Origin: an uncultured Gammaproteobacteria bacterium | GTDB lineage: Bacteria > Pseudomonadota > Gammaproteobacteria > Steroidobacterales > Woeseiaceae | Direction of reading: 5' to 3' | Length of the DNA stretch: 64,000 nucleotides | Assembly: GCA_963800915.1 (NCBI GenBank) | Contig: CAWDCR010000012.1 | Coordinates: 11,255 to 75,254, forward strand | In this document: in pieces, positions 1 through 64,000 of the stretch | Layout: each line of letters starts with the position of its first letter | Numbering within the stretch: the stretch's first letter is position 1 | Notes under the pieces: model-generated | Told to the model about the DNA's origin: nothing | The model's input: only the letters and a program-made list of their open reading frames with translations | Database searches by the model: none | Made by a program: the position numbers and the translations under genes

Positions 1-1107
1 CGCAAGCTCGGCGGCACGACACCGCTCGATGTCATCATCGATGCGCCGCTCGACACCAAACCCGACGCCGCTGCCGTTGCCGATGCCAACGCCGATGCCA
101 ACGCCGACGTCGATGCAGCGTTCGCGGCGGAGGACGACTTCGAAGACATCTACGCCAGCGATGACGACACCAGTGCCGGGTTTACCGCGCAGAGTTACTG
201 GTACAACAGCCTGAATATCGACCAGGCCATCGCGGTTCACGATTACCTCGATAAACTGCACGACACCGGCAAGGTTATCTCGCTGGCGACCACCGCGCGA
301 ATGCTGGAACTGCTGGAGCCGGGTGTACTGCAAGACAACATTGCCTTGTCCATTATCTATCGACGCGTTCCGGACGATATCCGCGCCGCGCTGATTGCGC
401 CGTATCTCTCTGCTGACGGGCAGCAGCTGCGGTTCAGTGTGCGGGTCTTCGAAAGCGACCCGAAGCTCAAGAGAAATGCGCTGCTGCAGCGGATACGAGC
501 GGACCTCGAAAGCCAGTTCGGTTTCGACAGCACGCAGGTTCACCTGAACGGCATGCTGGTGCTCTATAACAACCTGCTGCAGAGCCTGTTCAGTTCGCAA
601 ATCCTGACGCTCGCCGCAGTCATTGCTGCGATCTTCCTGATGTTCATCGCCCTGTTCCGCTCACTGAAGCTCGCACTGGTCGGCATCGTGCCGACGGCGG
701 TGTCTGCCGGTATGGTCCTGGGCCTGATGGGTTGGCTGGGAATTCCGCTCGACCTGATGACCATCACAATCGCGGCGATCGCGATTGGTATCGGCGTCGA
801 CGACACCATTCATTACGTGCATCGTTTCAAAAACGAGTTTGCCGTTGACTCGGATTACTGGAAGACGGTCGAACGCTGTCACCTCAGCATCGGGCGGGCC
901 ATGTACTACACCAGTATCACGGTGATCCTGGGATTCTCGATCCTGGTGCTGTCCCGCTTTGTGCCGACGATCCACTTCGGGGTGCTGACCAGCCTGGCGA
1001 TGGCGGTCGCGCTGCTGGCCAACATTACCTTGCTGCCTGCGCTGATCGTGCTGTGCAAGGCGACCGAACCACGCTTCCGCCTGCGAGTGACGCGACGCGC
1101 GTCCTGA
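1..1107 (+). CDS. MMPL/RND-family exporter, 5'-truncated by window edge
   Basis: Frame open from base 1 (RKLGGTTPLDVII...) into ORF 301..1107; multiple TM helices; GIGVDDTIH motif typical of MMPL/RND TM4/TM10. Confidence 0.85.
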   Translation, partial: RKLGGTTPLDVIIDAPLDTKPDAAAVADANADANADVDAAFAAEDDFEDIYASDDDTSAGFTAQSYWYNSLNIDQAIAVHDYLDKLHDTGKVISLATTARMLELLEPGVLQDNIALSIIYRRVPDDIRAALIAPYLSADGQQLRFSVRVFESDPKLKRNALLQRIRADLESQFGFDSTQVHLNGMLVLYNNLLQSLFSSQILTLAAVIAAIFLMFIALFRSLKLALVGIVPTAVSAGMVLGLMGWLGIPLDLMTITIAAIAIGIGVDDTIHYVHRFKNEFAVDSDYWKTVERCHLSIGRAMYYTSITVILGFSILVLSRFVPTIHFGVLTSLAMAVALLANITLLPALIVLCKATEPRFRLRVTRRAS

Positions 1108-1158
1108 CGACAACCGCACCGCAACCCGCTGAAGTCGGGACGAAGCGCTTTCGGTTTG

Positions 1159-1300
1159 CTACAGCGTCTCGCGTGCCCGCTGGCGGATGTAGTGCTGCAA
1201 CGCCTGTAGCTGGCCGTCGGAAATTTCCGGGCTCGCGGGATTGATCCGTCGACCTCGCAGCTCGCGCGCCAGACTTTTCGCATCCAAAGGCGGGCAGTCC
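1159..1300 (-). pseudogene. Possible decayed 3' end of a cytochrome c domain (quinohaemoprotein dehydrogenase-like)
   Basis: Manual minus-strand translation ends ...PEISDGQLQALQHYIRQRARETL*, resembling the C-terminal helix of such domains; no start codon or CxxCH. Recognition from memory only. Confidence 0.3.
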
Positions 1301-1366
1301 GTGAGCACCCAAAAACACTGCGATATTTTTTTCGGGGAATGGCGCGTTTACTAAAGGCAGTAGCGA

Positions 1367-2269
1367 TCAGCGTGCTGCACATTTCTCCAGCTCCTGCCTG
1401 AACAGCTGCACAAGCGCCTCCACGTTCGCCACGCCGGGATAATTGGGGCGTATGACAAACGCCAGCTGTCGGTGCGGGCCGGGTTCTTCCAGCGGAATGG
1501 TCTTTAGCTGTGCATTGCCCCTAACCAGTTGCTCCAGGGCAATCTCAGGCACCAGCGTTGAACCAATCTTGCCCGCCACGAGTTGAATAAGGGTCGAGAG
1601 GCTGGTGGCACTGAAGCTATGCCCGGCAACGTTTTCCAGTTTGCAGGCAGCCAGCGCGTGTTCCGACAGGCAGTGGCCGTCCTTCAGTAGCATGAGGTGC
1701 GCCTGTGCGAGTTTGGCGAGCGTTGCGCGTCGCACCCCGGCGTTTTCGTCGTCGGTATGCACAATCCACAGCAGGTCTTCCTGCCAGAACGGAAACGTCA
1801 GCAGCCCATCGCAGTCGTAGGGCAGCGCAATGATGGCCGCGTCCAGCGCGCCGCGCCGTAACTGCTCCAGGACCTCGGCGGACTGATCTTCCACGATGTC
1901 CAGCTGCAAGTGCGGAAAACGGGCCTGCAATGCCGGCAGCACGCGCGGCAGCAGGTACGGTCCGATGGTCGGAATGACCCCGAGTGCCAGCGGCGTGCTC
2001 AGTGGCTCGCGCTGTGAATCCGCGAGCTTCTTCAGGTCTTCCATCTGAATCTCGATGGAGCGCGCCCGCTCCAGTACCTGTCTGCCCAGCGGGGTCACCA
2101 GCACCTTGCGGTTATCGCGTTCGAAGATCTGGAAACCGAGCTGCTTTTCCATTTCCGAGAGCGCCGTACTCAGGGCGGACTGCGAGATATTGCAGTCCTC
2201 GGCAGCGCGCCTGAAATGGCGGTGACGCTCGATGGCGAGGGCGTAATGAACCTGTTTGAGCGAAATCAT
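1367..2269 (-). CDS. oxyR: Hydrogen-peroxide-inducible LysR regulator OxyR
   Basis: LysR HTH (HFRRAAEDCNISQSALS); redox motif GHCLSEHALAAC (C-x8-C); divergent from katG. Confidence 0.92.
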   Translation of the reverse strand: MISLKQVHYALAIERHRHFRRAAEDCNISQSALSTALSEMEKQLGFQIFERDNRKVLVTPLGRQVLERARSIEIQMEDLKKLADSQREPLSTPLALGVIPTIGPYLLPRVLPALQARFPHLQLDIVEDQSAEVLEQLRRGALDAAIIALPYDCDGLLTFPFWQEDLLWIVHTDDENAGVRRATLAKLAQAHLMLLKDGHCLSEHALAACKLENVAGHSFSATSLSTLIQLVAGKIGSTLVPEIALEQLVRGNAQLKTIPLEEPGPHRQLAFVIRPNYPGVANVEALVQLFRQELEKCAAR

Positions 2270-2299
2270 ATGTACAGATTAACGGATGGAAAACCCCGA

Positions 2300-2345
2300 A
2301 GCGATCAGTTTTTTGGGACACAACCATCGGTTTTACGCAGTTCCC
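2300..2345. promoter_or_regulatory. Putative degenerate OxyR-binding region
   Basis: ATCA (2304) and ATCG (2326) are 22 bp apart in the oxyR-katG divergent gap, matching OxyR tetranucleotide spacing only weakly. Confidence 0.3.
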
Positions 2346-2379
2346 CCGCGCCCGAACAAGGACTACGGTGACGGAGTAG

Positions 2380-4637
<2,258 letters not shown>

Positions 4638-4663
4638 GCGATTCGCTGGGCTGACGATCGTGC

Positions 4664-4693
4664 AAGCGCCCCGGCAACGGGGCGCTTTTTTTT
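4664..4693 (+). terminator. Intrinsic terminator after katG
   Basis: AAGCGCCCCG-GCAA-CGGGGCGCTT followed by a T run. Confidence 0.9.
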
Positions 4694-4732
4694 GCGGTTG
4701 CGAATTGTCGTGAGCCGGCACAAAGTCAGCGG

Positions 4733-5341
4733 GTGAGCGCAGCAAACCTGTCTGTCCACGGGCCGGACTCCTACCGGACGGTGCCCTGGCGCAACGGTCG
4801 CGGCGAGACCCTCGTGCTGCGTTCGGCCACCGTTCCCGGCGCGGCGGACTTTGCCTGGCGCCTCAGCATTGCACAGGTCGACAGCGACGGTCCGTTCTCG
4901 CATTTTCCGCACTGTGACAGAACCCTGATTCTGCTTGACGGCGCCGGCCTCACGCTGACGCACGATAACGGGCAGGTCGATACGCTCGGCAGGCGCTTCG
5001 CGCGCGCAGAGTTTTCCGGCGACGGCGGCACGCTGGCGACGCTGCATGACGGACCGATACGCGACTTCAACGTCATGTCCCACCGCGATTACTGTTCCGC
5101 AGCGGTGACGGTGCTCGACGGCGATGACGCGAAAGCGCTGGCTGTCGACTGTGAGCTGCTGCTGATCTATGCCGTTGACGCAAACGTCGCGATAGCAGCA
5201 CCGCAGGACGAGTCCGTTACGATCGTGCAGCACCAGCTGTTCCAGTACGAAAGTCCCGCGCCGGGGCAATGGCGTTTCTCGGGCGGCCCGGTTTTCGTCA
5301 TGCAGATTTCAAAACGGAGAAACTCGCTGCGGCGGCCCTGA
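4733..5341 (+). CDS. HutD/Ves family protein
   Basis: VPWRNGRGET, FAWRLSIA, GPFSHFPHCDR, DFNVM motifs. Confidence 0.85.
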   Translation: MSAANLSVHGPDSYRTVPWRNGRGETLVLRSATVPGAADFAWRLSIAQVDSDGPFSHFPHCDRTLILLDGAGLTLTHDNGQVDTLGRRFARAEFSGDGGTLATLHDGPIRDFNVMSHRDYCSAAVTVLDGDDAKALAVDCELLLIYAVDANVAIAAPQDESVTIVQHQLFQYESPAPGQWRFSGGPVFVMQISKRRNSLRRP

Positions 5342-5456
5342 GGGCGAACGGCCGCTGTTTGCCTGGCGCTGCCTGCAATCACAGCCTGACGCGCAACCCC
5401 GCAAGCGCGGCGATGTGGCATCATCACCGCACCGCAAATCGAAGTAGTGCTTGACG

Positions 5457-6831
5457 ATGAACACTGACGACGAACAGGCGCAAACGACGCAACCAACAAC
5501 CGGCCCTGACGCCCTGCAGCGGCTGCGCGATCGTACCGACGAGCTCGAGCTGATCATCTCGAGCCTGACGATCTTCGCGTTGTTTACTTTGCCGGGCTGG
5601 TTGTTCGACAGCTATGCCGGTGTCTATACACACCTGTCCACAGCAGGGGCGATCGCCGGCAACGTCGGCATCTCGCTGATCACCGGTGTCAGCTACGGAC
5701 TGGCCGCGTGTTTCGTCGTGCACCTGATGGCTCGAGCCTACTGGGTTGGACTGATCGGCCTGCGCGCCGCGTTCCCGGCAGGCATCGACTGGAGCAAAAC
5801 ACCCGGTATCGGGCCACTGACAAAGCAGCGCTACCGCGACACCTTGCCCGACCTCGACACGGTCATCACTCGCACCGACCGGCTCGCCTCGTCGCTGTTC
5901 GCGGTGATCAGCATGCTGACCCTCGGCATGCTCTGGCTCGGAGCGATCATGCTGGTGACCCTGGTTGTTGCCGGCCAGATTGGCGGCCAGATCGGGCTCA
6001 CGAATGCCGCAATCGGCATTGGCGGCCTGGTGCTGGTCTTTGTATTCGGCGGCTTACCGGCCTTGCTCTGGTTCACGGATGCGGTACTGGCCGCGAGATT
6101 TCCGCGGCTGCAGCAGCAATCGTTTTTTCCTCGGCTTCGTGAAGTTGCTGGGCCGGATCACCGGCCTCGTGTACCCGCAGCGCCTGATTCTGCCGGTGCA
6201 GCTGACGCTGCAGAGCAATACCCGCCCGGTGATTTTCCTCGTCGCATTAACAGCCAGCGTTGCCGCGATTGTGGTCGTCGGTAACCTGCGTTTTTTTGCG
6301 TGGCAAAACTTCACCTTGTCGGGTCAGTTCACCTACCTTGACACCGACGAAGTAACGACCGGGTTTCGCAGCACTTACTACGAAGATATGGCGACCACCA
6401 AAGACCGCGTGCGGGCATGGCCGCGGGTCGACAGCTTCAACCAGACCGGCAGCTTTGTACGACTGTTCCTGCCGTACCAGCCGCTGCGCGATAACCTGCT
6501 GCTGGAACAGTCCTGCCCGGATGCCAGCGACGCTGATGGCCGGGTCGGCTGCCTGCGCTCGCTCTGGTCGGTCACCATCGCGGAACAGCCGGTGCCGATG
6601 GAGAATTTTCAGGCCGCCGAGCGCATGGACCTGGGCATGCGCGGCTTGATCGGGCTGGTGCCGCTGGCCGGCATCGCGCCCGGCATGCACGTGTTACGGG
6701 TTGAATGGAACCCCGACTCGAACGCAGATGACACGCCGCTCGACGATCGCTACACGCAGATCAACCGGGTTTACGAGATCCCCATCGCCTTCGCACCGGC
6801 TTACGAGCTGCCGCTGGAACCTGCCCCCTAG
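5457..6831 (+). CDS. Conserved hypothetical multi-pass membrane protein; +1 frameshift in T6 run at 6123-6128
   Basis: ELELIIS and HLMARAYWVGLIGL; ORFs 5451..6284 and 5965..6831 join (SFFLGFVKLLG) if one T is removed. Confidence 0.7.
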
Positions 6832-6974
6832 CGACAACGCCCGGCCTCCCTGCACGCTGCCTTTTGCCAGCGCCGCCGCCGTAAAGTTTCGGGCCTGTCA
6901 GCCGATAAAAGCACTACCTCTCCGGCGACCACGGTCCGCCGGAGCGTTGTCTGGTGCCTTGGGAGAAAGGGGCG

Positions 6975-7619
6975 ATGAGCTTGAGACGCAGGGCCACAAT
7001 CGAGCGCGAGGGCAGCCGAGCGCTGCTTTCGTCCAGTGGCGCGTGCGGCTCCCGGGTCGACAAGTTCAGCGAGTTCAGCAATGCAGCACGGCAGGGCGGC
7101 TATACCCTGCTTGAGATGGTCATCGTCGTTGCGCTGCTTGCCGTCATAGCAGCAGTAGCCGTGCCCTCCGTCATGCCCGCGCAGCATCACAAGCTGGCTG
7201 CTGCCACCGCTGCAGTAGCTGATGCGATCCGTTTCGCGCGCGAAGAGTCGCGGCACACCGGCGTTGTCCACGGCGTTTCCGTTGACCTGGCAAACAACCG
7301 GATTCGCGTATTCCGTCTCGATGAGGCGCCGAATCCGAACGAGAAGCTGTTCGACGTTTATCAGCCCGTCTCGAAGCAGCTTTACGCAGTCGAAACCGGT
7401 ATGCCGCCTTACGGCGGCGTCACGCTGAACGCTTTGGGCGGGCAGATGCTGGGCACCTGCAACGACCCGGGCAACTTTGCGTTCGATGCCGGTGGCGTGG
7501 TGCGCTGCGTTGAGCCGCTGACGACGCGCATTCGCGATGCGAGTGTCGAACTGGCCATTGGCGGACTGACGTTAAGCGTTGATATCGACGACTACACCGG
7601 CCGGGTTTCCATCCAGTGA
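6975..7619 (+). CDS. FimT/GspH-like minor (pseudo)pilin; start uncertain
   Basis: Class III signal G/YTLLEMVIVVALL; AIRFAREES helix; C-terminal YTGRV; one Cys pair. Confidence 0.8.
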   Translation: MSLRRRATIEREGSRALLSSSGACGSRVDKFSEFSNAARQGGYTLLEMVIVVALLAVIAAVAVPSVMPAQHHKLAAATAAVADAIRFAREESRHTGVVHGVSVDLANNRIRVFRLDEAPNPNEKLFDVYQPVSKQLYAVETGMPPYGGVTLNALGGQMLGTCNDPGNFAFDAGGVVRCVEPLTTRIRDASVELAIGGLTLSVDIDDYTGRVSIQ

Positions 7620-8044
7620 AACTGCGCACGACAACAGCCCGGCACCAGTCAGGACTTTCCTACGTGGAGGTGCTGGTCGCTGCCATGCTCATCGCCGCCA
7701 CCGTGGTGCCCGCGACGGACGCGCTGCGTGGCGCGATGTATGCAACCAATGCCGATAGTGCGGCGACGGTGAATCACTACCGGCTCGTCGGCAAACTGGA
7801 AGAAGTGCTGGCAAAACCGTACGCGATCCTGACAGCGCAGGCGCTCGGCCCCGCTACTGCCACAACATACTCAGATGCATTGGGCAGCAGCGACCGGCGG
7901 CTGGTGTATATCAGTGCATACGACGGCGACAATGCCGACGCCGACAACGATCCCTTCACCGGCACCGACAGCGGCCTGCTGTGGATTCGGGTCGAAATCG
8001 AGGGCACCGCGATGGCGATGCAATCCTTACAGACAAACCGGTGA
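7616..8044 (+). CDS. PilV/GspI-like minor pilin
   Basis: QSG/LSYVEVLVAAML prepilin motif; GTGA overlap with upstream stop. Confidence 0.75.
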   Translation: MKLRTTTARHQSGLSYVEVLVAAMLIAATVVPATDALRGAMYATNADSAATVNHYRLVGKLEEVLAKPYAILTAQALGPATATTYSDALGSSDRRLVYISAYDGDNADADNDPFTGTDSGLLWIRVEIEGTAMAMQSLQTNR

Positions 8045-9018
8045 CTGCACGAGCGTCACAAACGGGTTACACGCTGATAGAACTGCTGGTGTCTGTCGGC
8101 ATTGCTGCGCTGTTGCTAACCGGACTGCAGCAGTTGCTCGGCGTCGGCATCGACACGCTCGATATGGTTGAGCAGCGCACCGAGCTGGCCCGGCGGGCGC
8201 GGTTCGCGATGTCACGCATGGTGGATGCAGTGCAGCACAGCGACCGCCTGCTGATTCCGCTGGCCAACAACCCCGCTACGCCGTTTGATGAAAACATTCG
8301 TGAGCAAACCGTGCCCGCCTCGCCGCCACAAACCGGCAGCTTGCTCGCAACGGCAGTACTCGCGTTGACCATTGGTCCCGCCCAGGACATGGACGCCAAC
8401 GGCATTGCCGATGCCGATAACGATGGCGATGGCCTGATTGACGAAGACCTGCCGGCCGACGCCCACAACGACGGCAAGGCCGGTGTGCGGGATTTCGATG
8501 ACGACGGCAATGGCACCAAAGACTTCAACTTTTCGCCGGCCGGCGATGACGACGAGAGCAACGACTTCAAGCAGAGCGAGGATCCCTTCAACGGCATCGA
8601 TGACGACGGCGACGGCAGCATCGATGAGGACAGCGGCGCTGACATGAACGGCGATTTGGCCCCCGGCGTGGCCGGCGTCGATGATGACGGCGACGGCAAC
8701 GTCGATGAGGGCAGCGTCAACGACGACGACGAAGACGGCGCAGTCGACGAGGACTGGTTCGACCCGGTGGTTTTCTATCTCAATGGCAACAGACTTATCG
8801 AGCGTCGTGCCGTCCCGTGGGACGCGAACCTGGACTCAACGCTCAGCGGGCGGGATTTCGTCGAGTCGGACATCGCCGAGAACATCACACTACTTCGCAT
8901 CGAGCGCCTGCCGTTGAGCGGTGGGCAGCAGCTTGTCGATATCACGCTGCAGGTTTCGGATGGCAATGCTGAAACCATCGTTCTGAATACGCGCGTGCGA
9001 TTGGGCGGTGCGCGATGA
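8041..9018 (+). CDS. PilW/GspJ-like minor pilin with Asp-rich Ca-binding-type insert
   Basis: GTG at 8041 overlaps upstream TGA; QTG/YTLIELLVSV; repeated DxDGDGxxDED motifs. Confidence 0.78.
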   Translation: MTARASQTGYTLIELLVSVGIAALLLTGLQQLLGVGIDTLDMVEQRTELARRARFAMSRMVDAVQHSDRLLIPLANNPATPFDENIREQTVPASPPQTGSLLATAVLALTIGPAQDMDANGIADADNDGDGLIDEDLPADAHNDGKAGVRDFDDDGNGTKDFNFSPAGDDDESNDFKQSEDPFNGIDDDGDGSIDEDSGADMNGDLAPGVAGVDDDGDGNVDEGSVNDDDEDGAVDEDWFDPVVFYLNGNRLIERRAVPWDANLDSTLSGRDFVESDIAENITLLRIERLPLSGGQQLVDITLQVSDGNAETIVLNTRVRLGGAR

Positions 9019-12000
9019 GGTCGATGCATCGCAAGCAACAACAGGGTTTTCTGCTCGTTACTGTCATCACGATTCTTGCCATTCTGGCAGCAATCGCGAT
9101 GCTGCTATCCACCAGCACAAGTATGGACAACGTCGTACTTGCTAATCACACAAAAGAAGCCGAACTCAATTACGTAGCGGAAGCCGGTATGGCGCATGCC
9201 AGGTGGCAGCTGGGGCAGAACACCAGCTGCACAAACTACGCCAGCCTGCCCGCAACGTCGTTCGGATCGCACAGCTACTCTGCGTCGTTCACACCGACAA
9301 GCGGTTCTCCGATCAGCGTCTTAGCTGTCGGTTCACTGACGACTGGCGCCGTGCACACGATTTCGCGCGACAACGTCAGAAGTTACGAGACGCCTACTAC
9401 CTTGTTCCTGCAGCCTGGGACCGAGGGCGAAGATGCCGAAATCTGGGCACAGGCGCCCAACAATAACTACGGCGACGCCGCAGAAACCTGGGTGTCGTCC
9501 GCGACCAACGACACGACGCGTTCGCTGCTGCGCTTCAACGTGGATGCAATACCGGCCGGTGTCAAAATTATTGACGCCACTCTGTCGCTGCGTCGCCAGA
9601 GTGGCTCCGGATCGCAGGATCCAGTGTCAGCACATCGCATCACGAATCAGTGGAGCGAAGCCGCGGTGACGTGGAACAGACGTGAAGTCGGCACGAACTG
9701 GGACACGCCTGGCGTCGATTTCGACAGCGCGGCCGTCGCGACAACGCTGGTCGGCCCGCCGAATGGTCGCTTTGAATGGAACATTGCCCCGCTGGTGCAG
9801 GGCTGGGTTGATGGCAGCTTTCCGAACCACGGCGTGGTCTTGGTCGCCGCGACCGCCGGAATGAGTGGTGAGCGCTTTTATACGAGCGATGCGATGGACT
9901 CACCCAGACATCCCAGTCTTGATGTGACATACGCGTGCGAATGCGGCGGCACTTGTACAACCGTCAGCGGCACGATTGATGTGCCGGTTATTAGCGGCAA
10001 TGACGATGCAGAGGAAAATACCACCAACGGCTCCATGTATCTCGACAGCAGTGATCTCGAACTCGCTATCGCCAGTGAGCCAACCGACCTTGTCGGGATT
10101 CGCTTCGTGAACCTGGACATTCCACCGGGTGCGACCATTTCAAACGCGTACCTGCAGTTCCAGGTTGACGAGGCAACGACTGCATCGACTAACCTGGTTG
10201 TTCGTGCGCAGGCTGCAGATGATGCCGGCACGTTTTCAGCAAGTAACTACAATCTCAGCAGCCGTCCGCTTTCCACGGCAGCGGTGAACTGGAGTCCCGT
10301 CGGCTGGCCTGCCGTTGGCGATCGCGGCGAGGATCAACGCACTCCGGACCTGTCTGCCATCATTCAGGAAATTGTGGATCGGCCCGGCTGGGCCAGCGGC
10401 AACGCGCTCGTTATTGTCATCGATGGAACAGGGACTCGCATAGCGGAGTCGTACGAAGGCGACCCGGCAGGCGCGGCCACTTTGCACATCGAATACGGTG
10501 GCGGCAGCGGTGAACCACCCGCCACCCAGAAGGTTCTGTTCGTCGTGGGCGATGTCAGCATGACAGCGGCGGAAATGGCGCACAAAGCTTTGCTCGAATC
10601 CTGGGGATATTCCGTTGAGCTGATTGACGATGGTGCGTCGCAGGCAGACTTCAACGCCGCGGTCTCGAGCAGCAACGTCGTGTTTTTGACCAATGACGTC
10701 ACTGCAAGCAGTGTTGGCAGCAAGCTGGTTGGCGCAACGATCGGCGTTGTTACATCGGAAGACAATCTCTCCGACGAATTCGGCATATCGTCCGGCATCG
10801 CCTGGGAAAGTGGCACGGCGGTGACGATTGATAACAACTCACACTACATCACTTCGCCATTCTCTACTGGCTCGCTAACAATTTTCTCGAGCGGGGAGTC
10901 ACTGGCCTATCTAACCGGCTCGCTCGCTCCTGACCTGAAGACGCTTGCCAGCTCTTCGTCCGGTTTCGGCATAGTGGCCCTGGAAGCGGGTGCGGCGCTG
11001 TACAGTTCCGGCACTGCGGCCGGCCGGCGGGTGCAACTTCCCTGGGGCGGGAACGGCTTCGATCCCGGTCAACTCACTGCCGAAGGTCGCACGCTCCTGC
11101 GTCGCGCGATCGAGTGGGGTGCGGGCGAATCATCGGCGTCGACCGGTCCACTGGCGCACTGGAAGTTCGACGAGACCAGCGGGTCGATCGCTGTGGATTC
11201 CGTCGGAGGTCACGACGGTACGCTGGTCAATGGAACACTGTGGGCTAGCGGCGTCTTCGGCGGCGCAGTTTCCTTCGACGGTGTCAACGACTATGTCGAT
11301 TTGACGTCAGACGCGGAGCTGGACGACGTATTTGTTGGTGGCGCGACTGTGATGGCGTGGATCGAGCCGGCAGGCTGGGGCAACAATGGCTACGGGCGAA
11401 TTTTCGATAAATCCAGTTCGCCGTCCGCGACCGGCAACGGCTGGGCATTGCGTATGAACGTGGACAATGGCGGCCTCAACTTCGGCCAGGGCTTCACGGG
11501 CGGTCGCGGTTGGTGGCGGTTCGCCGAAGGCTCGATCAGTCTTGGCAGCTGGCAGCACATCGCGGTGGCCTACGATGCGAGTTCGACGGCAAACGATCCG
11601 GTGATCTATCTTGATGGTAGCCCGGTTGCGGTCACGAGAGTCGTCGCGCCTTCAGGAGCGATCGCGTCCGACGCGGCGATCAACCTGCATCTCGGCAATC
11701 ATGCGAGTTCCGCTGCGACATTCTTCGACGGCAAGATCGACGATGCACGGATCTATGACCGCATGCTCAGCGCCACCGAGATTGCTGCCGCCGCGGGTGG
11801 TGGTGGCGGTGGCGGCGGTGGTGGCGGTGGCGGTGGCTGCAACGGCGCCTACCGTGACGAGTTCAGCGCCAGGACTTACTCCGGCAGCGACGGCACGCTG
11901 ACCTGGGCCGGGGACTGGATTGAGGTGGGTGAGAGCGATGGCCCTACCTCGGGCGATACGCTGGTGACGACCGATCAGAGCAACTATCAGCTCCGGACCC

Positions 12001-12332
12001 GCGACAACGACAACGGTGGGGAAGGCGTCGAGCGCGAGGCCGACTTGAGCGGTGCAGGCAGCGCCACGCTGAGTTACGACTACCGGCGCCAGTCTCTCGA
12101 TAGCGCGAGCGACTACACCAGCGTCGAGGTTTCGTCGAATGGTGCGTCCGGACCGTGGACGGAACTCACGCGGCACGACGGCACCGGCAACGACTCGAAC
12201 TACGTATTCGCCAGCCACAACATCACCAGCTTTGCCTCGGCCAACACCCGGATCCGCTTCAAAACCTCATCATCGATGGGCGGCTCCGACATCGTCTGGT
12301 TCGACAACATCCAGATCGCCTGCACCCCGTAG
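9015..12332 (+). CDS. PilX/GspK-like pilin fused to multi-domain adhesin (DNRLRE/CBM96-like, DDAEE domain, LamG-like)
   Basis: QQG/FLLVT without Glu5; YVAEAG; EDAEI...NNYG...LLRF...IPAG...VTWN; AHWKFDE...FDGKIDDARIYDR; Gly14 linker; ATGA overlap. Confidence 0.8.
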   Translation: MRSMHRKQQQGFLLVTVITILAILAAIAMLLSTSTSMDNVVLANHTKEAELNYVAEAGMAHARWQLGQNTSCTNYASLPATSFGSHSYSASFTPTSGSPISVLAVGSLTTGAVHTISRDNVRSYETPTTLFLQPGTEGEDAEIWAQAPNNNYGDAAETWVSSATNDTTRSLLRFNVDAIPAGVKIIDATLSLRRQSGSGSQDPVSAHRITNQWSEAAVTWNRREVGTNWDTPGVDFDSAAVATTLVGPPNGRFEWNIAPLVQGWVDGSFPNHGVVLVAATAGMSGERFYTSDAMDSPRHPSLDVTYACECGGTCTTVSGTIDVPVISGNDDAEENTTNGSMYLDSSDLELAIASEPTDLVGIRFVNLDIPPGATISNAYLQFQVDEATTASTNLVVRAQAADDAGTFSASNYNLSSRPLSTAAVNWSPVGWPAVGDRGEDQRTPDLSAIIQEIVDRPGWASGNALVIVIDGTGTRIAESYEGDPAGAATLHIEYGGGSGEPPATQKVLFVVGDVSMTAAEMAHKALLESWGYSVELIDDGASQADFNAAVSSSNVVFLTNDVTASSVGSKLVGATIGVVTSEDNLSDEFGISSGIAWESGTAVTIDNNSHYITSPFSTGSLTIFSSGESLAYLTGSLAPDLKTLASSSSGFGIVALEAGAALYSSGTAAGRRVQLPWGGNGFDPGQLTAEGRTLLRRAIEWGAGESSASTGPLAHWKFDETSGSIAVDSVGGHDGTLVNGTLWASGVFGGAVSFDGVNDYVDLTSDAELDDVFVGGATVMAWIEPAGWGNNGYGRIFDKSSSPSATGNGWALRMNVDNGGLNFGQGFTGGRGWWRFAEGSISLGSWQHIAVAYDASSTANDPVIYLDGSPVAVTRVVAPSGAIASDAAINLHLGNHASSAATFFDGKIDDARIYDRMLSATEIAAAAGGGGGGGGGGGGGGCNGAYRDEFSARTYSGSDGTLTWAGDWIEVGESDGPTSGDTLVTTDQSNYQLRTRDNDNGGEGVEREADLSGAGSATLSYDYRRQSLDSASDYTSVEVSSNGASGPWTELTRHDGTGNDSNYVFASHNITSFASANTRIRFKTSSSMGGSDIVWFDNIQIACTP
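11796..11837 (+). repeat. GGT/GGC repeat encoding a 14-Gly linker
   Basis: 14 consecutive Gly codons before the last domain. Confidence 0.9.
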
Positions 12333-12418
12333 GGTGCACTGCGTGCACCGTTTGATAATGGTGCGCGAAACGCACCCTACCGTGCACCGTCCACAATGCT
12401 GCACGAAACGCACCCTAC
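12329..12418. repeat. Cluster of GTAG-family REP elements (REPIN-like)
   Basis: GTAGGGTGCACTGCGTGCACC (+, 12329-12349); GTAGGGTGCGTTTCGCGCACC (-, 12360-12380); GTAGGGTGCGTTTCGTGCAGC (-, 12398-12418); partial CGTGCACCGT between. Confidence 0.85.
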
Positions 12419-12436
12419 AAATGGCATAATTCGCCA

Positions 12437-12904
12437 ATGCTCGCAACCTGGGAACTGCTGTCTTACGTCGTCACCGTCATCGGCCTGCCGCTGGCGATCG
12501 TCGTTTATCTGCTCGAAAAGCACCAGGAACGGCTCAACGATGAAGACGATGTTTATGAACGCCTGTCCCGTAACTACCAGGACTTTCTGCAGCTCGCCTT
12601 GGACAATCCGGACTTGAAGCTGCTGTCGCAGACCCATACGCCGAACATGACGCCGGAGCAGGAGGAGCGTATGCAGGCGATATTCGGCATGCTGATTGCG
12701 CTGTTCGAGCGGGCGTTTCTGCTGCTCTATGACAGGAGCCTGAAAGGCAAGGAACTACGCCGCTGGCGCTCATGGGAAGACTTCATGCAGGAGTGGTGCG
12801 AACGGGAAGACTTCCGCAGTTCGTTGCCGAACCTGACTCGCGGCGAAGACCCCGAGTTCGCGGATTACATCAAGGGATTGGCGGGCAAATACGCGCGGGC
12901 GTAA
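12437..12904 (+). CDS. Conserved hypothetical protein, single N-terminal TM (DUF4760-like)
   Basis: One TM then a helical domain (ALFERAF, WRSWEDFM); extended -10 TGgCATAAT ends 7 nt before ATG, suggesting a leaderless mRNA. Confidence 0.7.
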   Translation: MLATWELLSYVVTVIGLPLAIVVYLLEKHQERLNDEDDVYERLSRNYQDFLQLALDNPDLKLLSQTHTPNMTPEQEERMQAIFGMLIALFERAFLLLYDRSLKGKELRRWRSWEDFMQEWCEREDFRSSLPNLTRGEDPEFADYIKGLAGKYARA

Positions 12905-12920
12905 TGGCGCGCGGCACAAC

Positions 12921-13000
12921 GCGAATAGGGGTCGAACCGATTTAATCGCGCGAATAGGGGTCGAACCGATTTAATTAACACTCATAGCGAACAGGGGTCG
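12921..13000 (+). repeat. GCGAATAGGGGTCGAACCGATTTAAT x2 plus a degenerate third copy
   Basis: Exact 26-bp copies at 12921-12946 and 12950-12975; GCGAACAGGGGTCG at 12987-13000. Confidence 0.92.
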
Positions 13001-13120
13001 CCGCTGAATCCGCTGCCGCCAGCTTTAGCTGAAACTGCTGCGGCAGAGAGCGGTACAATGCGCGAGGAATCCGACTGAAGGTGAGCAGTCCTTGTCAGCA
13101 ATAGAATTCGGGTATCGACA

Positions 13121-14938
13121 ATGAGTCTGATGGCGGAGCTCAAGCGCCGCAACGTGCTTCGTGTCGCGTTTGCCTACCTCGCCGGTGCCTGGTTGCTGAT
13201 CCAGATCGTCGAGACGCTGTTTCCGGTGTTCGGGCTGAGTGATGGTGCCATTCGGGCCTTCGTTATCATCGTTGCCATCGGCTTCGTGCCGGTCCTGGTC
13301 CTTGCCTGGGTGTTCGAACTGACGCCGGAAGGCCTGATGCGTGAGTCCGAGATCGATCGCGACCAATCGATTTCAGCGGCGACCGGCAAGAAATTCGATC
13401 GGGTGATCGTCGCAGCGCTGGCACTGGCGCTCACCTATTTTGCGGTCGACAAGTTTGTGATATCAGCGCAGCGCGAGGCGCAGCTGGTTGAATCGGCAAC
13501 ACAGGTCGGCCTGGAACAAGCGCGCGAGGAGCAAGGAGCGCCCGACGCGGCAGCGCTCTACGAGTCCATTGCCGTCTTACCGTTCCTGAACCTGAGCAAT
13601 GACAAGGAGAACGAGTATTTCTCCGACGGGCTGACTGAAACTCTTCTGCACATGCTGTCACAGCTGCCCGATCTCAGGGTTTCGGCGCGCACCTCGTCGT
13701 TCGTGTTCAAAGGTCAGCAGGTTGACGTTCGTGATGTCGCACTGGCCCTTGGCGTAGCGCATATTCTCGAGGGCAGCGTGCAGAAGTCCGGCAGCCGTAT
13801 TCGGGTCAATGCCACGCTGATCCGCGCTGCAGACGGATTCAACCTGTGGTCGAACAAGTACGACCGCACGCTGGATGACATCTTTGCGATCCAGGACGAG
13901 ATCGCGTTACGCATCTCGAGCAACCTGAACTCCACCCTGTCCGACGGCAACAAAGCCCGGCTGGCGGAACGCTACACCTCAAGCCCGGCCGCCTACGAGC
14001 TTTACCTGAAGGGCCGCTATCTCTGGAACCAGAGGACCAACCAGGGCTACCGGAAGGCCGTCGAGCTTTTTCAGCAGGCGATAGACCTGGACCCGAATTT
14101 TGCGCGCGCCTATGCCGGGCTGGCCGATGCGCAGGCGTTCTTGGAAGTGCCCGGAGTCGCACCCGCCCGGCAGTACGAGATCGCGCTCGGCGTCCTGCGC
14201 AAAGCGCTTGAGATCGACGACTCGCTCGGCGAGGCGCACGCGTCAATGGGCTTGCTTCTGCAAAACAAGGACTGGGATTTCGCCGGTGCCGCAAAGGAGT
14301 ACCAGCGGGCGATCGACCAGATGCCGAGTTACGCCAGCGCGTATCACTGGTACGGCGAGCTGTTGGTCCAGTTGCGGCAGTTCGATGAGGCTTTCGAACT
14401 CTATCGGCAGGCCGCGGTACTTGATCCGCTGTCGCCAGCCATCAGTTCGGACGCCGGACTGGCGTGGTACCTTGCGCGCGACTATGAGCGTGCCATCGCA
14501 GAGCTGCGCAAAAGTATCGATGCGGATCCGACCTTCAGCAGAACCCACACTTATCTCGCCGGCGTGCACGCAGAGCTTGGACAGTACGCCGAATCGATAG
14601 CCGCGCTGCAGCAAGGCTGGCTGCTCGCCGGTGAGAGTGCCGCCGACGTTGAGCGGAAGATCACCCGCCTGCGGGCTGCCTTGGAGAGTTCAGGTCCACA
14701 AGGATTCTGGCAGCAGCAGCTTGAGCTGGCGCTGTCGTCCCCCGGCCCCGAGCGCCCCGTCGATACCGCAAAACTGTACGCTCGCACCGGCGCCAGCGAC
14801 GAGGCGTTCGCACTCCTTGAGAAAGCGTTTGCCGACCGGCTGTTCGATATGCTCTACCTGAACGTGGACCCGGCGTGGGACAGTCTGCGCGACGATCCGC
14901 GCTTTGACGATCTGCTGCGCCGCATCGGCTTTCCCTGA
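13121..14938 (+). CDS. Membrane-anchored TolB-like-domain/TPR protein
   Basis: ELKRRNVLRV...WVFELTPEGL 3-TM N-terminus; SIAVLPFLNLS...YFSDGLTE; TPRs; ends DPAWDSLRDDPRF. Confidence 0.85.
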   Translation: MSLMAELKRRNVLRVAFAYLAGAWLLIQIVETLFPVFGLSDGAIRAFVIIVAIGFVPVLVLAWVFELTPEGLMRESEIDRDQSISAATGKKFDRVIVAALALALTYFAVDKFVISAQREAQLVESATQVGLEQAREEQGAPDAAALYESIAVLPFLNLSNDKENEYFSDGLTETLLHMLSQLPDLRVSARTSSFVFKGQQVDVRDVALALGVAHILEGSVQKSGSRIRVNATLIRAADGFNLWSNKYDRTLDDIFAIQDEIALRISSNLNSTLSDGNKARLAERYTSSPAAYELYLKGRYLWNQRTNQGYRKAVELFQQAIDLDPNFARAYAGLADAQAFLEVPGVAPARQYEIALGVLRKALEIDDSLGEAHASMGLLLQNKDWDFAGAAKEYQRAIDQMPSYASAYHWYGELLVQLRQFDEAFELYRQAAVLDPLSPAISSDAGLAWYLARDYERAIAELRKSIDADPTFSRTHTYLAGVHAELGQYAESIAALQQGWLLAGESAADVERKITRLRAALESSGPQGFWQQQLELALSSPGPERPVDTAKLYARTGASDEAFALLEKAFADRLFDMLYLNVDPAWDSLRDDPRFDDLLRRIGFP

Positions 14939-15036
14939 ATAGGGGTCGAACCGAATTCAGAATAGGGGTCGAACCGAATTTAACGACACTTTGCCGCAGA
15001 GAATAGGGGTCGAACCGAATTTAACGACACTTTGCC
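14937..15036 (+). repeat. GAATAGGGGTCGAACCGAATT x3 upstream of the Y1 nuclease
   Basis: Copies at 14937, 14960, 15001; copies 2 and 3 share 36 bp (...TAACGACACTTTGCC). Confidence 0.93.
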
Positions 15037-15084
15037 TGAATTTGGCCATAGCTCACAAAAGCCGACTCGGCACACAATTCGGCG

Positions 15085-15774
15085 ATGCCACGCCAATGCA
15101 GATATTTCCTTCCCGGCATTCCGCAACACGTCGTAACACGCGGCGTAGACAGGCAAGCCGTATTCTTCCACGAGCAGGATTACACGCTTTATCTAGAAGC
15201 ATTGCAGGATGCGGCGGCAGGAAATGATTGTTTGATCCATGCCTATGTCCTGATGACCAATCACGTGCATCTGTTGGTCACGCCAGGACAGGAAAGATCA
15301 TTGCCCCTGATGATGCAGGCAATGGGGAGAAACTACGTTCAGCGATTGAACGTTCGCTACGGCCGAACCGGCACACTTTGGCAGGGACGTTACAAAGCCA
15401 GTCTGGTCCAGGACAGCGGTTACCTGCTGACCTGTCAGCGATACATCGAGCTCAACCCGGTTCGTTCCCGTCTGGTTGCCGCACCCGGCGACTACCCGTA
15501 CTCGAGTTATGCTTACCACGCTGGGGGAAGCGATGACGCGCTGATCACGGCGCACGCTGGCTACCTTGACCTGGCTGTCGACCCGTCAGCGCGGCAACAA
15601 GCCTATCGAAGGCTCTTCCAAGACCTGATTGACGAAGCGTTACTGACCAGGATTCGTAAGGACACCAATGCTTGTGGAGTAATTGGCGATAGTCGTTTCA
15701 AGGAGCAGATAGAAGCGATGTTGGGCCGCACTGTGCCAACCGGCGAGCGTGGCAGGCCAAGGGTGAGTCAATAA
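15085..15774 (+). mobile_element. HUH Y1 tyrosine transposase/nuclease (RAYT-like, IS200/IS605 TnpA superfamily)
   Basis: MPR...PGIPQHVVTRG, YVLMTNHVH (HUH), GTLWQGRY, catalytic YIELNPVR, YPYSSY, C-terminal RGRP. Confidence 0.9.
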
Positions 15775-15830
15775 AGAAAATCGGTTCGACCCCTATATCG
15801 AATAAAGAAAATCGGTTCGACCCCTATATC
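15770..15830 (-). repeat. Inverted copies of the same repeat x2 downstream of the Y1 nuclease
   Basis: AATAAAGAAAATCGGTTCGACCCCTATATC at 15770-15799 and 15801-15830; reverse complement contains TAGGGGTCGAACCGATTT. Confidence 0.93.
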
Positions 15831-18800
15831 TCAGGCCGTCTTCGCATCCCGCATCGACAGTGATCTTTCGATGCTGATGTAGCCGCTGTTGGCGAGCGCC
15901 AAGGGATCGGCCTGCAGCGCCTGGTAAAGCCTGTCTGCGGAATCGTGCCACTGTTCACCGCGGATGCCGACCCAGGCGTTGCGTTGTTCCTTGGCAAGGT
16001 ACATCGCCGCGTCGGCGACGCCGAGTGCCTGCTCCCAGTTCAGAAGCCCGGGCGCATTCGGCAGAAACGGGAATCCCGCAAAGCCAATCGAACAGCTGGT
16101 GTGTTCAATTCGGCCGTTGCCGACCGAAAAAGCGGTGTCGGCAATGTTCGCGCGCAGGCGCTCCGCCAGCATGCTGGCTTCCGTGTAGGAAGGATCGCGG
16201 CACACGATCAGGAATTCATCGCCACCCCAGCGAATGACGATATCGGATGAGCGGCAGACGCTGTGCAGCACGTCGCGCACCTGCAGCAGTACCCGGTCGC
16301 CGGCAAGGTGTCCGCAGGTATCGTTGATCGGTTTGAAGTTATCCAGATCAACCATGATGAAGACGAGGTTCGGCGTGCTGTCAGAGCCTGTGCGTTGCTT
16401 GCTACGGCGCTCGTACTCCGGTGCGTCTTCCCTGAGCACTTCCTCAAACAGGTAACGGCGATTGTGCAGCCCGGTCAGCGCGTCGGTAAAACTGGCTTCA
16501 CGCAGCCGGTCGTTCGCGTCATGAAGCTCGGAGTTACTTGCGGCAAGATCACTGGTCCTGTCGCTGACCTCCAGTTCAAGGCGTTTGCTGTACTCGGCTT
16601 CACGCTCGAGCTTGCGCTTGTGGAACCGGTAAAGCAGATAGATGGCGCTAACCAGCAGAATAAAGTAGAGCGCGTATGCCGAGGGTCGCAGCCACGGCGG
16701 ATGCGCGACGTTGATCGCAATACTCAGTTCCTCGTCGCTCCAGACGCCATCGCTGTTAGCGCCGCGCACCAGGAATTCGTGGCGCCCGCCCGGCAGGTCG
16801 GTGTAGGTTGCGGTGCGGGTTGTACCGGCCTGAACCCATTCGCGATCGAATCCTTCCAGCTTGTAGGCGTAGCGGTTCCGCGATGGCGCGGTGTATTCCA
16901 GCGCCGCAAACTCGAAGCTGACCATGTCCTCAACGTAATCGAGCGACAGGCCGGAAAGGTATTCATAAGCGACGCCGGTATCGGCCGGCTGGTTGAACTT
17001 GCTGATACCCGTCAGTACCACGCGTGGCGCGATCGCCTTGACCTCGCGGCCGATCGGGTCGAACGCATTGAAACCGTTGTTGCCGCCGAAATAGACGGTA
17101 CCCGAGTGGTCGACGAAGTAGGCGCCGAAGTTGAACTCCTCGCCCTGCAGTCCGTCGCTGACATGAAAGTTGCGCATCTCGCCGCTCGCAGGATCGAAGC
17201 GGCTGATGCCGTAGTTCGTGCTTAACCAGAGTCGGCCCAGGGAGTCAGAGAGAACGCCGTACACGACGTCATTCGATAAACCGTCGGCCTGCGTGATTGA
17301 CGAAAAACCGCCGGGCGCGCTCGCGTTGCCGACACTCGGCAGGAAGCGGTTAAGCCCGGCACGTGTGCCGGCCCACAGGTTGCCGGCCCTGTCCACGTGC
17401 AGCGAGTAGACGGCATTGCTGCTGAGACTGTTGCTTTCGTTCGGATCGAACGTGAAGTGATCCCAGCCACTTTGATCAGCATTGAGTCGATTGAGTCCGC
17501 CGCCGCTGGTCGCAACCCACAGCGCACCCGTCGCATCTTCGACCAGCGCCGTTGCATTCGGGTTGGATAAGGAACCGGGCACCGCCGGATCGTGAGGAAA
17601 ATTGGTGAAGCTGTCGGAGACGCTGTCGTAGCGGCTGACGCCACCGCCGAAGGTGCCGATCCAGACCGTGCCGTCGGCGCCCTTGTACAACGACATGATG
17701 CCGTTCGCGGGGATGGTCCGGGCGTTCTTCGCATCGTGCCTGTAAACCGAGACCTTAGCCGTTAGCGGATTAATTCGATTCAGGCCGCCGTGCATCGTGC
17801 CGGCCCAGATCATGCCATCGTCATCGGTCAGCAACGCCATGACCACATCGTCGCTCAGGCTGTTGGTACCGGCCCGCAGCTGCGTCTTCAGCTCAAGTGC
17901 GGAATCGAGAATCATGATGCCGTTGCCGAAGGTGCCCACCCACAGCTGTCCGTTCTGGTCACGCGTAAACGACGTTATCTTCGGCGTCTGGCTGTTCTGG
18001 TCGCTGGTCTCGGGGCGAAAGTGACCGAACAGCCAGGAGCGCGCGTTCCACTTGTTGATGCCGCCGGTTTTCGTGCCGACCCACAGTACACCGCTGCGGT
18101 CTTCGAAGATCGACGTAACGTAGTTATCGCTGAGGCTGCTCGGGTCGGTAGGGTCGTTGCGGTAGCGGGTGAATGAATCACGCTCGGTGTTCATCAGGTT
18201 CAGGCCGTCATTGGTGCCGACCCAGAGGCGTCCCGCCGAATCCTCGAAGATCGCTTCCACCCGGTTGCTGGAAAGCGAATGCGTATCGGCTTCGTCGTTG
18301 CGCAAAAAATTCGAAGTCACCGCTGGTTTCATCGAGCACGGCAAGTCCATGCAGCGCGGTACCGACGAGCAGCTTGCCGCGATTGTCGCGTCGAATCGCA
18401 AGCACGCGGTTGTCACCGCCTGTCCCGCCTTCCAGCCCGAGCCCGAAGCGCTGCAACTGGCCCGTCGCCGGATCGAGGCGGTCAACGCCTTCGCCGGTAC
18501 CAATCCAGAGGCTGCCATCCGCATCGAGCCAGAGTGCGTGAACCCGGTTGTCACTCAGCGACGCCGGGTTGCCGGCCTCGTGCTTGTAAACATCGACCTT
18601 GCCGCTGGCCGGATCGAGGCGCCGCAGGCCGTCGCGCATCGTGCCGACCCAGATCCAGCCGCGTGGATCTGCGAGTGTCCTGCGCAGGTTGTTGGCACCC
18701 GGTGAATCCGGTTTTTCCGGATCGACACGATAAACAGTCATGTCAATTGGATTGCCGCGGCGTCGCACCAGGCCGCCGCCATCGGTCGACAACCACAGGT

Positions 18801-19239
18801 CACCCGCGGCGTCGACGGCCATGTCGGTAATAAAGTCATTGGGCAAGCTGCGCGGATCGTCGCGCAGGCGCCGCGATACAGTGAAGTCGTAGCCGTCAAA
18901 ACGGTTCAGGCCGCTTTCGGTGGCAAACCACATGAAACCGGATGAGTCCTGCACGATCTGGTTGATGGCGCTCTGCGACAGACCGTCATCGCGGTCGTAG
19001 TGGGCGAAGCGCATCGGTTGCGAAGTCGAAGCCGAAGTCGAGGCTGCAGGTGCTGCGTGCGCCTGCGATCCGCCAAGCGGGTTGCCGGCGGCGAACAGCA
19101 GAATCACAAACGCTGTGACGGCATTCGCCGTCAGCGCGCGTGCGGAATCCAGGCAGCGGCAGGCACGTAACAAAAACGATTCTGCGGCAGCGCTATATCC
19201 GGAAAGATTCCGACGGTTCGACATGCATAGCTCGCCCAA
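15831..19239 (-). CDS. Diguanylate cyclase with periplasmic Reg_prop beta-propellers and Y_Y_Y domain; +1 frameshift in A6 run 18304-18309
   Basis: Repeated SL(S/P)xN...D..G.LW(V/I)GT units; YAYKLEGFD...YTDLPGG; TM; TDALTGLHNRR; RSSD I-site; RWGGDEF. Removing one base gives DFEFLRNDEAD. Confidence 0.88.
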
Positions 19240-19281
19240 CGATAACTAAATGAAATTAGAAAAGAATACGGTCGCCGGGGG

Positions 19282-19297
19282 AGTGATTCATGTCTCA
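19282..19297. promoter_or_regulatory. CRP/Clp-type box upstream of the DGC
   Basis: AGTGA-N6-TCTCA, 8/10 match to TGTGA-N6-TCACA. Confidence 0.5.
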
Positions 19298-19311
19298 ATT
19301 CCGGCCAAATT

Positions 19312-19370
19312 GCGGTGTTCCGCGGTGTTCCGCGGTGTTCCGGGTGTTCCGGGGTGTTTCGGGCTGTTCC
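19312..19370. repeat. ~10-bp tandem repeat GCGGTGTTCC x6 (degenerating)
   Basis: Three exact and three variant units. Confidence 0.85.
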
Positions 19371-19375
19371 GCGGG

Positions 19376-19403
19376 CGGGCGGGTTCTGTCGCGAACCCGC
19401 CCG
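19376..19403 (-). terminator. GC hairpin just after the protease stop (no clear U-tract)
   Basis: CGGGCGGGTTC-N6-GAACCCGCCCG, 11-bp stem. Confidence 0.5.
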
Positions 19404-19419
19404 GACTCCGCCTCGCCGT

Positions 19420-21162
19420 TTATTCCTGGTTTACCCAGGTGTTGATCGACATGGCTTCGGTCAGGCTGTTGGACCACAGGTAGCCGTTGGACCAGAGATA
19501 ACCGTCGGACCAGAGATAGCCGTCAGACCACAGGTAGCCGTCGGACCAGAGGTAGCCGTTCGCATTGGTGCTGCCATCCGTCCACAGATAGCCGTCGGAC
19601 CACAGGTAACCATCGCTCCACAGGTAGCCATCCGACCACAGGTAGCCGTTACCGCCAACGCCGTTGTTGCTCCACAGGTAGCCGTCCAGCCCCATAAGGT
19701 AATAGTTGCCGGCTTCGTCCTGGTTGGCGCGGCCGCCGAAGTGCTTGGTGCCGGCAATGTCCGCTTTAATGTCGAGACCGTTGTTGGCGCAGTCGTGGTT
19801 CCAGTTGTAGACCGCATCGTAGGCGTTAACGAGGCCGGCGCCCTGCTGGAACACGGAGTAGGCGAGGCTGCCATCGGCGTTGGTGGCCGGGCGCGCCGCC
19901 GACATGAGCTTGCACTTGACCGCATCGGGGGAGATGCCGGGTTCCATTTGCAGGATCAGCGCAGCGACACCACTGATCACGGCAGTCGCCTGCGAGGTGC
20001 CGGACATCGTGAAGTACTTGTCGCCGTCATGGTAACTGCTGTGTTCGGTGGCAAGCACGGCAGAATTCTGCATGATGCCGATCATATGGCCGCCCGGTGC
20101 GACGATTTCCGGCTTCACGAAGCCTTCAACGGTCGGACCGGCCGAGCTGAATGTTGCCAGCACGTCGTCGCTGCCGTCAGCCGGCGTGTAGCTGTCGGTC
20201 ATGGCGCCGACGGTAATGACATACGGCACGTTGCCGGGTACGCCAATCGTCTGTGCTGCGGGACCGGTGTTGCCGGCGGATGCGACCACAACAATGCCGG
20301 CATCCCATGCGGCCATGACCGCCTGGTTCAGCGGATCGTCCCAGTAGTGCGAGCGTGCCGGTGCGCTTAACGACATGTTGATGATATCGATGCCGTACTT
20401 CTGGTGATTTGCGACGATCCAGTCGATAGCGCGAATGACGTCTGCGTAGCTGCCCTGGCCATTCTCGCCCAGCGCCGTTACAGGAATCAGTCGGGCACCC
20501 GGCGCGATGCCGTTGTAAGAGCCATTAATGTTACGGCTGCTGGCCGCAATACTGGTGACGTGGGAGCCATGGCCTGACTTGTCAGAGTCAAATGAGGTAG
20601 TGCTGTTTCGATAAACCGTTACCGAATCGTCAATCGCGTTGTAGCTTACCTTCCGGCGGACTTGACCGTAGCGGTCTTGCGCCAACCCTTGGTCGCCCAC
20701 CCACATGCCGGTATCGATGATCGCGATACCGACTGCCCAGCCGTCGATGCCCTGCTCGTGCAGCCGGTTGGCCTCGACCAGCGTCGGGAAGTAGGTTTCC
20801 ACTGCGTGGTTTGTGCCGCCATCAGGAGAAGTCGTGGTGTCGGATCCCTTGCCAGGCTTGCCCGATGCCTCGACAGTCGCGTTGCCGAACAGGCGGCTGA
20901 TCGCAACATGCTTGCGCAGGCGATTCGCCTGTTTCTCTGTCAGGTTAACGGCGACCGCACGAATCACGCTCAGCTCGTGGGTTACCTCGCCGTCGAGCTC
21001 GCTGACAGCGGCAAGCACGGCCTGAAAATCCTGGCCCTGCACGATGTAGCTGGTGCGAACTTCCGGCTCGCTGACGTGCTGCTGGACAAAAAGGCCAGCG
21101 GCAACCGCGAGGGCTGCGCCTAAGACGTAAAGCTTCAGAGGTGTCCAGTAGTTCATCGGCAT
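19420..21162 (-). CDS. Exported S8 subtilisin-like protease with propeptide and C-terminal GYLW hexapeptide repeats
   Basis: N-terminal hydrophobic signal/anchor; triad IAIIDTG, GHGSHV, MSGTSQA; oxyanion SAGN; 10 x (D/N)GYLW(S/T). Confidence 0.92.
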   Translation of the reverse strand: MPMNYWTPLKLYVLGAALAVAAGLFVQQHVSEPEVRTSYIVQGQDFQAVLAAVSELDGEVTHELSVIRAVAVNLTEKQANRLRKHVAISRLFGNATVEASGKPGKGSDTTTSPDGGTNHAVETYFPTLVEANRLHEQGIDGWAVGIAIIDTGMWVGDQGLAQDRYGQVRRKVSYNAIDDSVTVYRNSTTSFDSDKSGHGSHVTSIAASSRNINGSYNGIAPGARLIPVTALGENGQGSYADVIRAIDWIVANHQKYGIDIINMSLSAPARSHYWDDPLNQAVMAAWDAGIVVVASAGNTGPAAQTIGVPGNVPYVITVGAMTDSYTPADGSDDVLATFSSAGPTVEGFVKPEIVAPGGHMIGIMQNSAVLATEHSSYHDGDKYFTMSGTSQATAVISGVAALILQMEPGISPDAVKCKLMSAARPATNADGSLAYSVFQQGAGLVNAYDAVYNWNHDCANNGLDIKADIAGTKHFGGRANQDEAGNYYLMGLDGYLWSNNGVGGNGYLWSDGYLWSDGYLWSDGYLWTDGSTNANGYLWSDGYLWSDGYLWSDGYLWSNGYLWSNSLTEAMSINTWVNQE

Positions 21163-21277
21163 AATTCTCGGTTTGCGAATTGGAGAGACGACTTGGCAGG
21201 TCGCTCAGCGTGAAGCTATTTCACCAATTCGGGCCGGAAAATGGAGGTGTGCAGCGATCGTGCGGGCGGCGGCGGAC

Positions 21278-21293
21278 TGTGACGTGCGTCACA
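21278..21293. promoter_or_regulatory. Perfect CRP/Clp-type box upstream of the protease
   Basis: TGTGA-CGTGCG-TCACA (10/10), intergenic. Confidence 0.75.
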
Positions 21294-21304
21294 TAAGGGC
21301 CTGG

Positions 21305-23116
21305 TTAAATAGCCCCGAAGGCGCGGAAACGCGTGCGCAGCGTGTCGATGCCGATGACCGACGTGTCTGGCACGATAGCAAGATTGTTGGCAATGAAATC
21401 CGGCACCGCGGCTGCCGTCAGGGGCTCGCTGACCAGGAAACCCTGTAACGCATCGCAGCCTTCCCTGCGCAGGAAATCGATTTGCGGAAGGTTTTCAACG
21501 CCTTCGGCAATAACGGTTAGTCCCAGGCTCTTCGCCATGGCGATAGTCGCCGCGCAGACGGCGCGCTCGGGTGAATCGCTTGCGCAGCGCTCGATAAACG
21601 ACCGGTCGATCTTGATCGCCTGGATGGGCAGCCGCGCCAAACGAGCAAGCGAGGAGTAGCCGACGCCAAAGTCATCGATGACGAGGCCGATGCCGATATC
21701 CCTGAGCTTCTCGAGGATCAGCTCGGCATTGCTGGCTCGCGTCAGTGATTTCTCGCCGATCTCCAGTTCGAGCGCGGCGGCCGGCAGTCCCGAGCTTTCC
21801 AGCGTATTAAGCACGATCGCTGCGAGGCCGTCGCGCGAGAACTCGGATTCGGACAGGTTGATGGACACGGGCGGCATGCCCTTGATGTCGCGCCGCCAGC
21901 GTTCCGCCTGGGCACAGGCGGATTCCAGGATCCATTCGCCGAGCGGCCGCATCAGGCCCGACGCCTCGGCGACCGGCAGCACTTCGTCGAGTGCGACAAC
22001 GCCGCGCAGCGGATGTTCCCAGCGCAGCAGGGCCTCAAGGCCCGTAATGCGCCCGGTCCTGAGATCGATGCGCGGCAGGTAACGAAGGCTGAGCTGATTG
22101 TTGTCGATGGCCCAGCCCAGCTCCGACTTTTCGTCGATCCGCTTGACCGCGCGAAAGCGCATCGTGCTCGAATAAAACTCATAGCCATCGTCATTGCGGA
22201 TCGTCGCTTCATCAAGCGCAACGCGCGCGTGATTCAGCAGATCGCCGCCTGAGTCCCCGTCACCCGGGTGCATGGCAATGCCTACGATCGGCTCAATCAG
22301 CAGCTGGTGCTCTTCGAATTCAAGCGGGCTGACGAATGCGACCCGGATGCGGTCGGCGACTTCGCGCAGCGCATCGCGGCTGTCGATATCCTGCAGCACG
22401 ACCATGAACTCTTCGTGATCGAGACGCGTCAGGTCATTCGGGTTCGCTTCTTCGGCGCCATGGCAGCTGTGCCTGCCGTGGCGTCGCAGGCAATCTTCGA
22501 TACGTTGCTTTGCCGTCTTAAGCAAACTGCGGCGCACCGGCTTGCCGAGCCGCTTGGTCAGGCTTGCAAACTGGTCGAGGCCGATCACCATCACCGCCAG
22601 ACCGCGCTCACGAAGCCGGGCTTCGCTGACGGCCGCGTCCAGCAGCAGTTCGGCGCTGTTCGAGATACGCGCCAGCACGGCGGTATTGGAGGCAGACTGA
22701 GCTTCATTGCCGGCAGGAAAGCGCTGCAGGTCGCGGAGCACACCCATGACCAGCGCGCGGCCGGCCACGATCAGCCGCAGCTCGTAACGGCGCGCTTCAG
22801 ATTCAACATCGAACTGGAAAGAAATTTCTGCGCGCGAACGCAGAACCTTGCGGATATTCATCTTGATCAGCCGGGCAACCTCGCCCGGCAGGTCAGCAGT
22901 AATGTCGATGCCGGCTTCCCGCCGCGGACAGAATTCGGGGACCGACGTGTTGCCGGAAACGCTTTCGACAAGCACAGCGCTGTCGGACGTGATAAACGTC
23001 CAGTCAGGCGATGTCAGTGCGGCAGGGCCGTTTGCACTCTGGCTTGTCAGGCGATTCTTCAAGTTGTCCTGTCCCATATATTCCCGAACAAAGCCCGCGT
23101 CATCGGCTGTCGTCAT
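21305..23116 (-). CDS. c-di-GMP phosphodiesterase (degenerate GGDEF + EAL)
   Basis: RLDHEEF in place of GGDEF; EALLRW, SINLS, DDFGVGYSS, IKIDRSF, AEGVE, QGF intact. Confidence 0.88.
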   Translation of the reverse strand: MTTADDAGFVREYMGQDNLKNRLTSQSANGPAALTSPDWTFITSDSAVLVESVSGNTSVPEFCPRREAGIDITADLPGEVARLIKMNIRKVLRSRAEISFQFDVESEARRYELRLIVAGRALVMGVLRDLQRFPAGNEAQSASNTAVLARISNSAELLLDAAVSEARLRERGLAVMVIGLDQFASLTKRLGKPVRRSLLKTAKQRIEDCLRRHGRHSCHGAEEANPNDLTRLDHEEFMVVLQDIDSRDALREVADRIRVAFVSPLEFEEHQLLIEPIVGIAMHPGDGDSGGDLLNHARVALDEATIRNDDGYEFYSSTMRFRAVKRIDEKSELGWAIDNNQLSLRYLPRIDLRTGRITGLEALLRWEHPLRGVVALDEVLPVAEASGLMRPLGEWILESACAQAERWRRDIKGMPPVSINLSESEFSRDGLAAIVLNTLESSGLPAAALELEIGEKSLTRASNAELILEKLRDIGIGLVIDDFGVGYSSLARLARLPIQAIKIDRSFIERCASDSPERAVCAATIAMAKSLGLTVIAEGVENLPQIDFLRREGCDALQGFLVSEPLTAAAVPDFIANNLAIVPDTSVIGIDTLRTRFRAFGAI

Positions 23117-23189
23117 CGGCCCTTGTCATGGGCCCTTGTCATGGGCCCTAGTCATGGGCCCTTGTCATCAGCCCTCGTCATCGGCCATT
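23099..23189. repeat. 13-bp tandem repeat GTCATGGGCCCTT x7 spanning the PDE start
   Basis: Units start at 23099, 23112, 23125, 23138, 23151, 23164, 23177. Confidence 0.88.
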
Positions 23190-23395
23190 GGCGCAGCTCG
23201 TGCTGCCGGTTGCCTTGATGCCACGGCACCGCAAAAAAAGGATCTTTGCCCGGAGGATCAGGTTAACGGCCTTTCGCCGGCCTTTGAGTGACGCAGTTCG
23301 CCCTTTTCCTGCCGTTGCCGGAGCCGTGGCGCGATCCTGCAAACAGAGTGCCCGGGCGGGATGGCATGACACCTGCAAATGTCAGCCGACCCTGC

Positions 23396-25285
23396 TCAGA
23401 TCTCACGATCCGGCACCACCCGCAACGCCAGCAAATCACTCTCGGAGCGAATGATGGGCGAATAGTCGGTGCGGGCACAGGCGCCGGCGTAATTGCCTCC
23501 TGCGGTAAATGTGCAGATCTGGATATTCAGGCCGTCGACCTGCGGTAACGGAAACAGCTCCTGGTACATCAGGTCGCGATTATCGAAAGCACCATCTGAT
23601 TGCTGCAACAGCGTGCTGTCGCGGTCGATCAGGCTGATATTGGAGCCGCAGCGTCCGACGATGGGCTTGACAACATAGCCGGCCGCTTTGAGTTCGTCAT
23701 CCAGTTCGTAGGTTGCGCGCAGCAGGTACGGGTGATTCGGAAACAGCTCCCACAGCACCGGCAGTATCGCCTTGTTGCTCGGAATGAGCGTCCATAGCGG
23801 CTCGAACACCGTGACGTTCTTGCGCAGCAGCACATCGACGAGCCGCGGCGCCCAGTCCTTGCGCCGGCCGGGTTCGTAGCTCGCCAGTCTTGCGTTGTCC
23901 TCCTCGCATTCTTCACGAATCTGATCGAGCGCGGTTTCCCACGCCCAGGTTTTCCAGACCCAGCGAATGGCTTCGCCGTCCGCGTCGAGCATGTTGCCGC
24001 CATCGGCCCACTGCAAGCCGTCAAGGTTTTGCAGCACTTTGCACTTCAGGCCGGCTGCTTCAATCGCCTCCTGCATGAACAGGGCGTGATACGTCTCCTC
24101 GGGATCATCGTCGCGAAGGATGTGCACGAGACCTTGCGCGTCGCTCTCGCGCCACGCGTCGACGAGTCTTTCGTACAGCTCTGCGCCGGGATCGTCGCCG
24201 TCGTCGCAGCCGACGTGCTCAGCCCATTTGCCCTGGATGATCGCGGTTTCCGTGTGGCAGGACGCGGAGTCGGCGTTGTATTCGTACACCTTGATGCCCT
24301 CCGTGGTCATCGCGAAGTCGAGACGCCCGGTGATCATCTGGTTGCGGCGGTTGTTCCAGGACTCGTGAATGCGTGGCCAGATCGACGACGGAATCTTGAA
24401 ACGCGCGAGGCGTTTCTCATCCTGCAGCACGTAATTCGTCGCGTGCAAAAACAGCGCATGCAGTTCGTTCGAAGCACGCTTCAGCCGGTCTTCGCCGGCC
24501 TGCGATATGCGGATGTAGCGATACTGGTCTTCGGGCCGCGCGGACAGGAAGTCGCCATGCATCATCTCGGCATAGGCGGCTTCAACCGGGTTTGCATCGT
24601 TCAGCCAGCTGTTGTCGCTGTCCGGCAGGGACTCGAGCTGCCTGATGTCCATCGCCAGCAGGCGCTGATTAAACTCGGGACGCGAGGCCGCGTACTGTGC
24701 GTCATCCGTTTGCAGCACCCAGCCGATAATCCCGCCGCCGAGTGACGGCGAGCGAATCCAGTACTCACCTTCCGGGCTGGTGCGCGCTTCAATCTCTCGC
24801 GAGTAATTGCAGCCATCGGCCCACGGCCGGTGGCTGTAGTTCTGTTCAGCGATACGCACGCGATCAGGAAACACCTCGGTGACGATCGCGACGTGGCCGG
24901 TGCGTTCGAACTCACCGCCTTCGCCCCAGATCAGCAGGCAGCCGGGTTCCGGCAGGCGTTTCGAGCCGTTTTCAAATGACTGCATCGGCAGGCGCCGGCC
25001 GGTCGCAATCTCGGTGAACTCGGCAAGGTTGAAAATTTCATAGGCCATCGCGACGTCAGCAAAGGTGTAGCCGAAGTTGACGTACAGCCAGCGACGCGCG
25101 AACTCAACGCACTGCCACTTGTAGCCCATGTAGGTGCCATCGAGGTAGCTGCGGTACGAGTGGCGATCCGGGTATTCCTTGTCGTCGGCTGTGTCATAGT
25201 CACTCGAATAAGCGGGCACCTCGCCCGGCGAAATACCAATTACTGTACCAAATGGAACACGCGGCTTTTCCTGCGTCTCAGTCAT
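23396..25285 (-). CDS. gsp: Bifunctional glutathionylspermidine amidase/synthetase
   Basis: CHAP amidase KWQCVEFARR...GHVAI...AEQN; synthetase GRLDF, YEYNADS, WKTWAWE, SNKAIL, GRCGSNI. Confidence 0.93.
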   Translation of the reverse strand: MTETQEKPRVPFGTVIGISPGEVPAYSSDYDTADDKEYPDRHSYRSYLDGTYMGYKWQCVEFARRWLYVNFGYTFADVAMAYEIFNLAEFTEIATGRRLPMQSFENGSKRLPEPGCLLIWGEGGEFERTGHVAIVTEVFPDRVRIAEQNYSHRPWADGCNYSREIEARTSPEGEYWIRSPSLGGGIIGWVLQTDDAQYAASRPEFNQRLLAMDIRQLESLPDSDNSWLNDANPVEAAYAEMMHGDFLSARPEDQYRYIRISQAGEDRLKRASNELHALFLHATNYVLQDEKRLARFKIPSSIWPRIHESWNNRRNQMITGRLDFAMTTEGIKVYEYNADSASCHTETAIIQGKWAEHVGCDDGDDPGAELYERLVDAWRESDAQGLVHILRDDDPEETYHALFMQEAIEAAGLKCKVLQNLDGLQWADGGNMLDADGEAIRWVWKTWAWETALDQIREECEEDNARLASYEPGRRKDWAPRLVDVLLRKNVTVFEPLWTLIPSNKAILPVLWELFPNHPYLLRATYELDDELKAAGYVVKPIVGRCGSNISLIDRDSTLLQQSDGAFDNRDLMYQELFPLPQVDGLNIQICTFTAGGNYAGACARTDYSPIIRSESDLLALRVVPDREI

Positions 25286-25395
25286 GCTGATTCCTGGAGT
25301 TAAACAATGTAAACAAAAAAATAAGGCGCTCTAGCTGCCGGAGGTCCTGCCCTGCGATTCGATGTATCACTTAAGACGAAGCGGCGAAATTACGT

Positions 25396-26775
25396 TCACT
25401 CGGCCATCACGAGTTCCAGTCTTTCCGGATTACGCCAGTGCCCGCCTCTTAATCGCAGCGAATAAACCAGCGCGATCGCGAGGATCAGCACAACGAATGC
25501 AATCCACGAAATTTTCGGCCCCAGCTCGAACACGCGAATGATGAAAAACTGCGCAACCAGCATTGCCCAATGCAATAACACAGAGGCGACCATCAACCAG
25601 CGCGTGTCGCCCGCGCCGCGCAATATGCCGCCGCACACGAGGATCACGGCATCGGCCATCATGTAGCTCGACAGGCCCACCATCATGAAAGCGGACAGCT
25701 CGCGAATGGCGCTGAAGTCGCCACTTGGTGGCGCGAAGACCTCGACAAGGGGGAAGCGAAAGGTAATGTAGATAGCGGCGAGCACGCCGGAATAAACGAG
25801 CGCAACCGCGAAGGCCGCCGTCATAACCTCATCGACACGCGCCATGTCACGCGACCCGACGAAGCGGCCGATCATGCTAATAACGCCGACACTGAGTCCG
25901 ATCATTGGCACGAATGACAGTATGTCCCAGTTAAATACAACGGCAGCCGAGGCTGCTGCCGCGATGCCGTAACCCTGGAACATGAGCAGGAACAGGTTGA
26001 ACGCCGCCACGTTCAGGAACAGCTCGAGTCCGGACGGGAAGCCGAGTCGCCAGAAACGGCGCAGGATTTTTCGATCGAGCGAAAACGAACGCAGCACGGC
26101 AAACTTTTCGCGGTGTTCCTTAGCAAAATAGAAGGCGATGAAAAGTGCGAACGCCAGCACAGTGGCGAACACGGTCGACACACCGGCACCGACGATGCCG
26201 AGTTCCGGGAAACCCAGCTTGCCGAACACCATCACGTAGCTGAGCGGCACGTTGATGAGTAGTCCGAATACATCGCAAATCATCACGACATAGGTGCGGC
26301 CGATACCGGCGAAGTAGGATGACAAACAGACCTTGGCGAGCGTTATCGGCACACCGGCCATCAGGATCAGGTAGTAGGTTCGCTCCAGTTCGACCTGCTC
26401 GGCAGCGTGCCCCATGGTCTCGAACACGCCGGCCACCAGGAACGTGATCAGGCTGAGGAACGGCAGGCTCATCAATGTCATGATCAGGCCCTGCGTGACG
26501 ACCTTCGGGCACTTGCCGGGCTCGCCTGCGCCAAGGTACTGCGCAGCCATCGCGTTCGCGTACGAGAACAGGCCCATGAAAAAGCAGAAGGAGAAGAACG
26601 AGGCCACGCCACCGCCCAGCGCCGATGCCATGTGCACCGGGTCAATCTGCGACATGAAGTAACGATCGGTGAAAATCATTACCGCAAACGTGCCCTGCGA
26701 TACCACCATCGGCAGCGCGAGTCGCAATAGCTCGACCAGCGTTCGCCGGTTCAGGTTTCGATGCAGTGACAGCAC
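25396..26775 (-). CDS. MATE-family efflux transporter
   Basis: LLRLALP; ~12 TM; AQYLGAG; GILRGAGDT. Confidence 0.9.
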   Translation of the reverse strand: MLSLHRNLNRRTLVELLRLALPMVVSQGTFAVMIFTDRYFMSQIDPVHMASALGGGVASFFSFCFFMGLFSYANAMAAQYLGAGEPGKCPKVVTQGLIMTLMSLPFLSLITFLVAGVFETMGHAAEQVELERTYYLILMAGVPITLAKVCLSSYFAGIGRTYVVMICDVFGLLINVPLSYVMVFGKLGFPELGIVGAGVSTVFATVLAFALFIAFYFAKEHREKFAVLRSFSLDRKILRRFWRLGFPSGLELFLNVAAFNLFLLMFQGYGIAAAASAAVVFNWDILSFVPMIGLSVGVISMIGRFVGSRDMARVDEVMTAAFAVALVYSGVLAAIYITFRFPLVEVFAPPSGDFSAIRELSAFMMVGLSSYMMADAVILVCGGILRGAGDTRWLMVASVLLHWAMLVAQFFIIRVFELGPKISWIAFVVLILAIALVYSLRLRGGHWRNPERLELVMAE

Positions 26776-27056
26776 GTTGATTTGCAGTGGGTGTTTGAAG
26801 AACCGGGAAGTTTACGCACTCCGCATTGTGCGCGAAAGGCCTGCTGGTTTGACTTGCGGACTCATTCGATCACAGTTGTGCAGCGTGACCGTAACTGCAG
26901 CAACAAACTCCGGTGCATTCGTTTGTTGCATGTCGCGGAGGCCCGTCAAGGAATCCGCGAAGTGCTTCTTGCATTCACCAGGTCAGCGATGCTCGCTGAG
27001 GCAACAAAAGGCGCTGCCGGATTGCATCCCGGGTGCGAAATCCTGGAGCAGTATTC

Positions 27057-27890
27057 CTAGTTCATCGGCAACGCATGACGCTGGTCATAAGCGTCACTGT
27101 AACGAACGATCCTGCGCGTGCCGAGCTTGTCGCCGTTGCTGAACTCGCTGGCTCGGGCGGTTACCTCAAACATCGCCCTGCCAATCTGCTCTGCCCTGAC
27201 CGCGGCACCGACGGGCCTGAAAAACCAGTATAAAAGAACCTGCCCGAGGTGCGCTTCTTCGGCGGTCGGCCCGATATAGTCGGGCCGGTAGGCGATGACG
27301 CGCAGCTTCGTGCCGGCGGCGAGTGCAAACAGTGTTTGCTCGGCCCGTACTTTTTCACGCGCCCACATGGCGCTGGAATCCTCCGAGATATCGCTGGAGC
27401 TGATGTAGTGGAATGTCATGTCGGAGTTGCGGCCGACTGCGAGCCATTCGCTGACGAAGCGTGCGGGAAAATCAACGTGAATCATGCCGTAGGTTTTCTC
27501 ATCGACGCCGATCGAGCTGATGCCTATCGCCCAGTAGGTGGCGTCGGCGTCTGCAATCTGCTCATGGATTGCCGAATAGTCGAGGTAATCGCGGTGCATC
27601 GTCACCTGCACTTTGCCGGCAGCGACGCCTTCTTCAATGCGCGGCGTGACGCGGCGCGTGATGACGTGGATCAGTTTGATTTCCGGATTGCTGAGGGCCG
27701 CCTTCAGGATGCCGTCGCCGGCTGTCCCGCTGGCACCGAAGATTACGACCGTCTGGTACGCGGCTGGTGAGCCGGGAAGTACCGGTATCGCGTCACTTTT
27801 AAATGCCAGCGCCACCGCAGCCGCCACATACACCGCAGCGAACAGTGCGAACGGAGCAAGCAGGATTGTCTTCAGGCGCGGCATTTTCAC
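27057..27890 (-). CDS. NAD(P)-binding Rossmann protein (atypical SDR) with N-terminal TM/signal
   Basis: VIFGASGTAG; WAREKVRAE; YRPDYI. Confidence 0.75.
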   Translation of the reverse strand: MKMPRLKTILLAPFALFAAVYVAAAVALAFKSDAIPVLPGSPAAYQTVVIFGASGTAGDGILKAALSNPEIKLIHVITRRVTPRIEEGVAAGKVQVTMHRDYLDYSAIHEQIADADATYWAIGISSIGVDEKTYGMIHVDFPARFVSEWLAVGRNSDMTFHYISSSDISEDSSAMWAREKVRAEQTLFALAAGTKLRVIAYRPDYIGPTAEEAHLGQVLLYWFFRPVGAAVRAEQIGRAMFEVTARASEFSNGDKLGTRRIVRYSDAYDQRHALPMN

Positions 27891-27941
27891 AGGAGCAGCA
27901 TACCAGCACCGCAGCAGGCACCGGCGCTGCGCTGCGACCGT

Positions 27942-29291
27942 TTACAACTCCGACCAGCCCGCCGATGTCTGGATCAGCACGGCAACGAGCTTCACGAGGT
28001 CGTCAATATCCACCCATTCGTTCGGTCCGTAGAAGTTGCCGCCAATCGAGCCGATGCCGTAAGCGGGCACGCCCAGCAGGCGAATCGGGTAGCGGATGTC
28101 GCCCGCGTAATGATTGGGATAGGCATCCGGCGCGCGGCCTGTGACGTCTTCAATCGAATCCCGCAGCACGCGGCTGACGGGCGCATCCCAGTCGGCCTCG
28201 CCCGGATTGGTACGGTAGGCGACCGGTTCAATGGCGATTGCGTAGCCCGGCTGCGTTTGTGGCAATGCCTGCATGAATCGATCGATTTCGCCGCGCGCCG
28301 CTGCCAGCAGGCCGGTCCAGCTGTGATCGCCGCTGAACTTCAAACGAAAACTGGCGCTGGCGTTTTCCGCTGCCGAGCCCATACGATCGCCACCGGCCAT
28401 TGCGCCCAGGTTAAACAGAACGTCAGCGAATACCGTGGCGCGCAGATGCTCAAGAAGCTGCCAGCACATGTCGAGCGCGTTGCCGCTGTCGTGCCACGCG
28501 GCCGAATCGACGCTGCCGATTTCCATCGGTGGCGCACGCCAGCCCGTAACCGAAAGCTTCAGGTCAACAACGCCCTGCACGGCGTTCTTGATGTCGTTCA
28601 GGCCGCGCCCGGTTTCCGCCGGATGCACATACAGCACGGCATCAATGCCATGTTTGCTGCCCTGCAAACGATCGAACACCGGCAAACTGCCGCGACTGCC
28701 ACCGCCCTTGCCATGCAGGCTCATCACGACGGGCAACGGCCCGCCCGCTTCGGCAAGCGCCGCCGCGGCGACCAGCATGGCGGCGACGCCACCCTTGTCA
28801 TCCGACGTGCCGAGGCCGTACAGGCGATTGCCGCGCATGACCGGCTCGAGCGGCGTCGTGTCCCAGCCGGCATCCATGCTGTGCGTATCGATGTGCGCGA
28901 ACATCGCGTGATTGCCGGCCATGCCCTGCTGCGGCCAGCCAACGACATTAATGAAAGGTCCGTCGCTTGGCGGATTGGGCGGCATGAACTCGGGATGGGC
29001 TTCGTAGCGACTCGGCCGGTCAGCGGATTCCTCGATTCGATAAGGCAGTGCCTGCAGATACTGTTTGACCACAGCCTGCGCATCGGCCGCCGACTCACCG
29101 GACAGGCTTTGCACACGAATCATTCGCGACAGCAGGTCGACCAGCTCAGCGCGTCGCGCATTCGCGAGTTGCAGCGCCTTTGACGATGGCAGCGCCTGAA
29201 CACCCGGTGCCAGTATCGACGTGGCAGCGACTGCGCCTGCACCACCCACGAAGCGGCGTCTTGAAATCGAAAGGTCTTTCTTGCTGCTCAT
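27942..29291 (-). CDS. Tat-exported M20 metallo-hydrolase (ArgE/DapE-like)
   Basis: SRRRFVGG Tat motif; AHIDT; LYGLGTSDDKGG; usual EE and C-terminal His appear replaced. Confidence 0.8.
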   Translation of the reverse strand: MSSKKDLSISRRRFVGGAGAVAATSILAPGVQALPSSKALQLANARRAELVDLLSRMIRVQSLSGESAADAQAVVKQYLQALPYRIEESADRPSRYEAHPEFMPPNPPSDGPFINVVGWPQQGMAGNHAMFAHIDTHSMDAGWDTTPLEPVMRGNRLYGLGTSDDKGGVAAMLVAAAALAEAGGPLPVVMSLHGKGGGSRGSLPVFDRLQGSKHGIDAVLYVHPAETGRGLNDIKNAVQGVVDLKLSVTGWRAPPMEIGSVDSAAWHDSGNALDMCWQLLEHLRATVFADVLFNLGAMAGGDRMGSAAENASASFRLKFSGDHSWTGLLAAARGEIDRFMQALPQTQPGYAIAIEPVAYRTNPGEADWDAPVSRVLRDSIEDVTGRAPDAYPNHYAGDIRYPIRLLGVPAYGIGSIGGNFYGPNEWVDIDDLVKLVAVLIQTSAGWSEL

Positions 29292-29398
29292 CTGCACTGT
29301 CTCCGTCGTGTTCGCGATTCTTGATTTTAATTCCTGCATTGTCCTGGCGGCCTCGAACGCTGCCGCCAGTTCACTGAGCGCGCGGCGGAGCGCCCAGC

Positions 29399-30631
29399 CT
29401 AGCCAAGCATTGCGCGATGCATCTTTACAGCACCGATGACGCGGTCAACGTGCTCTTCCGTGTTGTACACGTGCGGTGACATGCGAAAACCATTGACGGC
29501 AGCCGTTTGCACGCCAACGTCTGCAAACACCTGCTCGACCAGCTTGCCGGCATTGGGTCGGCCTGCGCGCAGGATAATTACGCTGCTGGCAAACGCAGGG
29601 TTCGATGCGGAAACGAACGGCACATCGAGGTCCTGCAAACCGGCGCGCAGCCGGTTCGCGATCTGCGCTGAGCGCTTCTCGATTCCGGCCGGTGTCATCG
29701 CCTTGTGGTACGCGGCGGCATCGACCAGTGAGGCGATCGCTGCATCATCGCGCTGCCCGAAGGCGTCGAACTTGCGGGCACCCTGCGGCGCGTCATGCGC
29801 GGCACCGCCCCAGGGCACGCTGACGATGTTCGGCCAGATCTGCCCGATGCGCGCCTCGCGCACGTACAGGATGCCGACCTCGCGCGGCCCCATGAACCAC
29901 TTGTGCGCGCTGCCGCTGAACGAATCGCATTCGATCGCGCCGAGATCGATATCGACCGCGCCCCAGGTTTGCGCGCCATCGACATGGATGTGCAAATCGG
30001 GGCTGCGCCTGCGCAGGGCTGAGCAAATTTCCGCGGCGGGCAGGCGGAATCCGGACACGTTGGAAATATGCGTGAAAGACACGACTTTGGTCTTGTCGCC
30101 GAGCGCGGCGACAAACAGGTCGACCACTTCGTCAACGCTATTGGTATCGACCGGTATCGAAAACACTCGCACATTCGCGCCAAGCCGTTCCGCCTGCACC
30201 TGCCACGCTACCAGGTTGGAAGGATGGTTCTGGTCCCACAGCACGACCTCGTCGCCTGCCGTTAACGGCACGCCCTGCACGATGACGTTATTGGCCTCCG
30301 AGGTATTGCGCACAATCGCGAGTTCGTCAGCGCTGACGCCGAGCATCGTCGCCACGTCGCGCCGCGCGGTTTCCTTGTGTGCCTCGATGCTGCGACGCGT
30401 GCCGGTGCTGAGTGAGCGATCCAGCTCGGCGGCATACTGCGCCTGCGCCGCGGTGACGCTCAACGGCATTGGGCACAGGTTGGCTGCATTCATCGGCACG
30501 TGATCTTCGGCAAAACCGAAACCGGGAGCTGCCGTCGTTATGGCCCGGGTCGCGGCTGCGCAGCCGGGCAGGCTGCCTGCAACGGATACACCGCCAACAA
30601 TTTTCAGAAACTCGCGTCTGGCAATACTCAT
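29399..30631 (-). CDS. Tat-exported class V PLP-dependent aminotransferase-fold enzyme
   Basis: ARREFLK; RNTSEAN; NHPS; HVDGAQ; SAHKWFMGP (PLP Lys); SPHVYN. Confidence 0.85.
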   Translation of the reverse strand: MSIARREFLKIVGGVSVAGSLPGCAAATRAITTAAPGFGFAEDHVPMNAANLCPMPLSVTAAQAQYAAELDRSLSTGTRRSIEAHKETARRDVATMLGVSADELAIVRNTSEANNVIVQGVPLTAGDEVVLWDQNHPSNLVAWQVQAERLGANVRVFSIPVDTNSVDEVVDLFVAALGDKTKVVSFTHISNVSGFRLPAAEICSALRRRSPDLHIHVDGAQTWGAVDIDLGAIECDSFSGSAHKWFMGPREVGILYVREARIGQIWPNIVSVPWGGAAHDAPQGARKFDAFGQRDDAAIASLVDAAAYHKAMTPAGIEKRSAQIANRLRAGLQDLDVPFVSASNPAFASSVIILRAGRPNAGKLVEQVFADVGVQTAAVNGFRMSPHVYNTEEHVDRVIGAVKMHRAMLG

Positions 30632-30777
30632 GTTTTTCCCCGCTACCGGTTTATGCAATCAATGCAGCGTGTGCTGCCTGCGATGCCGCAATGATTATCC
30701 AGCAATCGGGTAGCGGGAGCGAGGTTGATGGAATAGTCCAGCGCCTTCTTTTTTGTTACCCGCGCAATGTCCAGCGC

Positions 30778-31344
30778 TCAGGCTGCCGCCCAGGCCTTCT
30801 TCAGCCACGCTTTCACATCTTTATCAACGTCCGAAACTTTGTCGAGTCGGACGCGGTGCGTGACCATTGCGTTGAAGCTGCCGGATTTCTCGAGACGACC
30901 TTGCGCGGGTTCACCCTTCAGATTGAGCCCCAGATCGACTCTCGTTTTAGTGGAAGGCTGGATGATCGCGAACTGCTTCGCGCGGCGCAGGCTGACATAC
31001 GCTTTCTTTGGTGCAACCTCGACGGCGCCACAGCTTTGCGCCGCTTTCAGCAGTGCGTCGTAGATCGGTTTCAGGCTCGCTTTGGGGCCGTCGTATTGCG
31101 CAGCAACGAGGTCCTTCGAGTCGGCAGTACTGCCCGCGTCGCTTTTGAGCGTTTTGTGCGCGACCAGGTTGGCGAAGCCGTGCGTCATGCCGTGGTCTGC
31201 TTTAAGCATTTTGACGATCTCACCGTGCTTCGCGGCAGCGGATTTGCGTGCAATAGCAAGCCATTGCTCCAGGGTCCTGCCGGTCTTGCTCTTTAAGTTC
31301 GCGATCATGGCGTCCGCCATTTCTTCGGGCGACTTGGGCATCAT
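30778..31344 (-). CDS. DUF4287 + DUF5655 domain protein
   Basis: NLKSKTGRTLEQW...LKADHGMTHGFAN; PKKAYVSLRR...THRVRL. Confidence 0.8.
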   Translation of the reverse strand: MMPKSPEEMADAMIANLKSKTGRTLEQWLAIARKSAAAKHGEIVKMLKADHGMTHGFANLVAHKTLKSDAGSTADSKDLVAAQYDGPKASLKPIYDALLKAAQSCGAVEVAPKKAYVSLRRAKQFAIIQPSTKTRVDLGLNLKGEPAQGRLEKSGSFNAMVTHRVRLDKVSDVDKDVKAWLKKAWAAA

Positions 31345-31363
31345 TTTTCTCCTGTGAAGGCGC

Positions 31364-31894
31364 TTAGCGATCCAGCGGCCATTTGTCGGCACTCATCGAT
31401 TTCGGTGTCAGCGGGGCCATGAGTCGAAACATGGCGAGCATCAGTCGCGCGCCAAACGTGACCTTGCCGGTTTCCACGTAGGCCTTGAAGTTTTTGACAA
31501 TGAATTTCGAGCCATCCGCCATCGACTTCTCGCTTTTGGAGCCGGCAGCGATGTTTTCGGTTATCAGGCAGAATTCGGTGCCGCCGTCCGTTTCCTTCAG
31601 CGTGTAGGTTACCGTCGACGCGGGATCATCGAGCGACGTCAGGCGAAAGCTGTGCACCAGCCGATGCGGTGGATCCATCTCAAGAATCCTGCCCGCGACT
31701 GCAACGGTCTTGCCATCATTCGACAGCATCCTGTAGGCATTGTCGGGGGCCATAGCCTTGGTATCCCAACTGGAATTCCAGAAAAACGGACGCGGTGATG
31801 CGGTGTTGATGAGTTCCGACCAGACCGTCTGAATCGGCGCCTTGATGAGCACCTTGTAGATGGCCCGCTCCGCAAATTTCTTGTTCTGCATCAC
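31364..31894 (-). CDS. SRPBCC/AHSA1-like domain protein
   Basis: IKAPIQTVW, GRILEMDPPHRL, FKAYVETG; overlaps the ArsR stop. Confidence 0.82.
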   Translation of the reverse strand: MMQNKKFAERAIYKVLIKAPIQTVWSELINTASPRPFFWNSSWDTKAMAPDNAYRMLSNDGKTVAVAGRILEMDPPHRLVHSFRLTSLDDPASTVTYTLKETDGGTEFCLITENIAAGSKSEKSMADGSKFIVKNFKAYVETGKVTFGARLMLAMFRLMAPLTPKSMSADKWPLDR

Positions 31895-32256
31895 TTTGTT
31901 CCCTTCTCAGTTTGTTTTTTTTCACGTCGCGCGCGCGTCTCTGCAAGGTATTTGATCTTGGTGAGATTGCTGCTCCAGTAGGCGCTGTAGTCGGTCGTCC
32001 AGCGTTCGTGGATCATCTGGATAGGGACCGCGTTGAAGTACAGGCGACGCGTGCGGCCGTCTTTTTCAGAGACGAGCAGGCCGGCCTGCTCAAGCACCCC
32101 CAGATGTTTCATGACCGCGATGCGACTGACATCGAACTCGCTGGCCAGCGTGCCGACGCCGATGCCGGGCGACTCCTTCACCAAATCAAGCATGCGCCGG
32201 CGACTCTCGTTGGCGAGCGCCTGAAACAGGGCATCCATATCGGTGTCATCTAACAT
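31891..32256 (-). CDS. ArsR/SmtB-family regulator
   Basis: FQALANESRR; SRIAVMKHLGVLEQAGL; GRTRRLYFNAVPI. Confidence 0.9.
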   Translation of the reverse strand: MLDDTDMDALFQALANESRRRMLDLVKESPGIGVGTLASEFDVSRIAVMKHLGVLEQAGLLVSEKDGRTRRLYFNAVPIQMIHERWTTDYSAYWSSNLTKIKYLAETRARREKKQTEKGTK

Positions 32257-32293
32257 GTAACCATAAGGTTACTTAATTTCCTGGCGGTGTCAA
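32257..32293 (-). promoter_or_regulatory. ArsR autoregulatory operator and sigma70 promoter
   Basis: GTAACC-ATAA-GGTTAC (32257-32272) next to the ATG; TTGACA-16-TAACCT on the minus strand. Confidence 0.7.
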
Positions 32294-32446
32294 GCGGATG
32301 ACTGGCGGGCGGCTGGCGAGGCACGGAAACGTCGGCCATCAGCAGGCCATGGGCGAGTGGAAGCTGCGCGGGCGCTGGTTGCCGGATGCGGTCGGCCGCC
32401 GCCGAGCTGATCCGCTGGCGCCCGGCCGGTGGTCGAGAAGTCGACG

Positions 32447-33064
32447 CTAGGTCAGCATCATGCGGTCAAGCCGCGGCAGGCTTTTCTGCCAGTCGCGGCA
32501 CTTCAGGGAGGTCTGGCCGGCGAGCCTCATGGAGCCGCGGATCGAGCGGCTCAGCGCGCTGGCATTGAGGCGCTGGTAGTAGGGCATCCTGCGTACATAA
32601 AACGGCAGGATCTCCTCAAGCGTCAGGTCCGTGTCCATCATTTCGGCGAACGCATCGTAGAACCTGCCAACCGCATCGGACACGTCGTTGTTTTCGGTAA
32701 GCGCGGTTGACGGGTTGATCGTCCAGGTTCGGTCGCGCTGCAACACGCAGGTGCCGGCAAAGCCGTTTGGACGCGCGGCTGACCACTCCTGCGGCGCAAT
32801 GAGACTGAGCAGCCATTCACCGCCATTCCAGTAAAGATAGTTCGGGACGCCGACGGCAGGCTTGTATTTGAAACTCGCTGACAGCACGAGCAGCGAGGTG
32901 AAAAACTCGGCCAGCACTCTGCGCTGCGGTTTCGCAACCACGCCACGCGGCGCGCTCTGTTCCCAGTCCAGCAGGAAGCCGCTGACGCCTTTGCCTTCCG
33001 GGTTGGCGTCGGTCTTCAGCGCGACGGCGGAGTCGCGCGGTCTGTACGGTTTCAAATCTGACAT
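32447..33064 (-). CDS. Conserved hypothetical protein (DUF2452-like)
   Basis: SFKYKPAVG..YLY...LSLIAPQEW; LPFYVRRMPYYQR; start taken at MSDLK. Confidence 0.7.
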   Translation of the reverse strand: MSDLKPYRPRDSAVALKTDANPEGKGVSGFLLDWEQSAPRGVVAKPQRRVLAEFFTSLLVLSASFKYKPAVGVPNYLYWNGGEWLLSLIAPQEWSAARPNGFAGTCVLQRDRTWTINPSTALTENNDVSDAVGRFYDAFAEMMDTDLTLEEILPFYVRRMPYYQRLNASALSRSIRGSMRLAGQTSLKCRDWQKSLPRLDRMMLT

Positions 33065-33324
33065 TGCTGTTTTCTGCACACTGCGTAAGACAAGACGGAA
33101 TAAAACACGATGTGTTGAGACGGGATGCTGCCCGTTGCGGCCCCAACTTGCCATGCAAGCTGTGTAACAAGTAGTAACGGTGCGTCAGTTTTAGACTGAC
33201 GAAACTGACCCGCAGGCAACAACCGCCGCGCGCAGTTGGCGAAATTGGTGATGGTGGGGCCCAGCTACGGAATTTCCGCTGGCGACACGCCGGCCAATCA
33301 GCCGACGTGTCGTGTCGTCACTCG

Positions 33325-34188
33325 CTAGGCCGCGACGAGCGTGCCGTTCTGGTAGTCACGAATCGCCTGGTCGATCTCTTCGCGTGTATTCATGACGAAC
33401 GGCCCGTATTGCACCACCGGCTCGTTCAGCGGCTTGCCTGCCAGCACGATGAAGCGCGCCGGCTCGCCGTACGCCGTGACACTCAGGCGATCGCCATCCG
33501 ACAACACACCGGCCGACTGCGCGCCAAGCGTGCGTGCTGCCTCGCCTGCACCGACATTCACATCACCTTCGTAGCTGTACACGAAGGCGTTGTGACCTTC
33601 CGGTAGAGCGCACTCGAAGGTCTTGCCTGCTGCAAGGTGCACGTCATAGAACACTGGCGCGGTGGTCAGCCCCTGGATCGGCCCGGCGACTTCGCCGGCC
33701 TGCGCAAGCAACGTGCCCGCAATCACCTTGACCTGGCCGCCCTCGATCTTTGCGAGCGGAATGTCTGCCGCCGGAATGTCGCGGTAGCCGGCCGGTTTCA
33801 TTTTCTCGGCCGCGGGCAGGTTGATCCACAGCTGGAAGCCACGCATGCGGCCTTCCTTCTGTTGCGGCATTTCCGAATGAATGACGCCATGCGCGGCCGT
33901 CATCCACTGCACGCCGCCGGCCGTGAGTTCGCCCACGTTGCCCATGTGATCCTCATGGCGCATGTGGCCATCGAGCATGTAGGTCACGGTCTCAAAGCCG
34001 CGATGCGGGTGTGGCGGAAAACCGGCAATGTAATCCTCGGGCTTGTCGGTGCCGAATTCGTCGAGCATCAGGAACGGGTCCAGTCGAATCGAGCGCGCCG
34101 AGCCAATACTGCGCCGCAGCTTTACGCCGGCACCGTCCGAGGTCGCGATGCTGTGTATTGCCTGTGTCAATGTTCTCTGTGTCATCAC
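33325..34188 (-). CDS. Pirin-family protein
   Basis: DPFLMLD, HPHRGFETVTY, QWMTAA.GVIHSE, GPFVMNT. Confidence 0.95.
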   Translation of the reverse strand: MMTQRTLTQAIHSIATSDGAGVKLRRSIGSARSIRLDPFLMLDEFGTDKPEDYIAGFPPHPHRGFETVTYMLDGHMRHEDHMGNVGELTAGGVQWMTAAHGVIHSEMPQQKEGRMRGFQLWINLPAAEKMKPAGYRDIPAADIPLAKIEGGQVKVIAGTLLAQAGEVAGPIQGLTTAPVFYDVHLAAGKTFECALPEGHNAFVYSYEGDVNVGAGEAARTLGAQSAGVLSDGDRLSVTAYGEPARFIVLAGKPLNEPVVQYGPFVMNTREEIDQAIRDYQNGTLVAA

Positions 34189-34211
34189 ACTCTCCTTACC
34201 TAGCTGCTCGC

Positions 34212-34823
34212 TCAGGCCGCAATCGCGTCGAGCGCGCGGATCTGTTGACGGGCACTTTCTATTCCGGCCTGCAGCGACTCGTCGCCGAGCGCCGTGCCTT
34301 CTGCGTACGCGAACTGCGTGTCTTCGATACCGAGGAAGCGCAGAAAGTTCTTCATGTAATCCGTCTGCGTATCGAGCTGCGTGCCCAGGTATTTGCCACC
34401 GCGCGTCGCGACAATGATCGCCCGCTTGCCGGTGAGCAAACCCACCGGCCCGGTCGCCGTGTAGCGAAAGGTAATGCCGGCGCGCGCGACGTGATCAAAA
34501 TACGCCTTCAGCACCGACGGGATACCGAAGTTGTGCATCGGCAGCGCGATCAGGATTTCGTCTGCCGCCTGCAGTTCGGCGATCAGCTCGTCCGAGAAGC
34601 TGGCCGCTTCCCGCTGCTCGGCACTGCGTTCTTCCGCCTTGGTGGTGAACGCTGCGAAACGCTCGGCCGTCAGGTGCGGTACCGGGCGCGCGGCCAGATC
34701 CCGAGAAATCACCCTGCCGCGCGGCGTCCTGGCTTGCCATTTGGCGAGGTAGTCGTTCGCCAGCGTGGAGGACAGGCTGTTCGGCCCCTGCAGGCTGGTG
34801 TGGATCAAAAGTAGGGTTTTCAT
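34212..34823 (-). CDS. azoR: FMN-dependent NADH-azoreductase
   Basis: PMHNFGIPSVLKAYFDHVARAGITFRYT.GP.GL; TRGG. Confidence 0.92.
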   Translation of the reverse strand: MKTLLLIHTSLQGPNSLSSTLANDYLAKWQARTPRGRVISRDLAARPVPHLTAERFAAFTTKAEERSAEQREAASFSDELIAELQAADEILIALPMHNFGIPSVLKAYFDHVARAGITFRYTATGPVGLLTGKRAIIVATRGGKYLGTQLDTQTDYMKNFLRFLGIEDTQFAYAEGTALGDESLQAGIESARQQIRALDAIAA

Positions 34824-34925
34824 CGGGGTTTCTGCCTTGCGGTGGTTTCGACGGTCGCCATTAAACGATTTATTGATTGAATGATAAATGGCAATATATC
34901 GACCAAATCAATCGAAATAACCGAT

Positions 34926-35819
34926 ATGAGAGCCAGCACCCGCATTACCCTGGAGCAATGGCGCAGCCTCACCGCCGTGGTCGACGCCGGCGGCTACGCG
35001 CAGGCCGCCGAAGCGCTGAACAAGAGCCAGTCGACGATCACCTACGCCGTCAAGAAACTCGAAGAGACGCTGCAGGTGTCGGCTTTCGAGATAAAGGGGC
35101 GCCGCGCGGTGCTCACCCACACCGGCGAACTGCTGTACCAGCGCGCGCTGCAGCTGCTCGATGACGCGGCACGCCTTGAGCAGGCGGCGAAGTGTGTGTC
35201 TGCCGGCTGGGAGCCGGTGATCGGGCTGAGCGTCGAAGTGCTGTATCCAACCTGGCTGCTGCTTGAAGCGCTCGCGCAGTTCGGTGAAGAAAGCCCGCAG
35301 ACGCATATCGAGCTTTACGAATCCGTCATGGGCGGCACCCAGGAAAATCTGCTGCAGGGCCGCGCGACGATTGCGCTGACGCCACAGGTGCCGGCCGGTT
35401 TCCTCGGTGAGCCGATCATGACCCTGCGGTTCCTGCCCGTGGCGCATCCCGAGCATCCGCTGCACAGGCTCAATCGCGAGCTGACGACCAAAGACCTGCG
35501 CCGGCATCGGCACCTGGTCGTGCGTGAGTCGGGTGCCCGCCGCGACACCGCGCCGGGTCTGCAGAGCGAGCAGCGCTGGACAGTCAGCAACATGCCCACC
35601 TCGATCGGCGCGGCCTGTCGCGGCTACGGCTATGCCTGGTACCCGCTGCACAAGATTCAGCGCGAGCTGGCGAACGGTGAACTGAAGCCGCTGCCGGTCG
35701 CGGGCGGCGGCGAGCGCATCACAAGCATGTACCTCGTCGTCGCCGATCCGGACGGCGCGGGGCCCGGCGTCAGGCGCCTGGCCGAGATCCTGCGCGCCAC
35801 CGCCGGAAAGCTGGAATAA
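34926..35819 (+). CDS. LysR-family regulator divergent from azoR-pirin
   Basis: GGYAQAAEALNKSQSTITY HTH; AT-rich intergenic region containing ATCG-N7-CGAT. Confidence 0.9.
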   Translation: MRASTRITLEQWRSLTAVVDAGGYAQAAEALNKSQSTITYAVKKLEETLQVSAFEIKGRRAVLTHTGELLYQRALQLLDDAARLEQAAKCVSAGWEPVIGLSVEVLYPTWLLLEALAQFGEESPQTHIELYESVMGGTQENLLQGRATIALTPQVPAGFLGEPIMTLRFLPVAHPEHPLHRLNRELTTKDLRRHRHLVVRESGARRDTAPGLQSEQRWTVSNMPTSIGAACRGYGYAWYPLHKIQRELANGELKPLPVAGGGERITSMYLVVADPDGAGPGVRRLAEILRATAGKLE

Positions 35820-35946
35820 GTTAAATCGCGGTCGTGAAAGTGCCGGCGAATCGCGTCCAGACGCCATTCCCGGGGCGCGTGCTCTATAGTGAGGTAAGCC
35901 TCAAGAATTCCTCGCCAACAACAAGGCTCACCCGGGGGTACAAAAA

Positions 35947-37254
35947 ATGAAAGCATTTTGCATCGCACTAGTTCTGCTGATTTCTTCAATCGCACTCGCC
36001 AAACCTGGCAATCATCACTGGCAGCCGCGACCTGATGCCAGGCTGACGATCGTTGCGCCGGAGTCGCGCATGGTTCGCGTGCGCTACCGCGACCAGGTCA
36101 AAACGTATCAGTACAAGAATCGCAGCGGCGCGCTGTCAACGGTGCAATGGCCGTTGATCATGCGTTTCGAAAGCCGTACCGCGGAAGGCTTCGCCGAAAG
36201 CGTAACGGCGGATGGGCAGAAGCGAGAAGCGCTGGTGCTTGAGGATCCCGACGGCTGCCTGAATCTCGCGTCTTTGGTTGGCGACCTGCTGCTGCCCTCT
36301 TTCGATCCGGATTGTGCGGGACTGCCGGAAGACGAAACCTTCATCGAAGTGCAAACCGAAAAGTTCGATACCTTCGAGCTGAGTGACAACCTGCAAACCG
36401 GCAATGACTTTGTCAGGGCCCGACTGGTTGATGACGTCTACACCGATGGCGCGTTGCTGAACACGCCGTACCTCGCGCTCAAGCAGGGCAAGATCAACGC
36501 CGTCGGCCCGAAGACCGGTGGCCCCGCCAGCAACGACCCGGAGCATCCGGAACTTGATGGCTATGGCTACGGTGCCGATGACGACTTCGTCAGCCTGGTG
36601 ATCATGGCCGATGTCGGTGGTGCCCGGGTTTTTGATCTCGATTTCAATCGCGTTCCCGGCGTCATTCGCAACATGGCCGGTTTCGTTAACGTCGTCTCTG
36701 CCGAACTGCTCGATGGCAAGGGTCAGACGGCCATCACCGCGACCATGCACCCGCTTGCCGGCGTATTCGAACCGATTGCCGTCTTCGACTTCTCGGTGAA
36801 AAAGCCGCCTTACGTCGGCTACGATTTTCTGCAACGCGTCGATAGCGGTCCGGTGACCGCATTCCACCTGATGTCGGAAGTGCCGGTTGCAACCGATCCC
36901 GCTGCGAAAGCCAACGAATTCTACGACGAACTGCTGGCGACCTATTACCCGGTCGAGATCGTGATCCGCGCGGTGGTTGTTGCACGCCAGGCGCCGGAGT
37001 TTATCCACGACCTGAACCAGGATGGCAAGTTCTCGGCGATCGACGTGAAGCTGGCTGGCCACGAACTCGTGACCAATGAAGTCGAGATCAACCTGACGCT
37101 GACGCACGACAATCTGTTTATCGTGAGTCCAACAAACAAGTGCTTGCCGCGATCACTGGTGTTTGACGATCTCGACGGCGACGGCAAGGACGGCGAGCCG
37201 TTCAAGTGCGATGGCAAATCCGGTTCGACGCGCTCGCGGCGGGTGCCGCGCTAG
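35947..37254 (+). CDS. Secreted hypothetical protein with EF-hand/dockerin-like acidic loops
   Basis: Sec signal ending ALA; DLNQDGKFSAID and DLDGDGKD; RBS GGGGG. Confidence 0.7.
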   Translation: MKAFCIALVLLISSIALAKPGNHHWQPRPDARLTIVAPESRMVRVRYRDQVKTYQYKNRSGALSTVQWPLIMRFESRTAEGFAESVTADGQKREALVLEDPDGCLNLASLVGDLLLPSFDPDCAGLPEDETFIEVQTEKFDTFELSDNLQTGNDFVRARLVDDVYTDGALLNTPYLALKQGKINAVGPKTGGPASNDPEHPELDGYGYGADDDFVSLVIMADVGGARVFDLDFNRVPGVIRNMAGFVNVVSAELLDGKGQTAITATMHPLAGVFEPIAVFDFSVKKPPYVGYDFLQRVDSGPVTAFHLMSEVPVATDPAAKANEFYDELLATYYPVEIVIRAVVVARQAPEFIHDLNQDGKFSAIDVKLAGHELVTNEVEINLTLTHDNLFIVSPTNKCLPRSLVFDDLDGDGKDGEPFKCDGKSGSTRSRRVPR

Positions 37255-37268
37255 GGAGATTAGCCAGG

Positions 37269-37320
37269 GAGGTTCGCTAGTGAGGTTCGCTGGTGAGGTT
37301 CGCTAGGGTAGTTCGCTGAA
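37269..37320. repeat. 13-bp tandem repeat GAGGTTCGCTAGT x4 between convergent genes
   Basis: Units at 37269, 37282, 37295, 37308. Confidence 0.85.
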
Positions 37321-37356
37321 GTAGCGCACCAGGGTGCTGAGCTGGCGCGCCGTTCG

Positions 37357-39669
37357 CTAACGCGCTGCCAGCAAGGCTGAGGCTCTAACGACTTCCGGCA
37401 AATCGGGCGCTGCTCCCTGCCAGCGCTCGATGAAGCGTTCTGCCTGTTCCCGTGCCAGCTGCGAGGCGCCGTTTTCAGCGAGAATTTCCGCGTGCAGCAA
37501 TTGCGCTCGCGCGCGGTCAAGCTCGAGGTCCAGCCGCAGGTCACCGGCGTCGCGATCCGTGCTGGCTGCCGCTGCCAGTTCCGCAGCGCGCGCAAGGTCC
37601 CCGGATTCGCGATACAGCAAGGCAAGGCCGGATTGGTAAATGGCGTACTGGTAGCCGGGTTCGTCGACGGCCGCCCGCAACAGGTTTTCGGCGGCCTGCA
37701 GGTTGCCTTGCCGCAGCGCGGCTAAACCCTCCAGGTAGTTTGCCGCCTTGTCTTCCGTATGGCTGTCAGCGTCGCTCGCCTGCTGCGCGAGTGAGCGCAG
37801 CTCCGCCACTATCAATGCAACGCTGTCGAAGCGTTCCCGTCGCAGCTCCAGCATGCCGCTCGCGAACAGGTAGCGGGTTGCCGGCGACGCTGCCTGGCTG
37901 AGCGATTCATCAATCAACGCCCGTGCGCGCTCGACGTTGCCAAGTTCCAGTTGGGTCGAGCCCATTTGCGACAAAGCCATCGGCTGGCGCAGTCCTTCTT
38001 CTTCGATCAGCGGCATCGATTTTTGCAACGGTTCGAGTGATTCGGCGTACAGTCCGCGGCCGCGCAGCACGCCGGCAAGATCGAACGCCGCCTCGATGCG
38101 AAAATCCGCAGCGAACTCACTGCCATCGACGACGCTCTGCCACAGTGCCTGGGCGGCTGCCACATCGCCCTGCAAATATCGGCTGCGTGCCAGTCCAATG
38201 GTTGCCACGACGAAACCGGACTTCTGCGCCAGCGCGAGTTCGTATTGTTCGATAGCGCTCGACAGATCACCCTGCAACAACGCCAGGTTGCCGAGCAACG
38301 CGTAGGCGTACGCGCCATTCGGTTCCATCGAGGAGTAGCGTGTCAGTGCCGCCTTGGCCTCGTCGAGCTCGCCGATTTCCAGCAGGCGTTCACCAAGCTG
38401 CATCCACGCGGTCGGGTCCTGTGCGTGAATCTTGCTGAGCCGGCGAAACTCATCGATTGCAGCGCTGTCCTGAAAATCCAGCCAGTAAGCCTCCGCGAGC
38501 AGCACGCCGGCCTCCATTTCATACGGGTACTGCGCCACCAGTTGCCGGTAGATTTCAATTGCCTTCTGCGGATCGCGCTCCGCCGTGAAATAGGCTTTGG
38601 CACCCGCGACGTACAATCGAAGTCGCTCCGACAGATTGGCGTCTTCAGGGATTTCGCTCAGGGTGGCAAGCGCGATATTCGAGCGGCCGGTCGCCTCGTA
38701 CACCTGTGCCAGTCGATAGCGTGCGATGTAGTAATCCGGCGCGATGCCGAGGGCAGTACTGAATGCGCTTTCGGCCGCCTGGTATTCGAAGTCGATCAGG
38801 TAGGCGAGTCCCGCAATATACGACTCGTAGGCCTGCACGTTGTCGATCGCGAAGTCTGCCTCGAACAGGCCGACGTGCTCACGATGCGGTATGCGCAGTG
38901 CCTGCTTTATCTGGATGCTGAGACTCGGGACCATGCCGAGGATGCCGGCGACGTCTTTCTGATCGATTCGCGAGCTGTGAATCTCGATGCCGTTCTCGAC
39001 ATCGTCGATATGCGTTGTCAGCACGATACCATTGGGTGTCTCCACGTATTCGCCATCGATCAGGTAATCGATGCCGTTACGTTTTGCGATCGCATTCAGC
39101 TCTTCGGCATTCGCCACATCCTGGGCGAGCGAACGCCAGCGGGAATTCGAAACCAGGATGACGTGCTGCGATTCCGCCAGTTCACTGCGAATCATGTTGG
39201 CAACGCCATCGCCCAGCCAGTCGTTCTCTGCCTTGCCGATAATTTTCCGCGGCGCATTCACGGCGATCACCGGTTGACTCTTGATCGCAGGACGGGTGGC
39301 GGCCGGTCGCACGATGTAATCGTCCCACGCCCACCAGAGCACGCCTGCCGACATCGCAGTGGCCACCAGCACCATCACCACCTTTGGCCAGCTGCCCTGC
39401 AATCGCGAAAACCGCGAGTCCGGCGTGCGCACCAGACCTTCGCGCGAGATATCGACGGTCCAGGCCAGCAGCATTGCCGGCGGGAACGCGACGATCAGCA
39501 GGATGGTCAGCGCCCGCAGTACCCAGAGCGGCGCGCCGAACGCCGGCAGCAGGGTATCGCCGACCTGCACCAGGAGCCATGCGACGCCGGCATACACCAC
39601 GGCGGAACGAAACACGCGGCGTCGCGCGAGTTCCTTGAAGATGGTTGTTTTTGGTTCCGGCTCGTTCAT
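37357..39669 (-). CDS. Membrane-anchored TolB-like/TPR protein (divergent paralogue of 13121..14938)
   Basis: ELARRRVFR...WLLVQV...PAFGAP.W...LAWTVDISREGL; WLGDGVA; long TPR array. Confidence 0.82.
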   Translation of the reverse strand: MNEPEPKTTIFKELARRRVFRSAVVYAGVAWLLVQVGDTLLPAFGAPLWVLRALTILLIVAFPPAMLLAWTVDISREGLVRTPDSRFSRLQGSWPKVVMVLVATAMSAGVLWWAWDDYIVRPAATRPAIKSQPVIAVNAPRKIIGKAENDWLGDGVANMIRSELAESQHVILVSNSRWRSLAQDVANAEELNAIAKRNGIDYLIDGEYVETPNGIVLTTHIDDVENGIEIHSSRIDQKDVAGILGMVPSLSIQIKQALRIPHREHVGLFEADFAIDNVQAYESYIAGLAYLIDFEYQAAESAFSTALGIAPDYYIARYRLAQVYEATGRSNIALATLSEIPEDANLSERLRLYVAGAKAYFTAERDPQKAIEIYRQLVAQYPYEMEAGVLLAEAYWLDFQDSAAIDEFRRLSKIHAQDPTAWMQLGERLLEIGELDEAKAALTRYSSMEPNGAYAYALLGNLALLQGDLSSAIEQYELALAQKSGFVVATIGLARSRYLQGDVAAAQALWQSVVDGSEFAADFRIEAAFDLAGVLRGRGLYAESLEPLQKSMPLIEEEGLRQPMALSQMGSTQLELGNVERARALIDESLSQAASPATRYLFASGMLELRRERFDSVALIVAELRSLAQQASDADSHTEDKAANYLEGLAALRQGNLQAAENLLRAAVDEPGYQYAIYQSGLALLYRESGDLARAAELAAAASTDRDAGDLRLDLELDRARAQLLHAEILAENGASQLAREQAERFIERWQGAAPDLPEVVRASALLAAR

Positions 39670-40030
39670 CTGTTCATTATGGCGGCCAGGATCGACCGCA
39701 TGGCTCGGCAGCTACCCGGTGATTAATGGTGAACCCGGCTGCGATCAGTGTATGTCGGGAGCAGGGCGGTTTGTAGCATTTGGCTGCGATCGACGGCCCG
39801 CGGCGCATTCTCGCCGGTCTGCACGCCAGGAATTCCAGTGACGCTGCAATTCGCGCGCCGGCTCGACGCGAACCGGTCCGTGCATCATCGGATACGGACC
39901 AGCGGCCGCGCAACGCTGACGCCTGCCGGCAATTCGCGGCATCGGCAAAGCCAATCAAGCCGCCAGCAATGTATGATGCAGCCCCGACAGCGGCCCGGCC
40001 CGGCGCTCGCTCCGCCTCAAGGTCAACTCA

Positions 40031-41941
40031 ATGTCCGAATCCATTGCCACGCCCGGCACGTTCAAATTCCGCGATCTGCAGCTCGCCGCACCACTCCTCA
40101 CGGCGCTCGATGAGATTGGCTACGAGTCGCCGACGCCCATTCAGCAACAGGCGATTCCGATCCTGCTCGAGGGTCGGGATCTGTTAGGACACGCCCCGAC
40201 CGGTACCGGCAAGACGGCGGCGTTTGCCTTGCCGCTGCTGTCGCGACTCGATATGCAGAACAATGCCGTGCAGGTCATGACGCTCGCGCCGACGCGCGAA
40301 CTGGCGATCCAGGTTGCTGAAGCGTTTCAGCGTTACGCCTCGCACATCAAGGGTTTCCACGTACTACCGATCTACGGCGGCCAGGAATACGGCGGCCAGA
40401 TTCGCCAGCTGAAGCGCGGCGTGCAGGTGGTCGTCGGCACGCCCGGTCGCGTGATGGATCACATGCGCAAGGGCACGCTGAAGCTCGACAAGCTGCAGGC
40501 GCTGGTGCTGGACGAGGCCGATGAAATGCTGCGCATGGGATTCATCGACGAAGTCGAATGGATTCTCGAGCAGACGCCGAAGAACCGGCAGATGGCATTG
40601 TTCTCGGCAACGATGCCGAAGCAGGTCGAGCGCATCGCGCGTCGCCACCTGAACAATCCGCAGGAAATTTCCATCAAGGCGCGCACCGCCACTGCCGAGA
40701 CCATCCGGCAGCGCTACTGGCAGGTCAGCGGGCTGCACAAGCTGGATGCCCTGACCCGCATTCTGGAAGTCGAGCCGTTCGATGCGATCCTGATGTTCGT
40801 GCGCACCAAGACCGCGACGACCGAACTGGCGGAACGCCTTGAAGCGCGCGGTTATGCCGCCGCCGCGATGAACGGCGACATGGTGCAAAGTCAGCGCGAG
40901 CAGATGGTCGAGCGTTTGAAAAAAGGTTCACTCGATATCCTGGTCGCGACCGATGTCGCCGCCCGCGGCCTCGACGTCGATCGCATCAGTCACGTCGTTA
41001 ACTACGACATTCCGTACGACGCCGAGGCCTACATTCATCGCATCGGCCGCACCGGCCGCGCCGGCCGCCAGGGCGAAGCAATTCTGTTCGTGGCGCCGCG
41101 CGAACAGCGCATGCTGTACGTCATCGAAAAAGCCACGCGGCAAAAAATTGAAAAGCTCGTGTTGCCGACCACGGAAACGGTCAACAACAAGCGCATCGCG
41201 GATTTCAAACAGAAGATCACCGACACGCTGGCCTCCGGCGACCTGGCGTTCATGCAGGGCCTGATCGAACAGTACCGACTCGAGCATGACGTGCCGGCTC
41301 TGGAGATCGCTGCCGCACTCGCCAAAATGTCCATCGGTGAAAAACCGTTATTGCTGGCCCCCGATGCAGAGCGGCCGGCGCGACACGCGAAGGATGCAAG
41401 GCCAAACAGGGGCGACAAGGCCGGCGGCAAGCCGTTCGATAAAAAGCGTGGGCGCGACAGCGAGCCTCGCAAGCTGGATGCCGACAAGGAACGCTACCGT
41501 CTGGAAGTCGGCCACAAACATGGCGTGAAGCCCGGCAATATCGTCGGCGCGATTGCCAACGAAGCGGGTCTCGACGGCGAGCACATCGGCAGCATCGATA
41601 TCCAGGAAGAGTTCAGCCTCGTCGACCTGCCACGCGGCATGCCGCGTGACGTCTTCATGGACCTGAAGAAAGTACGGGTCTGTGGCCAGGCCATCAAAAT
41701 CACCGCGGTCGGCAAGACCATGGAGCCGCAGAAGAAAAGAAAACCGAAGTTCTCCAAAGACGATAAGCCGGGCGCGAAAGGCGGGAAGCCGGGCGCGAAG
41801 CAGACGGGCAAGCAGAACGCCGCGAAGAGCGACACGCTGCACGTCAAATCGAAAGGCAAGCCGGGCGCTGCGAAGGGCAGGAAGCCAGGGGCGAAAGGTA
41901 AAGGCAAGGTCAAAGGCAAGCCGGGCGCTGCGAAGCCATAG
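40031..41941 (+). CDS. deaD: DEAD-box RNA helicase DeaD/CsdA
   Basis: PTPIQ, TGTGKT, PTRELA, DEAD, SAT, HRIGRTGRAG; DbpA-type domain (VKPGNIVGAIANE); Lys-rich tail. Confidence 0.93.
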   Translation: MSESIATPGTFKFRDLQLAAPLLTALDEIGYESPTPIQQQAIPILLEGRDLLGHAPTGTGKTAAFALPLLSRLDMQNNAVQVMTLAPTRELAIQVAEAFQRYASHIKGFHVLPIYGGQEYGGQIRQLKRGVQVVVGTPGRVMDHMRKGTLKLDKLQALVLDEADEMLRMGFIDEVEWILEQTPKNRQMALFSATMPKQVERIARRHLNNPQEISIKARTATAETIRQRYWQVSGLHKLDALTRILEVEPFDAILMFVRTKTATTELAERLEARGYAAAAMNGDMVQSQREQMVERLKKGSLDILVATDVAARGLDVDRISHVVNYDIPYDAEAYIHRIGRTGRAGRQGEAILFVAPREQRMLYVIEKATRQKIEKLVLPTTETVNNKRIADFKQKITDTLASGDLAFMQGLIEQYRLEHDVPALEIAAALAKMSIGEKPLLLAPDAERPARHAKDARPNRGDKAGGKPFDKKRGRDSEPRKLDADKERYRLEVGHKHGVKPGNIVGAIANEAGLDGEHIGSIDIQEEFSLVDLPRGMPRDVFMDLKKVRVCGQAIKITAVGKTMEPQKKRKPKFSKDDKPGAKGGKPGAKQTGKQNAAKSDTLHVKSKGKPGAAKGRKPGAKGKGKVKGKPGAAKP

Positions 41942-42017
41942 CGCTAGCTTTGAATCGATTGCGGCGATCGGCCCTTGGCAAATCTTATAATATTTGCCAG
42001 TTGCGCACCGTTGTTGT

Positions 42018-43616
42018 TCAGTCGCTGATTAACATCAAGAAACGGCTCGGGTGGCGATCCATCACGTTGTCTTCGAAGCCGGCAACCTGCGGTTTCACCA
42101 TGTGCTTGCTGACATAAAAATACAGCGGCGCAACCGGGTAATCGTTGATCAGCGCTGACTCTGCCAGTTGCATAATGGCTGCACTCTCGCGGAGGTCCGT
42201 CTGTCGTGCGGCGCCGGCGAGCAGTCCGTCGTAATTCGCGTTCTGGTAGCCGGCCAGGTTCTGCGGACTGTCAGACTTGAATATCTCCAGGAAGGTCATC
42301 GCCGCGTTGTAGTCGCCAAACCAGCTGAAGCGCATGACATCCCATTCCGCGCGCTGGCTGCGCGTGTCGAGAAAATACTGCCACTCCCTTTTGTCGAGCG
42401 TGGTCTCGACGCCGAGAACGTCACGCCACATCGACTCGACGGTTAGCGCGATCTTTTCGTGTACGCCGCCGGCATCGTAGAGCAGCTGGATAGCGAGTGG
42501 CTTTTCGGTCGAGTAGCCGGCTTCCAGGTAGAGCCTGCGTGCCTCAAGTTCGCGCTGCTCGCGCGACAGGTTTGCCCAGCTGTATTGCGCACGCTCGTAG
42601 CTGGCAACGCCGGGTGGCACGACACCAAACGCCGGCTGCTCACCGCGACCAATGATCGTCACCAGCTGCTGGCGATCGATCGCCATCGTCAGCGCCTGCC
42701 GCAACAGTGGCTTGTCGAAAGGCGGTTGCGTCAGGTCGAAGGCGAGGTAGTAGAGCGCGAGTGACGGTGCGATGCGTGCCTCAGATCCGAAATCATCTGT
42801 GGCTGTGCCGATCAGGTCACTCGGAATGACGTGCGTGATCTCGAGCTCGCCTGCCCGATACATATTGAACTCGGCAAGCGGGTCGACAACCGGGAAATAG
42901 ATGACCTCGTCAAGCGCGACACTGTTGCTGTTCCAGAAATGTTCGTTGCGTTGCAGGTGAACAGGGCCGTTGACTGCGCGGCGCAGCAGACTGAACGCGC
43001 CGTTGGAAATAATCGTGTCATCGACGTCATCATTGGCAGCCGCATGGCGTGGCACGGCGATGGGCAGGGCGAGGACTGATAGCCAGTGATTCGACGGCGC
43101 CGCCAGGTCGATGCGCAGCGTGTCATCCGAAACGGCCGTTATGCCGAGCTCAGCCGGCGCTTTCTCGCCAGTGACGATCCCGGAAAAATTACGCACCGGC
43201 TGCAGCAGAAATGACAGCGGTGCAGCGGTTTGCGGCGACGCAACGTGGCGGAACGCCCTGACGAAATCCGCTGCGACAACAGGATCACCGTTGGACCAGC
43301 GGGCGTCCGGCCTGAGCGCAAAGGTATAGACGAGTCCGTCATCACTAACTGTCCAGGATTCCGCGACACCGGGAATCAGGCTGCCGTCAGCCGCCTCCGC
43401 CAGCAGGCCTTCATAAAGATCGGCGAGGATATTAAAGGCATGAATATCCTCGGCCAGCGCCGGGTCCAGCGAGCCGGGAACCCCGCCATTGCCGCGGCGC
43501 AGGACGCTCCGGTCATTGCTTAAGGCGTCCGAACCGGGCGGCCCGCCGCAAGCCGCGACTGCCAGCAGGGCAGCGGCCATCAATCCCGGCAAAAGCAGCA
43601 GTCGCTTCTTAAACAT
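42018..43616 (-). CDS. oppA: Oligopeptide ABC substrate-binding lipoprotein (OppA-like, orphan here)
   Basis: Lipobox VAAC; SLDPA; LYEGL; WSNGDPVVAADFV; SNGAF; RQALTMAIDR. Confidence 0.85.
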   Translation of the reverse strand: MFKKRLLLLPGLMAAALLAVAACGGPPGSDALSNDRSVLRRGNGGVPGSLDPALAEDIHAFNILADLYEGLLAEAADGSLIPGVAESWTVSDDGLVYTFALRPDARWSNGDPVVAADFVRAFRHVASPQTAAPLSFLLQPVRNFSGIVTGEKAPAELGITAVSDDTLRIDLAAPSNHWLSVLALPIAVPRHAAANDDVDDTIISNGAFSLLRRAVNGPVHLQRNEHFWNSNSVALDEVIYFPVVDPLAEFNMYRAGELEITHVIPSDLIGTATDDFGSEARIAPSLALYYLAFDLTQPPFDKPLLRQALTMAIDRQQLVTIIGRGEQPAFGVVPPGVASYERAQYSWANLSREQRELEARRLYLEAGYSTEKPLAIQLLYDAGGVHEKIALTVESMWRDVLGVETTLDKREWQYFLDTRSQRAEWDVMRFSWFGDYNAAMTFLEIFKSDSPQNLAGYQNANYDGLLAGAARQTDLRESAAIMQLAESALINDYPVAPLYFYVSKHMVKPQVAGFEDNVMDRHPSRFLMLISD

Positions 43617-43700
43617 CTGATTTCAATACCTAAAAGTGCTGTGACGGGTCGTGACTGCCGGCGGTCCGATAGCACCGGCTGGCAAACCGGTACGCAGCGC

Positions 43701-43742
43701 TTGACCATATCCATAATTGGGTATACTGTCCCCAATTATGGA
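43701..43742 (+). promoter_or_regulatory. Promoter with perfect 12-bp inverted-repeat operator overlapping the DUF6502 start
   Basis: TTGACC (43701), TATACT (43722), spacer only 15 bp; TCCATAATTGGG-N9-CCCAATTATGGA (43710-43742). Confidence 0.75.
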
Positions 43743-44556
43743 ATCCGACCAGAAAACCCTGATCGCTGACGCCTGCAGAAAGGTGCTGCGCCCCCTCGTG
43801 TCGATGCTGCTGAAATGCGGCATGACGTGGAAGGAGTTCGCAGACCTGTCCAAGTCCGTTTTTGTGCAGTCGGCCAGTGAAGAATACGGAATCAAGGGAC
43901 GCCCGACCAACGTTTCACGCGTCTCGATCCTGACCGGCATCGATCGCAAGGAGGTGAAGCGCCAGCGCGAGCTGCTGGCAGCCGAGGCATCACCGGTACG
44001 GGGCAAGACGACCGATGCAACCAAGGTGCTGTCCGGCTGGTTCCAGGATCCCGAGTTTCTCGACGAGAGCGGTGAACCGCGGTTGCTGGTCGAAGCCGGC
44101 AGCAATCCCAGTTTCGAGACGCTGTGCGATCGCTACGCGGGCGACATTGCAACGCCAACCATGCTCAAAGAGTTACTGAAGACCCGCGCGGTGGCGCGCC
44201 AGCCAGACGGCACACTCAAGGTCCTGAGTCGTTATTACCAGCCGGCAGTGCGCGACGACGAGAACCTGTTGTTCGCCGTCGACCGCATCCGCGATGTCAT
44301 CGACACGATGAACAACAACGTGTTCCCCGGCGACACCGGCGTGCCGCGCTTTGGTGGCTACGCCGATAACGAGGCGCTGCCGCTTTCCGTCGTACCCGAG
44401 TTCCGGGAATACCTCGACAAGCGCGGCCAGGCCTTCCTCGAAGAAATTGACGACTGGCTTGCGGAGCACGCGGCTTCCGGCAAACCAGGCGAAACAGAAA
44501 CGGCGAGAGTGGGCATCAGCCTGTTCGCCACCGAAAGAAAGAACCCCAAGGAGTAA
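43738..44556 (+). CDS. DUF6502-family protein, probable HTH regulator
   Basis: LRPLVSMLL..G; NVSRVSILTGIDRKEV; VLSGWFQDPEF; directly upstream of DUF5666 as usual. Confidence 0.8.
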   Translation: MESDQKTLIADACRKVLRPLVSMLLKCGMTWKEFADLSKSVFVQSASEEYGIKGRPTNVSRVSILTGIDRKEVKRQRELLAAEASPVRGKTTDATKVLSGWFQDPEFLDESGEPRLLVEAGSNPSFETLCDRYAGDIATPTMLKELLKTRAVARQPDGTLKVLSRYYQPAVRDDENLLFAVDRIRDVIDTMNNNVFPGDTGVPRFGGYADNEALPLSVVPEFREYLDKRGQAFLEEIDDWLAEHAASGKPGETETARVGISLFATERKNPKE

Positions 44557-44561
44557 AGACG

Positions 44562-46040
44562 ATGAATGTTCAAAAACTGCTGATATTGATGGGCTGCCTG
44601 CTTGCAGCAACCGGCTTCACCGCCTGCGGTGGCGGAGGTTCGGATGGCGCCGCGCCGCCACCGCCACCGCCTCCGCCTCCGCCCGGTGGCGGTATCGGTC
44701 GCAACGGCGTTGCGATTGGGCCGATCGCGAATTTTGGCAGCATCATCGTTAACGGCGTTACCTACAACACCGACACGGCGAGCTTCACCATCAACGACGA
44801 CATCGGCCAGCAAAGCGATCTCCGCGTCGGCCAGGTTGTGTCCGTCAGTGGCACGATTGATAACAATGGCACGTCAGGCACTGCCAGCCAGGTTACTTTC
44901 GACGACAACGTCAAAGGCCCCGTGGAAAGTATTGATCAGGCTGCGAGTCAACTGATTGTGCTCGGCCAGACTGTACTGGTGCGTCCTGAAACGTCGTTCG
45001 ACGACAGCTTCAATCCGCCATCACTGGACGGCGTCAGCATTGGTCAGATTGTCGAGGTCAGCGGCCAGTTCGATGCAAGTGGCAATATCGTTGCGACCCG
45101 GCTGGAACCGAAGCCCCCGGGCACGCCATTCGAAGTGCACGGTACCGTCAGTAATCTCGATTCGGCGAACCTGCGTTTCAACCTCAATAACCTGGTCGTC
45201 GACTACCGCAGTGCGACGCTCGATAACTTCAACGGCGGCCAGATCAGCAACGGCAATTTCGTCGAAGCGAAAGGCACGGCGCTCGGCAATGCCGGAGAGC
45301 TGCTGGCGACCAAGGTGGAACTCGAGACCCTGCTGCCCGGTGCGGTAAGCGGTGCCTACGTAGAAATCGAGGGCTTTATTACGCGCTTCGCGTCAGCGCA
45401 GGACTTCGACCTGAACGGTTTGCGGGTTACTACCACGGCAGGTACTACGTTTGAGGGCGGAGTCGCCGCTGATCTAGGACTCAATATCAAGCTTGAAGCC
45501 GAAGGCAAGATTGATGCGAACGGTGTGCTGGTCGCCACCAAGATCGACATTCGCAGGGCTAAAGTCGTGCGCATGACAGCCAACGCCGACTCGGTCAACG
45601 CGATCAACAACACGCTGGTCGTGCTCGGCATAACGGTAACAGTCGACGCACTGACGCGGCTCGAAGACAAGAGCAATGCCGATATCGAACCGCTGCGGAT
45701 CGGCGACCTGAACGCGGGCGATTACCTCGAGATCCGCGGCGGCGAGGTTCCCGCAGGCAGCGGCGCCGTGCTCGCAACCATTCTTGAGCGCGAGGACCCG
45801 GATCCCCGCACCGAGCTGCAGGGCTTCGTTGCAACGATCAGCAACCCCTCGTTCGTGATCCTCGGCGTAACGATAGAAACGAGCGGCGGCACGGTCTTTC
45901 GCGACATTAATGGCAATGCCATTTCCGCGACCGACTTCTTCAACCAGCTCGCGCCAAACTCGCTGGTTAAAGCGCGCGGCACCGAGGTCACCGCAACGAC
46001 CATCGCGGCGAGCGAAGTTGAATTCGAACTGGAGTTCTAG
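44562..46040 (+). CDS. DUF5666 repeat lipoprotein
   Basis: Lipobox FTAC-GGGG; poly-Pro; GGGIGRNG; FGSIIVNG; repeated (L/I)xxGxx(V/L)E(V/I)xG units. Confidence 0.85.
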   Translation: MNVQKLLILMGCLLAATGFTACGGGGSDGAAPPPPPPPPPPGGGIGRNGVAIGPIANFGSIIVNGVTYNTDTASFTINDDIGQQSDLRVGQVVSVSGTIDNNGTSGTASQVTFDDNVKGPVESIDQAASQLIVLGQTVLVRPETSFDDSFNPPSLDGVSIGQIVEVSGQFDASGNIVATRLEPKPPGTPFEVHGTVSNLDSANLRFNLNNLVVDYRSATLDNFNGGQISNGNFVEAKGTALGNAGELLATKVELETLLPGAVSGAYVEIEGFITRFASAQDFDLNGLRVTTTAGTTFEGGVAADLGLNIKLEAEGKIDANGVLVATKIDIRRAKVVRMTANADSVNAINNTLVVLGITVTVDALTRLEDKSNADIEPLRIGDLNAGDYLEIRGGEVPAGSGAVLATILEREDPDPRTELQGFVATISNPSFVILGVTIETSGGTVFRDINGNAISATDFFNQLAPNSLVKARGTEVTATTIAASEVEFELEF

Positions 46041-46078
46041 GTAACGCTGCACGAATCCAAAACAGCGCGCCCAACATG

Positions 46079-46110
46079 AGGGGCCTGCCGAACTAAGGCC
46101 CCTTATTTAT
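46079..46110 (+). terminator. Probable terminator after DUF5666
   Basis: AGGGGCCT-N9-AGGCCCCT followed by TATTTAT. Confidence 0.55.
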
Positions 46111-46213
46111 CCCGAACCAAACAACGTGACCTTTCCAGGTCAGGGCCCGCAGGAAAGATTCGTCCGAAATTTCAATGTGTATGACACACAGAGCACGACG
46201 CAAGGGGAATACC

Positions 46214-47572
46214 ATGAACAAGCAAACGACATCCGCCACTCGCCAGCGACCGCACGCAACCGCGCTGCTATTAGTCCTGGCTGCCTTTGCGGGAGCGACA
46301 GCACCAGAAGCTGCCGCGGATGAAACGCAGTTCCTGCGGGCTGATCAAGCAGCACAGGATCAGCGCTTCGCGGACATGCAGCGCATCTACGAGCAGGTAT
46401 TGCAGGCTCAACCTGGCAACGTCAGGGCGTTGACAGGCCGCGCGGCCGCGCAGGCCTGGCAGGGCGATTTCTCTGCAGCGCAGGACAGCTACGCGCGAGC
46501 AATCGCGATTGAACCGAAGAACATTGATGCACAGGTCGGTCTCGGCTATGCGTTTGCCTGGGCGGGGCAGTACACGGAGGCGCACACGGCGTTCGGACAC
46601 GCGCTTCGCATCGATCCCATGGACCTCGGCGCGAGAAAGGGAATTGCCTACAGCTATTACTGGGCAGGCGAGCACGAACTCGCGCTCCAGGCCTTCGATA
46701 TCGCGCAGAGCCTGGCGCCGAATGACGCGGAAATCATCGAGGCGGTCGGCCGGGTAAACCTGTCACGCGGCAGGTCACGGGATGCCGTGCGCTATTTCGA
46801 CACGGCTCTGCAGATTGATCCGCAGCGCGACAGCGCGCGACTCGCGCGACGTAGCGCATACCTGTCGGCGCCCGAACTTGAAATGAGTACGCGAGTGGGC
46901 TCGACCAGCGGAGTTGGATCCGGGTTGCGCTCATTCGAACTCGCCCACTGGGCATCGCCGACAACGCGTTTCGCGGCGCGCTATGACAACAGCCTGGGTC
47001 TCGACAACGCCTCCATCGCCGATCGAGGCGAAGACGCACCGGGTTATTTCCTGTCCGCGCAGCAGCGCGTCCACGAGCGCTGGACCGCGAGCGTCGAGCT
47101 GGGTCGCCGCGACCTGGCGGCCGGCTACCAGAACATCGTAACTGCGCAGGGCGTCTACAGCGCATCGCGGGCCTCGTATCGCCTTGGCGCACAGGTTGGC
47201 AATCACCCGGCGGGCCATACCGATCGACTGTTGTTCGGTGGCGTCAACCTGCCTGTGCGTGACCGATGGCGACTGGAGCCGGTGTTCTACGTGTCGCAGT
47301 CCGGCGCGGACAGCGACGACGAATGGCGCGGTGTGGTCAATCTGGAATACGCGTCGCCGTCGGTGTGGACCTTTGGCGGCTTCGCGGGCGCCGGCCAGAT
47401 CAGCGCGTCGAACCCGGCCTTCGATGGCAGCATCGTGCTGCTCGGTGCCTGGGCCAACCTGTTGGTCTCGGATCGGCATACCGTGCATCTGCTGCTGCGC
47501 CGCGAAGAATCGCCAACCGCAAACATCACGGTAGCGGAGCTTGGCTTCACCTACCGCGTGCCTGGCAACTAA
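46214..47572 (+). CDS. Exported TPR + outer-membrane beta-barrel protein (YaiO/PgaA-like porin)
   Basis: Signal peptide; ~5 TPRs; amphipathic beta-strands ending ELGFTYR. Confidence 0.7.
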   Translation: MNKQTTSATRQRPHATALLLVLAAFAGATAPEAAADETQFLRADQAAQDQRFADMQRIYEQVLQAQPGNVRALTGRAAAQAWQGDFSAAQDSYARAIAIEPKNIDAQVGLGYAFAWAGQYTEAHTAFGHALRIDPMDLGARKGIAYSYYWAGEHELALQAFDIAQSLAPNDAEIIEAVGRVNLSRGRSRDAVRYFDTALQIDPQRDSARLARRSAYLSAPELEMSTRVGSTSGVGSGLRSFELAHWASPTTRFAARYDNSLGLDNASIADRGEDAPGYFLSAQQRVHERWTASVELGRRDLAAGYQNIVTAQGVYSASRASYRLGAQVGNHPAGHTDRLLFGGVNLPVRDRWRLEPVFYVSQSGADSDDEWRGVVNLEYASPSVWTFGGFAGAGQISASNPAFDGSIVLLGAWANLLVSDRHTVHLLLRREESPTANITVAELGFTYRVPGN

Positions 47573-47582
47573 GGGAACGACA

Positions 47583-49352
47583 ATGACGACTCCCTGTATT
47601 CCGGCAACAGAGGTTAACCGGCAGGCTGCGACCAGCATGCCACTGCGCGAAATCGCCGATCGATCACCGGCAATGTTCGTGTTCCTTTTCACTCTCTGGG
47701 TCGCTGCGCTGTTCTGGTTTGGGCCGCGGCTCATCGCGTCACTCGATGCGGCAACGGGTCCGGTTTCCCTGTTCGCGCAAAGCTACTTCGTCGTTTTTGT
47801 CTGCGTGGCCTGGCTGTACGGCTTGTACAACGTGTCGGTCGTGACGTTCGCCGTCTACACCCGAATCAGGAATCGCTTCTCTCCCGCGGCCGTAGCCGAA
47901 CGCGACGACTGCAACATTCCGGTGGCCGTGCTCTACACCACGTGCAACGACTTTGTCGAAGCCGGTGCGAGCTCCTGCGCGCGCATACAGTACCCGAACT
48001 ACCGGGTCTACCTGCTCGATGACAGTACCGACCCGGACTACCAAAGGAAGGTGGACAAGTTTGCGCAGCAATACGGGCACGTCGAAGTTGTGCGTCGCAA
48101 GTACCGCGAAGGCTTCAAAGCCGGCAACCTGAACTACGCGCTGAAGCACGTCGTTACCGAGCCTTATTTCGTCATTGCCGATTCCGACGAAATCCTGCCG
48201 CGCAACTTTTTGTCGAAACTGGTGCCACGAATCGTCGCCGATCCGCAATGCGGCTTTATCCAGGCTAACCACAAATGCATAAGGCAAGGCACCAAGCTGC
48301 AGCAGGACATGTGTCACGGTATCGATATTCACTGGAAGTGGTACCAGCCGCTGCGCAACCGGTTCGGTTTTGTCATGTTTCTCGGGCACGGCGCCATTCT
48401 TCGCAAAAGCTGCTGGGATAAAGCCGGTGGCTTCCCGGAGCTGGTCAGCGAAGATCTCGCCTATGCCATCGCGATTCGCGAACTGGGCTATTACGGCACT
48501 TTTGCGGCGGATGTGACCTGTATGGAGGAGTTTCCGCACTCGGTACGCGCGTTCCGCGTGCGGCATGTCAAATGGACGCGTGGAACCTGCGAGTTTCTGC
48601 ATCGCTTCGCGCCGCGCCTGATTCGCTCCAGGAACATTTCGTGGACCGAGAAGCTCGACATACTTTTTCCGACCGCAAACATGCCGCTAACACTGTTTTT
48701 CTTTATCTTCATGATAATGACCGCGATCGTGCTGCCGGTGAGTATCGGTGAACGTACCGTGCTTACGCTGGAGACCGGGTTCAGCGCACTGCAGGTTCCC
48801 GTCGTGAAAATGCCGCAGGCGATGAACGTGTTGTACACCTGGGACTTCTACCTGATGACTCTCGTCGCGCTGGTCTCGCCACTGCTGTGCTTCATGCTGG
48901 CGATGTGGCGCACGCCTGTCAGGTTGCTGCGCTTCCTGGCGCATTCGACGTCCCTGTACGCTGCACTCGCACCACTTTCCACGATTTGCGTTATTGGCTA
49001 TCTCAAAACACGCGCAGCGCGATTCCTGGTGACCGGCGATGCGAACACGGGTAGCGTATCCAGAGACTATTGGGCCGATACCCACCCGGATTCGGTCACG
49101 ACGCAGCGCCTGGAGTGGATGGCCGCCTGGGTATTCCTGCTTGGCGCGCTCGTCAGCTTCCAGATCGCCTTGTTTGGACTGGCGATCGGCTATGCCTTGC
49201 TGGCCGTCATGCACAACGCGGACTGGGGACGGCCCGGATTACAGACGATGACCTGGGTGCCGTTTACGTTTATCGCGACGGGCATCGCCCTCGGCGGTAT
49301 TAGCCTGTTCGGCATGCAGGCGGTGTTCTTCGGCTTCGGATTTCACTTCTGA
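47583..49352 (+). CDS. Processive GT2 glycan synthase-like membrane protein
   Basis: 2 N-terminal TMs; LLDDS, FKAGNLN, DSD, SED, RHVKWTRG; multiple C-terminal TMs; no PilZ. Confidence 0.85.
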   Translation: MTTPCIPATEVNRQAATSMPLREIADRSPAMFVFLFTLWVAALFWFGPRLIASLDAATGPVSLFAQSYFVVFVCVAWLYGLYNVSVVTFAVYTRIRNRFSPAAVAERDDCNIPVAVLYTTCNDFVEAGASSCARIQYPNYRVYLLDDSTDPDYQRKVDKFAQQYGHVEVVRRKYREGFKAGNLNYALKHVVTEPYFVIADSDEILPRNFLSKLVPRIVADPQCGFIQANHKCIRQGTKLQQDMCHGIDIHWKWYQPLRNRFGFVMFLGHGAILRKSCWDKAGGFPELVSEDLAYAIAIRELGYYGTFAADVTCMEEFPHSVRAFRVRHVKWTRGTCEFLHRFAPRLIRSRNISWTEKLDILFPTANMPLTLFFFIFMIMTAIVLPVSIGERTVLTLETGFSALQVPVVKMPQAMNVLYTWDFYLMTLVALVSPLLCFMLAMWRTPVRLLRFLAHSTSLYAALAPLSTICVIGYLKTRAARFLVTGDANTGSVSRDYWADTHPDSVTTQRLEWMAAWVFLLGALVSFQIALFGLAIGYALLAVMHNADWGRPGLQTMTWVPFTFIATGIALGGISLFGMQAVFFGFGFHF

Positions 49353-49790
49353 ATACCCTGTTTGCAAGCGACCCGGCGGGTTTCACAAGGATCATTACAA
49401 GGACCTGATTGCTTACCTGTTCGATAAAAAACCCGGCGATGAGCGGGTGTTGACCGCGTGCGTCAACGTGCCCGGTTCCGAGAAGGAAATTGGCAGCTAC
49501 CGCCCGAAGTCGAGCACTGGCAGATTACTTTTGATAGCTAGCCGCCCTGCGGACGCTGCGATCGCCGATTAGCTGCGTTGGTCAGCCGCCTATGCCTGCC
49601 GCGCCCTCTGCCGGCAAAACCGGTATTATCCGCAGCCTGAATCCCCAGTACCCCGCAGCCGCGAGCGATGCCGGTCGCTAATCGACACGGCAATTCGTGG
49701 AATCAGTGAACCATCGGCGCCGAAAGCATCTATAAAGCTACGCTCGGCGCGAATCGCGCGGGACACCGGGAAAAACACAGGAGCCAAAGA

Positions 49791-52035
49791 ATGCGCATAG
49801 TTTCCATCATCTCATTATCCGTCGTTGCAGTCGCGTTGCACGGCTGCGGCAAAGCAGGCGAAGAAGCCGCCGCACGCGCACCCGCTGCGGCTGCAAAGAC
49901 GACCGTCATTCCCGCCAACATCGGCAAGACCGCAGATGCCCTGTTCGCCGACATTCCGGAACCGGATGCCGCGAACGATGCGGGCGATGTCCTGCTGTCG
50001 GCATACACAGGCCCCTACGACGGCGTGCCGCATTTCGACACGATGGACGTTGCCGGTTTGAAGCCTGCGCTGGAAGCGGGCATGGCGCGCAATCTCGCGG
50101 AAGTCGATGCGATCGCCAACAACCCGGAGCCGCCGACCTTTGCCAACACGATCATCGCGCTGGAGCGCACCGGCGAAGATCTCGGCAACGTCTTCACCTA
50201 CTGGGGCATCTGGAGCTCCAACCTGTCGTCGCCGGAGTTCCGCAGTATCCAGCAGGAAATGGCGCCGCAACTCTCGGCGTTCCGCTCGAAGATTACGCAG
50301 AACGACGCGCTCTTCCAGCGCGTGAAAAACGTTTACGAAAGCGACGAATACCAAACGCTGCCACCCCACGAACAGCGGCTGGTCTGGCTCACCTACGACA
50401 GCTTTGCCAGCAACGGCGCGACGCTCGAGGGCGCGGCGAAGGAGCGCTACGCAGAGATTAACCAGCGGCTCGCAGAGCTGCATACGAAATTCGGCAACAA
50501 CGTGCTGGCCGATGAAGAAGGTTACGTCACTTACATCACCGCGAAGCAGCTGGGCGGGTTGCCGGAGTCGTTCGTCAATGCCGCCAGGGCCGCCGCCGAA
50601 GAACGCGACCATCCGGGCGAATACGCGATTACCAACACGCGCTCCTCCATCGACCCGTTTCTGACCTTCTCCGATGAACGCGCGCTGCGCGAGCAAGTCT
50701 GGCGAACATATTACAACCGCGGCGACAACGGCGACGAATACGACAACAACGCGCTTATCGCCGAGATCATCAAGCTGCGCGACGAACGCGTCGCACTGCT
50801 CGGTTACGACAACTACGCGACGTGGCGTTTGCAAAACCGCATGGCGAAAACGCCCGAGCGCGCGCTCGGGCTGATGGAAGCCGTGTGGCCCGCCGCTGTC
50901 GCCCGGGTGCGCGAAGAAGTCGCCGACATGCAGAAAATTGCCGATGCCGAAGGCGCTGATCTGACGATCGAGCCCTGGGACTACCGCTACTACATGGAGA
51001 AGGTGCGCAAGGAACGCTACGACGCTCGACTCCGATGAAGTGAAGCAGTACCTGCAGCTCGACAAACTGCGCGAGGCGATGTTCTTCGTCGCGGGCGAGC
51101 TGTTCAATTTCCAGTTCGCGCCGGTGCCGGCAGGCTCGGTGCCGGTGTGGCACCCGGACGTGAAGGTCTGGGAAGTCACGGACAAGACTTCCGGCGAGCA
51201 CATCGGCCTCTGGTACCTCGACCCGTTCGCCCGGCCAGGCAAACGCTCGGGCGCCTGGGCGACCAGCTATCGCAGCTACGAGACCTACAACGGCGTGCAG
51301 AAGCCGCTGGTGTCGAACAATTCAAACTTCGTGAAGGGCGAGCCCGGCAAGCCGGTGCTGATTTCCTGGGACGACGCAACCACGTTCTTCCACGAGTTCG
51401 GGCATGCGCTGCACGGCCTGTCGTCGAACGTTGCCTATCCGACACTGAACGGCGGCGTGCGCGACTACACCGAGTTCCAGTCGCAACTGCTCGAGCACTG
51501 GCTGATGACGGACGAGGTCATCAACAACTACCTTGTGCACTACGAAACGGGCGAGCCAATGCCCGCGGTACTGGTAGAGAAGATCAAGGATGCGGCAACC
51601 TTCAAGCAGGGCTTCGATACGACGGAGTACCTTGCATCGGCACTCGTCGACATGCGCTATCACACGATCGATCCGGAAGGTCTCGATCCCGATTCGTTCG
51701 AGAACGCAACGCTTGCCGATCTCGGCATGCCGAAGGAGCTCGTGATGCGGCATCGCAGCCCGCACTTCGGTCACATCTTCTCGGGCGAAGGCTATTCAAC
51801 CGGCTACTACGGCTACCTGTGGGCAGACGTCCTGACCGCCGATGCAGCGGAAGCCTTCAGCGAGGCGCCGGGCGGCTTCTACGACAAAGAGGTCGCGAAA
51901 CGACTGGTCGATAACCTGTTCTCGGTGCGCAACGCCGTTGACCCGGCTGACGCGTATCGCGCCTTCCGCGGTCGCGATGCCGAGATCGGTGCGCTGATGC
52001 GTGATCGCGGTTTTCCCGAGCCGAAAAAGCAGTAG
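49791..52035 (+). CDS. dcp: M3 metallopeptidase (peptidyl-dipeptidase Dcp-like lipoprotein); +1 frameshift at ~51024
   Basis: Lipobox LHGC; EPWDYRYY; GKRSGAW; FHEFGHALH; HFGHIFSG.GYS. Deleting G51024 gives YDLDSDEVKQY. Confidence 0.88.
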
Positions 52036-52205
52036 CGAAACGAGAGGTTCCACGCTCCGGCGTCTGCACCCAGGGGTGCGACGCCGGAGCGGGTCGTGAT
52101 TGAAGCCGCGGCGCAGCCCGCGAGCTGCCTATTCTATAACTCTGACGGCAAGCGGGCCTCGCGCGGCCCGCACCTTCAGTCACGCAGCGACCGATATTCC
52201 CGTCA

Positions 52206-53429
52206 CTATTCGTTGATCGCAAACGGTATGCGCTTTACCGCGAGTATGCCGTTGCTCATGACGAGCAACACGTCGTGCAACACCGTCACGTCTTCGAGCG
52301 GATTGCCGGGCACCAGTATCAGGTCGGCTTCATAACCCGCCGCTATCCGGCCGGTGCGATCAGCAATACCGAGCAACTCTGCCGAACTGGTGGTCGCGGC
52401 CTGCAGTGCCTCGTACGGGGTGAAGCCAAGCTCAACAAATCGTTCAACCTCGAAAGAAATGCGATTGATGGACTCGAGCTGATAAGAACTGTCGGCGCCG
52501 GTGGCCACGCGCACACCAAGTTTATGCGCCATGCGAATCGCGTTCTCGAGATTCGGCACCATGTGATGGCCGCGCAGGCGCAGTACGTAGTCGTATTTCT
52601 CTTCGTTCATCTCGTGCATCGTGATCCAGGTCGGTACGAACCAGGTGCCGCGCTCCTTCATCAGTTTCAGCGTGTCGTCCGACAGGTAGGTGCCGTGCTC
52701 GATGCTGCGGGCACCGGCCAGCACTGCTGCCCGCGCACCTTCGTCGCCGTGCGCGTGCACCAGCACGGGGAGCTTGTGCTTCGCCGCTTCTTCGACGACG
52801 ACACGCAACTGCCGCTCGGTGTAGGTCTGCTGGCGCGGGTCGGTGTCGGGCAAGCCGGCGCGCTCCGTGCCGCGGGTCTTGATGACGTCGACACCGCGGC
52901 TGGCATTGATGTTAACGAGCAGGCGCAGCTCGTCGTCCGTGTTCACGCCATCGGCGAGTTCAACGAGCCGCGGGTCGGCCAGCACCGTGTCGCCGAGGTT
53001 CGGCGTTACGTAGACGCCGGCGGCCAGCATGTCCGGCCCTGCAATCTTGCCGGCACGCACCAGCTCGCGAAACGTGACGTCCTGGAAAGCGTCCACGCTT
53101 GCCGAGCGCACGGTCGTTACGCCGGACGCGAGTGCGCGCTCCGCTGCGCCGCGGTTATCGATGTGCGTGTGCACGTCGAACAGGCCGGGCATCAGGTAAT
53201 TACCGCCGCCATCGATGCGTTCATAGCCCGCGGGCACGCTGGTACCTGCATCACCAATCTGCTCGATCTTGCCGTCAGCGACCAGCACCACCGAGTTGCG
53301 GCGAATGGATTTGCTGACACCGTCAAAGACGTTGACGTTGACCAATGCAAATTTGTCCTGTGCGAAGGACAGCATCGGCATGCAGCTCAGCAATAGCAGG
53401 ACAAACGTCAATTCAAATCGTGATCTCAT
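52206..53429 (-). CDS. Secreted metal-dependent amidohydrolase (prolidase-like)
   Basis: PGLFDVHTH, GVDVIK, VHAHG, SIEHG, TGAD, GYEADL. Confidence 0.88.
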   Translation of the reverse strand: MRSRFELTFVLLLLSCMPMLSFAQDKFALVNVNVFDGVSKSIRRNSVVLVADGKIEQIGDAGTSVPAGYERIDGGGNYLMPGLFDVHTHIDNRGAAERALASGVTTVRSASVDAFQDVTFRELVRAGKIAGPDMLAAGVYVTPNLGDTVLADPRLVELADGVNTDDELRLLVNINASRGVDVIKTRGTERAGLPDTDPRQQTYTERQLRVVVEEAAKHKLPVLVHAHGDEGARAAVLAGARSIEHGTYLSDDTLKLMKERGTWFVPTWITMHEMNEEKYDYVLRLRGHHMVPNLENAIRMAHKLGVRVATGADSSYQLESINRISFEVERFVELGFTPYEALQAATTSSAELLGIADRTGRIAAGYEADLILVPGNPLEDVTVLHDVLLVMSNGILAVKRIPFAINE

Positions 53430-53629
53430 TCTGTTCCCCGGTGCGAGTCTGTACATCATTAGTGGAGTTTCGCCGTGCCACGCCGGCTGCGCCTAGTGTG
53501 CCGTATTTGCGGACGGGCAACAGCATCTAATAAGGTAGACTATCGACTCCGCGTTCGCGACGCTCTGTGTGCCGGCAGAGCTGTTGGTGTGGACGCGTTG
53601 CACCAGGAGAGCGTTCCCCGTCTGTTGCC

Positions 53630-54088
53630 ATGGAAACCAGCAAGTCAAACTACTCGTTTCTCACTGATGCCAGCGTGCCGAAATTCGTCCCGCCAACCCA
53701 TTTTACGGTCATGGATGCCACCTGCGGATTTTGCGCGAAGGGTGCTGCGTGGATTGCCGGCAACGATCAGGCTCGCAAATTCCGCATTATCCCGATGCAA
53801 TCCGAACTTGGCTCAGCCTTGATGCGGCATTACGGGCTGGACCCCGCAGACCCGTCGTCGTGGCTGTATGTCCGCAAGGGTGAACCGTTCACCTCAATGG
53901 ACGCGGTCATCCGCGTTGGTCAGGATCTCGGCGGTATCTGGCGCGTGCTGGGCGCACTTAGAATTCTTCCCAATAAAGTGCTGGACGGACTGTACGGACT
54001 CATTGCGCGCAACCGGTATCGGCTCATGGGGCGTACGGACTTGTGCGAGGTGGCAGACCCCGAAGTACAGAAGCGGCTGCTCCGTTGA
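53630..54088 (+). CDS. DCC1/DUF393 thiol-disulphide oxidoreductase-like protein
   Basis: MDATCGFC (DxxCxxC); LYGLIARNRYRLMG. Confidence 0.88.
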   Translation: METSKSNYSFLTDASVPKFVPPTHFTVMDATCGFCAKGAAWIAGNDQARKFRIIPMQSELGSALMRHYGLDPADPSSWLYVRKGEPFTSMDAVIRVGQDLGGIWRVLGALRILPNKVLDGLYGLIARNRYRLMGRTDLCEVADPEVQKRLLR

Positions 54089-55797
54089 AGATACTGGTAC
54101 TCGGCGGCTACGGTGTTTTTGGCGGACGCCTCATCGATCTGGTTGCTGATGTCAATGCTTTCGAAATCCTCGTCTGCGGTCGTAGCGCAGATAAGGCAGA
54201 AGCGTTTTGCGCGCGCCGGCAATCGGGCGCTCGCCTCGTGCCTCTGCGACTCGATCGCTCTGACGTCGACCTGGCGCTGCAGCAGCAGCGGCCGGACGTG
54301 CTCGTCGATGCATCCGGTCCGTTCCAGGACTACGGAGATGATCGCTATTCCGTGGTCGAGTCCTGTATCCGGCAACGCGTCAACTACCTCGATTTCGCTG
54401 ACGGCTCAGAGTTCGTTTCTGGTATCGATCAATTCAACGAAGCGGCGCAACGGGCCGGGGTTTTCGTTCTCAGTGGCGTCAGCAGTTTTCCCGTGCTGAC
54501 AGCCGCCGTCATTGACGAGTTGCAGCACGGCATGGACATTCACAAAGTCACGGCCGGCATCGCGCCGTCGCCGTATGCGGGTGTTGGCATGAACGTCATG
54601 CGTGCGGTGCTGGGCTACGCAGGCGGGCCGGTCCGCCTTACGCGCGCTGGCAAGCTAACGGCAGTTGGCGGGCTGACCGAAAGCCTGCGCTACACGGTAT
54701 CGCCGCCAGGCTATTTGCCGTTGCGCAATCTGCGTTTTAGCCTGGTCGATGTTCCCGACCTGCGCGTCATCCCGCAGGTCTTTCCGCAGATACGCGATAT
54801 CTGGGTGGGCGCAGGCCCGGTGCCCGAATTCCTGCACCGCCTGCTGAACCTGATTGCAAAGATTCGCAGCGCTTGGTACCTGCCGTCGCTCGCGCCGTTT
54901 GCCGGTGTCTGTTACTGGGTCATCAATCACCTGCGGTACGGCGAACACCGCGGCGGCATGTTCGTCGAAGTTGAAGGCCAAGTAGCAGGCAAAGTCGACA
55001 GTGGTGAAACGGGCGAAGCGCACAGTGACCAGCAGCGGGGCTTCGAAAAACGATCGTGGCACCTGCTCGCCGAAGGCGATGATGGTCCCTACATTCCGTC
55101 AATGGCCATCGAGATCCTGCTGCGCAAGCTGGAGAATGGCGATGCGCCCGACGCCGGCGCGCGACCTGCGATCGCGACGCTCACGCTGCAGGATTACGAA
55201 AGGGTGTTCGCAGGGCGGCAAATCTATTCAGGCATACGCCGGCCACCCGCACCGCAGGACAACCTGTTCGCCGCCGTGCTGGGCGACAAGTTCGCTGCGC
55301 TTCCCAAGTCGGTACGCGAATTTCATGAAGTTACCGGTAGCTCTGAGTGGGTGGGTCCTGCGACCGTCACTGCGGCGAGCGGCCTGCTTGCGCGACTGAT
55401 TGCACGGTTGTTTCGTTTTCCAACGCGTACCCAGCAGACGTCTGTGCGTGTTCTTGTGCAACGCAGTGCGGAGCGTGAACACTGGACAAGATCATTCGGC
55501 ACCGCGGAGTTTCACAGTACCCTGACTGCGGGCAGCGGGCGCGAAGAGCAGCTGATCTGCGAAAAGATGGGTCTGGCCACGATTGCGCTCGCCATCGTGC
55601 TGGACGGCGAAAGCCTGCAGTTCCTGCCGCGCAGATGGCGCATAGGACCACTGCCATTGCCGCGCTTCCTGCTGCCAGGGGGCAACAGTTTCGAGCGGGA
55701 AGCCGACGGGCAATTCGTCTTCGACGTTAAACTCGAGTTACCCGTCATCGGCTTGTTGGTTGCGTATCAGGGTACGCTGGCGCGGGCGTCGGACTAA
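54085..55797 (+). CDS. Saccharopine-dehydrogenase-like NAD(P)-binding protein fused to DUF4166
   Basis: TTG overlaps upstream TGA; LVLGGYGVFG; DASGPFQ; C-terminal WTRSFG...GLLVAYQGTL. Confidence 0.82.
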   Translation: MKILVLGGYGVFGGRLIDLVADVNAFEILVCGRSADKAEAFCARRQSGARLVPLRLDRSDVDLALQQQRPDVLVDASGPFQDYGDDRYSVVESCIRQRVNYLDFADGSEFVSGIDQFNEAAQRAGVFVLSGVSSFPVLTAAVIDELQHGMDIHKVTAGIAPSPYAGVGMNVMRAVLGYAGGPVRLTRAGKLTAVGGLTESLRYTVSPPGYLPLRNLRFSLVDVPDLRVIPQVFPQIRDIWVGAGPVPEFLHRLLNLIAKIRSAWYLPSLAPFAGVCYWVINHLRYGEHRGGMFVEVEGQVAGKVDSGETGEAHSDQQRGFEKRSWHLLAEGDDGPYIPSMAIEILLRKLENGDAPDAGARPAIATLTLQDYERVFAGRQIYSGIRRPPAPQDNLFAAVLGDKFAALPKSVREFHEVTGSSEWVGPATVTAASGLLARLIARLFRFPTRTQQTSVRVLVQRSAEREHWTRSFGTAEFHSTLTAGSGREEQLICEKMGLATIALAIVLDGESLQFLPRRWRIGPLPLPRFLLPGGNSFEREADGQFVFDVKLELPVIGLLVAYQGTLARASD

Positions 55798-56834
55798 AAG
55801 CGGTCGATTACGGTTACGCCAACACCGGCGAACGCTTTCTCACTAACAAGCAGGTCAACGCCTTCCTGAAGGTCCACGCAGCGCCCGATAAGTCTCGCCG
55901 GGTTGAGCAGGCCGCGCGCGATTTCATCGAGCATTTGCGGGTAGACGTGTGCCTGCAGGCCGTGGCTGCCGCGGATCTCGATTTCCTGGCGCAGCACGCG
56001 GGCCATCGGCACCGGCGGTTCGCCGTCGTCGCCGACGAGCAGGCCAACCTGCACGTGTCGCCCCAGCGGGCGCAGGCTGTCGATAGACGCGCGCATCTGC
56101 CGTGCGCCGCCAACCGCATCGATCGATGCGTGGGCGCCGCCGCCGGTGAGTTCGGCAACGGCGCTCGCCATGTCCTTCACGCGATCGGCGCGCAGCGTTG
56201 CGGCTGCACCGATTGACCGCGCGAACTCGAGTTTGCCATCGTCGATATCCACGGCGAGTACCTGCACGCCGCGCGCTGCGGCAATCATGACGGCCGACAA
56301 ACCCACACCGCCGCAGCCGTGCACTGCCAGCCACTCGCCTTCGACCGCGCGTGCCTGCGAAACGACCGCGCGATAGGCGGTAGCAAAGCGGCAGCCCAGG
56401 GCGGCGGCCGTGGTGAAGTCCAGCGCTTCGGGCAGCGCGACCAGGTTGGTATCCGCGTAACGCAAAGCGACGAACTCGGCGAAGGCGCCCCAGTGCGTGA
56501 AGCCAGGTTGCTGCTGATTCGGGCAGACCTGCTGGTTGCCGGCATTGCATTCGCGACAGGTCCCGCAGCCGCAGATGAACGGCGACGTGACGCGATCGCC
56601 GACCTGCCAGTGCTGCACGTCAGCTCCAACGGCGACGACAACGCCAGCGAGTTCATGGCCGGGCACGTGCGGCAAACGGATGTCCGCGTCATGGCCCATC
56701 CAGCCGTGCCAGTCGCTGCGGCAGACGCCGTTTGCTTTGACGCCGATTACCACGCCGTCTGCGGCGGGCACGGGGTCGTCCAGCGTCTCGATGGTGATCG
56801 GTCCCTGGAACTCTCGGAATATCGCGGCTTTCAT
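55794..56834 (-). CDS. Zinc-dependent alcohol dehydrogenase (MDR)
   Basis: [23 protein letters not shown]...C, GCGGVG. Confidence 0.92.
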
Positions 56835-57076
56835 GGCGGCAGCGTACGGCAAGCGCGTTTGTGCGTACAGGCAACGCCGGCTGCAGACAGTGGGGATGCA
56901 CTCGCGAATCGCCTCGGTCCCTGGGCGCCGGGTCACTACTTTTCTGCAGGCAGCCCGATAACTGCGTACACGCCGCAGCGCTGCTTTGCCGGTTGCGAAT
57001 AAGGGCAGGCAGAGTATTCTTCTGCCTTTCGCGATAGCCGGCAGCAAACGGCCGCGACCTGCAGCGGAGTTAAGCG

Positions 57077-57964
57077 GTGGCTTTTACCGACAGTCTGAAA
57101 GCGCTATTCAATCGTAGCGTACGTAGCGCGCGCCGTCCGGAAAAGTGGCCGTTTATTCCAGGTCGTTACTACGTCGTTGACGACACGGCGCCCGTCATTG
57201 TCGTCATGCCGGACAACGACGCACTCGCAGATTCACTCGCCGCCTTGTCAGTGCAGGGCCTGTGCATGGTGAGTTCGGTCTGCCGCAGCGTGTCGGACGT
57301 GGAAAAACTGACGCGCAACGTTGAAGCAAACCTCTCAGTTCACTGTATTCTGCTGGCCGCCGGCGATAAAGGAAGGTCCTACCCGGCGCTGGACGCGTTG
57401 CGCTCACTGTTTGACGATGACGACGGCATCTCGGACAAGGCGCGCCAGGTTGCTCACGGCGTGCGCGGCAAACTGAAAGCGTTCGACTTCGCCGCGCTGC
57501 AGAAGCGCGTCAGCGTTGTCGACATGCTGGACTGTGTCGAAATCGACAAGATCATCGCGGGCGTCATCAAGCATGGCAGTGACGGACAACGGCCCGATGC
57601 CGGTTTCGTTGTGCAGGGCCACGACACAACGCTGGGCGTGCAGCGCGTTATTGCGCCAACGCGCATTTCGCACGAGTACCAGAATGACAAGGCCGGCAAA
57701 TTCATTATCGGCACAGACAAGAAATTCATCGTCGTCGAGCATTACAATTCGAAGGGCGAACTGCTGCGCCTGATCCAGGGGGCATCCGCCCGCGACCTTT
57801 GCATCATGCTGATTCGCAATGGCTGGGTCAGCCGCCTGGATCACGCCGCCTTCCTCGGTCGCGAGCTCGCGCTCGCAGAAATAGCGATCGCCAAGGGCAC
57901 GCCTTACCAGACCCAGGGCGAGCCCATCACCGAAGCGACAGCGATGCCCGCGGATTCCGATTAG
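57077..57964 (+). CDS. Degenerate MtrA-like domain fused to DUF4346
   Basis: WPFIPGRYYVVDDTAPVIV...VEKLTRNVEANLSVHCILL...RVSVVDMLD resembles MtrA; DKAGKFII...DHAAFLGRELALAE is the DUF4346 motif. Confidence 0.7.
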   Translation: MAFTDSLKALFNRSVRSARRPEKWPFIPGRYYVVDDTAPVIVVMPDNDALADSLAALSVQGLCMVSSVCRSVSDVEKLTRNVEANLSVHCILLAAGDKGRSYPALDALRSLFDDDDGISDKARQVAHGVRGKLKAFDFAALQKRVSVVDMLDCVEIDKIIAGVIKHGSDGQRPDAGFVVQGHDTTLGVQRVIAPTRISHEYQNDKAGKFIIGTDKKFIVVEHYNSKGELLRLIQGASARDLCIMLIRNGWVSRLDHAAFLGRELALAEIAIAKGTPYQTQGEPITEATAMPADSD

Positions 57965-60159
57965 TGGCGGCAACCGGCGAGGCACAGCTGAGGTCAAAGT
58001 TCGGCACGTTTGGCGGCGTATTCACGCCAAACGTGCTGACGATTCTCGGCGTCATCATGTTCCTGCGCTTTGGCCAGATTACCGGCCAGGCAGGCATTGT
58101 CCACGCCATTATTATTCTCGCCTGCGCGAAGGCGATCACCAGCCTGACCAGTTTCTCGCTGGCGGCGATTGCCACCAATACGCGCGTCAAGGGCGGCGGT
58201 GCGTACTACCTGATCAGCCGCAGCCTCGGCGTCGAGTTTGGCGGCGGCATCGCCTTCGTTTTCTACCTCGCGCAAAGCGTGTCGGTTGCGATGTACGTGA
58301 TCGGTTTCGCCGAAGCGTTTGTCGCGGCATATCCCGAACTCGGCTCGAACCAGCGGCTCATCGCCTCGGTCGCGAACGCGGCTGTCTTCGTCATGGTGAT
58401 CGTTGGCGCAGGCTGGGCAATCAAGGTTCAGTACGTCATCCTCGCGATACTCGCGGCGGCGCTGGCATCGTTTGCGCTCGGCGCCGGCTCCCTGTTTTCG
58501 CTGGAGCGCCTGGCTGACAACTTCGCGCCGGCGTACAGCGGCGGCGCCAGCGCGCTAACGATGTTCGCACTGTTCTTCCCGGCGGCCACCGGCATCATGG
58601 CCGGCGCGAACATGTCGGGCGATCTGCGCGACCCGGCAAAATCCCTGCCCGTTGGCACGTTTGCGGCGATCGGCGTCACCGCGCTGGTCTACCTCGGCCT
58701 TATCGTGCTGCTGGCAGGCGGTGTCGATCGGGCGCAACTGATTTCCAACAGCCTGATCATGAATGACGTCGCGGTCTGGCCTGCGCTGATCATCGCGGGC
58801 GTGTTCGCGGCGACGCTGTCGTCGGCGCTCGGCAGCATGCTGGGTGCGCCGCGCATCCTGCAGGCCTTCGCACGCGATCGCGTATTTAAATCGCTGAAGT
58901 TCTTCGGCCGTGGCAGCGGCGCCGGCGACGAACCCCGCAACGCCACGATACTCACGGCCGTCGTCAGCCAGGCCGCGATCATGCTCGGCGACCTGAACGC
59001 GATCGCGCCGATCATCACGATGTTCTTCATGGTGACCTACGGCACGCTCAATCTCGCGTGCTTCTACGAATACTATTCCGGCAACCCGAGTTTCCGGCCG
59101 CGCTTCAAACTCAGCAATCGCTGGCTGGCGCTCGCTGGCACGATCGGCTGCCTGGTCGCGATGCTGCTGATGGATCCGGTGTGGGCGATCGTCTCGCTCG
59201 TCGCCATGGCCGGGCTGTACTGGTCGATCCTGCGCATCGGTATCGAGGCGCGCTGGGGCGACGTGCACAGCGGCATGGCGTTTGAGCGCGCGCGGCTTGC
59301 GCTGCTGAAGCTCGAGAAAGAGCCGGTGCATGCAAAGAACTGGCGGCCGATTATTCTCGCACTGGGTGCCGCCAGCACGGGTCGCCGCAGGATTCTCGAG
59401 TTCGGGCAGTGGTTGACCGCGGGGCGCGGCGTATTGTCACTGGGGCAGGTGGTATCGGCAGGTTCCGAGGATCGTATCGAGCGTGGCGACAAGATTGAGC
59501 GCGTCATCCGCCAGACGATCACGGAAGAAGGTATCGAAGCGTTCCCGGCTGTCGTCGTGGACGATGACCTGCTCGACGGACTGAAGTCGCTGCTGCTGTG
59601 TCACGGCATCGGCGGCATACGACCGAACACCGTGTTGCTCGGCTGGACCAAAGACACCGAAGAAGTCGAACGCTTCTCGAATATTCTGCGCCTCAGCGAG
59701 CGCCTGCAACGCAACATCGTCGTCATCAAGTCCGAAGTCGAGGCCGAGGAATGGGAAGCACCGCAGGGTGAAATCCATATCTGGTGGCACGGTCGCCGCA
59801 ACGGGCCGTTGATGCTGTTGCTGGCACACCTGTTAACCCAGAACGACGAGTTCCGGCGCCGCAAGACGCGCCTGATTCACGTAATCCCCGAAGAGGCCGG
59901 CCGCGAACAGGCACGCGCGCACTTGTCAGAGATGGCAGAACGCGCCCGCATGGTGTTCGAACCGATGATCATCGTCTCTGAAAACGAACGCGAAGCGATG
60001 CTGAACCTGTCGCAGAATGCGGCCGTGATTTTCATGGGCTTTCATCCGCCGGCCAAGGGCGAACACATTCCATTCTTCCAGGATATCGAAGTGCTGACGG
60101 AAGGCTTGGCGGAAGTTGTGCTCGTCAGCAGCGCGCAGGGTGTCGATCTGGATGCCTGA
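57964..60159 (+). CDS. Cation-chloride cotransporter (SLC12-like APC permease)
   Basis: FGTFGGVFTP, GVIMFLR, GGGAYYLISRSLG, FFPAATGIMAG, PSFRPRF, KNWRP, IRPNTVLLG; GTG overlaps upstream TAG. Confidence 0.88.
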   Translation: MAATGEAQLRSKFGTFGGVFTPNVLTILGVIMFLRFGQITGQAGIVHAIIILACAKAITSLTSFSLAAIATNTRVKGGGAYYLISRSLGVEFGGGIAFVFYLAQSVSVAMYVIGFAEAFVAAYPELGSNQRLIASVANAAVFVMVIVGAGWAIKVQYVILAILAAALASFALGAGSLFSLERLADNFAPAYSGGASALTMFALFFPAATGIMAGANMSGDLRDPAKSLPVGTFAAIGVTALVYLGLIVLLAGGVDRAQLISNSLIMNDVAVWPALIIAGVFAATLSSALGSMLGAPRILQAFARDRVFKSLKFFGRGSGAGDEPRNATILTAVVSQAAIMLGDLNAIAPIITMFFMVTYGTLNLACFYEYYSGNPSFRPRFKLSNRWLALAGTIGCLVAMLLMDPVWAIVSLVAMAGLYWSILRIGIEARWGDVHSGMAFERARLALLKLEKEPVHAKNWRPIILALGAASTGRRRILEFGQWLTAGRGVLSLGQVVSAGSEDRIERGDKIERVIRQTITEEGIEAFPAVVVDDDLLDGLKSLLLCHGIGGIRPNTVLLGWTKDTEEVERFSNILRLSERLQRNIVVIKSEVEAEEWEAPQGEIHIWWHGRRNGPLMLLLAHLLTQNDEFRRRKTRLIHVIPEEAGREQARAHLSEMAERARMVFEPMIIVSENEREAMLNLSQNAAVIFMGFHPPAKGEHIPFFQDIEVLTEGLAEVVLVSSAQGVDLDA

Positions 60160-60402
60160 TTGCTGCGCTACTCGACACTGCCCTGCAAAGGTGCCGTAAA
60201 GCGGCAGCGGCACTCGGTCGGTGAACCGCTGGAAGGCGGCATGTTTGACCACTGGCAGGTACTCGCAGCAGACCAACCGAAGACCGGGACTTACCTTGCT
60301 AGCCGGGTCAAGAAACACATGCCGAATTACACGGGAATGCTGAATTTTGAAATGATCGACGGCGTCATTGTTGAGGCGCACAGGCGCTTCGCCGAACGAT
60401 AG
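60160..60402 (+). pseudogene. Probable internal fragment of a larger conserved hypothetical (ATP-grasp-like) protein
   Basis: GGMFDHW...YTGMLNFEMIDGVIVEAHRRF resembles, from memory, an internal segment of a larger family; no RBS. Confidence 0.4.
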
Positions 60403-60494
60403 CCCGGTACAGCATCGAAAGCGCGCAGATCACCTTTCACGAGGACCGGCCGCCGATGAGCTACTCGATGGCGCCAGGGAAACGCAATCGGAAA

Positions 60495-61805
60495 CTAGAA
60501 AACGACGCCGAACTGCAGTGCCGCAGAGCGCGTGTCATTGCCCTGGGCGTAGGCAAGGTCGATCGCGAGACGTTTCCACACGGTGCCTGCGCCGACTGAC
60601 AGCACGTCGTCGCGATTGCTCTGTGCATCGAAGCGGTATCCCGCGCGCAGACTGGCGAGCGATGCCAGCGTCCACTCCGCGCCTACCGCGATTTCCTGCG
60701 TCGGTCGCTGGCCGCCGATCGGTTCGTTCCGGGTCAGGTCGCCATCGAGCGCGATCTGCAGGTTTGCTCGCTGGTAGGCAACACCGAGCCGGGCACGCGG
60801 CCGCAGGCGGACGACCGAATCCTGCGAAGTGGCGTAGTTGCGCGGGATGACGTCTTTGACCGCCAGGCCCGCGCGCCAGTGTTTGCCGAAGGCTTTGGCC
60901 AGGCCCAGGTCGAAGTTGACGTTGCCTTCGCTCTCCCTGTTGCTGTCGGTGTTGAGCCGGTTGTCGACGACCCGCTGGGCATCCTCAAACGTACGAATGC
61001 GCTGCACCTTGAAACTGACGCCCGCCGCAAGCGGTCCGCCGAAGAACTGGAACTGCCGGGAAATGCCGACGCCGGCTTCGGCAATCGCGAGACCTGCCGC
61101 GGTCGCGGACGAATCAAAATCGTTGTTCGGGTCGACCAGGGCACCGTTCGCGTCGAACAGTTCCGGGTGCGCGACGCCCTGCGCGCCGTTGGAGGCGACG
61201 AACAGCAGGCCCTCCTGGTAGGCCGTCAGCACGGCACGATCCGTCTCGGTGATGTTGGCCTGGCCGCCGGCGATCAGGCGCAGGCCCATGAAGAAACCGG
61301 CGCCGCCCAGTTTGCCGGGTTCGCTGACGCTGGTACCGAAAAAGACATCGGCAAACACGTCTTCATCCGCCAGGCCCGCCAGCGCTGAGTCCAGATCATT
61401 GGACGCGTCCACCACTGACTGCGCCGTGGTCGCTCCGGGCGCAGCGTTGAAATCATCGATCGCGCGGGAGAGCGCGCCCGGCGTATCGTTCTGCGACAGC
61501 TGCTCCAGGTCGACGACCGTTTCTGCGAACTGTGCGATCAATACCGGAAACAGGAAGCGCGCGTCCTGCGTCTTCTCTTCGATCTCTTCATTGAAGGCGA
61601 GCAGCGCAACGTTATAAAACTGCGCGTTGCCGTTAGCCGCCGATGCGACCGATGCGCCGCCCATCGCGAGCGTTCGCGCATCGTAGATGCCGTAGGACGT
61701 ACCGGCGAAAGCGGGCATGCCGCCGCTGAGAACCAGGCAGGCGACAAGCCCGCGCTGCGCTGCACGGCGCTTACTGAGAAACAGTGGACGAACAGGTCTG
61801 GTCAC
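60495..61805 (-). CDS. TraF_2-like outer-membrane beta-barrel protein; start uncertain
   Basis: DARTLAMGGASVA...FYNVALL; LRAGYRFD; terminal Phe. Confidence 0.75.
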   Translation of the reverse strand: MTRPVRPLFLSKRRAAQRGLVACLVLSGGMPAFAGTSYGIYDARTLAMGGASVASAANGNAQFYNVALLAFNEEIEEKTQDARFLFPVLIAQFAETVVDLEQLSQNDTPGALSRAIDDFNAAPGATTAQSVVDASNDLDSALAGLADEDVFADVFFGTSVSEPGKLGGAGFFMGLRLIAGGQANITETDRAVLTAYQEGLLFVASNGAQGVAHPELFDANGALVDPNNDFDSSATAAGLAIAEAGVGISRQFQFFGGPLAAGVSFKVQRIRTFEDAQRVVDNRLNTDSNRESEGNVNFDLGLAKAFGKHWRAGLAVKDVIPRNYATSQDSVVRLRPRARLGVAYQRANLQIALDGDLTRNEPIGGQRPTQEIAVGAEWTLASLASLRAGYRFDAQSNRDDVLSVGAGTVWKRLAIDLAYAQGNDTRSAALQFGVVF

Positions 61806-62186
61806 GTGGGGAGCCTTGATTACTTGATTGGGATACTGAACGACTGCGCCAACGCAGGCGTTGCAACTTACGACACTACCATTCACAAGAGGTTTCCGGG
61901 AGTGGACAAAGAGCGACAGGGAGCCGCCGCAAATACGTGCAGATCAGGCCGCTGTCGAGTTGCTCATCGCAGACGAGAAGCGCGTTCGCAAGGCAGCGCA
62001 GGTCGCGGTCTCCGAAATCTAGCGCGGCCACCGCTGAACCAGCACTCAACGCGCTGCCACATTCCGGAAAAACTCAGGCGCCCGGATTTTTTTGCGGCCA
62101 GCGGCTGGCAAGCACCGGCTGTTAGCGCCAGAATGACCCAGCTGTCGCGGACCCGGATCCTGCGGAGTTCATACGGAGTGTAAACC

Positions 62187-62981
62187 TTGAATAACCGAGC
62201 GCGCGTGTTCGAATTCGACAATGCCATCGTGCGCAAGCCGGCACCGTCGATTGTGAACGGTCTGCGCGCCGACGATCGCGGCAGTCCCGCGTACGACAAA
62301 GTCATCGCCGAGCACGAGGCCTACGTTGCGGCACTGCGCAATGCGGGTGTCGAGGTGCAGGTGCTGGACGCCGACGACGCCTATCCCGATTCGATGTTTG
62401 TCGAAGATCCCGCGCTGGTGTTTGGCGAAGGTGCGATCCTGCTGCGGCCAGGAGCGCCGAGCCGGCTCGGCGAGTCCGACAAAATTCGTGCAACGCTCAA
62501 GGCAAGGTTCCCGCAGTGTCTCGAAATGCCGGCCACCGGTTTCGCAGAGGGCGGCGACATACTGACGACGCCGCGAGCAGTCATGATCGGGCTGTCTGCA
62601 CGTACCGATGCAGGCGGCGCGGCAGCGGTGATGGCCTGCCTGAAGAAGCTCGGGCGCAAGAGCCAGGTTGTGCGAACGCCGCCGGGCGTGCTGCATTTCA
62701 AGACAGATTGCTCGCTGCTCGATGAAGCGACGGTGTTAACCACGGCGCGGCTCGCCGCCTCCGGCGTGTTCGCTGATTTCAAGACGCTGCTGGTGCCAGA
62801 AGGCGAAGAGGCGGCGGCGAACGCACTGCGCGTGAATCGATCGGTGTTCGTCGGCGCAAAGTTTCCGCGCACGATCGAGCTGCTTGCCAGCCGCGGTTAC
62901 GACGTCATCGCGCTCGACACGGAGGAGATCGGCATGGTCGACGCCGGTTTATCGTGCATGTCATTGCGCTGGCACAGTTGA
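62187..62981 (+). CDS. Dimethylarginine dimethylaminohydrolase (amidinotransferase family)
   Basis: EH.AY, PDSMFVED, SRLGE, EGGDI, LHFKT, AANAL, DAGLSCMS. Confidence 0.9.
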   Translation: MNNRARVFEFDNAIVRKPAPSIVNGLRADDRGSPAYDKVIAEHEAYVAALRNAGVEVQVLDADDAYPDSMFVEDPALVFGEGAILLRPGAPSRLGESDKIRATLKARFPQCLEMPATGFAEGGDILTTPRAVMIGLSARTDAGGAAAVMACLKKLGRKSQVVRTPPGVLHFKTDCSLLDEATVLTTARLAASGVFADFKTLLVPEGEEAAANALRVNRSVFVGAKFPRTIELLASRGYDVIALDTEEIGMVDAGLSCMSLRWHS

Positions 62982-63012
62982 CCGCCTGCGCCTTCCGTCT
63001 CATGCTGCTGCG

Positions 63013-64000
63013 ATGAATTCGAGCCCCGCGCCGCAAGACCAGGCACCCGCTGCGCCCGTGATGGGCTTCTGGAAATGCTGGTCGATGAGTGTCGGCGTCA
63101 TGATCGGCTCAGGCGTGTTCCTGCTGCCGGCCGTACTCGCGCCTTACGGATCGATCAGTTTTCTCGGCTGGCTGTTCACCAGCGCTGGCGCAATCGTGAT
63201 TGCCCTCGTACTCGGTCGCCTGGCCAGTCGCACCAGCCGCAGCGGTGGCTTTTACATCTACACCCGCGAAGCGTTCGGTGATCTCGCTGGTTTCATCGTC
63301 GGCTGGAGTTACTGGCTGAGCCTCGTGTTTGCGATCGCCGCGATCAGTACCGCGTTTGCCGGTTACGCCGGCGCCGTCATCCCGGCGCTCGGCGCAAGCA
63401 AGATCGTGCAGGCATTGCTGGCCACCAGCATCATCTGGATTCTGACAGGCGTAAACCTGAAAGGCGTGGCAGAGGCGGCCTCCGTGCAGCTCGTCATGAC
63501 GCTGCTGAAGATCGTGCCGCTGCTGGTGATTATCGTGCTCGGCCTGTTCGTGGGATCGACCGACAATATTCCGCCGCTGAATCCGCAGCAGCTGCCGCTC
63601 ACGCAGGCCCTGGCGACGACCGGGCTGCTCACGATGTGGGCCTTCATCGGGCTTGAGGCGGGCGTGATTCCTGCCGGGGAAGTCAAAGACGCGAAACGCA
63701 CGATCCCGCGCGCCGTCATTGTCGCGACGCTGTCGGTTACCGCGCTTTACATCGGCGCCACGGCGGCCGTGATGATGCTGGTGCCTGTCGACGTTCTCGC
63801 CCAGTCCGAAGCACCGTTCGCCGACGCCGCGCAGGCCCTTGGCAAATTTGGCGGACCGCTGATAGCTATCGGCGCGCTGGTCTCAACCGCCGGCGGACTG
63901 AACGGCAACATCCTGCTGAGCGGGCAGATGCCCGCGGCGGTCGCGACCGATGGACTGGCGCCGAGGATGCTCGCGAAAAAGAACGCCGGGCACGCGCCGA
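63013..64000 (+). CDS. APC amino-acid permease, runs off window
   Basis: Manual translation from ATG 63013: VGVMIGSGVFLLP, SGGFYIY.REAFG, WAFIGLE, AKRTIPRA. Confidence 0.88.
   Translation, partial: MNSSPAPQDQAPAAPVMGFWKCWSMSVGVMIGSGVFLLPAVLAPYGSISFLGWLFTSAGAIVIALVLGRLASRTSRSGGFYIYTREAFGDLAGFIVGWSYWLSLVFAIAAISTAFAGYAGAVIPALGASKIVQALLATSIIWILTGVNLKGVAEAASVQLVMTLLKIVPLLVIIVLGLFVGSTDNIPPLNPQQLPLTQALATTGLLTMWAFIGLEAGVIPAGEVKDAKRTIPRAVIVATLSVTALYIGATAAVMMLVPVDVLAQSEAPFADAAQALGKFGGPLIAIGALVSTAGGLNGNILLSGQMPAAVATDGLAPRMLAKKNAGHAP

Follow-up and report, generated by a model that had tools for sequence, protein, structure and literature searches.

A three-gene locus in which a subtilisin-type (S8) protease with a C-terminal tail of Trp hexapeptides adjoins a c-di-GMP cyclase with a double-propeller/Y_Y_Y sensor appears to be one example of a signalling unit that is conserved and as yet undescribed. 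The protease is proposed to act at the sensor's input, with the tail most likely acting as the ligand of the propellers, a reading to which comparative sequence analysis gives a probability of roughly one half. The first-pass annotation had proposed a protease-coupled c-di-GMP module; the linkage is conserved, but what stays constant beside the Trp-tailed protease is the double-propeller/Y_Y_Y sensor domain, whatever its output, rather than c-di-GMP enzymes as such. It had also known of no characterised system with this architecture, in agreement with literature searches, which found no published description of the protease-sensor pairing or of a Trp-repeat tail on a subtilase.

Gene content of the locus

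All three genes lie on the minus strand of the window, the whole 64-kb stretch of DNA that was analysed, and the ORF list confirms the co-orientation originally described, in the order EAL phosphodiesterase, S8 protease and sensor cyclase. Their features are as follows.

21305-23116, minus: cytoplasmic protein of 603 aa with a degenerate GGDEF domain and an EAL domain (GGDEF*-EAL; Pfam EAL E=5.7e-68, weak GGDEF E=6.8e-13)
22406-22420, minus: degenerate GGDEF motif, DHEEF (motif reading)
22019-22036, minus: EAL motif (motif reading)
21650-21676, minus: DDFGVGYSS motif (motif reading)
21278-21293, no strand assigned: perfect CRP-family palindrome TGTGACGTGCGTCACA, TGTGA-N6-TCACA, in the EAL-S8 intergenic gap
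19420-21162, minus: S8 (subtilisin-type) protease, 580 aa, predicted to be exported (Pfam Peptidase_S8, PF00082, E=2.8e-50)
21085-21138, minus: hydrophobic signal or anchor of the protease (residues 9-26)
about 20866-21054, minus: I9-like propeptide of the protease (AF2)
19840-20733, minus: S8 catalytic domain with D150, H198 and S390
19468-19683, minus: C-terminal tail of 12 hexads in a single register, ten GYLW[ST][DN] and two 6-aa spacers
19423-19467, minus: acidic end peptide SLTEAMSINTWVNQE of the protease, family motif LTExxSINxWVxQE
18208-19239, minus: 5' part of the cyclase, with the first Reg_prop blades (Pfam Reg_prop E=2.8e-21)
19224, minus: likely start ATG of the cyclase
19084-19122, minus: signal or first transmembrane segment (TM1) of the cyclase
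18301-18303, no strand assigned: extra base in the cyclase gene, GCGC against GCC in related strains
15831-18554, minus: 3' ORF of the cyclase, its 3' part being 15831-18299 (Pfam Reg_prop 8e-44, Y_Y_Y 5.5e-17, GGDEF 9.4e-34)
16707-16895, minus: Y_Y_Y domain
16629-16679, minus: second transmembrane segment (TM2)
15981-16490, minus: GGDEF domain
16242-16253, minus: RSSD I-site, five residues ahead of GGDEF (RSSD-IVIRW-GGDEF)
16212-16226, minus: GGDEF active-site motif, intact

The first of these proteins, which has no domain assigned to its N-terminal ~150 aa, was annotated as an EAL enzyme with a dead GGDEF domain, and this is borne out by the replacement of GGDEF with DHEEF. Its translation contains the full set of EAL, N, ExxE, DDFGTGYSS-type, KxD, EGVE and QG motifs, and its best NCBIfam matches are c-di-GMP phosphodiesterases, all under the equivalog cut-offs; it is likely to be an active enzyme of this type. 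Similarly, the Peptidase_S8 match and N-terminal hydrophobic segment of the second protein support its description as an exported subtilase. The D150/H198/S390 triad and the oxyanion Asn, N298, are invariant in an alignment of 69 homologs, and two Cys are near-invariant. AF2 pLDDT is >90 across the propeptide and catalytic domain, with residues 37-99 forming a confident beta-alpha-beta module, for which there is no Pfam I9 match at E<0.01. The closest solved structure is that of Tk-SP (3afg; E=2.4e-52, residues 32-456).

The third gene encodes two sets of Reg_prop blades, a Y_Y_Y domain, a transmembrane helix and GGDEF, the last being the sole output domain according to Pfam. An intact ortholog, L032, matches the sensor domain of BT4663 (4a2l) with E=1.7e-105, and 3v9f over residues 37-809. 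The cyclase had been described as intact, which holds for its GGDEF and RxxD motifs and its Reg_prop/Y_Y_Y sensor, but not for its reading frame, as the assembled gene consists of two overlapping ORFs, probably by error. The 5' frame ends after GDFEFF (18304-18321), and the two ORFs join only once one base at 18301-18303 is removed. All three contigs bridging this site (two in run X2 and one in X5, from two other studies) are without the extra base, and the ortholog in the closest relative, G007, is in frame, with 73% identity over 310 aa to the 5' part of the cyclase; together these point to a probable consensus error in the assembly. It is doubtful that the gene is broken in the organism itself and the module decaying here, despite the presence of the extra base in the assembled sequence and the ending at this site of contigs from the best-holding run, X1, which could mean mixed alleles. 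Against this stand the bridging contigs, the loose ends of the X1 contigs, which also appear to be one base shorter, and the retention of full domain scores by both halves, which contain no further stops. Programmed frameshifting was rejected, since relatives are in frame.

The genome, 2.85 Mb in size, has 21 matches to the GGDEF domain, one Y_Y_Y gene and one Trp-tailed S8 protease. As the latter two adjoin, each being the only one of its kind, the pairing here is more than would be expected by chance. The protease stop and cyclase start are separated by ~180 nt, and terminator- or promoter-like signals between the three genes were not above shuffle expectation. The flanking genes, encoding a Gsp synthetase, a MATE protein, a Y1 transposase and a TPR protein, are not kept beside the module in relatives.

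The Trp-repeat tail and its sensor partner

The spacers between the tail units are NGVGGN and GSTNAN. The codons of the units vary at synonymous sites, for instance AGC against TCN for Ser, such that the unit is kept at the peptide level while the codons vary. The tail falls outside every Pfam and NCBIfam model and has a pLDDT of 25-33 when modelled by AF2 with an alignment and, when modelled alone, forms a low-confidence series of four-residue strands (mean pLDDT 55.6, pTM 0.31). Matches to the tail in the ESM Atlas were short hypothetical proteins only, some with a minority Hexapep label, and serve as a lead only. The protease is not a candidate RTX/type I secretion substrate, as it has no GGxGxDxUx nonapeptides, the period is six with Trp in each unit, and an N-terminal hydrophobic segment is present.

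Among the fetched loci, 173 of 180 homologs have at least four Trp hexapeptide units. The modal tail size is nine units (51/139), and the hexad register is strict in 124/139, features that could also mark a domain with a structural or binding role instead of a precursor of peptides. Units specific to particular lineages include GYLWSD, GFVWSD and SMLWAD. The homologs comprise two types, A and B, which are ~40% identical and differ in their termini, the WVxQE-like end being found in 124/139 type A homologs against 1/34 of type B; yet within one locus both carry the same tail unit. The minimum Hamming distance between A and B units is 0.375 within a locus and 2.3 between loci (permutation p<1e-4, 8 loci). 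Gene conversion was rejected as the basis of this sharing, the longest shared DNA runs of 18-27 nt being equal to background. One locus in Thiocystis violacea has both two unit types and two sensors. Unit distance was correlated with sensor distance in a partial Mantel test (r=0.19, p=0.0125), but this was set aside as support because the correlation is weak and confounded by phylogeny. No stand-alone repeat peptides were found in ~150 loci, where the candidates were fragments of tails, antisense frames and a single 55-aa relic (L114).

The module is defined by an S8 protease with at least four in-register Trp hexapeptides that adjoins a Reg_prop sensor belonging to the linked clade described below; both are present in the window. 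Across the order (61 genomes), a Y_Y_Y gene is present in all 19 genomes with a Trp-tailed protease, compared to 14 of the 42 others. In named genomes, a propeller sensor accompanies the protease at 33 of 42 informative loci and is missing from nine, a sensor-less locus being counted only if at least 5 kb was present on either side. These 42 loci span Pseudomonadota, Acidobacteriota and Gemmatimonadota. The linkage of protease homologs to c-di-GMP genes, the absence of which had been named as counting against the original proposal, is clearly kept across orders and phyla. The same-strand clusters EAL-S8-DGC and EAL-EAL-DGC-S8' recur, the S8' gene of the latter starting 12-16 nt past the cyclase stop, and an EAL gene is also present in 27/32 linked loci of the GGDEF type. 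Some loci have up to eight tandem proteases beside one sensor, while orphan copies of the protease adjoin housekeeping genes.

The linkage follows the sensor domain. In a tree of these domains, 46 of the 49 rows linked to a protease fall within one clade of 52, and the linkage label changes nine times on the tree, against 22.2 times when shuffled, with none of 500 shuffles as low. The sensor of the window is nested in a 12-row clade with 99% support, 11 rows of which are linked. A few members of the linked clade (L072, L073 and L167) are without a nearby protease. By contrast, 20 further Reg_prop/Y_Y_Y sensors from these genomes all lack an S8 gene in their vicinity. The outputs attached to sensors of the linked clade comprise GGDEF, GGDEF-EAL, a HisKA-HATPase-REC-Hpt hybrid kinase and a PAS-sigma54 AAA+ activator. 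Sensors of this clade are widely distributed among sediment bacteria (Woeseiaceae, Chromatiaceae and Acidobacteriota), and the module has two cultured carriers, Thiocystis violacea DSM 208 and Thalassomonas sp. RHCl1.

A CRP-type box upstream of the protease gene

The palindrome at 21278-21293, the near edge of which is 116 nt upstream of the protease ATG, is the only zero-mismatch match to the CRP-type box within the window. Such boxes, with no more than one mismatch, precede 47 of 113 gammaproteobacterial S8 genes of the family (42%), against a background of about 1.7% of random 260-nt windows, and are also carried upstream of orphan protease copies. Perfect boxes are lacking before the other two genes, the best cyclase site having two mismatches, which is background, and the EAL gene having none with two or fewer.

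The box resembles the sites of cAMP-CRP/Vfr regulons, and the genome encodes a CRP/Vfr-like protein in which the recognition helix is kept. This protein matches E. coli CRP and Vfr with E of about 1e-79, and Clp (3iwz) with 6.5e-62. E. coli CRP and Vfr are thus nearer to it than Clp, and a loop through a c-di-GMP-responsive regulator of the type of Xanthomonas Clp is not favoured.

Candidate roles of the protease and related systems

The swapping of outputs within the linked clade, along with the locus-specific unit shared by divergent paralogs, fits the protease or its tail feeding the input of the sensor. Both protease and sensor have putative export signals in their translations, and these, along with the two near-invariant Cys of the protease, speak for a shared location. 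In the proposed mechanism, the Sec-exported protease would carry its tail of identical Trp hexapeptides into the periplasm, where the propellers would bind it, either intact or as short peptides freed by the protease itself. Occupancy of the propellers would set cyclase activity through the single transmembrane helix, with the EAL protein removing the product and so resetting the c-di-GMP pool. A CRP-family regulator would additionally control the protease gene in Gammaproteobacteria. A narrower version, put forward only tentatively, is that the tail is a self-encoded ligand, ~ten identical hexapeptides read by a dedicated clade of double-propeller receptors, with the protease itself perhaps cutting the hexapeptides out. 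Counting against the tail as a ligand, those relatives of the sensor domain with a solved structure, from Bacteroides HTCS (4a2l), are known to bind glycans and not peptides. Orphan copies of the protease, the few clade sensors without one nearby, the lack of stand-alone repeat peptides in the loci and the broken cyclase of the assembly also weigh against the proposed mechanism.

To our knowledge, only a minority of the periplasmic sensor domains attached to c-di-GMP enzymes have a known signal, and the Reg_prop/Y_Y_Y sensor fold is so far known for glycans only. For the double-propeller clade, comparative genomics provides a concrete candidate input, namely the protease encoded beside the sensor, with its lineage-specific tail of Trp peptides. 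Should the tail prove to be the ligand, this fold would gain its first peptide ligand and diderm bacteria a novel form of peptide signalling, a Gram-negative channel of lineage-specific 'words' wired to c-di-GMP, phosphorelays or sigma-54 transcription. The cultured carriers make the question open to bench work.

An alternative, considered unlikely, is that the protease digests external or matrix (glyco)proteins, the fragments of which are bound by the propellers, while the Trp tail serves just to attach the enzyme to a polymer or the cell surface. Along its entire length the sensor domain shows homology to the sensors of Bacteroides HTCS, which read the breakdown products of neighbouring hydrolases; glycan binding is common among aromatic repeats, batteries of up to eight proteases accompany a single sensor, and CRP control suggests a nutritional input. 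However, the occurrence of the same unit in divergent paralogs, and of different units between loci, is unexplained by this unless the target of the anchor is itself lineage-specific, and the cyclase output gives no direct route to induction of the enzyme genes. If proteolysis products were indeed sensed, extracellular protein degradation would be tied to the attach-or-swim decision in dominant marine-sediment organisms.

It is distinctly unlikely that the protease is solely an effector, for example in matrix remodelling or dispersal, that is co-expressed with the sensor, c-di-GMP and CRP, or regulated by them, and does not feed back to the sensor. Such an output role is consistent with the operon-like spacing of the genes, the conserved box upstream of protease genes, including orphan copies, and the response-regulator-GGDEF-sigma54 activators that adjoin the module in Thiocystis and Thalassomonas. 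It would not account for the locus-specific tail unit, nor for linkage following one sensor-domain clade whatever the output, when propeller sensors outside that clade lack it despite having GGDEF-EAL outputs too. Very unlikely is regulated proteolysis, in which the tail docks the protease on the propellers and cleavage of the sensor or a partner switches the cyclase irreversibly, reversing LapG-like logic: both proteins are periplasmic or exported, their genes are tightly linked and LapD/LapG is a precedent for a c-di-GMP circuit with a periplasmic protease, but destruction of the receptor sits badly with 5-8 proteases per sensor.

Several characterised systems come close to the module. Bacteroides HTCS (BT4663, 4A2L/4A2M; 3V9F, 3OTT) share the double Reg_prop propeller and Y_Y_Y domain, and in both cases the sensor gene adjoins those of exported hydrolases. 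HTCS bind glycan fragments and combine HK-REC-AraC signalling within one protein. The module differs in having a subtilase with a Trp-repeat tail as the neighbour and GGDEF as the output, or elsewhere a kinase or sigma-54 activator; as its output is GGDEF only, without HisKA-HATPase-REC-AraC, the cyclase is a homolog of the sensor domain and not an HTCS. Likewise, LapD/LapG of Pseudomonas fluorescens couples a c-di-GMP circuit to a periplasmic protease. LapG is a cysteine protease and LapD a c-di-GMP receptor with degenerate GGDEF-EAL domains and inside-out signalling, whereas the locus here has a serine S8 protease and a membrane cyclase with propellers. Membership of this system was rejected, the NCBIfam LapD model having a cut-off of 1020 bits and giving scores here of 80.9 (EAL protein) and 34.7.

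An S8 protease and an exported, repeated or short Trp-containing peptide are also common to Bacillus Phr/CSF (subtilisin, Epr, Vpr) and yeast alpha-factor (Kex2), the precursor of the latter having tandem identical units. There, separate genes encode precursor and protease, and RRNPP proteins or GPCRs act as receptors, whereas in the present module the protease itself bears the repeats and the candidate receptor is a periplasmic propeller. Tk-SP of Thermococcus kodakarensis (3AFG, 9UES), whose propeptide and catalytic domain are the nearest with a solved structure, has no known sensor partner, unlike the S8 protease here, and its C-terminal extension is a folded domain rather than a series of Trp hexapeptide repeats.

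Composition and integrity of the module

The region 15831-23116 holds three genes, all on the minus strand, which are listed here from the most upstream to the downstream gene together with a palindrome lying ahead of the second:

21305-23116, minus strand: GGDEF*-EAL gene, 603 aa, with a strong EAL and a weak GGDEF domain (Pfam); most upstream
21278-21293: perfect TGTGA-N6-TCACA palindrome, 116 nt upstream of the protease start
19420-21162, minus strand: S8 protease gene, 580 aa, Peptidase_S8 E=2.8e-50 (Pfam); middle
18208-19239 and 15831-18554, minus strand: sensor cyclase gene, with Reg_prop repeats, Y_Y_Y, one TM helix and a GGDEF domain; downstream

The domains and motifs agree with the first-pass annotation, which had described a co-oriented EAL enzyme with dead GGDEF, subtilase and GGDEF cyclase with an RxxD I-site. 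The GGDEF motif of the EAL protein reads DHEEF and its EAL, DDFGVGYSS, EGVE and QG motifs are intact; the protease shows a hydrophobic segment at its N-terminus, a module resembling a propeptide, and the D150/H198/S390 triad; and the cyclase carries RSSD five residues ahead of GGDEF.

The cyclase had also been called intact, which does not hold for the assembled gene: it is split into two overlapping ORFs by one extra base, and removing one base from GCGC at 18301-18303 rejoins the frames. When contigs from four public runs, sediment and marine, were compared at this site, the bridging contigs from two studies (2/2 from run X2 and 1/1 from X5) lacked one base exactly there; those of X1 end at the site, their loose ends appearing, as printed, to read the shorter form. 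In the closest relative (G007), whose protease is 86% identical to that of the window, the cyclase ortholog is in frame. The extra base is therefore judged a probable consensus error, a strain-specific pseudogene being the less probable alternative, and the window copy is in other respects an ordinary member of the module.

A Y1_Tnp gene of the IS200-like/REP-associated tyrosine transposase family (15085-15774, plus strand; Pfam E=1.2e-13) lies directly downstream of the cyclase, and the product of 9015-12332 (plus strand), 1105 aa long, combines CBM96, Disaggregatase-repeat and Laminin_G_3 domains. Upstream are genes for a CHAP and GSP_synth protein of the glutathionylspermidine synthetase/amidase type (23396-25285, minus strand) and a MATE transporter (25396-26775, minus strand), neither of which is kept beside the module in the relatives examined.

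Conservation and the constant partner

The source genome, a 2.85 Mb MAG of 13 contigs that is 78% complete, has 21 GGDEF-domain matches, one Y_Y_Y gene and one protease with a Trp-hexapeptide tail, and its sole propeller sensor and sole tailed protease adjoin each other. Source names of its nearest homologs put it in Woeseiaceae. At about one GGDEF gene per 136 kb, such genes would be expected to flank a given gene on both sides with a frequency of roughly 1e-4 by our own estimate.

The module is real and conserved. In the order to which the genome belongs, 19/61 genomes carry the protease (E<=1e-60), and a Y_Y_Y gene is present in 19/19 carriers versus 14/42 others. The wider flanks show two recurring layouts, each on a single strand. 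Type A has the window's order, EAL-S8-sensor cyclase (L032, L044), or in variants the S8 gene ahead of a sensor whose output is a GGDEF-EAL fusion (L041, L053, L054). Type B runs EAL-EAL-sensor cyclase-S8' (L069, L071, L074-L076, L078-L083), where S8' shares only ~40% identity with the window protease and begins 12-16 nt past the cyclase stop. A locus of the same genus (L062, genome G004) combines the window's gene order with a second-subfamily protease (40% identical) between EAL and sensor. In another same-genus genome (L031; G001:C64, about 4165-5898) the protease ortholog is broken by an in-frame TAG, and the sensor is absent within the 12-kb contig.

When each species was scanned through a single genome, 78 loci emerged, of which 33 have the propeller sensor, 36 are too short to judge and nine lack it although 5 kb or more is available to either side. 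Among the carriers are Woeseiaceae, Chromatiaceae (Thiocystis violacea DSM 208, L114), Thalassomonas sp. RHCl1 (L162), Halieaceae, Lysobacterales, many Acidobacteriota and one Gemmatimonadota MAG; L114 and L162 represent cultured strains. Several loci have two to eight tandem proteases beside a single sensor, and orphan copies are found amid housekeeping genes. Arrays of 5-8 tandem Trp-tailed S8 paralogs occur at L136, L142, L145, L131 and L162, with two unit types alternating along the array at L145 and L162. A GGDEF-sigma54 activator of ~1000 aa adjoins the module in L114 and L162, a REC domain being detected in L162 only.

The outputs of the sensors beside the protease are GGDEF, GGDEF-EAL, HisKA-HATPase-REC-Hpt or PAS plus a sigma-54 AAA+ module. 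In a tree of 76 periplasmic sensor domains, 49 of them linked (with a tailed protease nearby) and one (L170) from the unpublished genome G051, a single clade of 52 (support 94) holds 46/49 linked rows and all four output types. The linked label requires 9 changes on this tree versus 22.2 when shuffled, and 0/500 shuffles were as low. By comparison, the protease was nearby in 0/20 other Reg_prop/Y_Y_Y sensors of the same genomes (0/19 without L170), among them 11 with GGDEF-EAL outputs that group tightly on the tree; G051 enters into no other result. Since outputs swap inside the linked clade and the control sensors lack the protease, the linkage is to a particular sensor domain and not to c-di-GMP enzymes; from this we infer that functional contact of the protease lies on the periplasmic (input) side of the sensor. 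The proposed association with c-di-GMP genes is conserved across loci, but the constant partner is the sensor domain, and outputs vary. An EAL gene is also present in 27/32 linked GGDEF-type loci. In two Pseudomonadota MAGs with no propeller sensor found within range, a stand-alone EAL gene (L130:11576-12454, 292 aa) or an EAL tblastn match (L143) directly follows the tailed protease.

The protease tail and a CRP-type box

The last 87 residues of the window protease consist of twelve hexads in one register, namely ten GYLW[ST][DN] units and two 6-aa spacers, followed by a 15-aa acidic end peptide. The units use different synonymous codons, serine being encoded by AGC in some cases and TCN in others, so it is the peptide that is conserved and not the DNA. 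At least four in-register units are present in 173/180 protease homologs of the fetched loci, and a tail of this kind ends both subfamilies. In type A the modal tail has 9 units (range 4-18), with a single register in 124/139 and a WVxQE end in 124/139. No Pfam or NCBIfam model covers the tail; AF2 models the propeptide and catalytic domain confidently and the tail at pLDDT 25-33, and the tail folded alone gives a low-confidence row of 4-residue strands.

Units differ among loci (GYLWSD, GFVWSD, GYLWTN, SMLWAD, SYVWGR and others) and are common to paralogs of one locus, even across subfamilies A and B. Within a locus the minimum Hamming distance is 0.375, as against a mean of 2.3 between loci (permutation p<1e-4, 8 loci). 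Recent gene conversion was rejected as the source of this sharing because the DNA runs common to same-locus tails (18-27 nt) are no longer than those found when unrelated loci that use one and the same unit are compared (median 20).

The window contains no perfect match other than the palindrome upstream of the protease. Within 250 nt upstream of 157 protease genes in fetched loci, a perfect box was found in 28 (background 0.9%) and one with at most one mismatch in 48 (background 1.7%). Boxes with 0-1 mismatch were all gammaproteobacterial (47/113; loci include L032, L035, L062, L094, L100 and L102), with 0/42 among Acidobacteriota protease genes. The protease genes of this lineage, whether linked or orphan, resemble a CRP-family regulon. 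The genome's CRP homolog keeps the recognition helix and matches E. coli CRP and Vfr more closely than Xanthomonas Clp, so a c-di-GMP-responsive Clp loop is not supported.

Proposed mechanism and known systems

Homology to the sensor domains of Bacteroides hybrid two-component sensors extends over the full length of the domain (4a2l, E=1.7e-105), but their HK-REC-AraC output is missing here. Tk-SP (3afg) is closest to the protease, but its C-terminus differs. The module does not belong with LapD/LapG, scoring 80.9 bits against a LapD cut-off of 1020 and having a serine protease where LapG is a cysteine protease. Phr/subtilisin and alpha-factor/Kex2 are functional analogies only. A search of the published literature found no description of the protease-sensor pairing or of the tail, in keeping with the earlier statement that no characterised system is known to have this architecture. 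Newly described here are the type A and B layouts in Woeseiaceae, unit sharing across subfamilies that gene conversion does not account for, the sensor-clade tree and its negative control, the CRP-box regulon and the one-base defect of the window copy; the linkage, the swapping of outputs, the conservation of the tail and the tandem batteries were each derived on independent loci.

As for mechanism, we infer (probability about 0.5) that the protease would feed the sensor's input, most likely with the propellers binding the Trp-repeat tail, intact or as released peptides, and that the cyclase and EAL protein would then act as a make-and-break pair for c-di-GMP. The preferred number of units and the strictly kept register would suit a structural or binding module no less than a precursor, and solved homologs of the sensor domain bind glycans. 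A sensor that reads proteolysis products, as in the Bacteroides systems, with the tail serving as an anchor, is a weaker candidate; the sharing of units within loci sits more readily with tail binding. Somewhat less likely still, the protease may be a co-regulated effector only, which would suit the orphan copies and their common box and would leave the confinement of linkage to one sensor clade to be explained. Cleavage of the sensor itself by the protease, for all the conserved proximity of the two, is improbable.

In the Thiocystis locus, one kinase sensor and one cyclase sensor accompany two proteases whose units differ. Upstream of its first protease gene, a 55-aa open frame (L114:7737-7796, plus strand) with two tail-like units and a WVNQE end motif may be either a protease-tail relic or a small stand-alone tail peptide.
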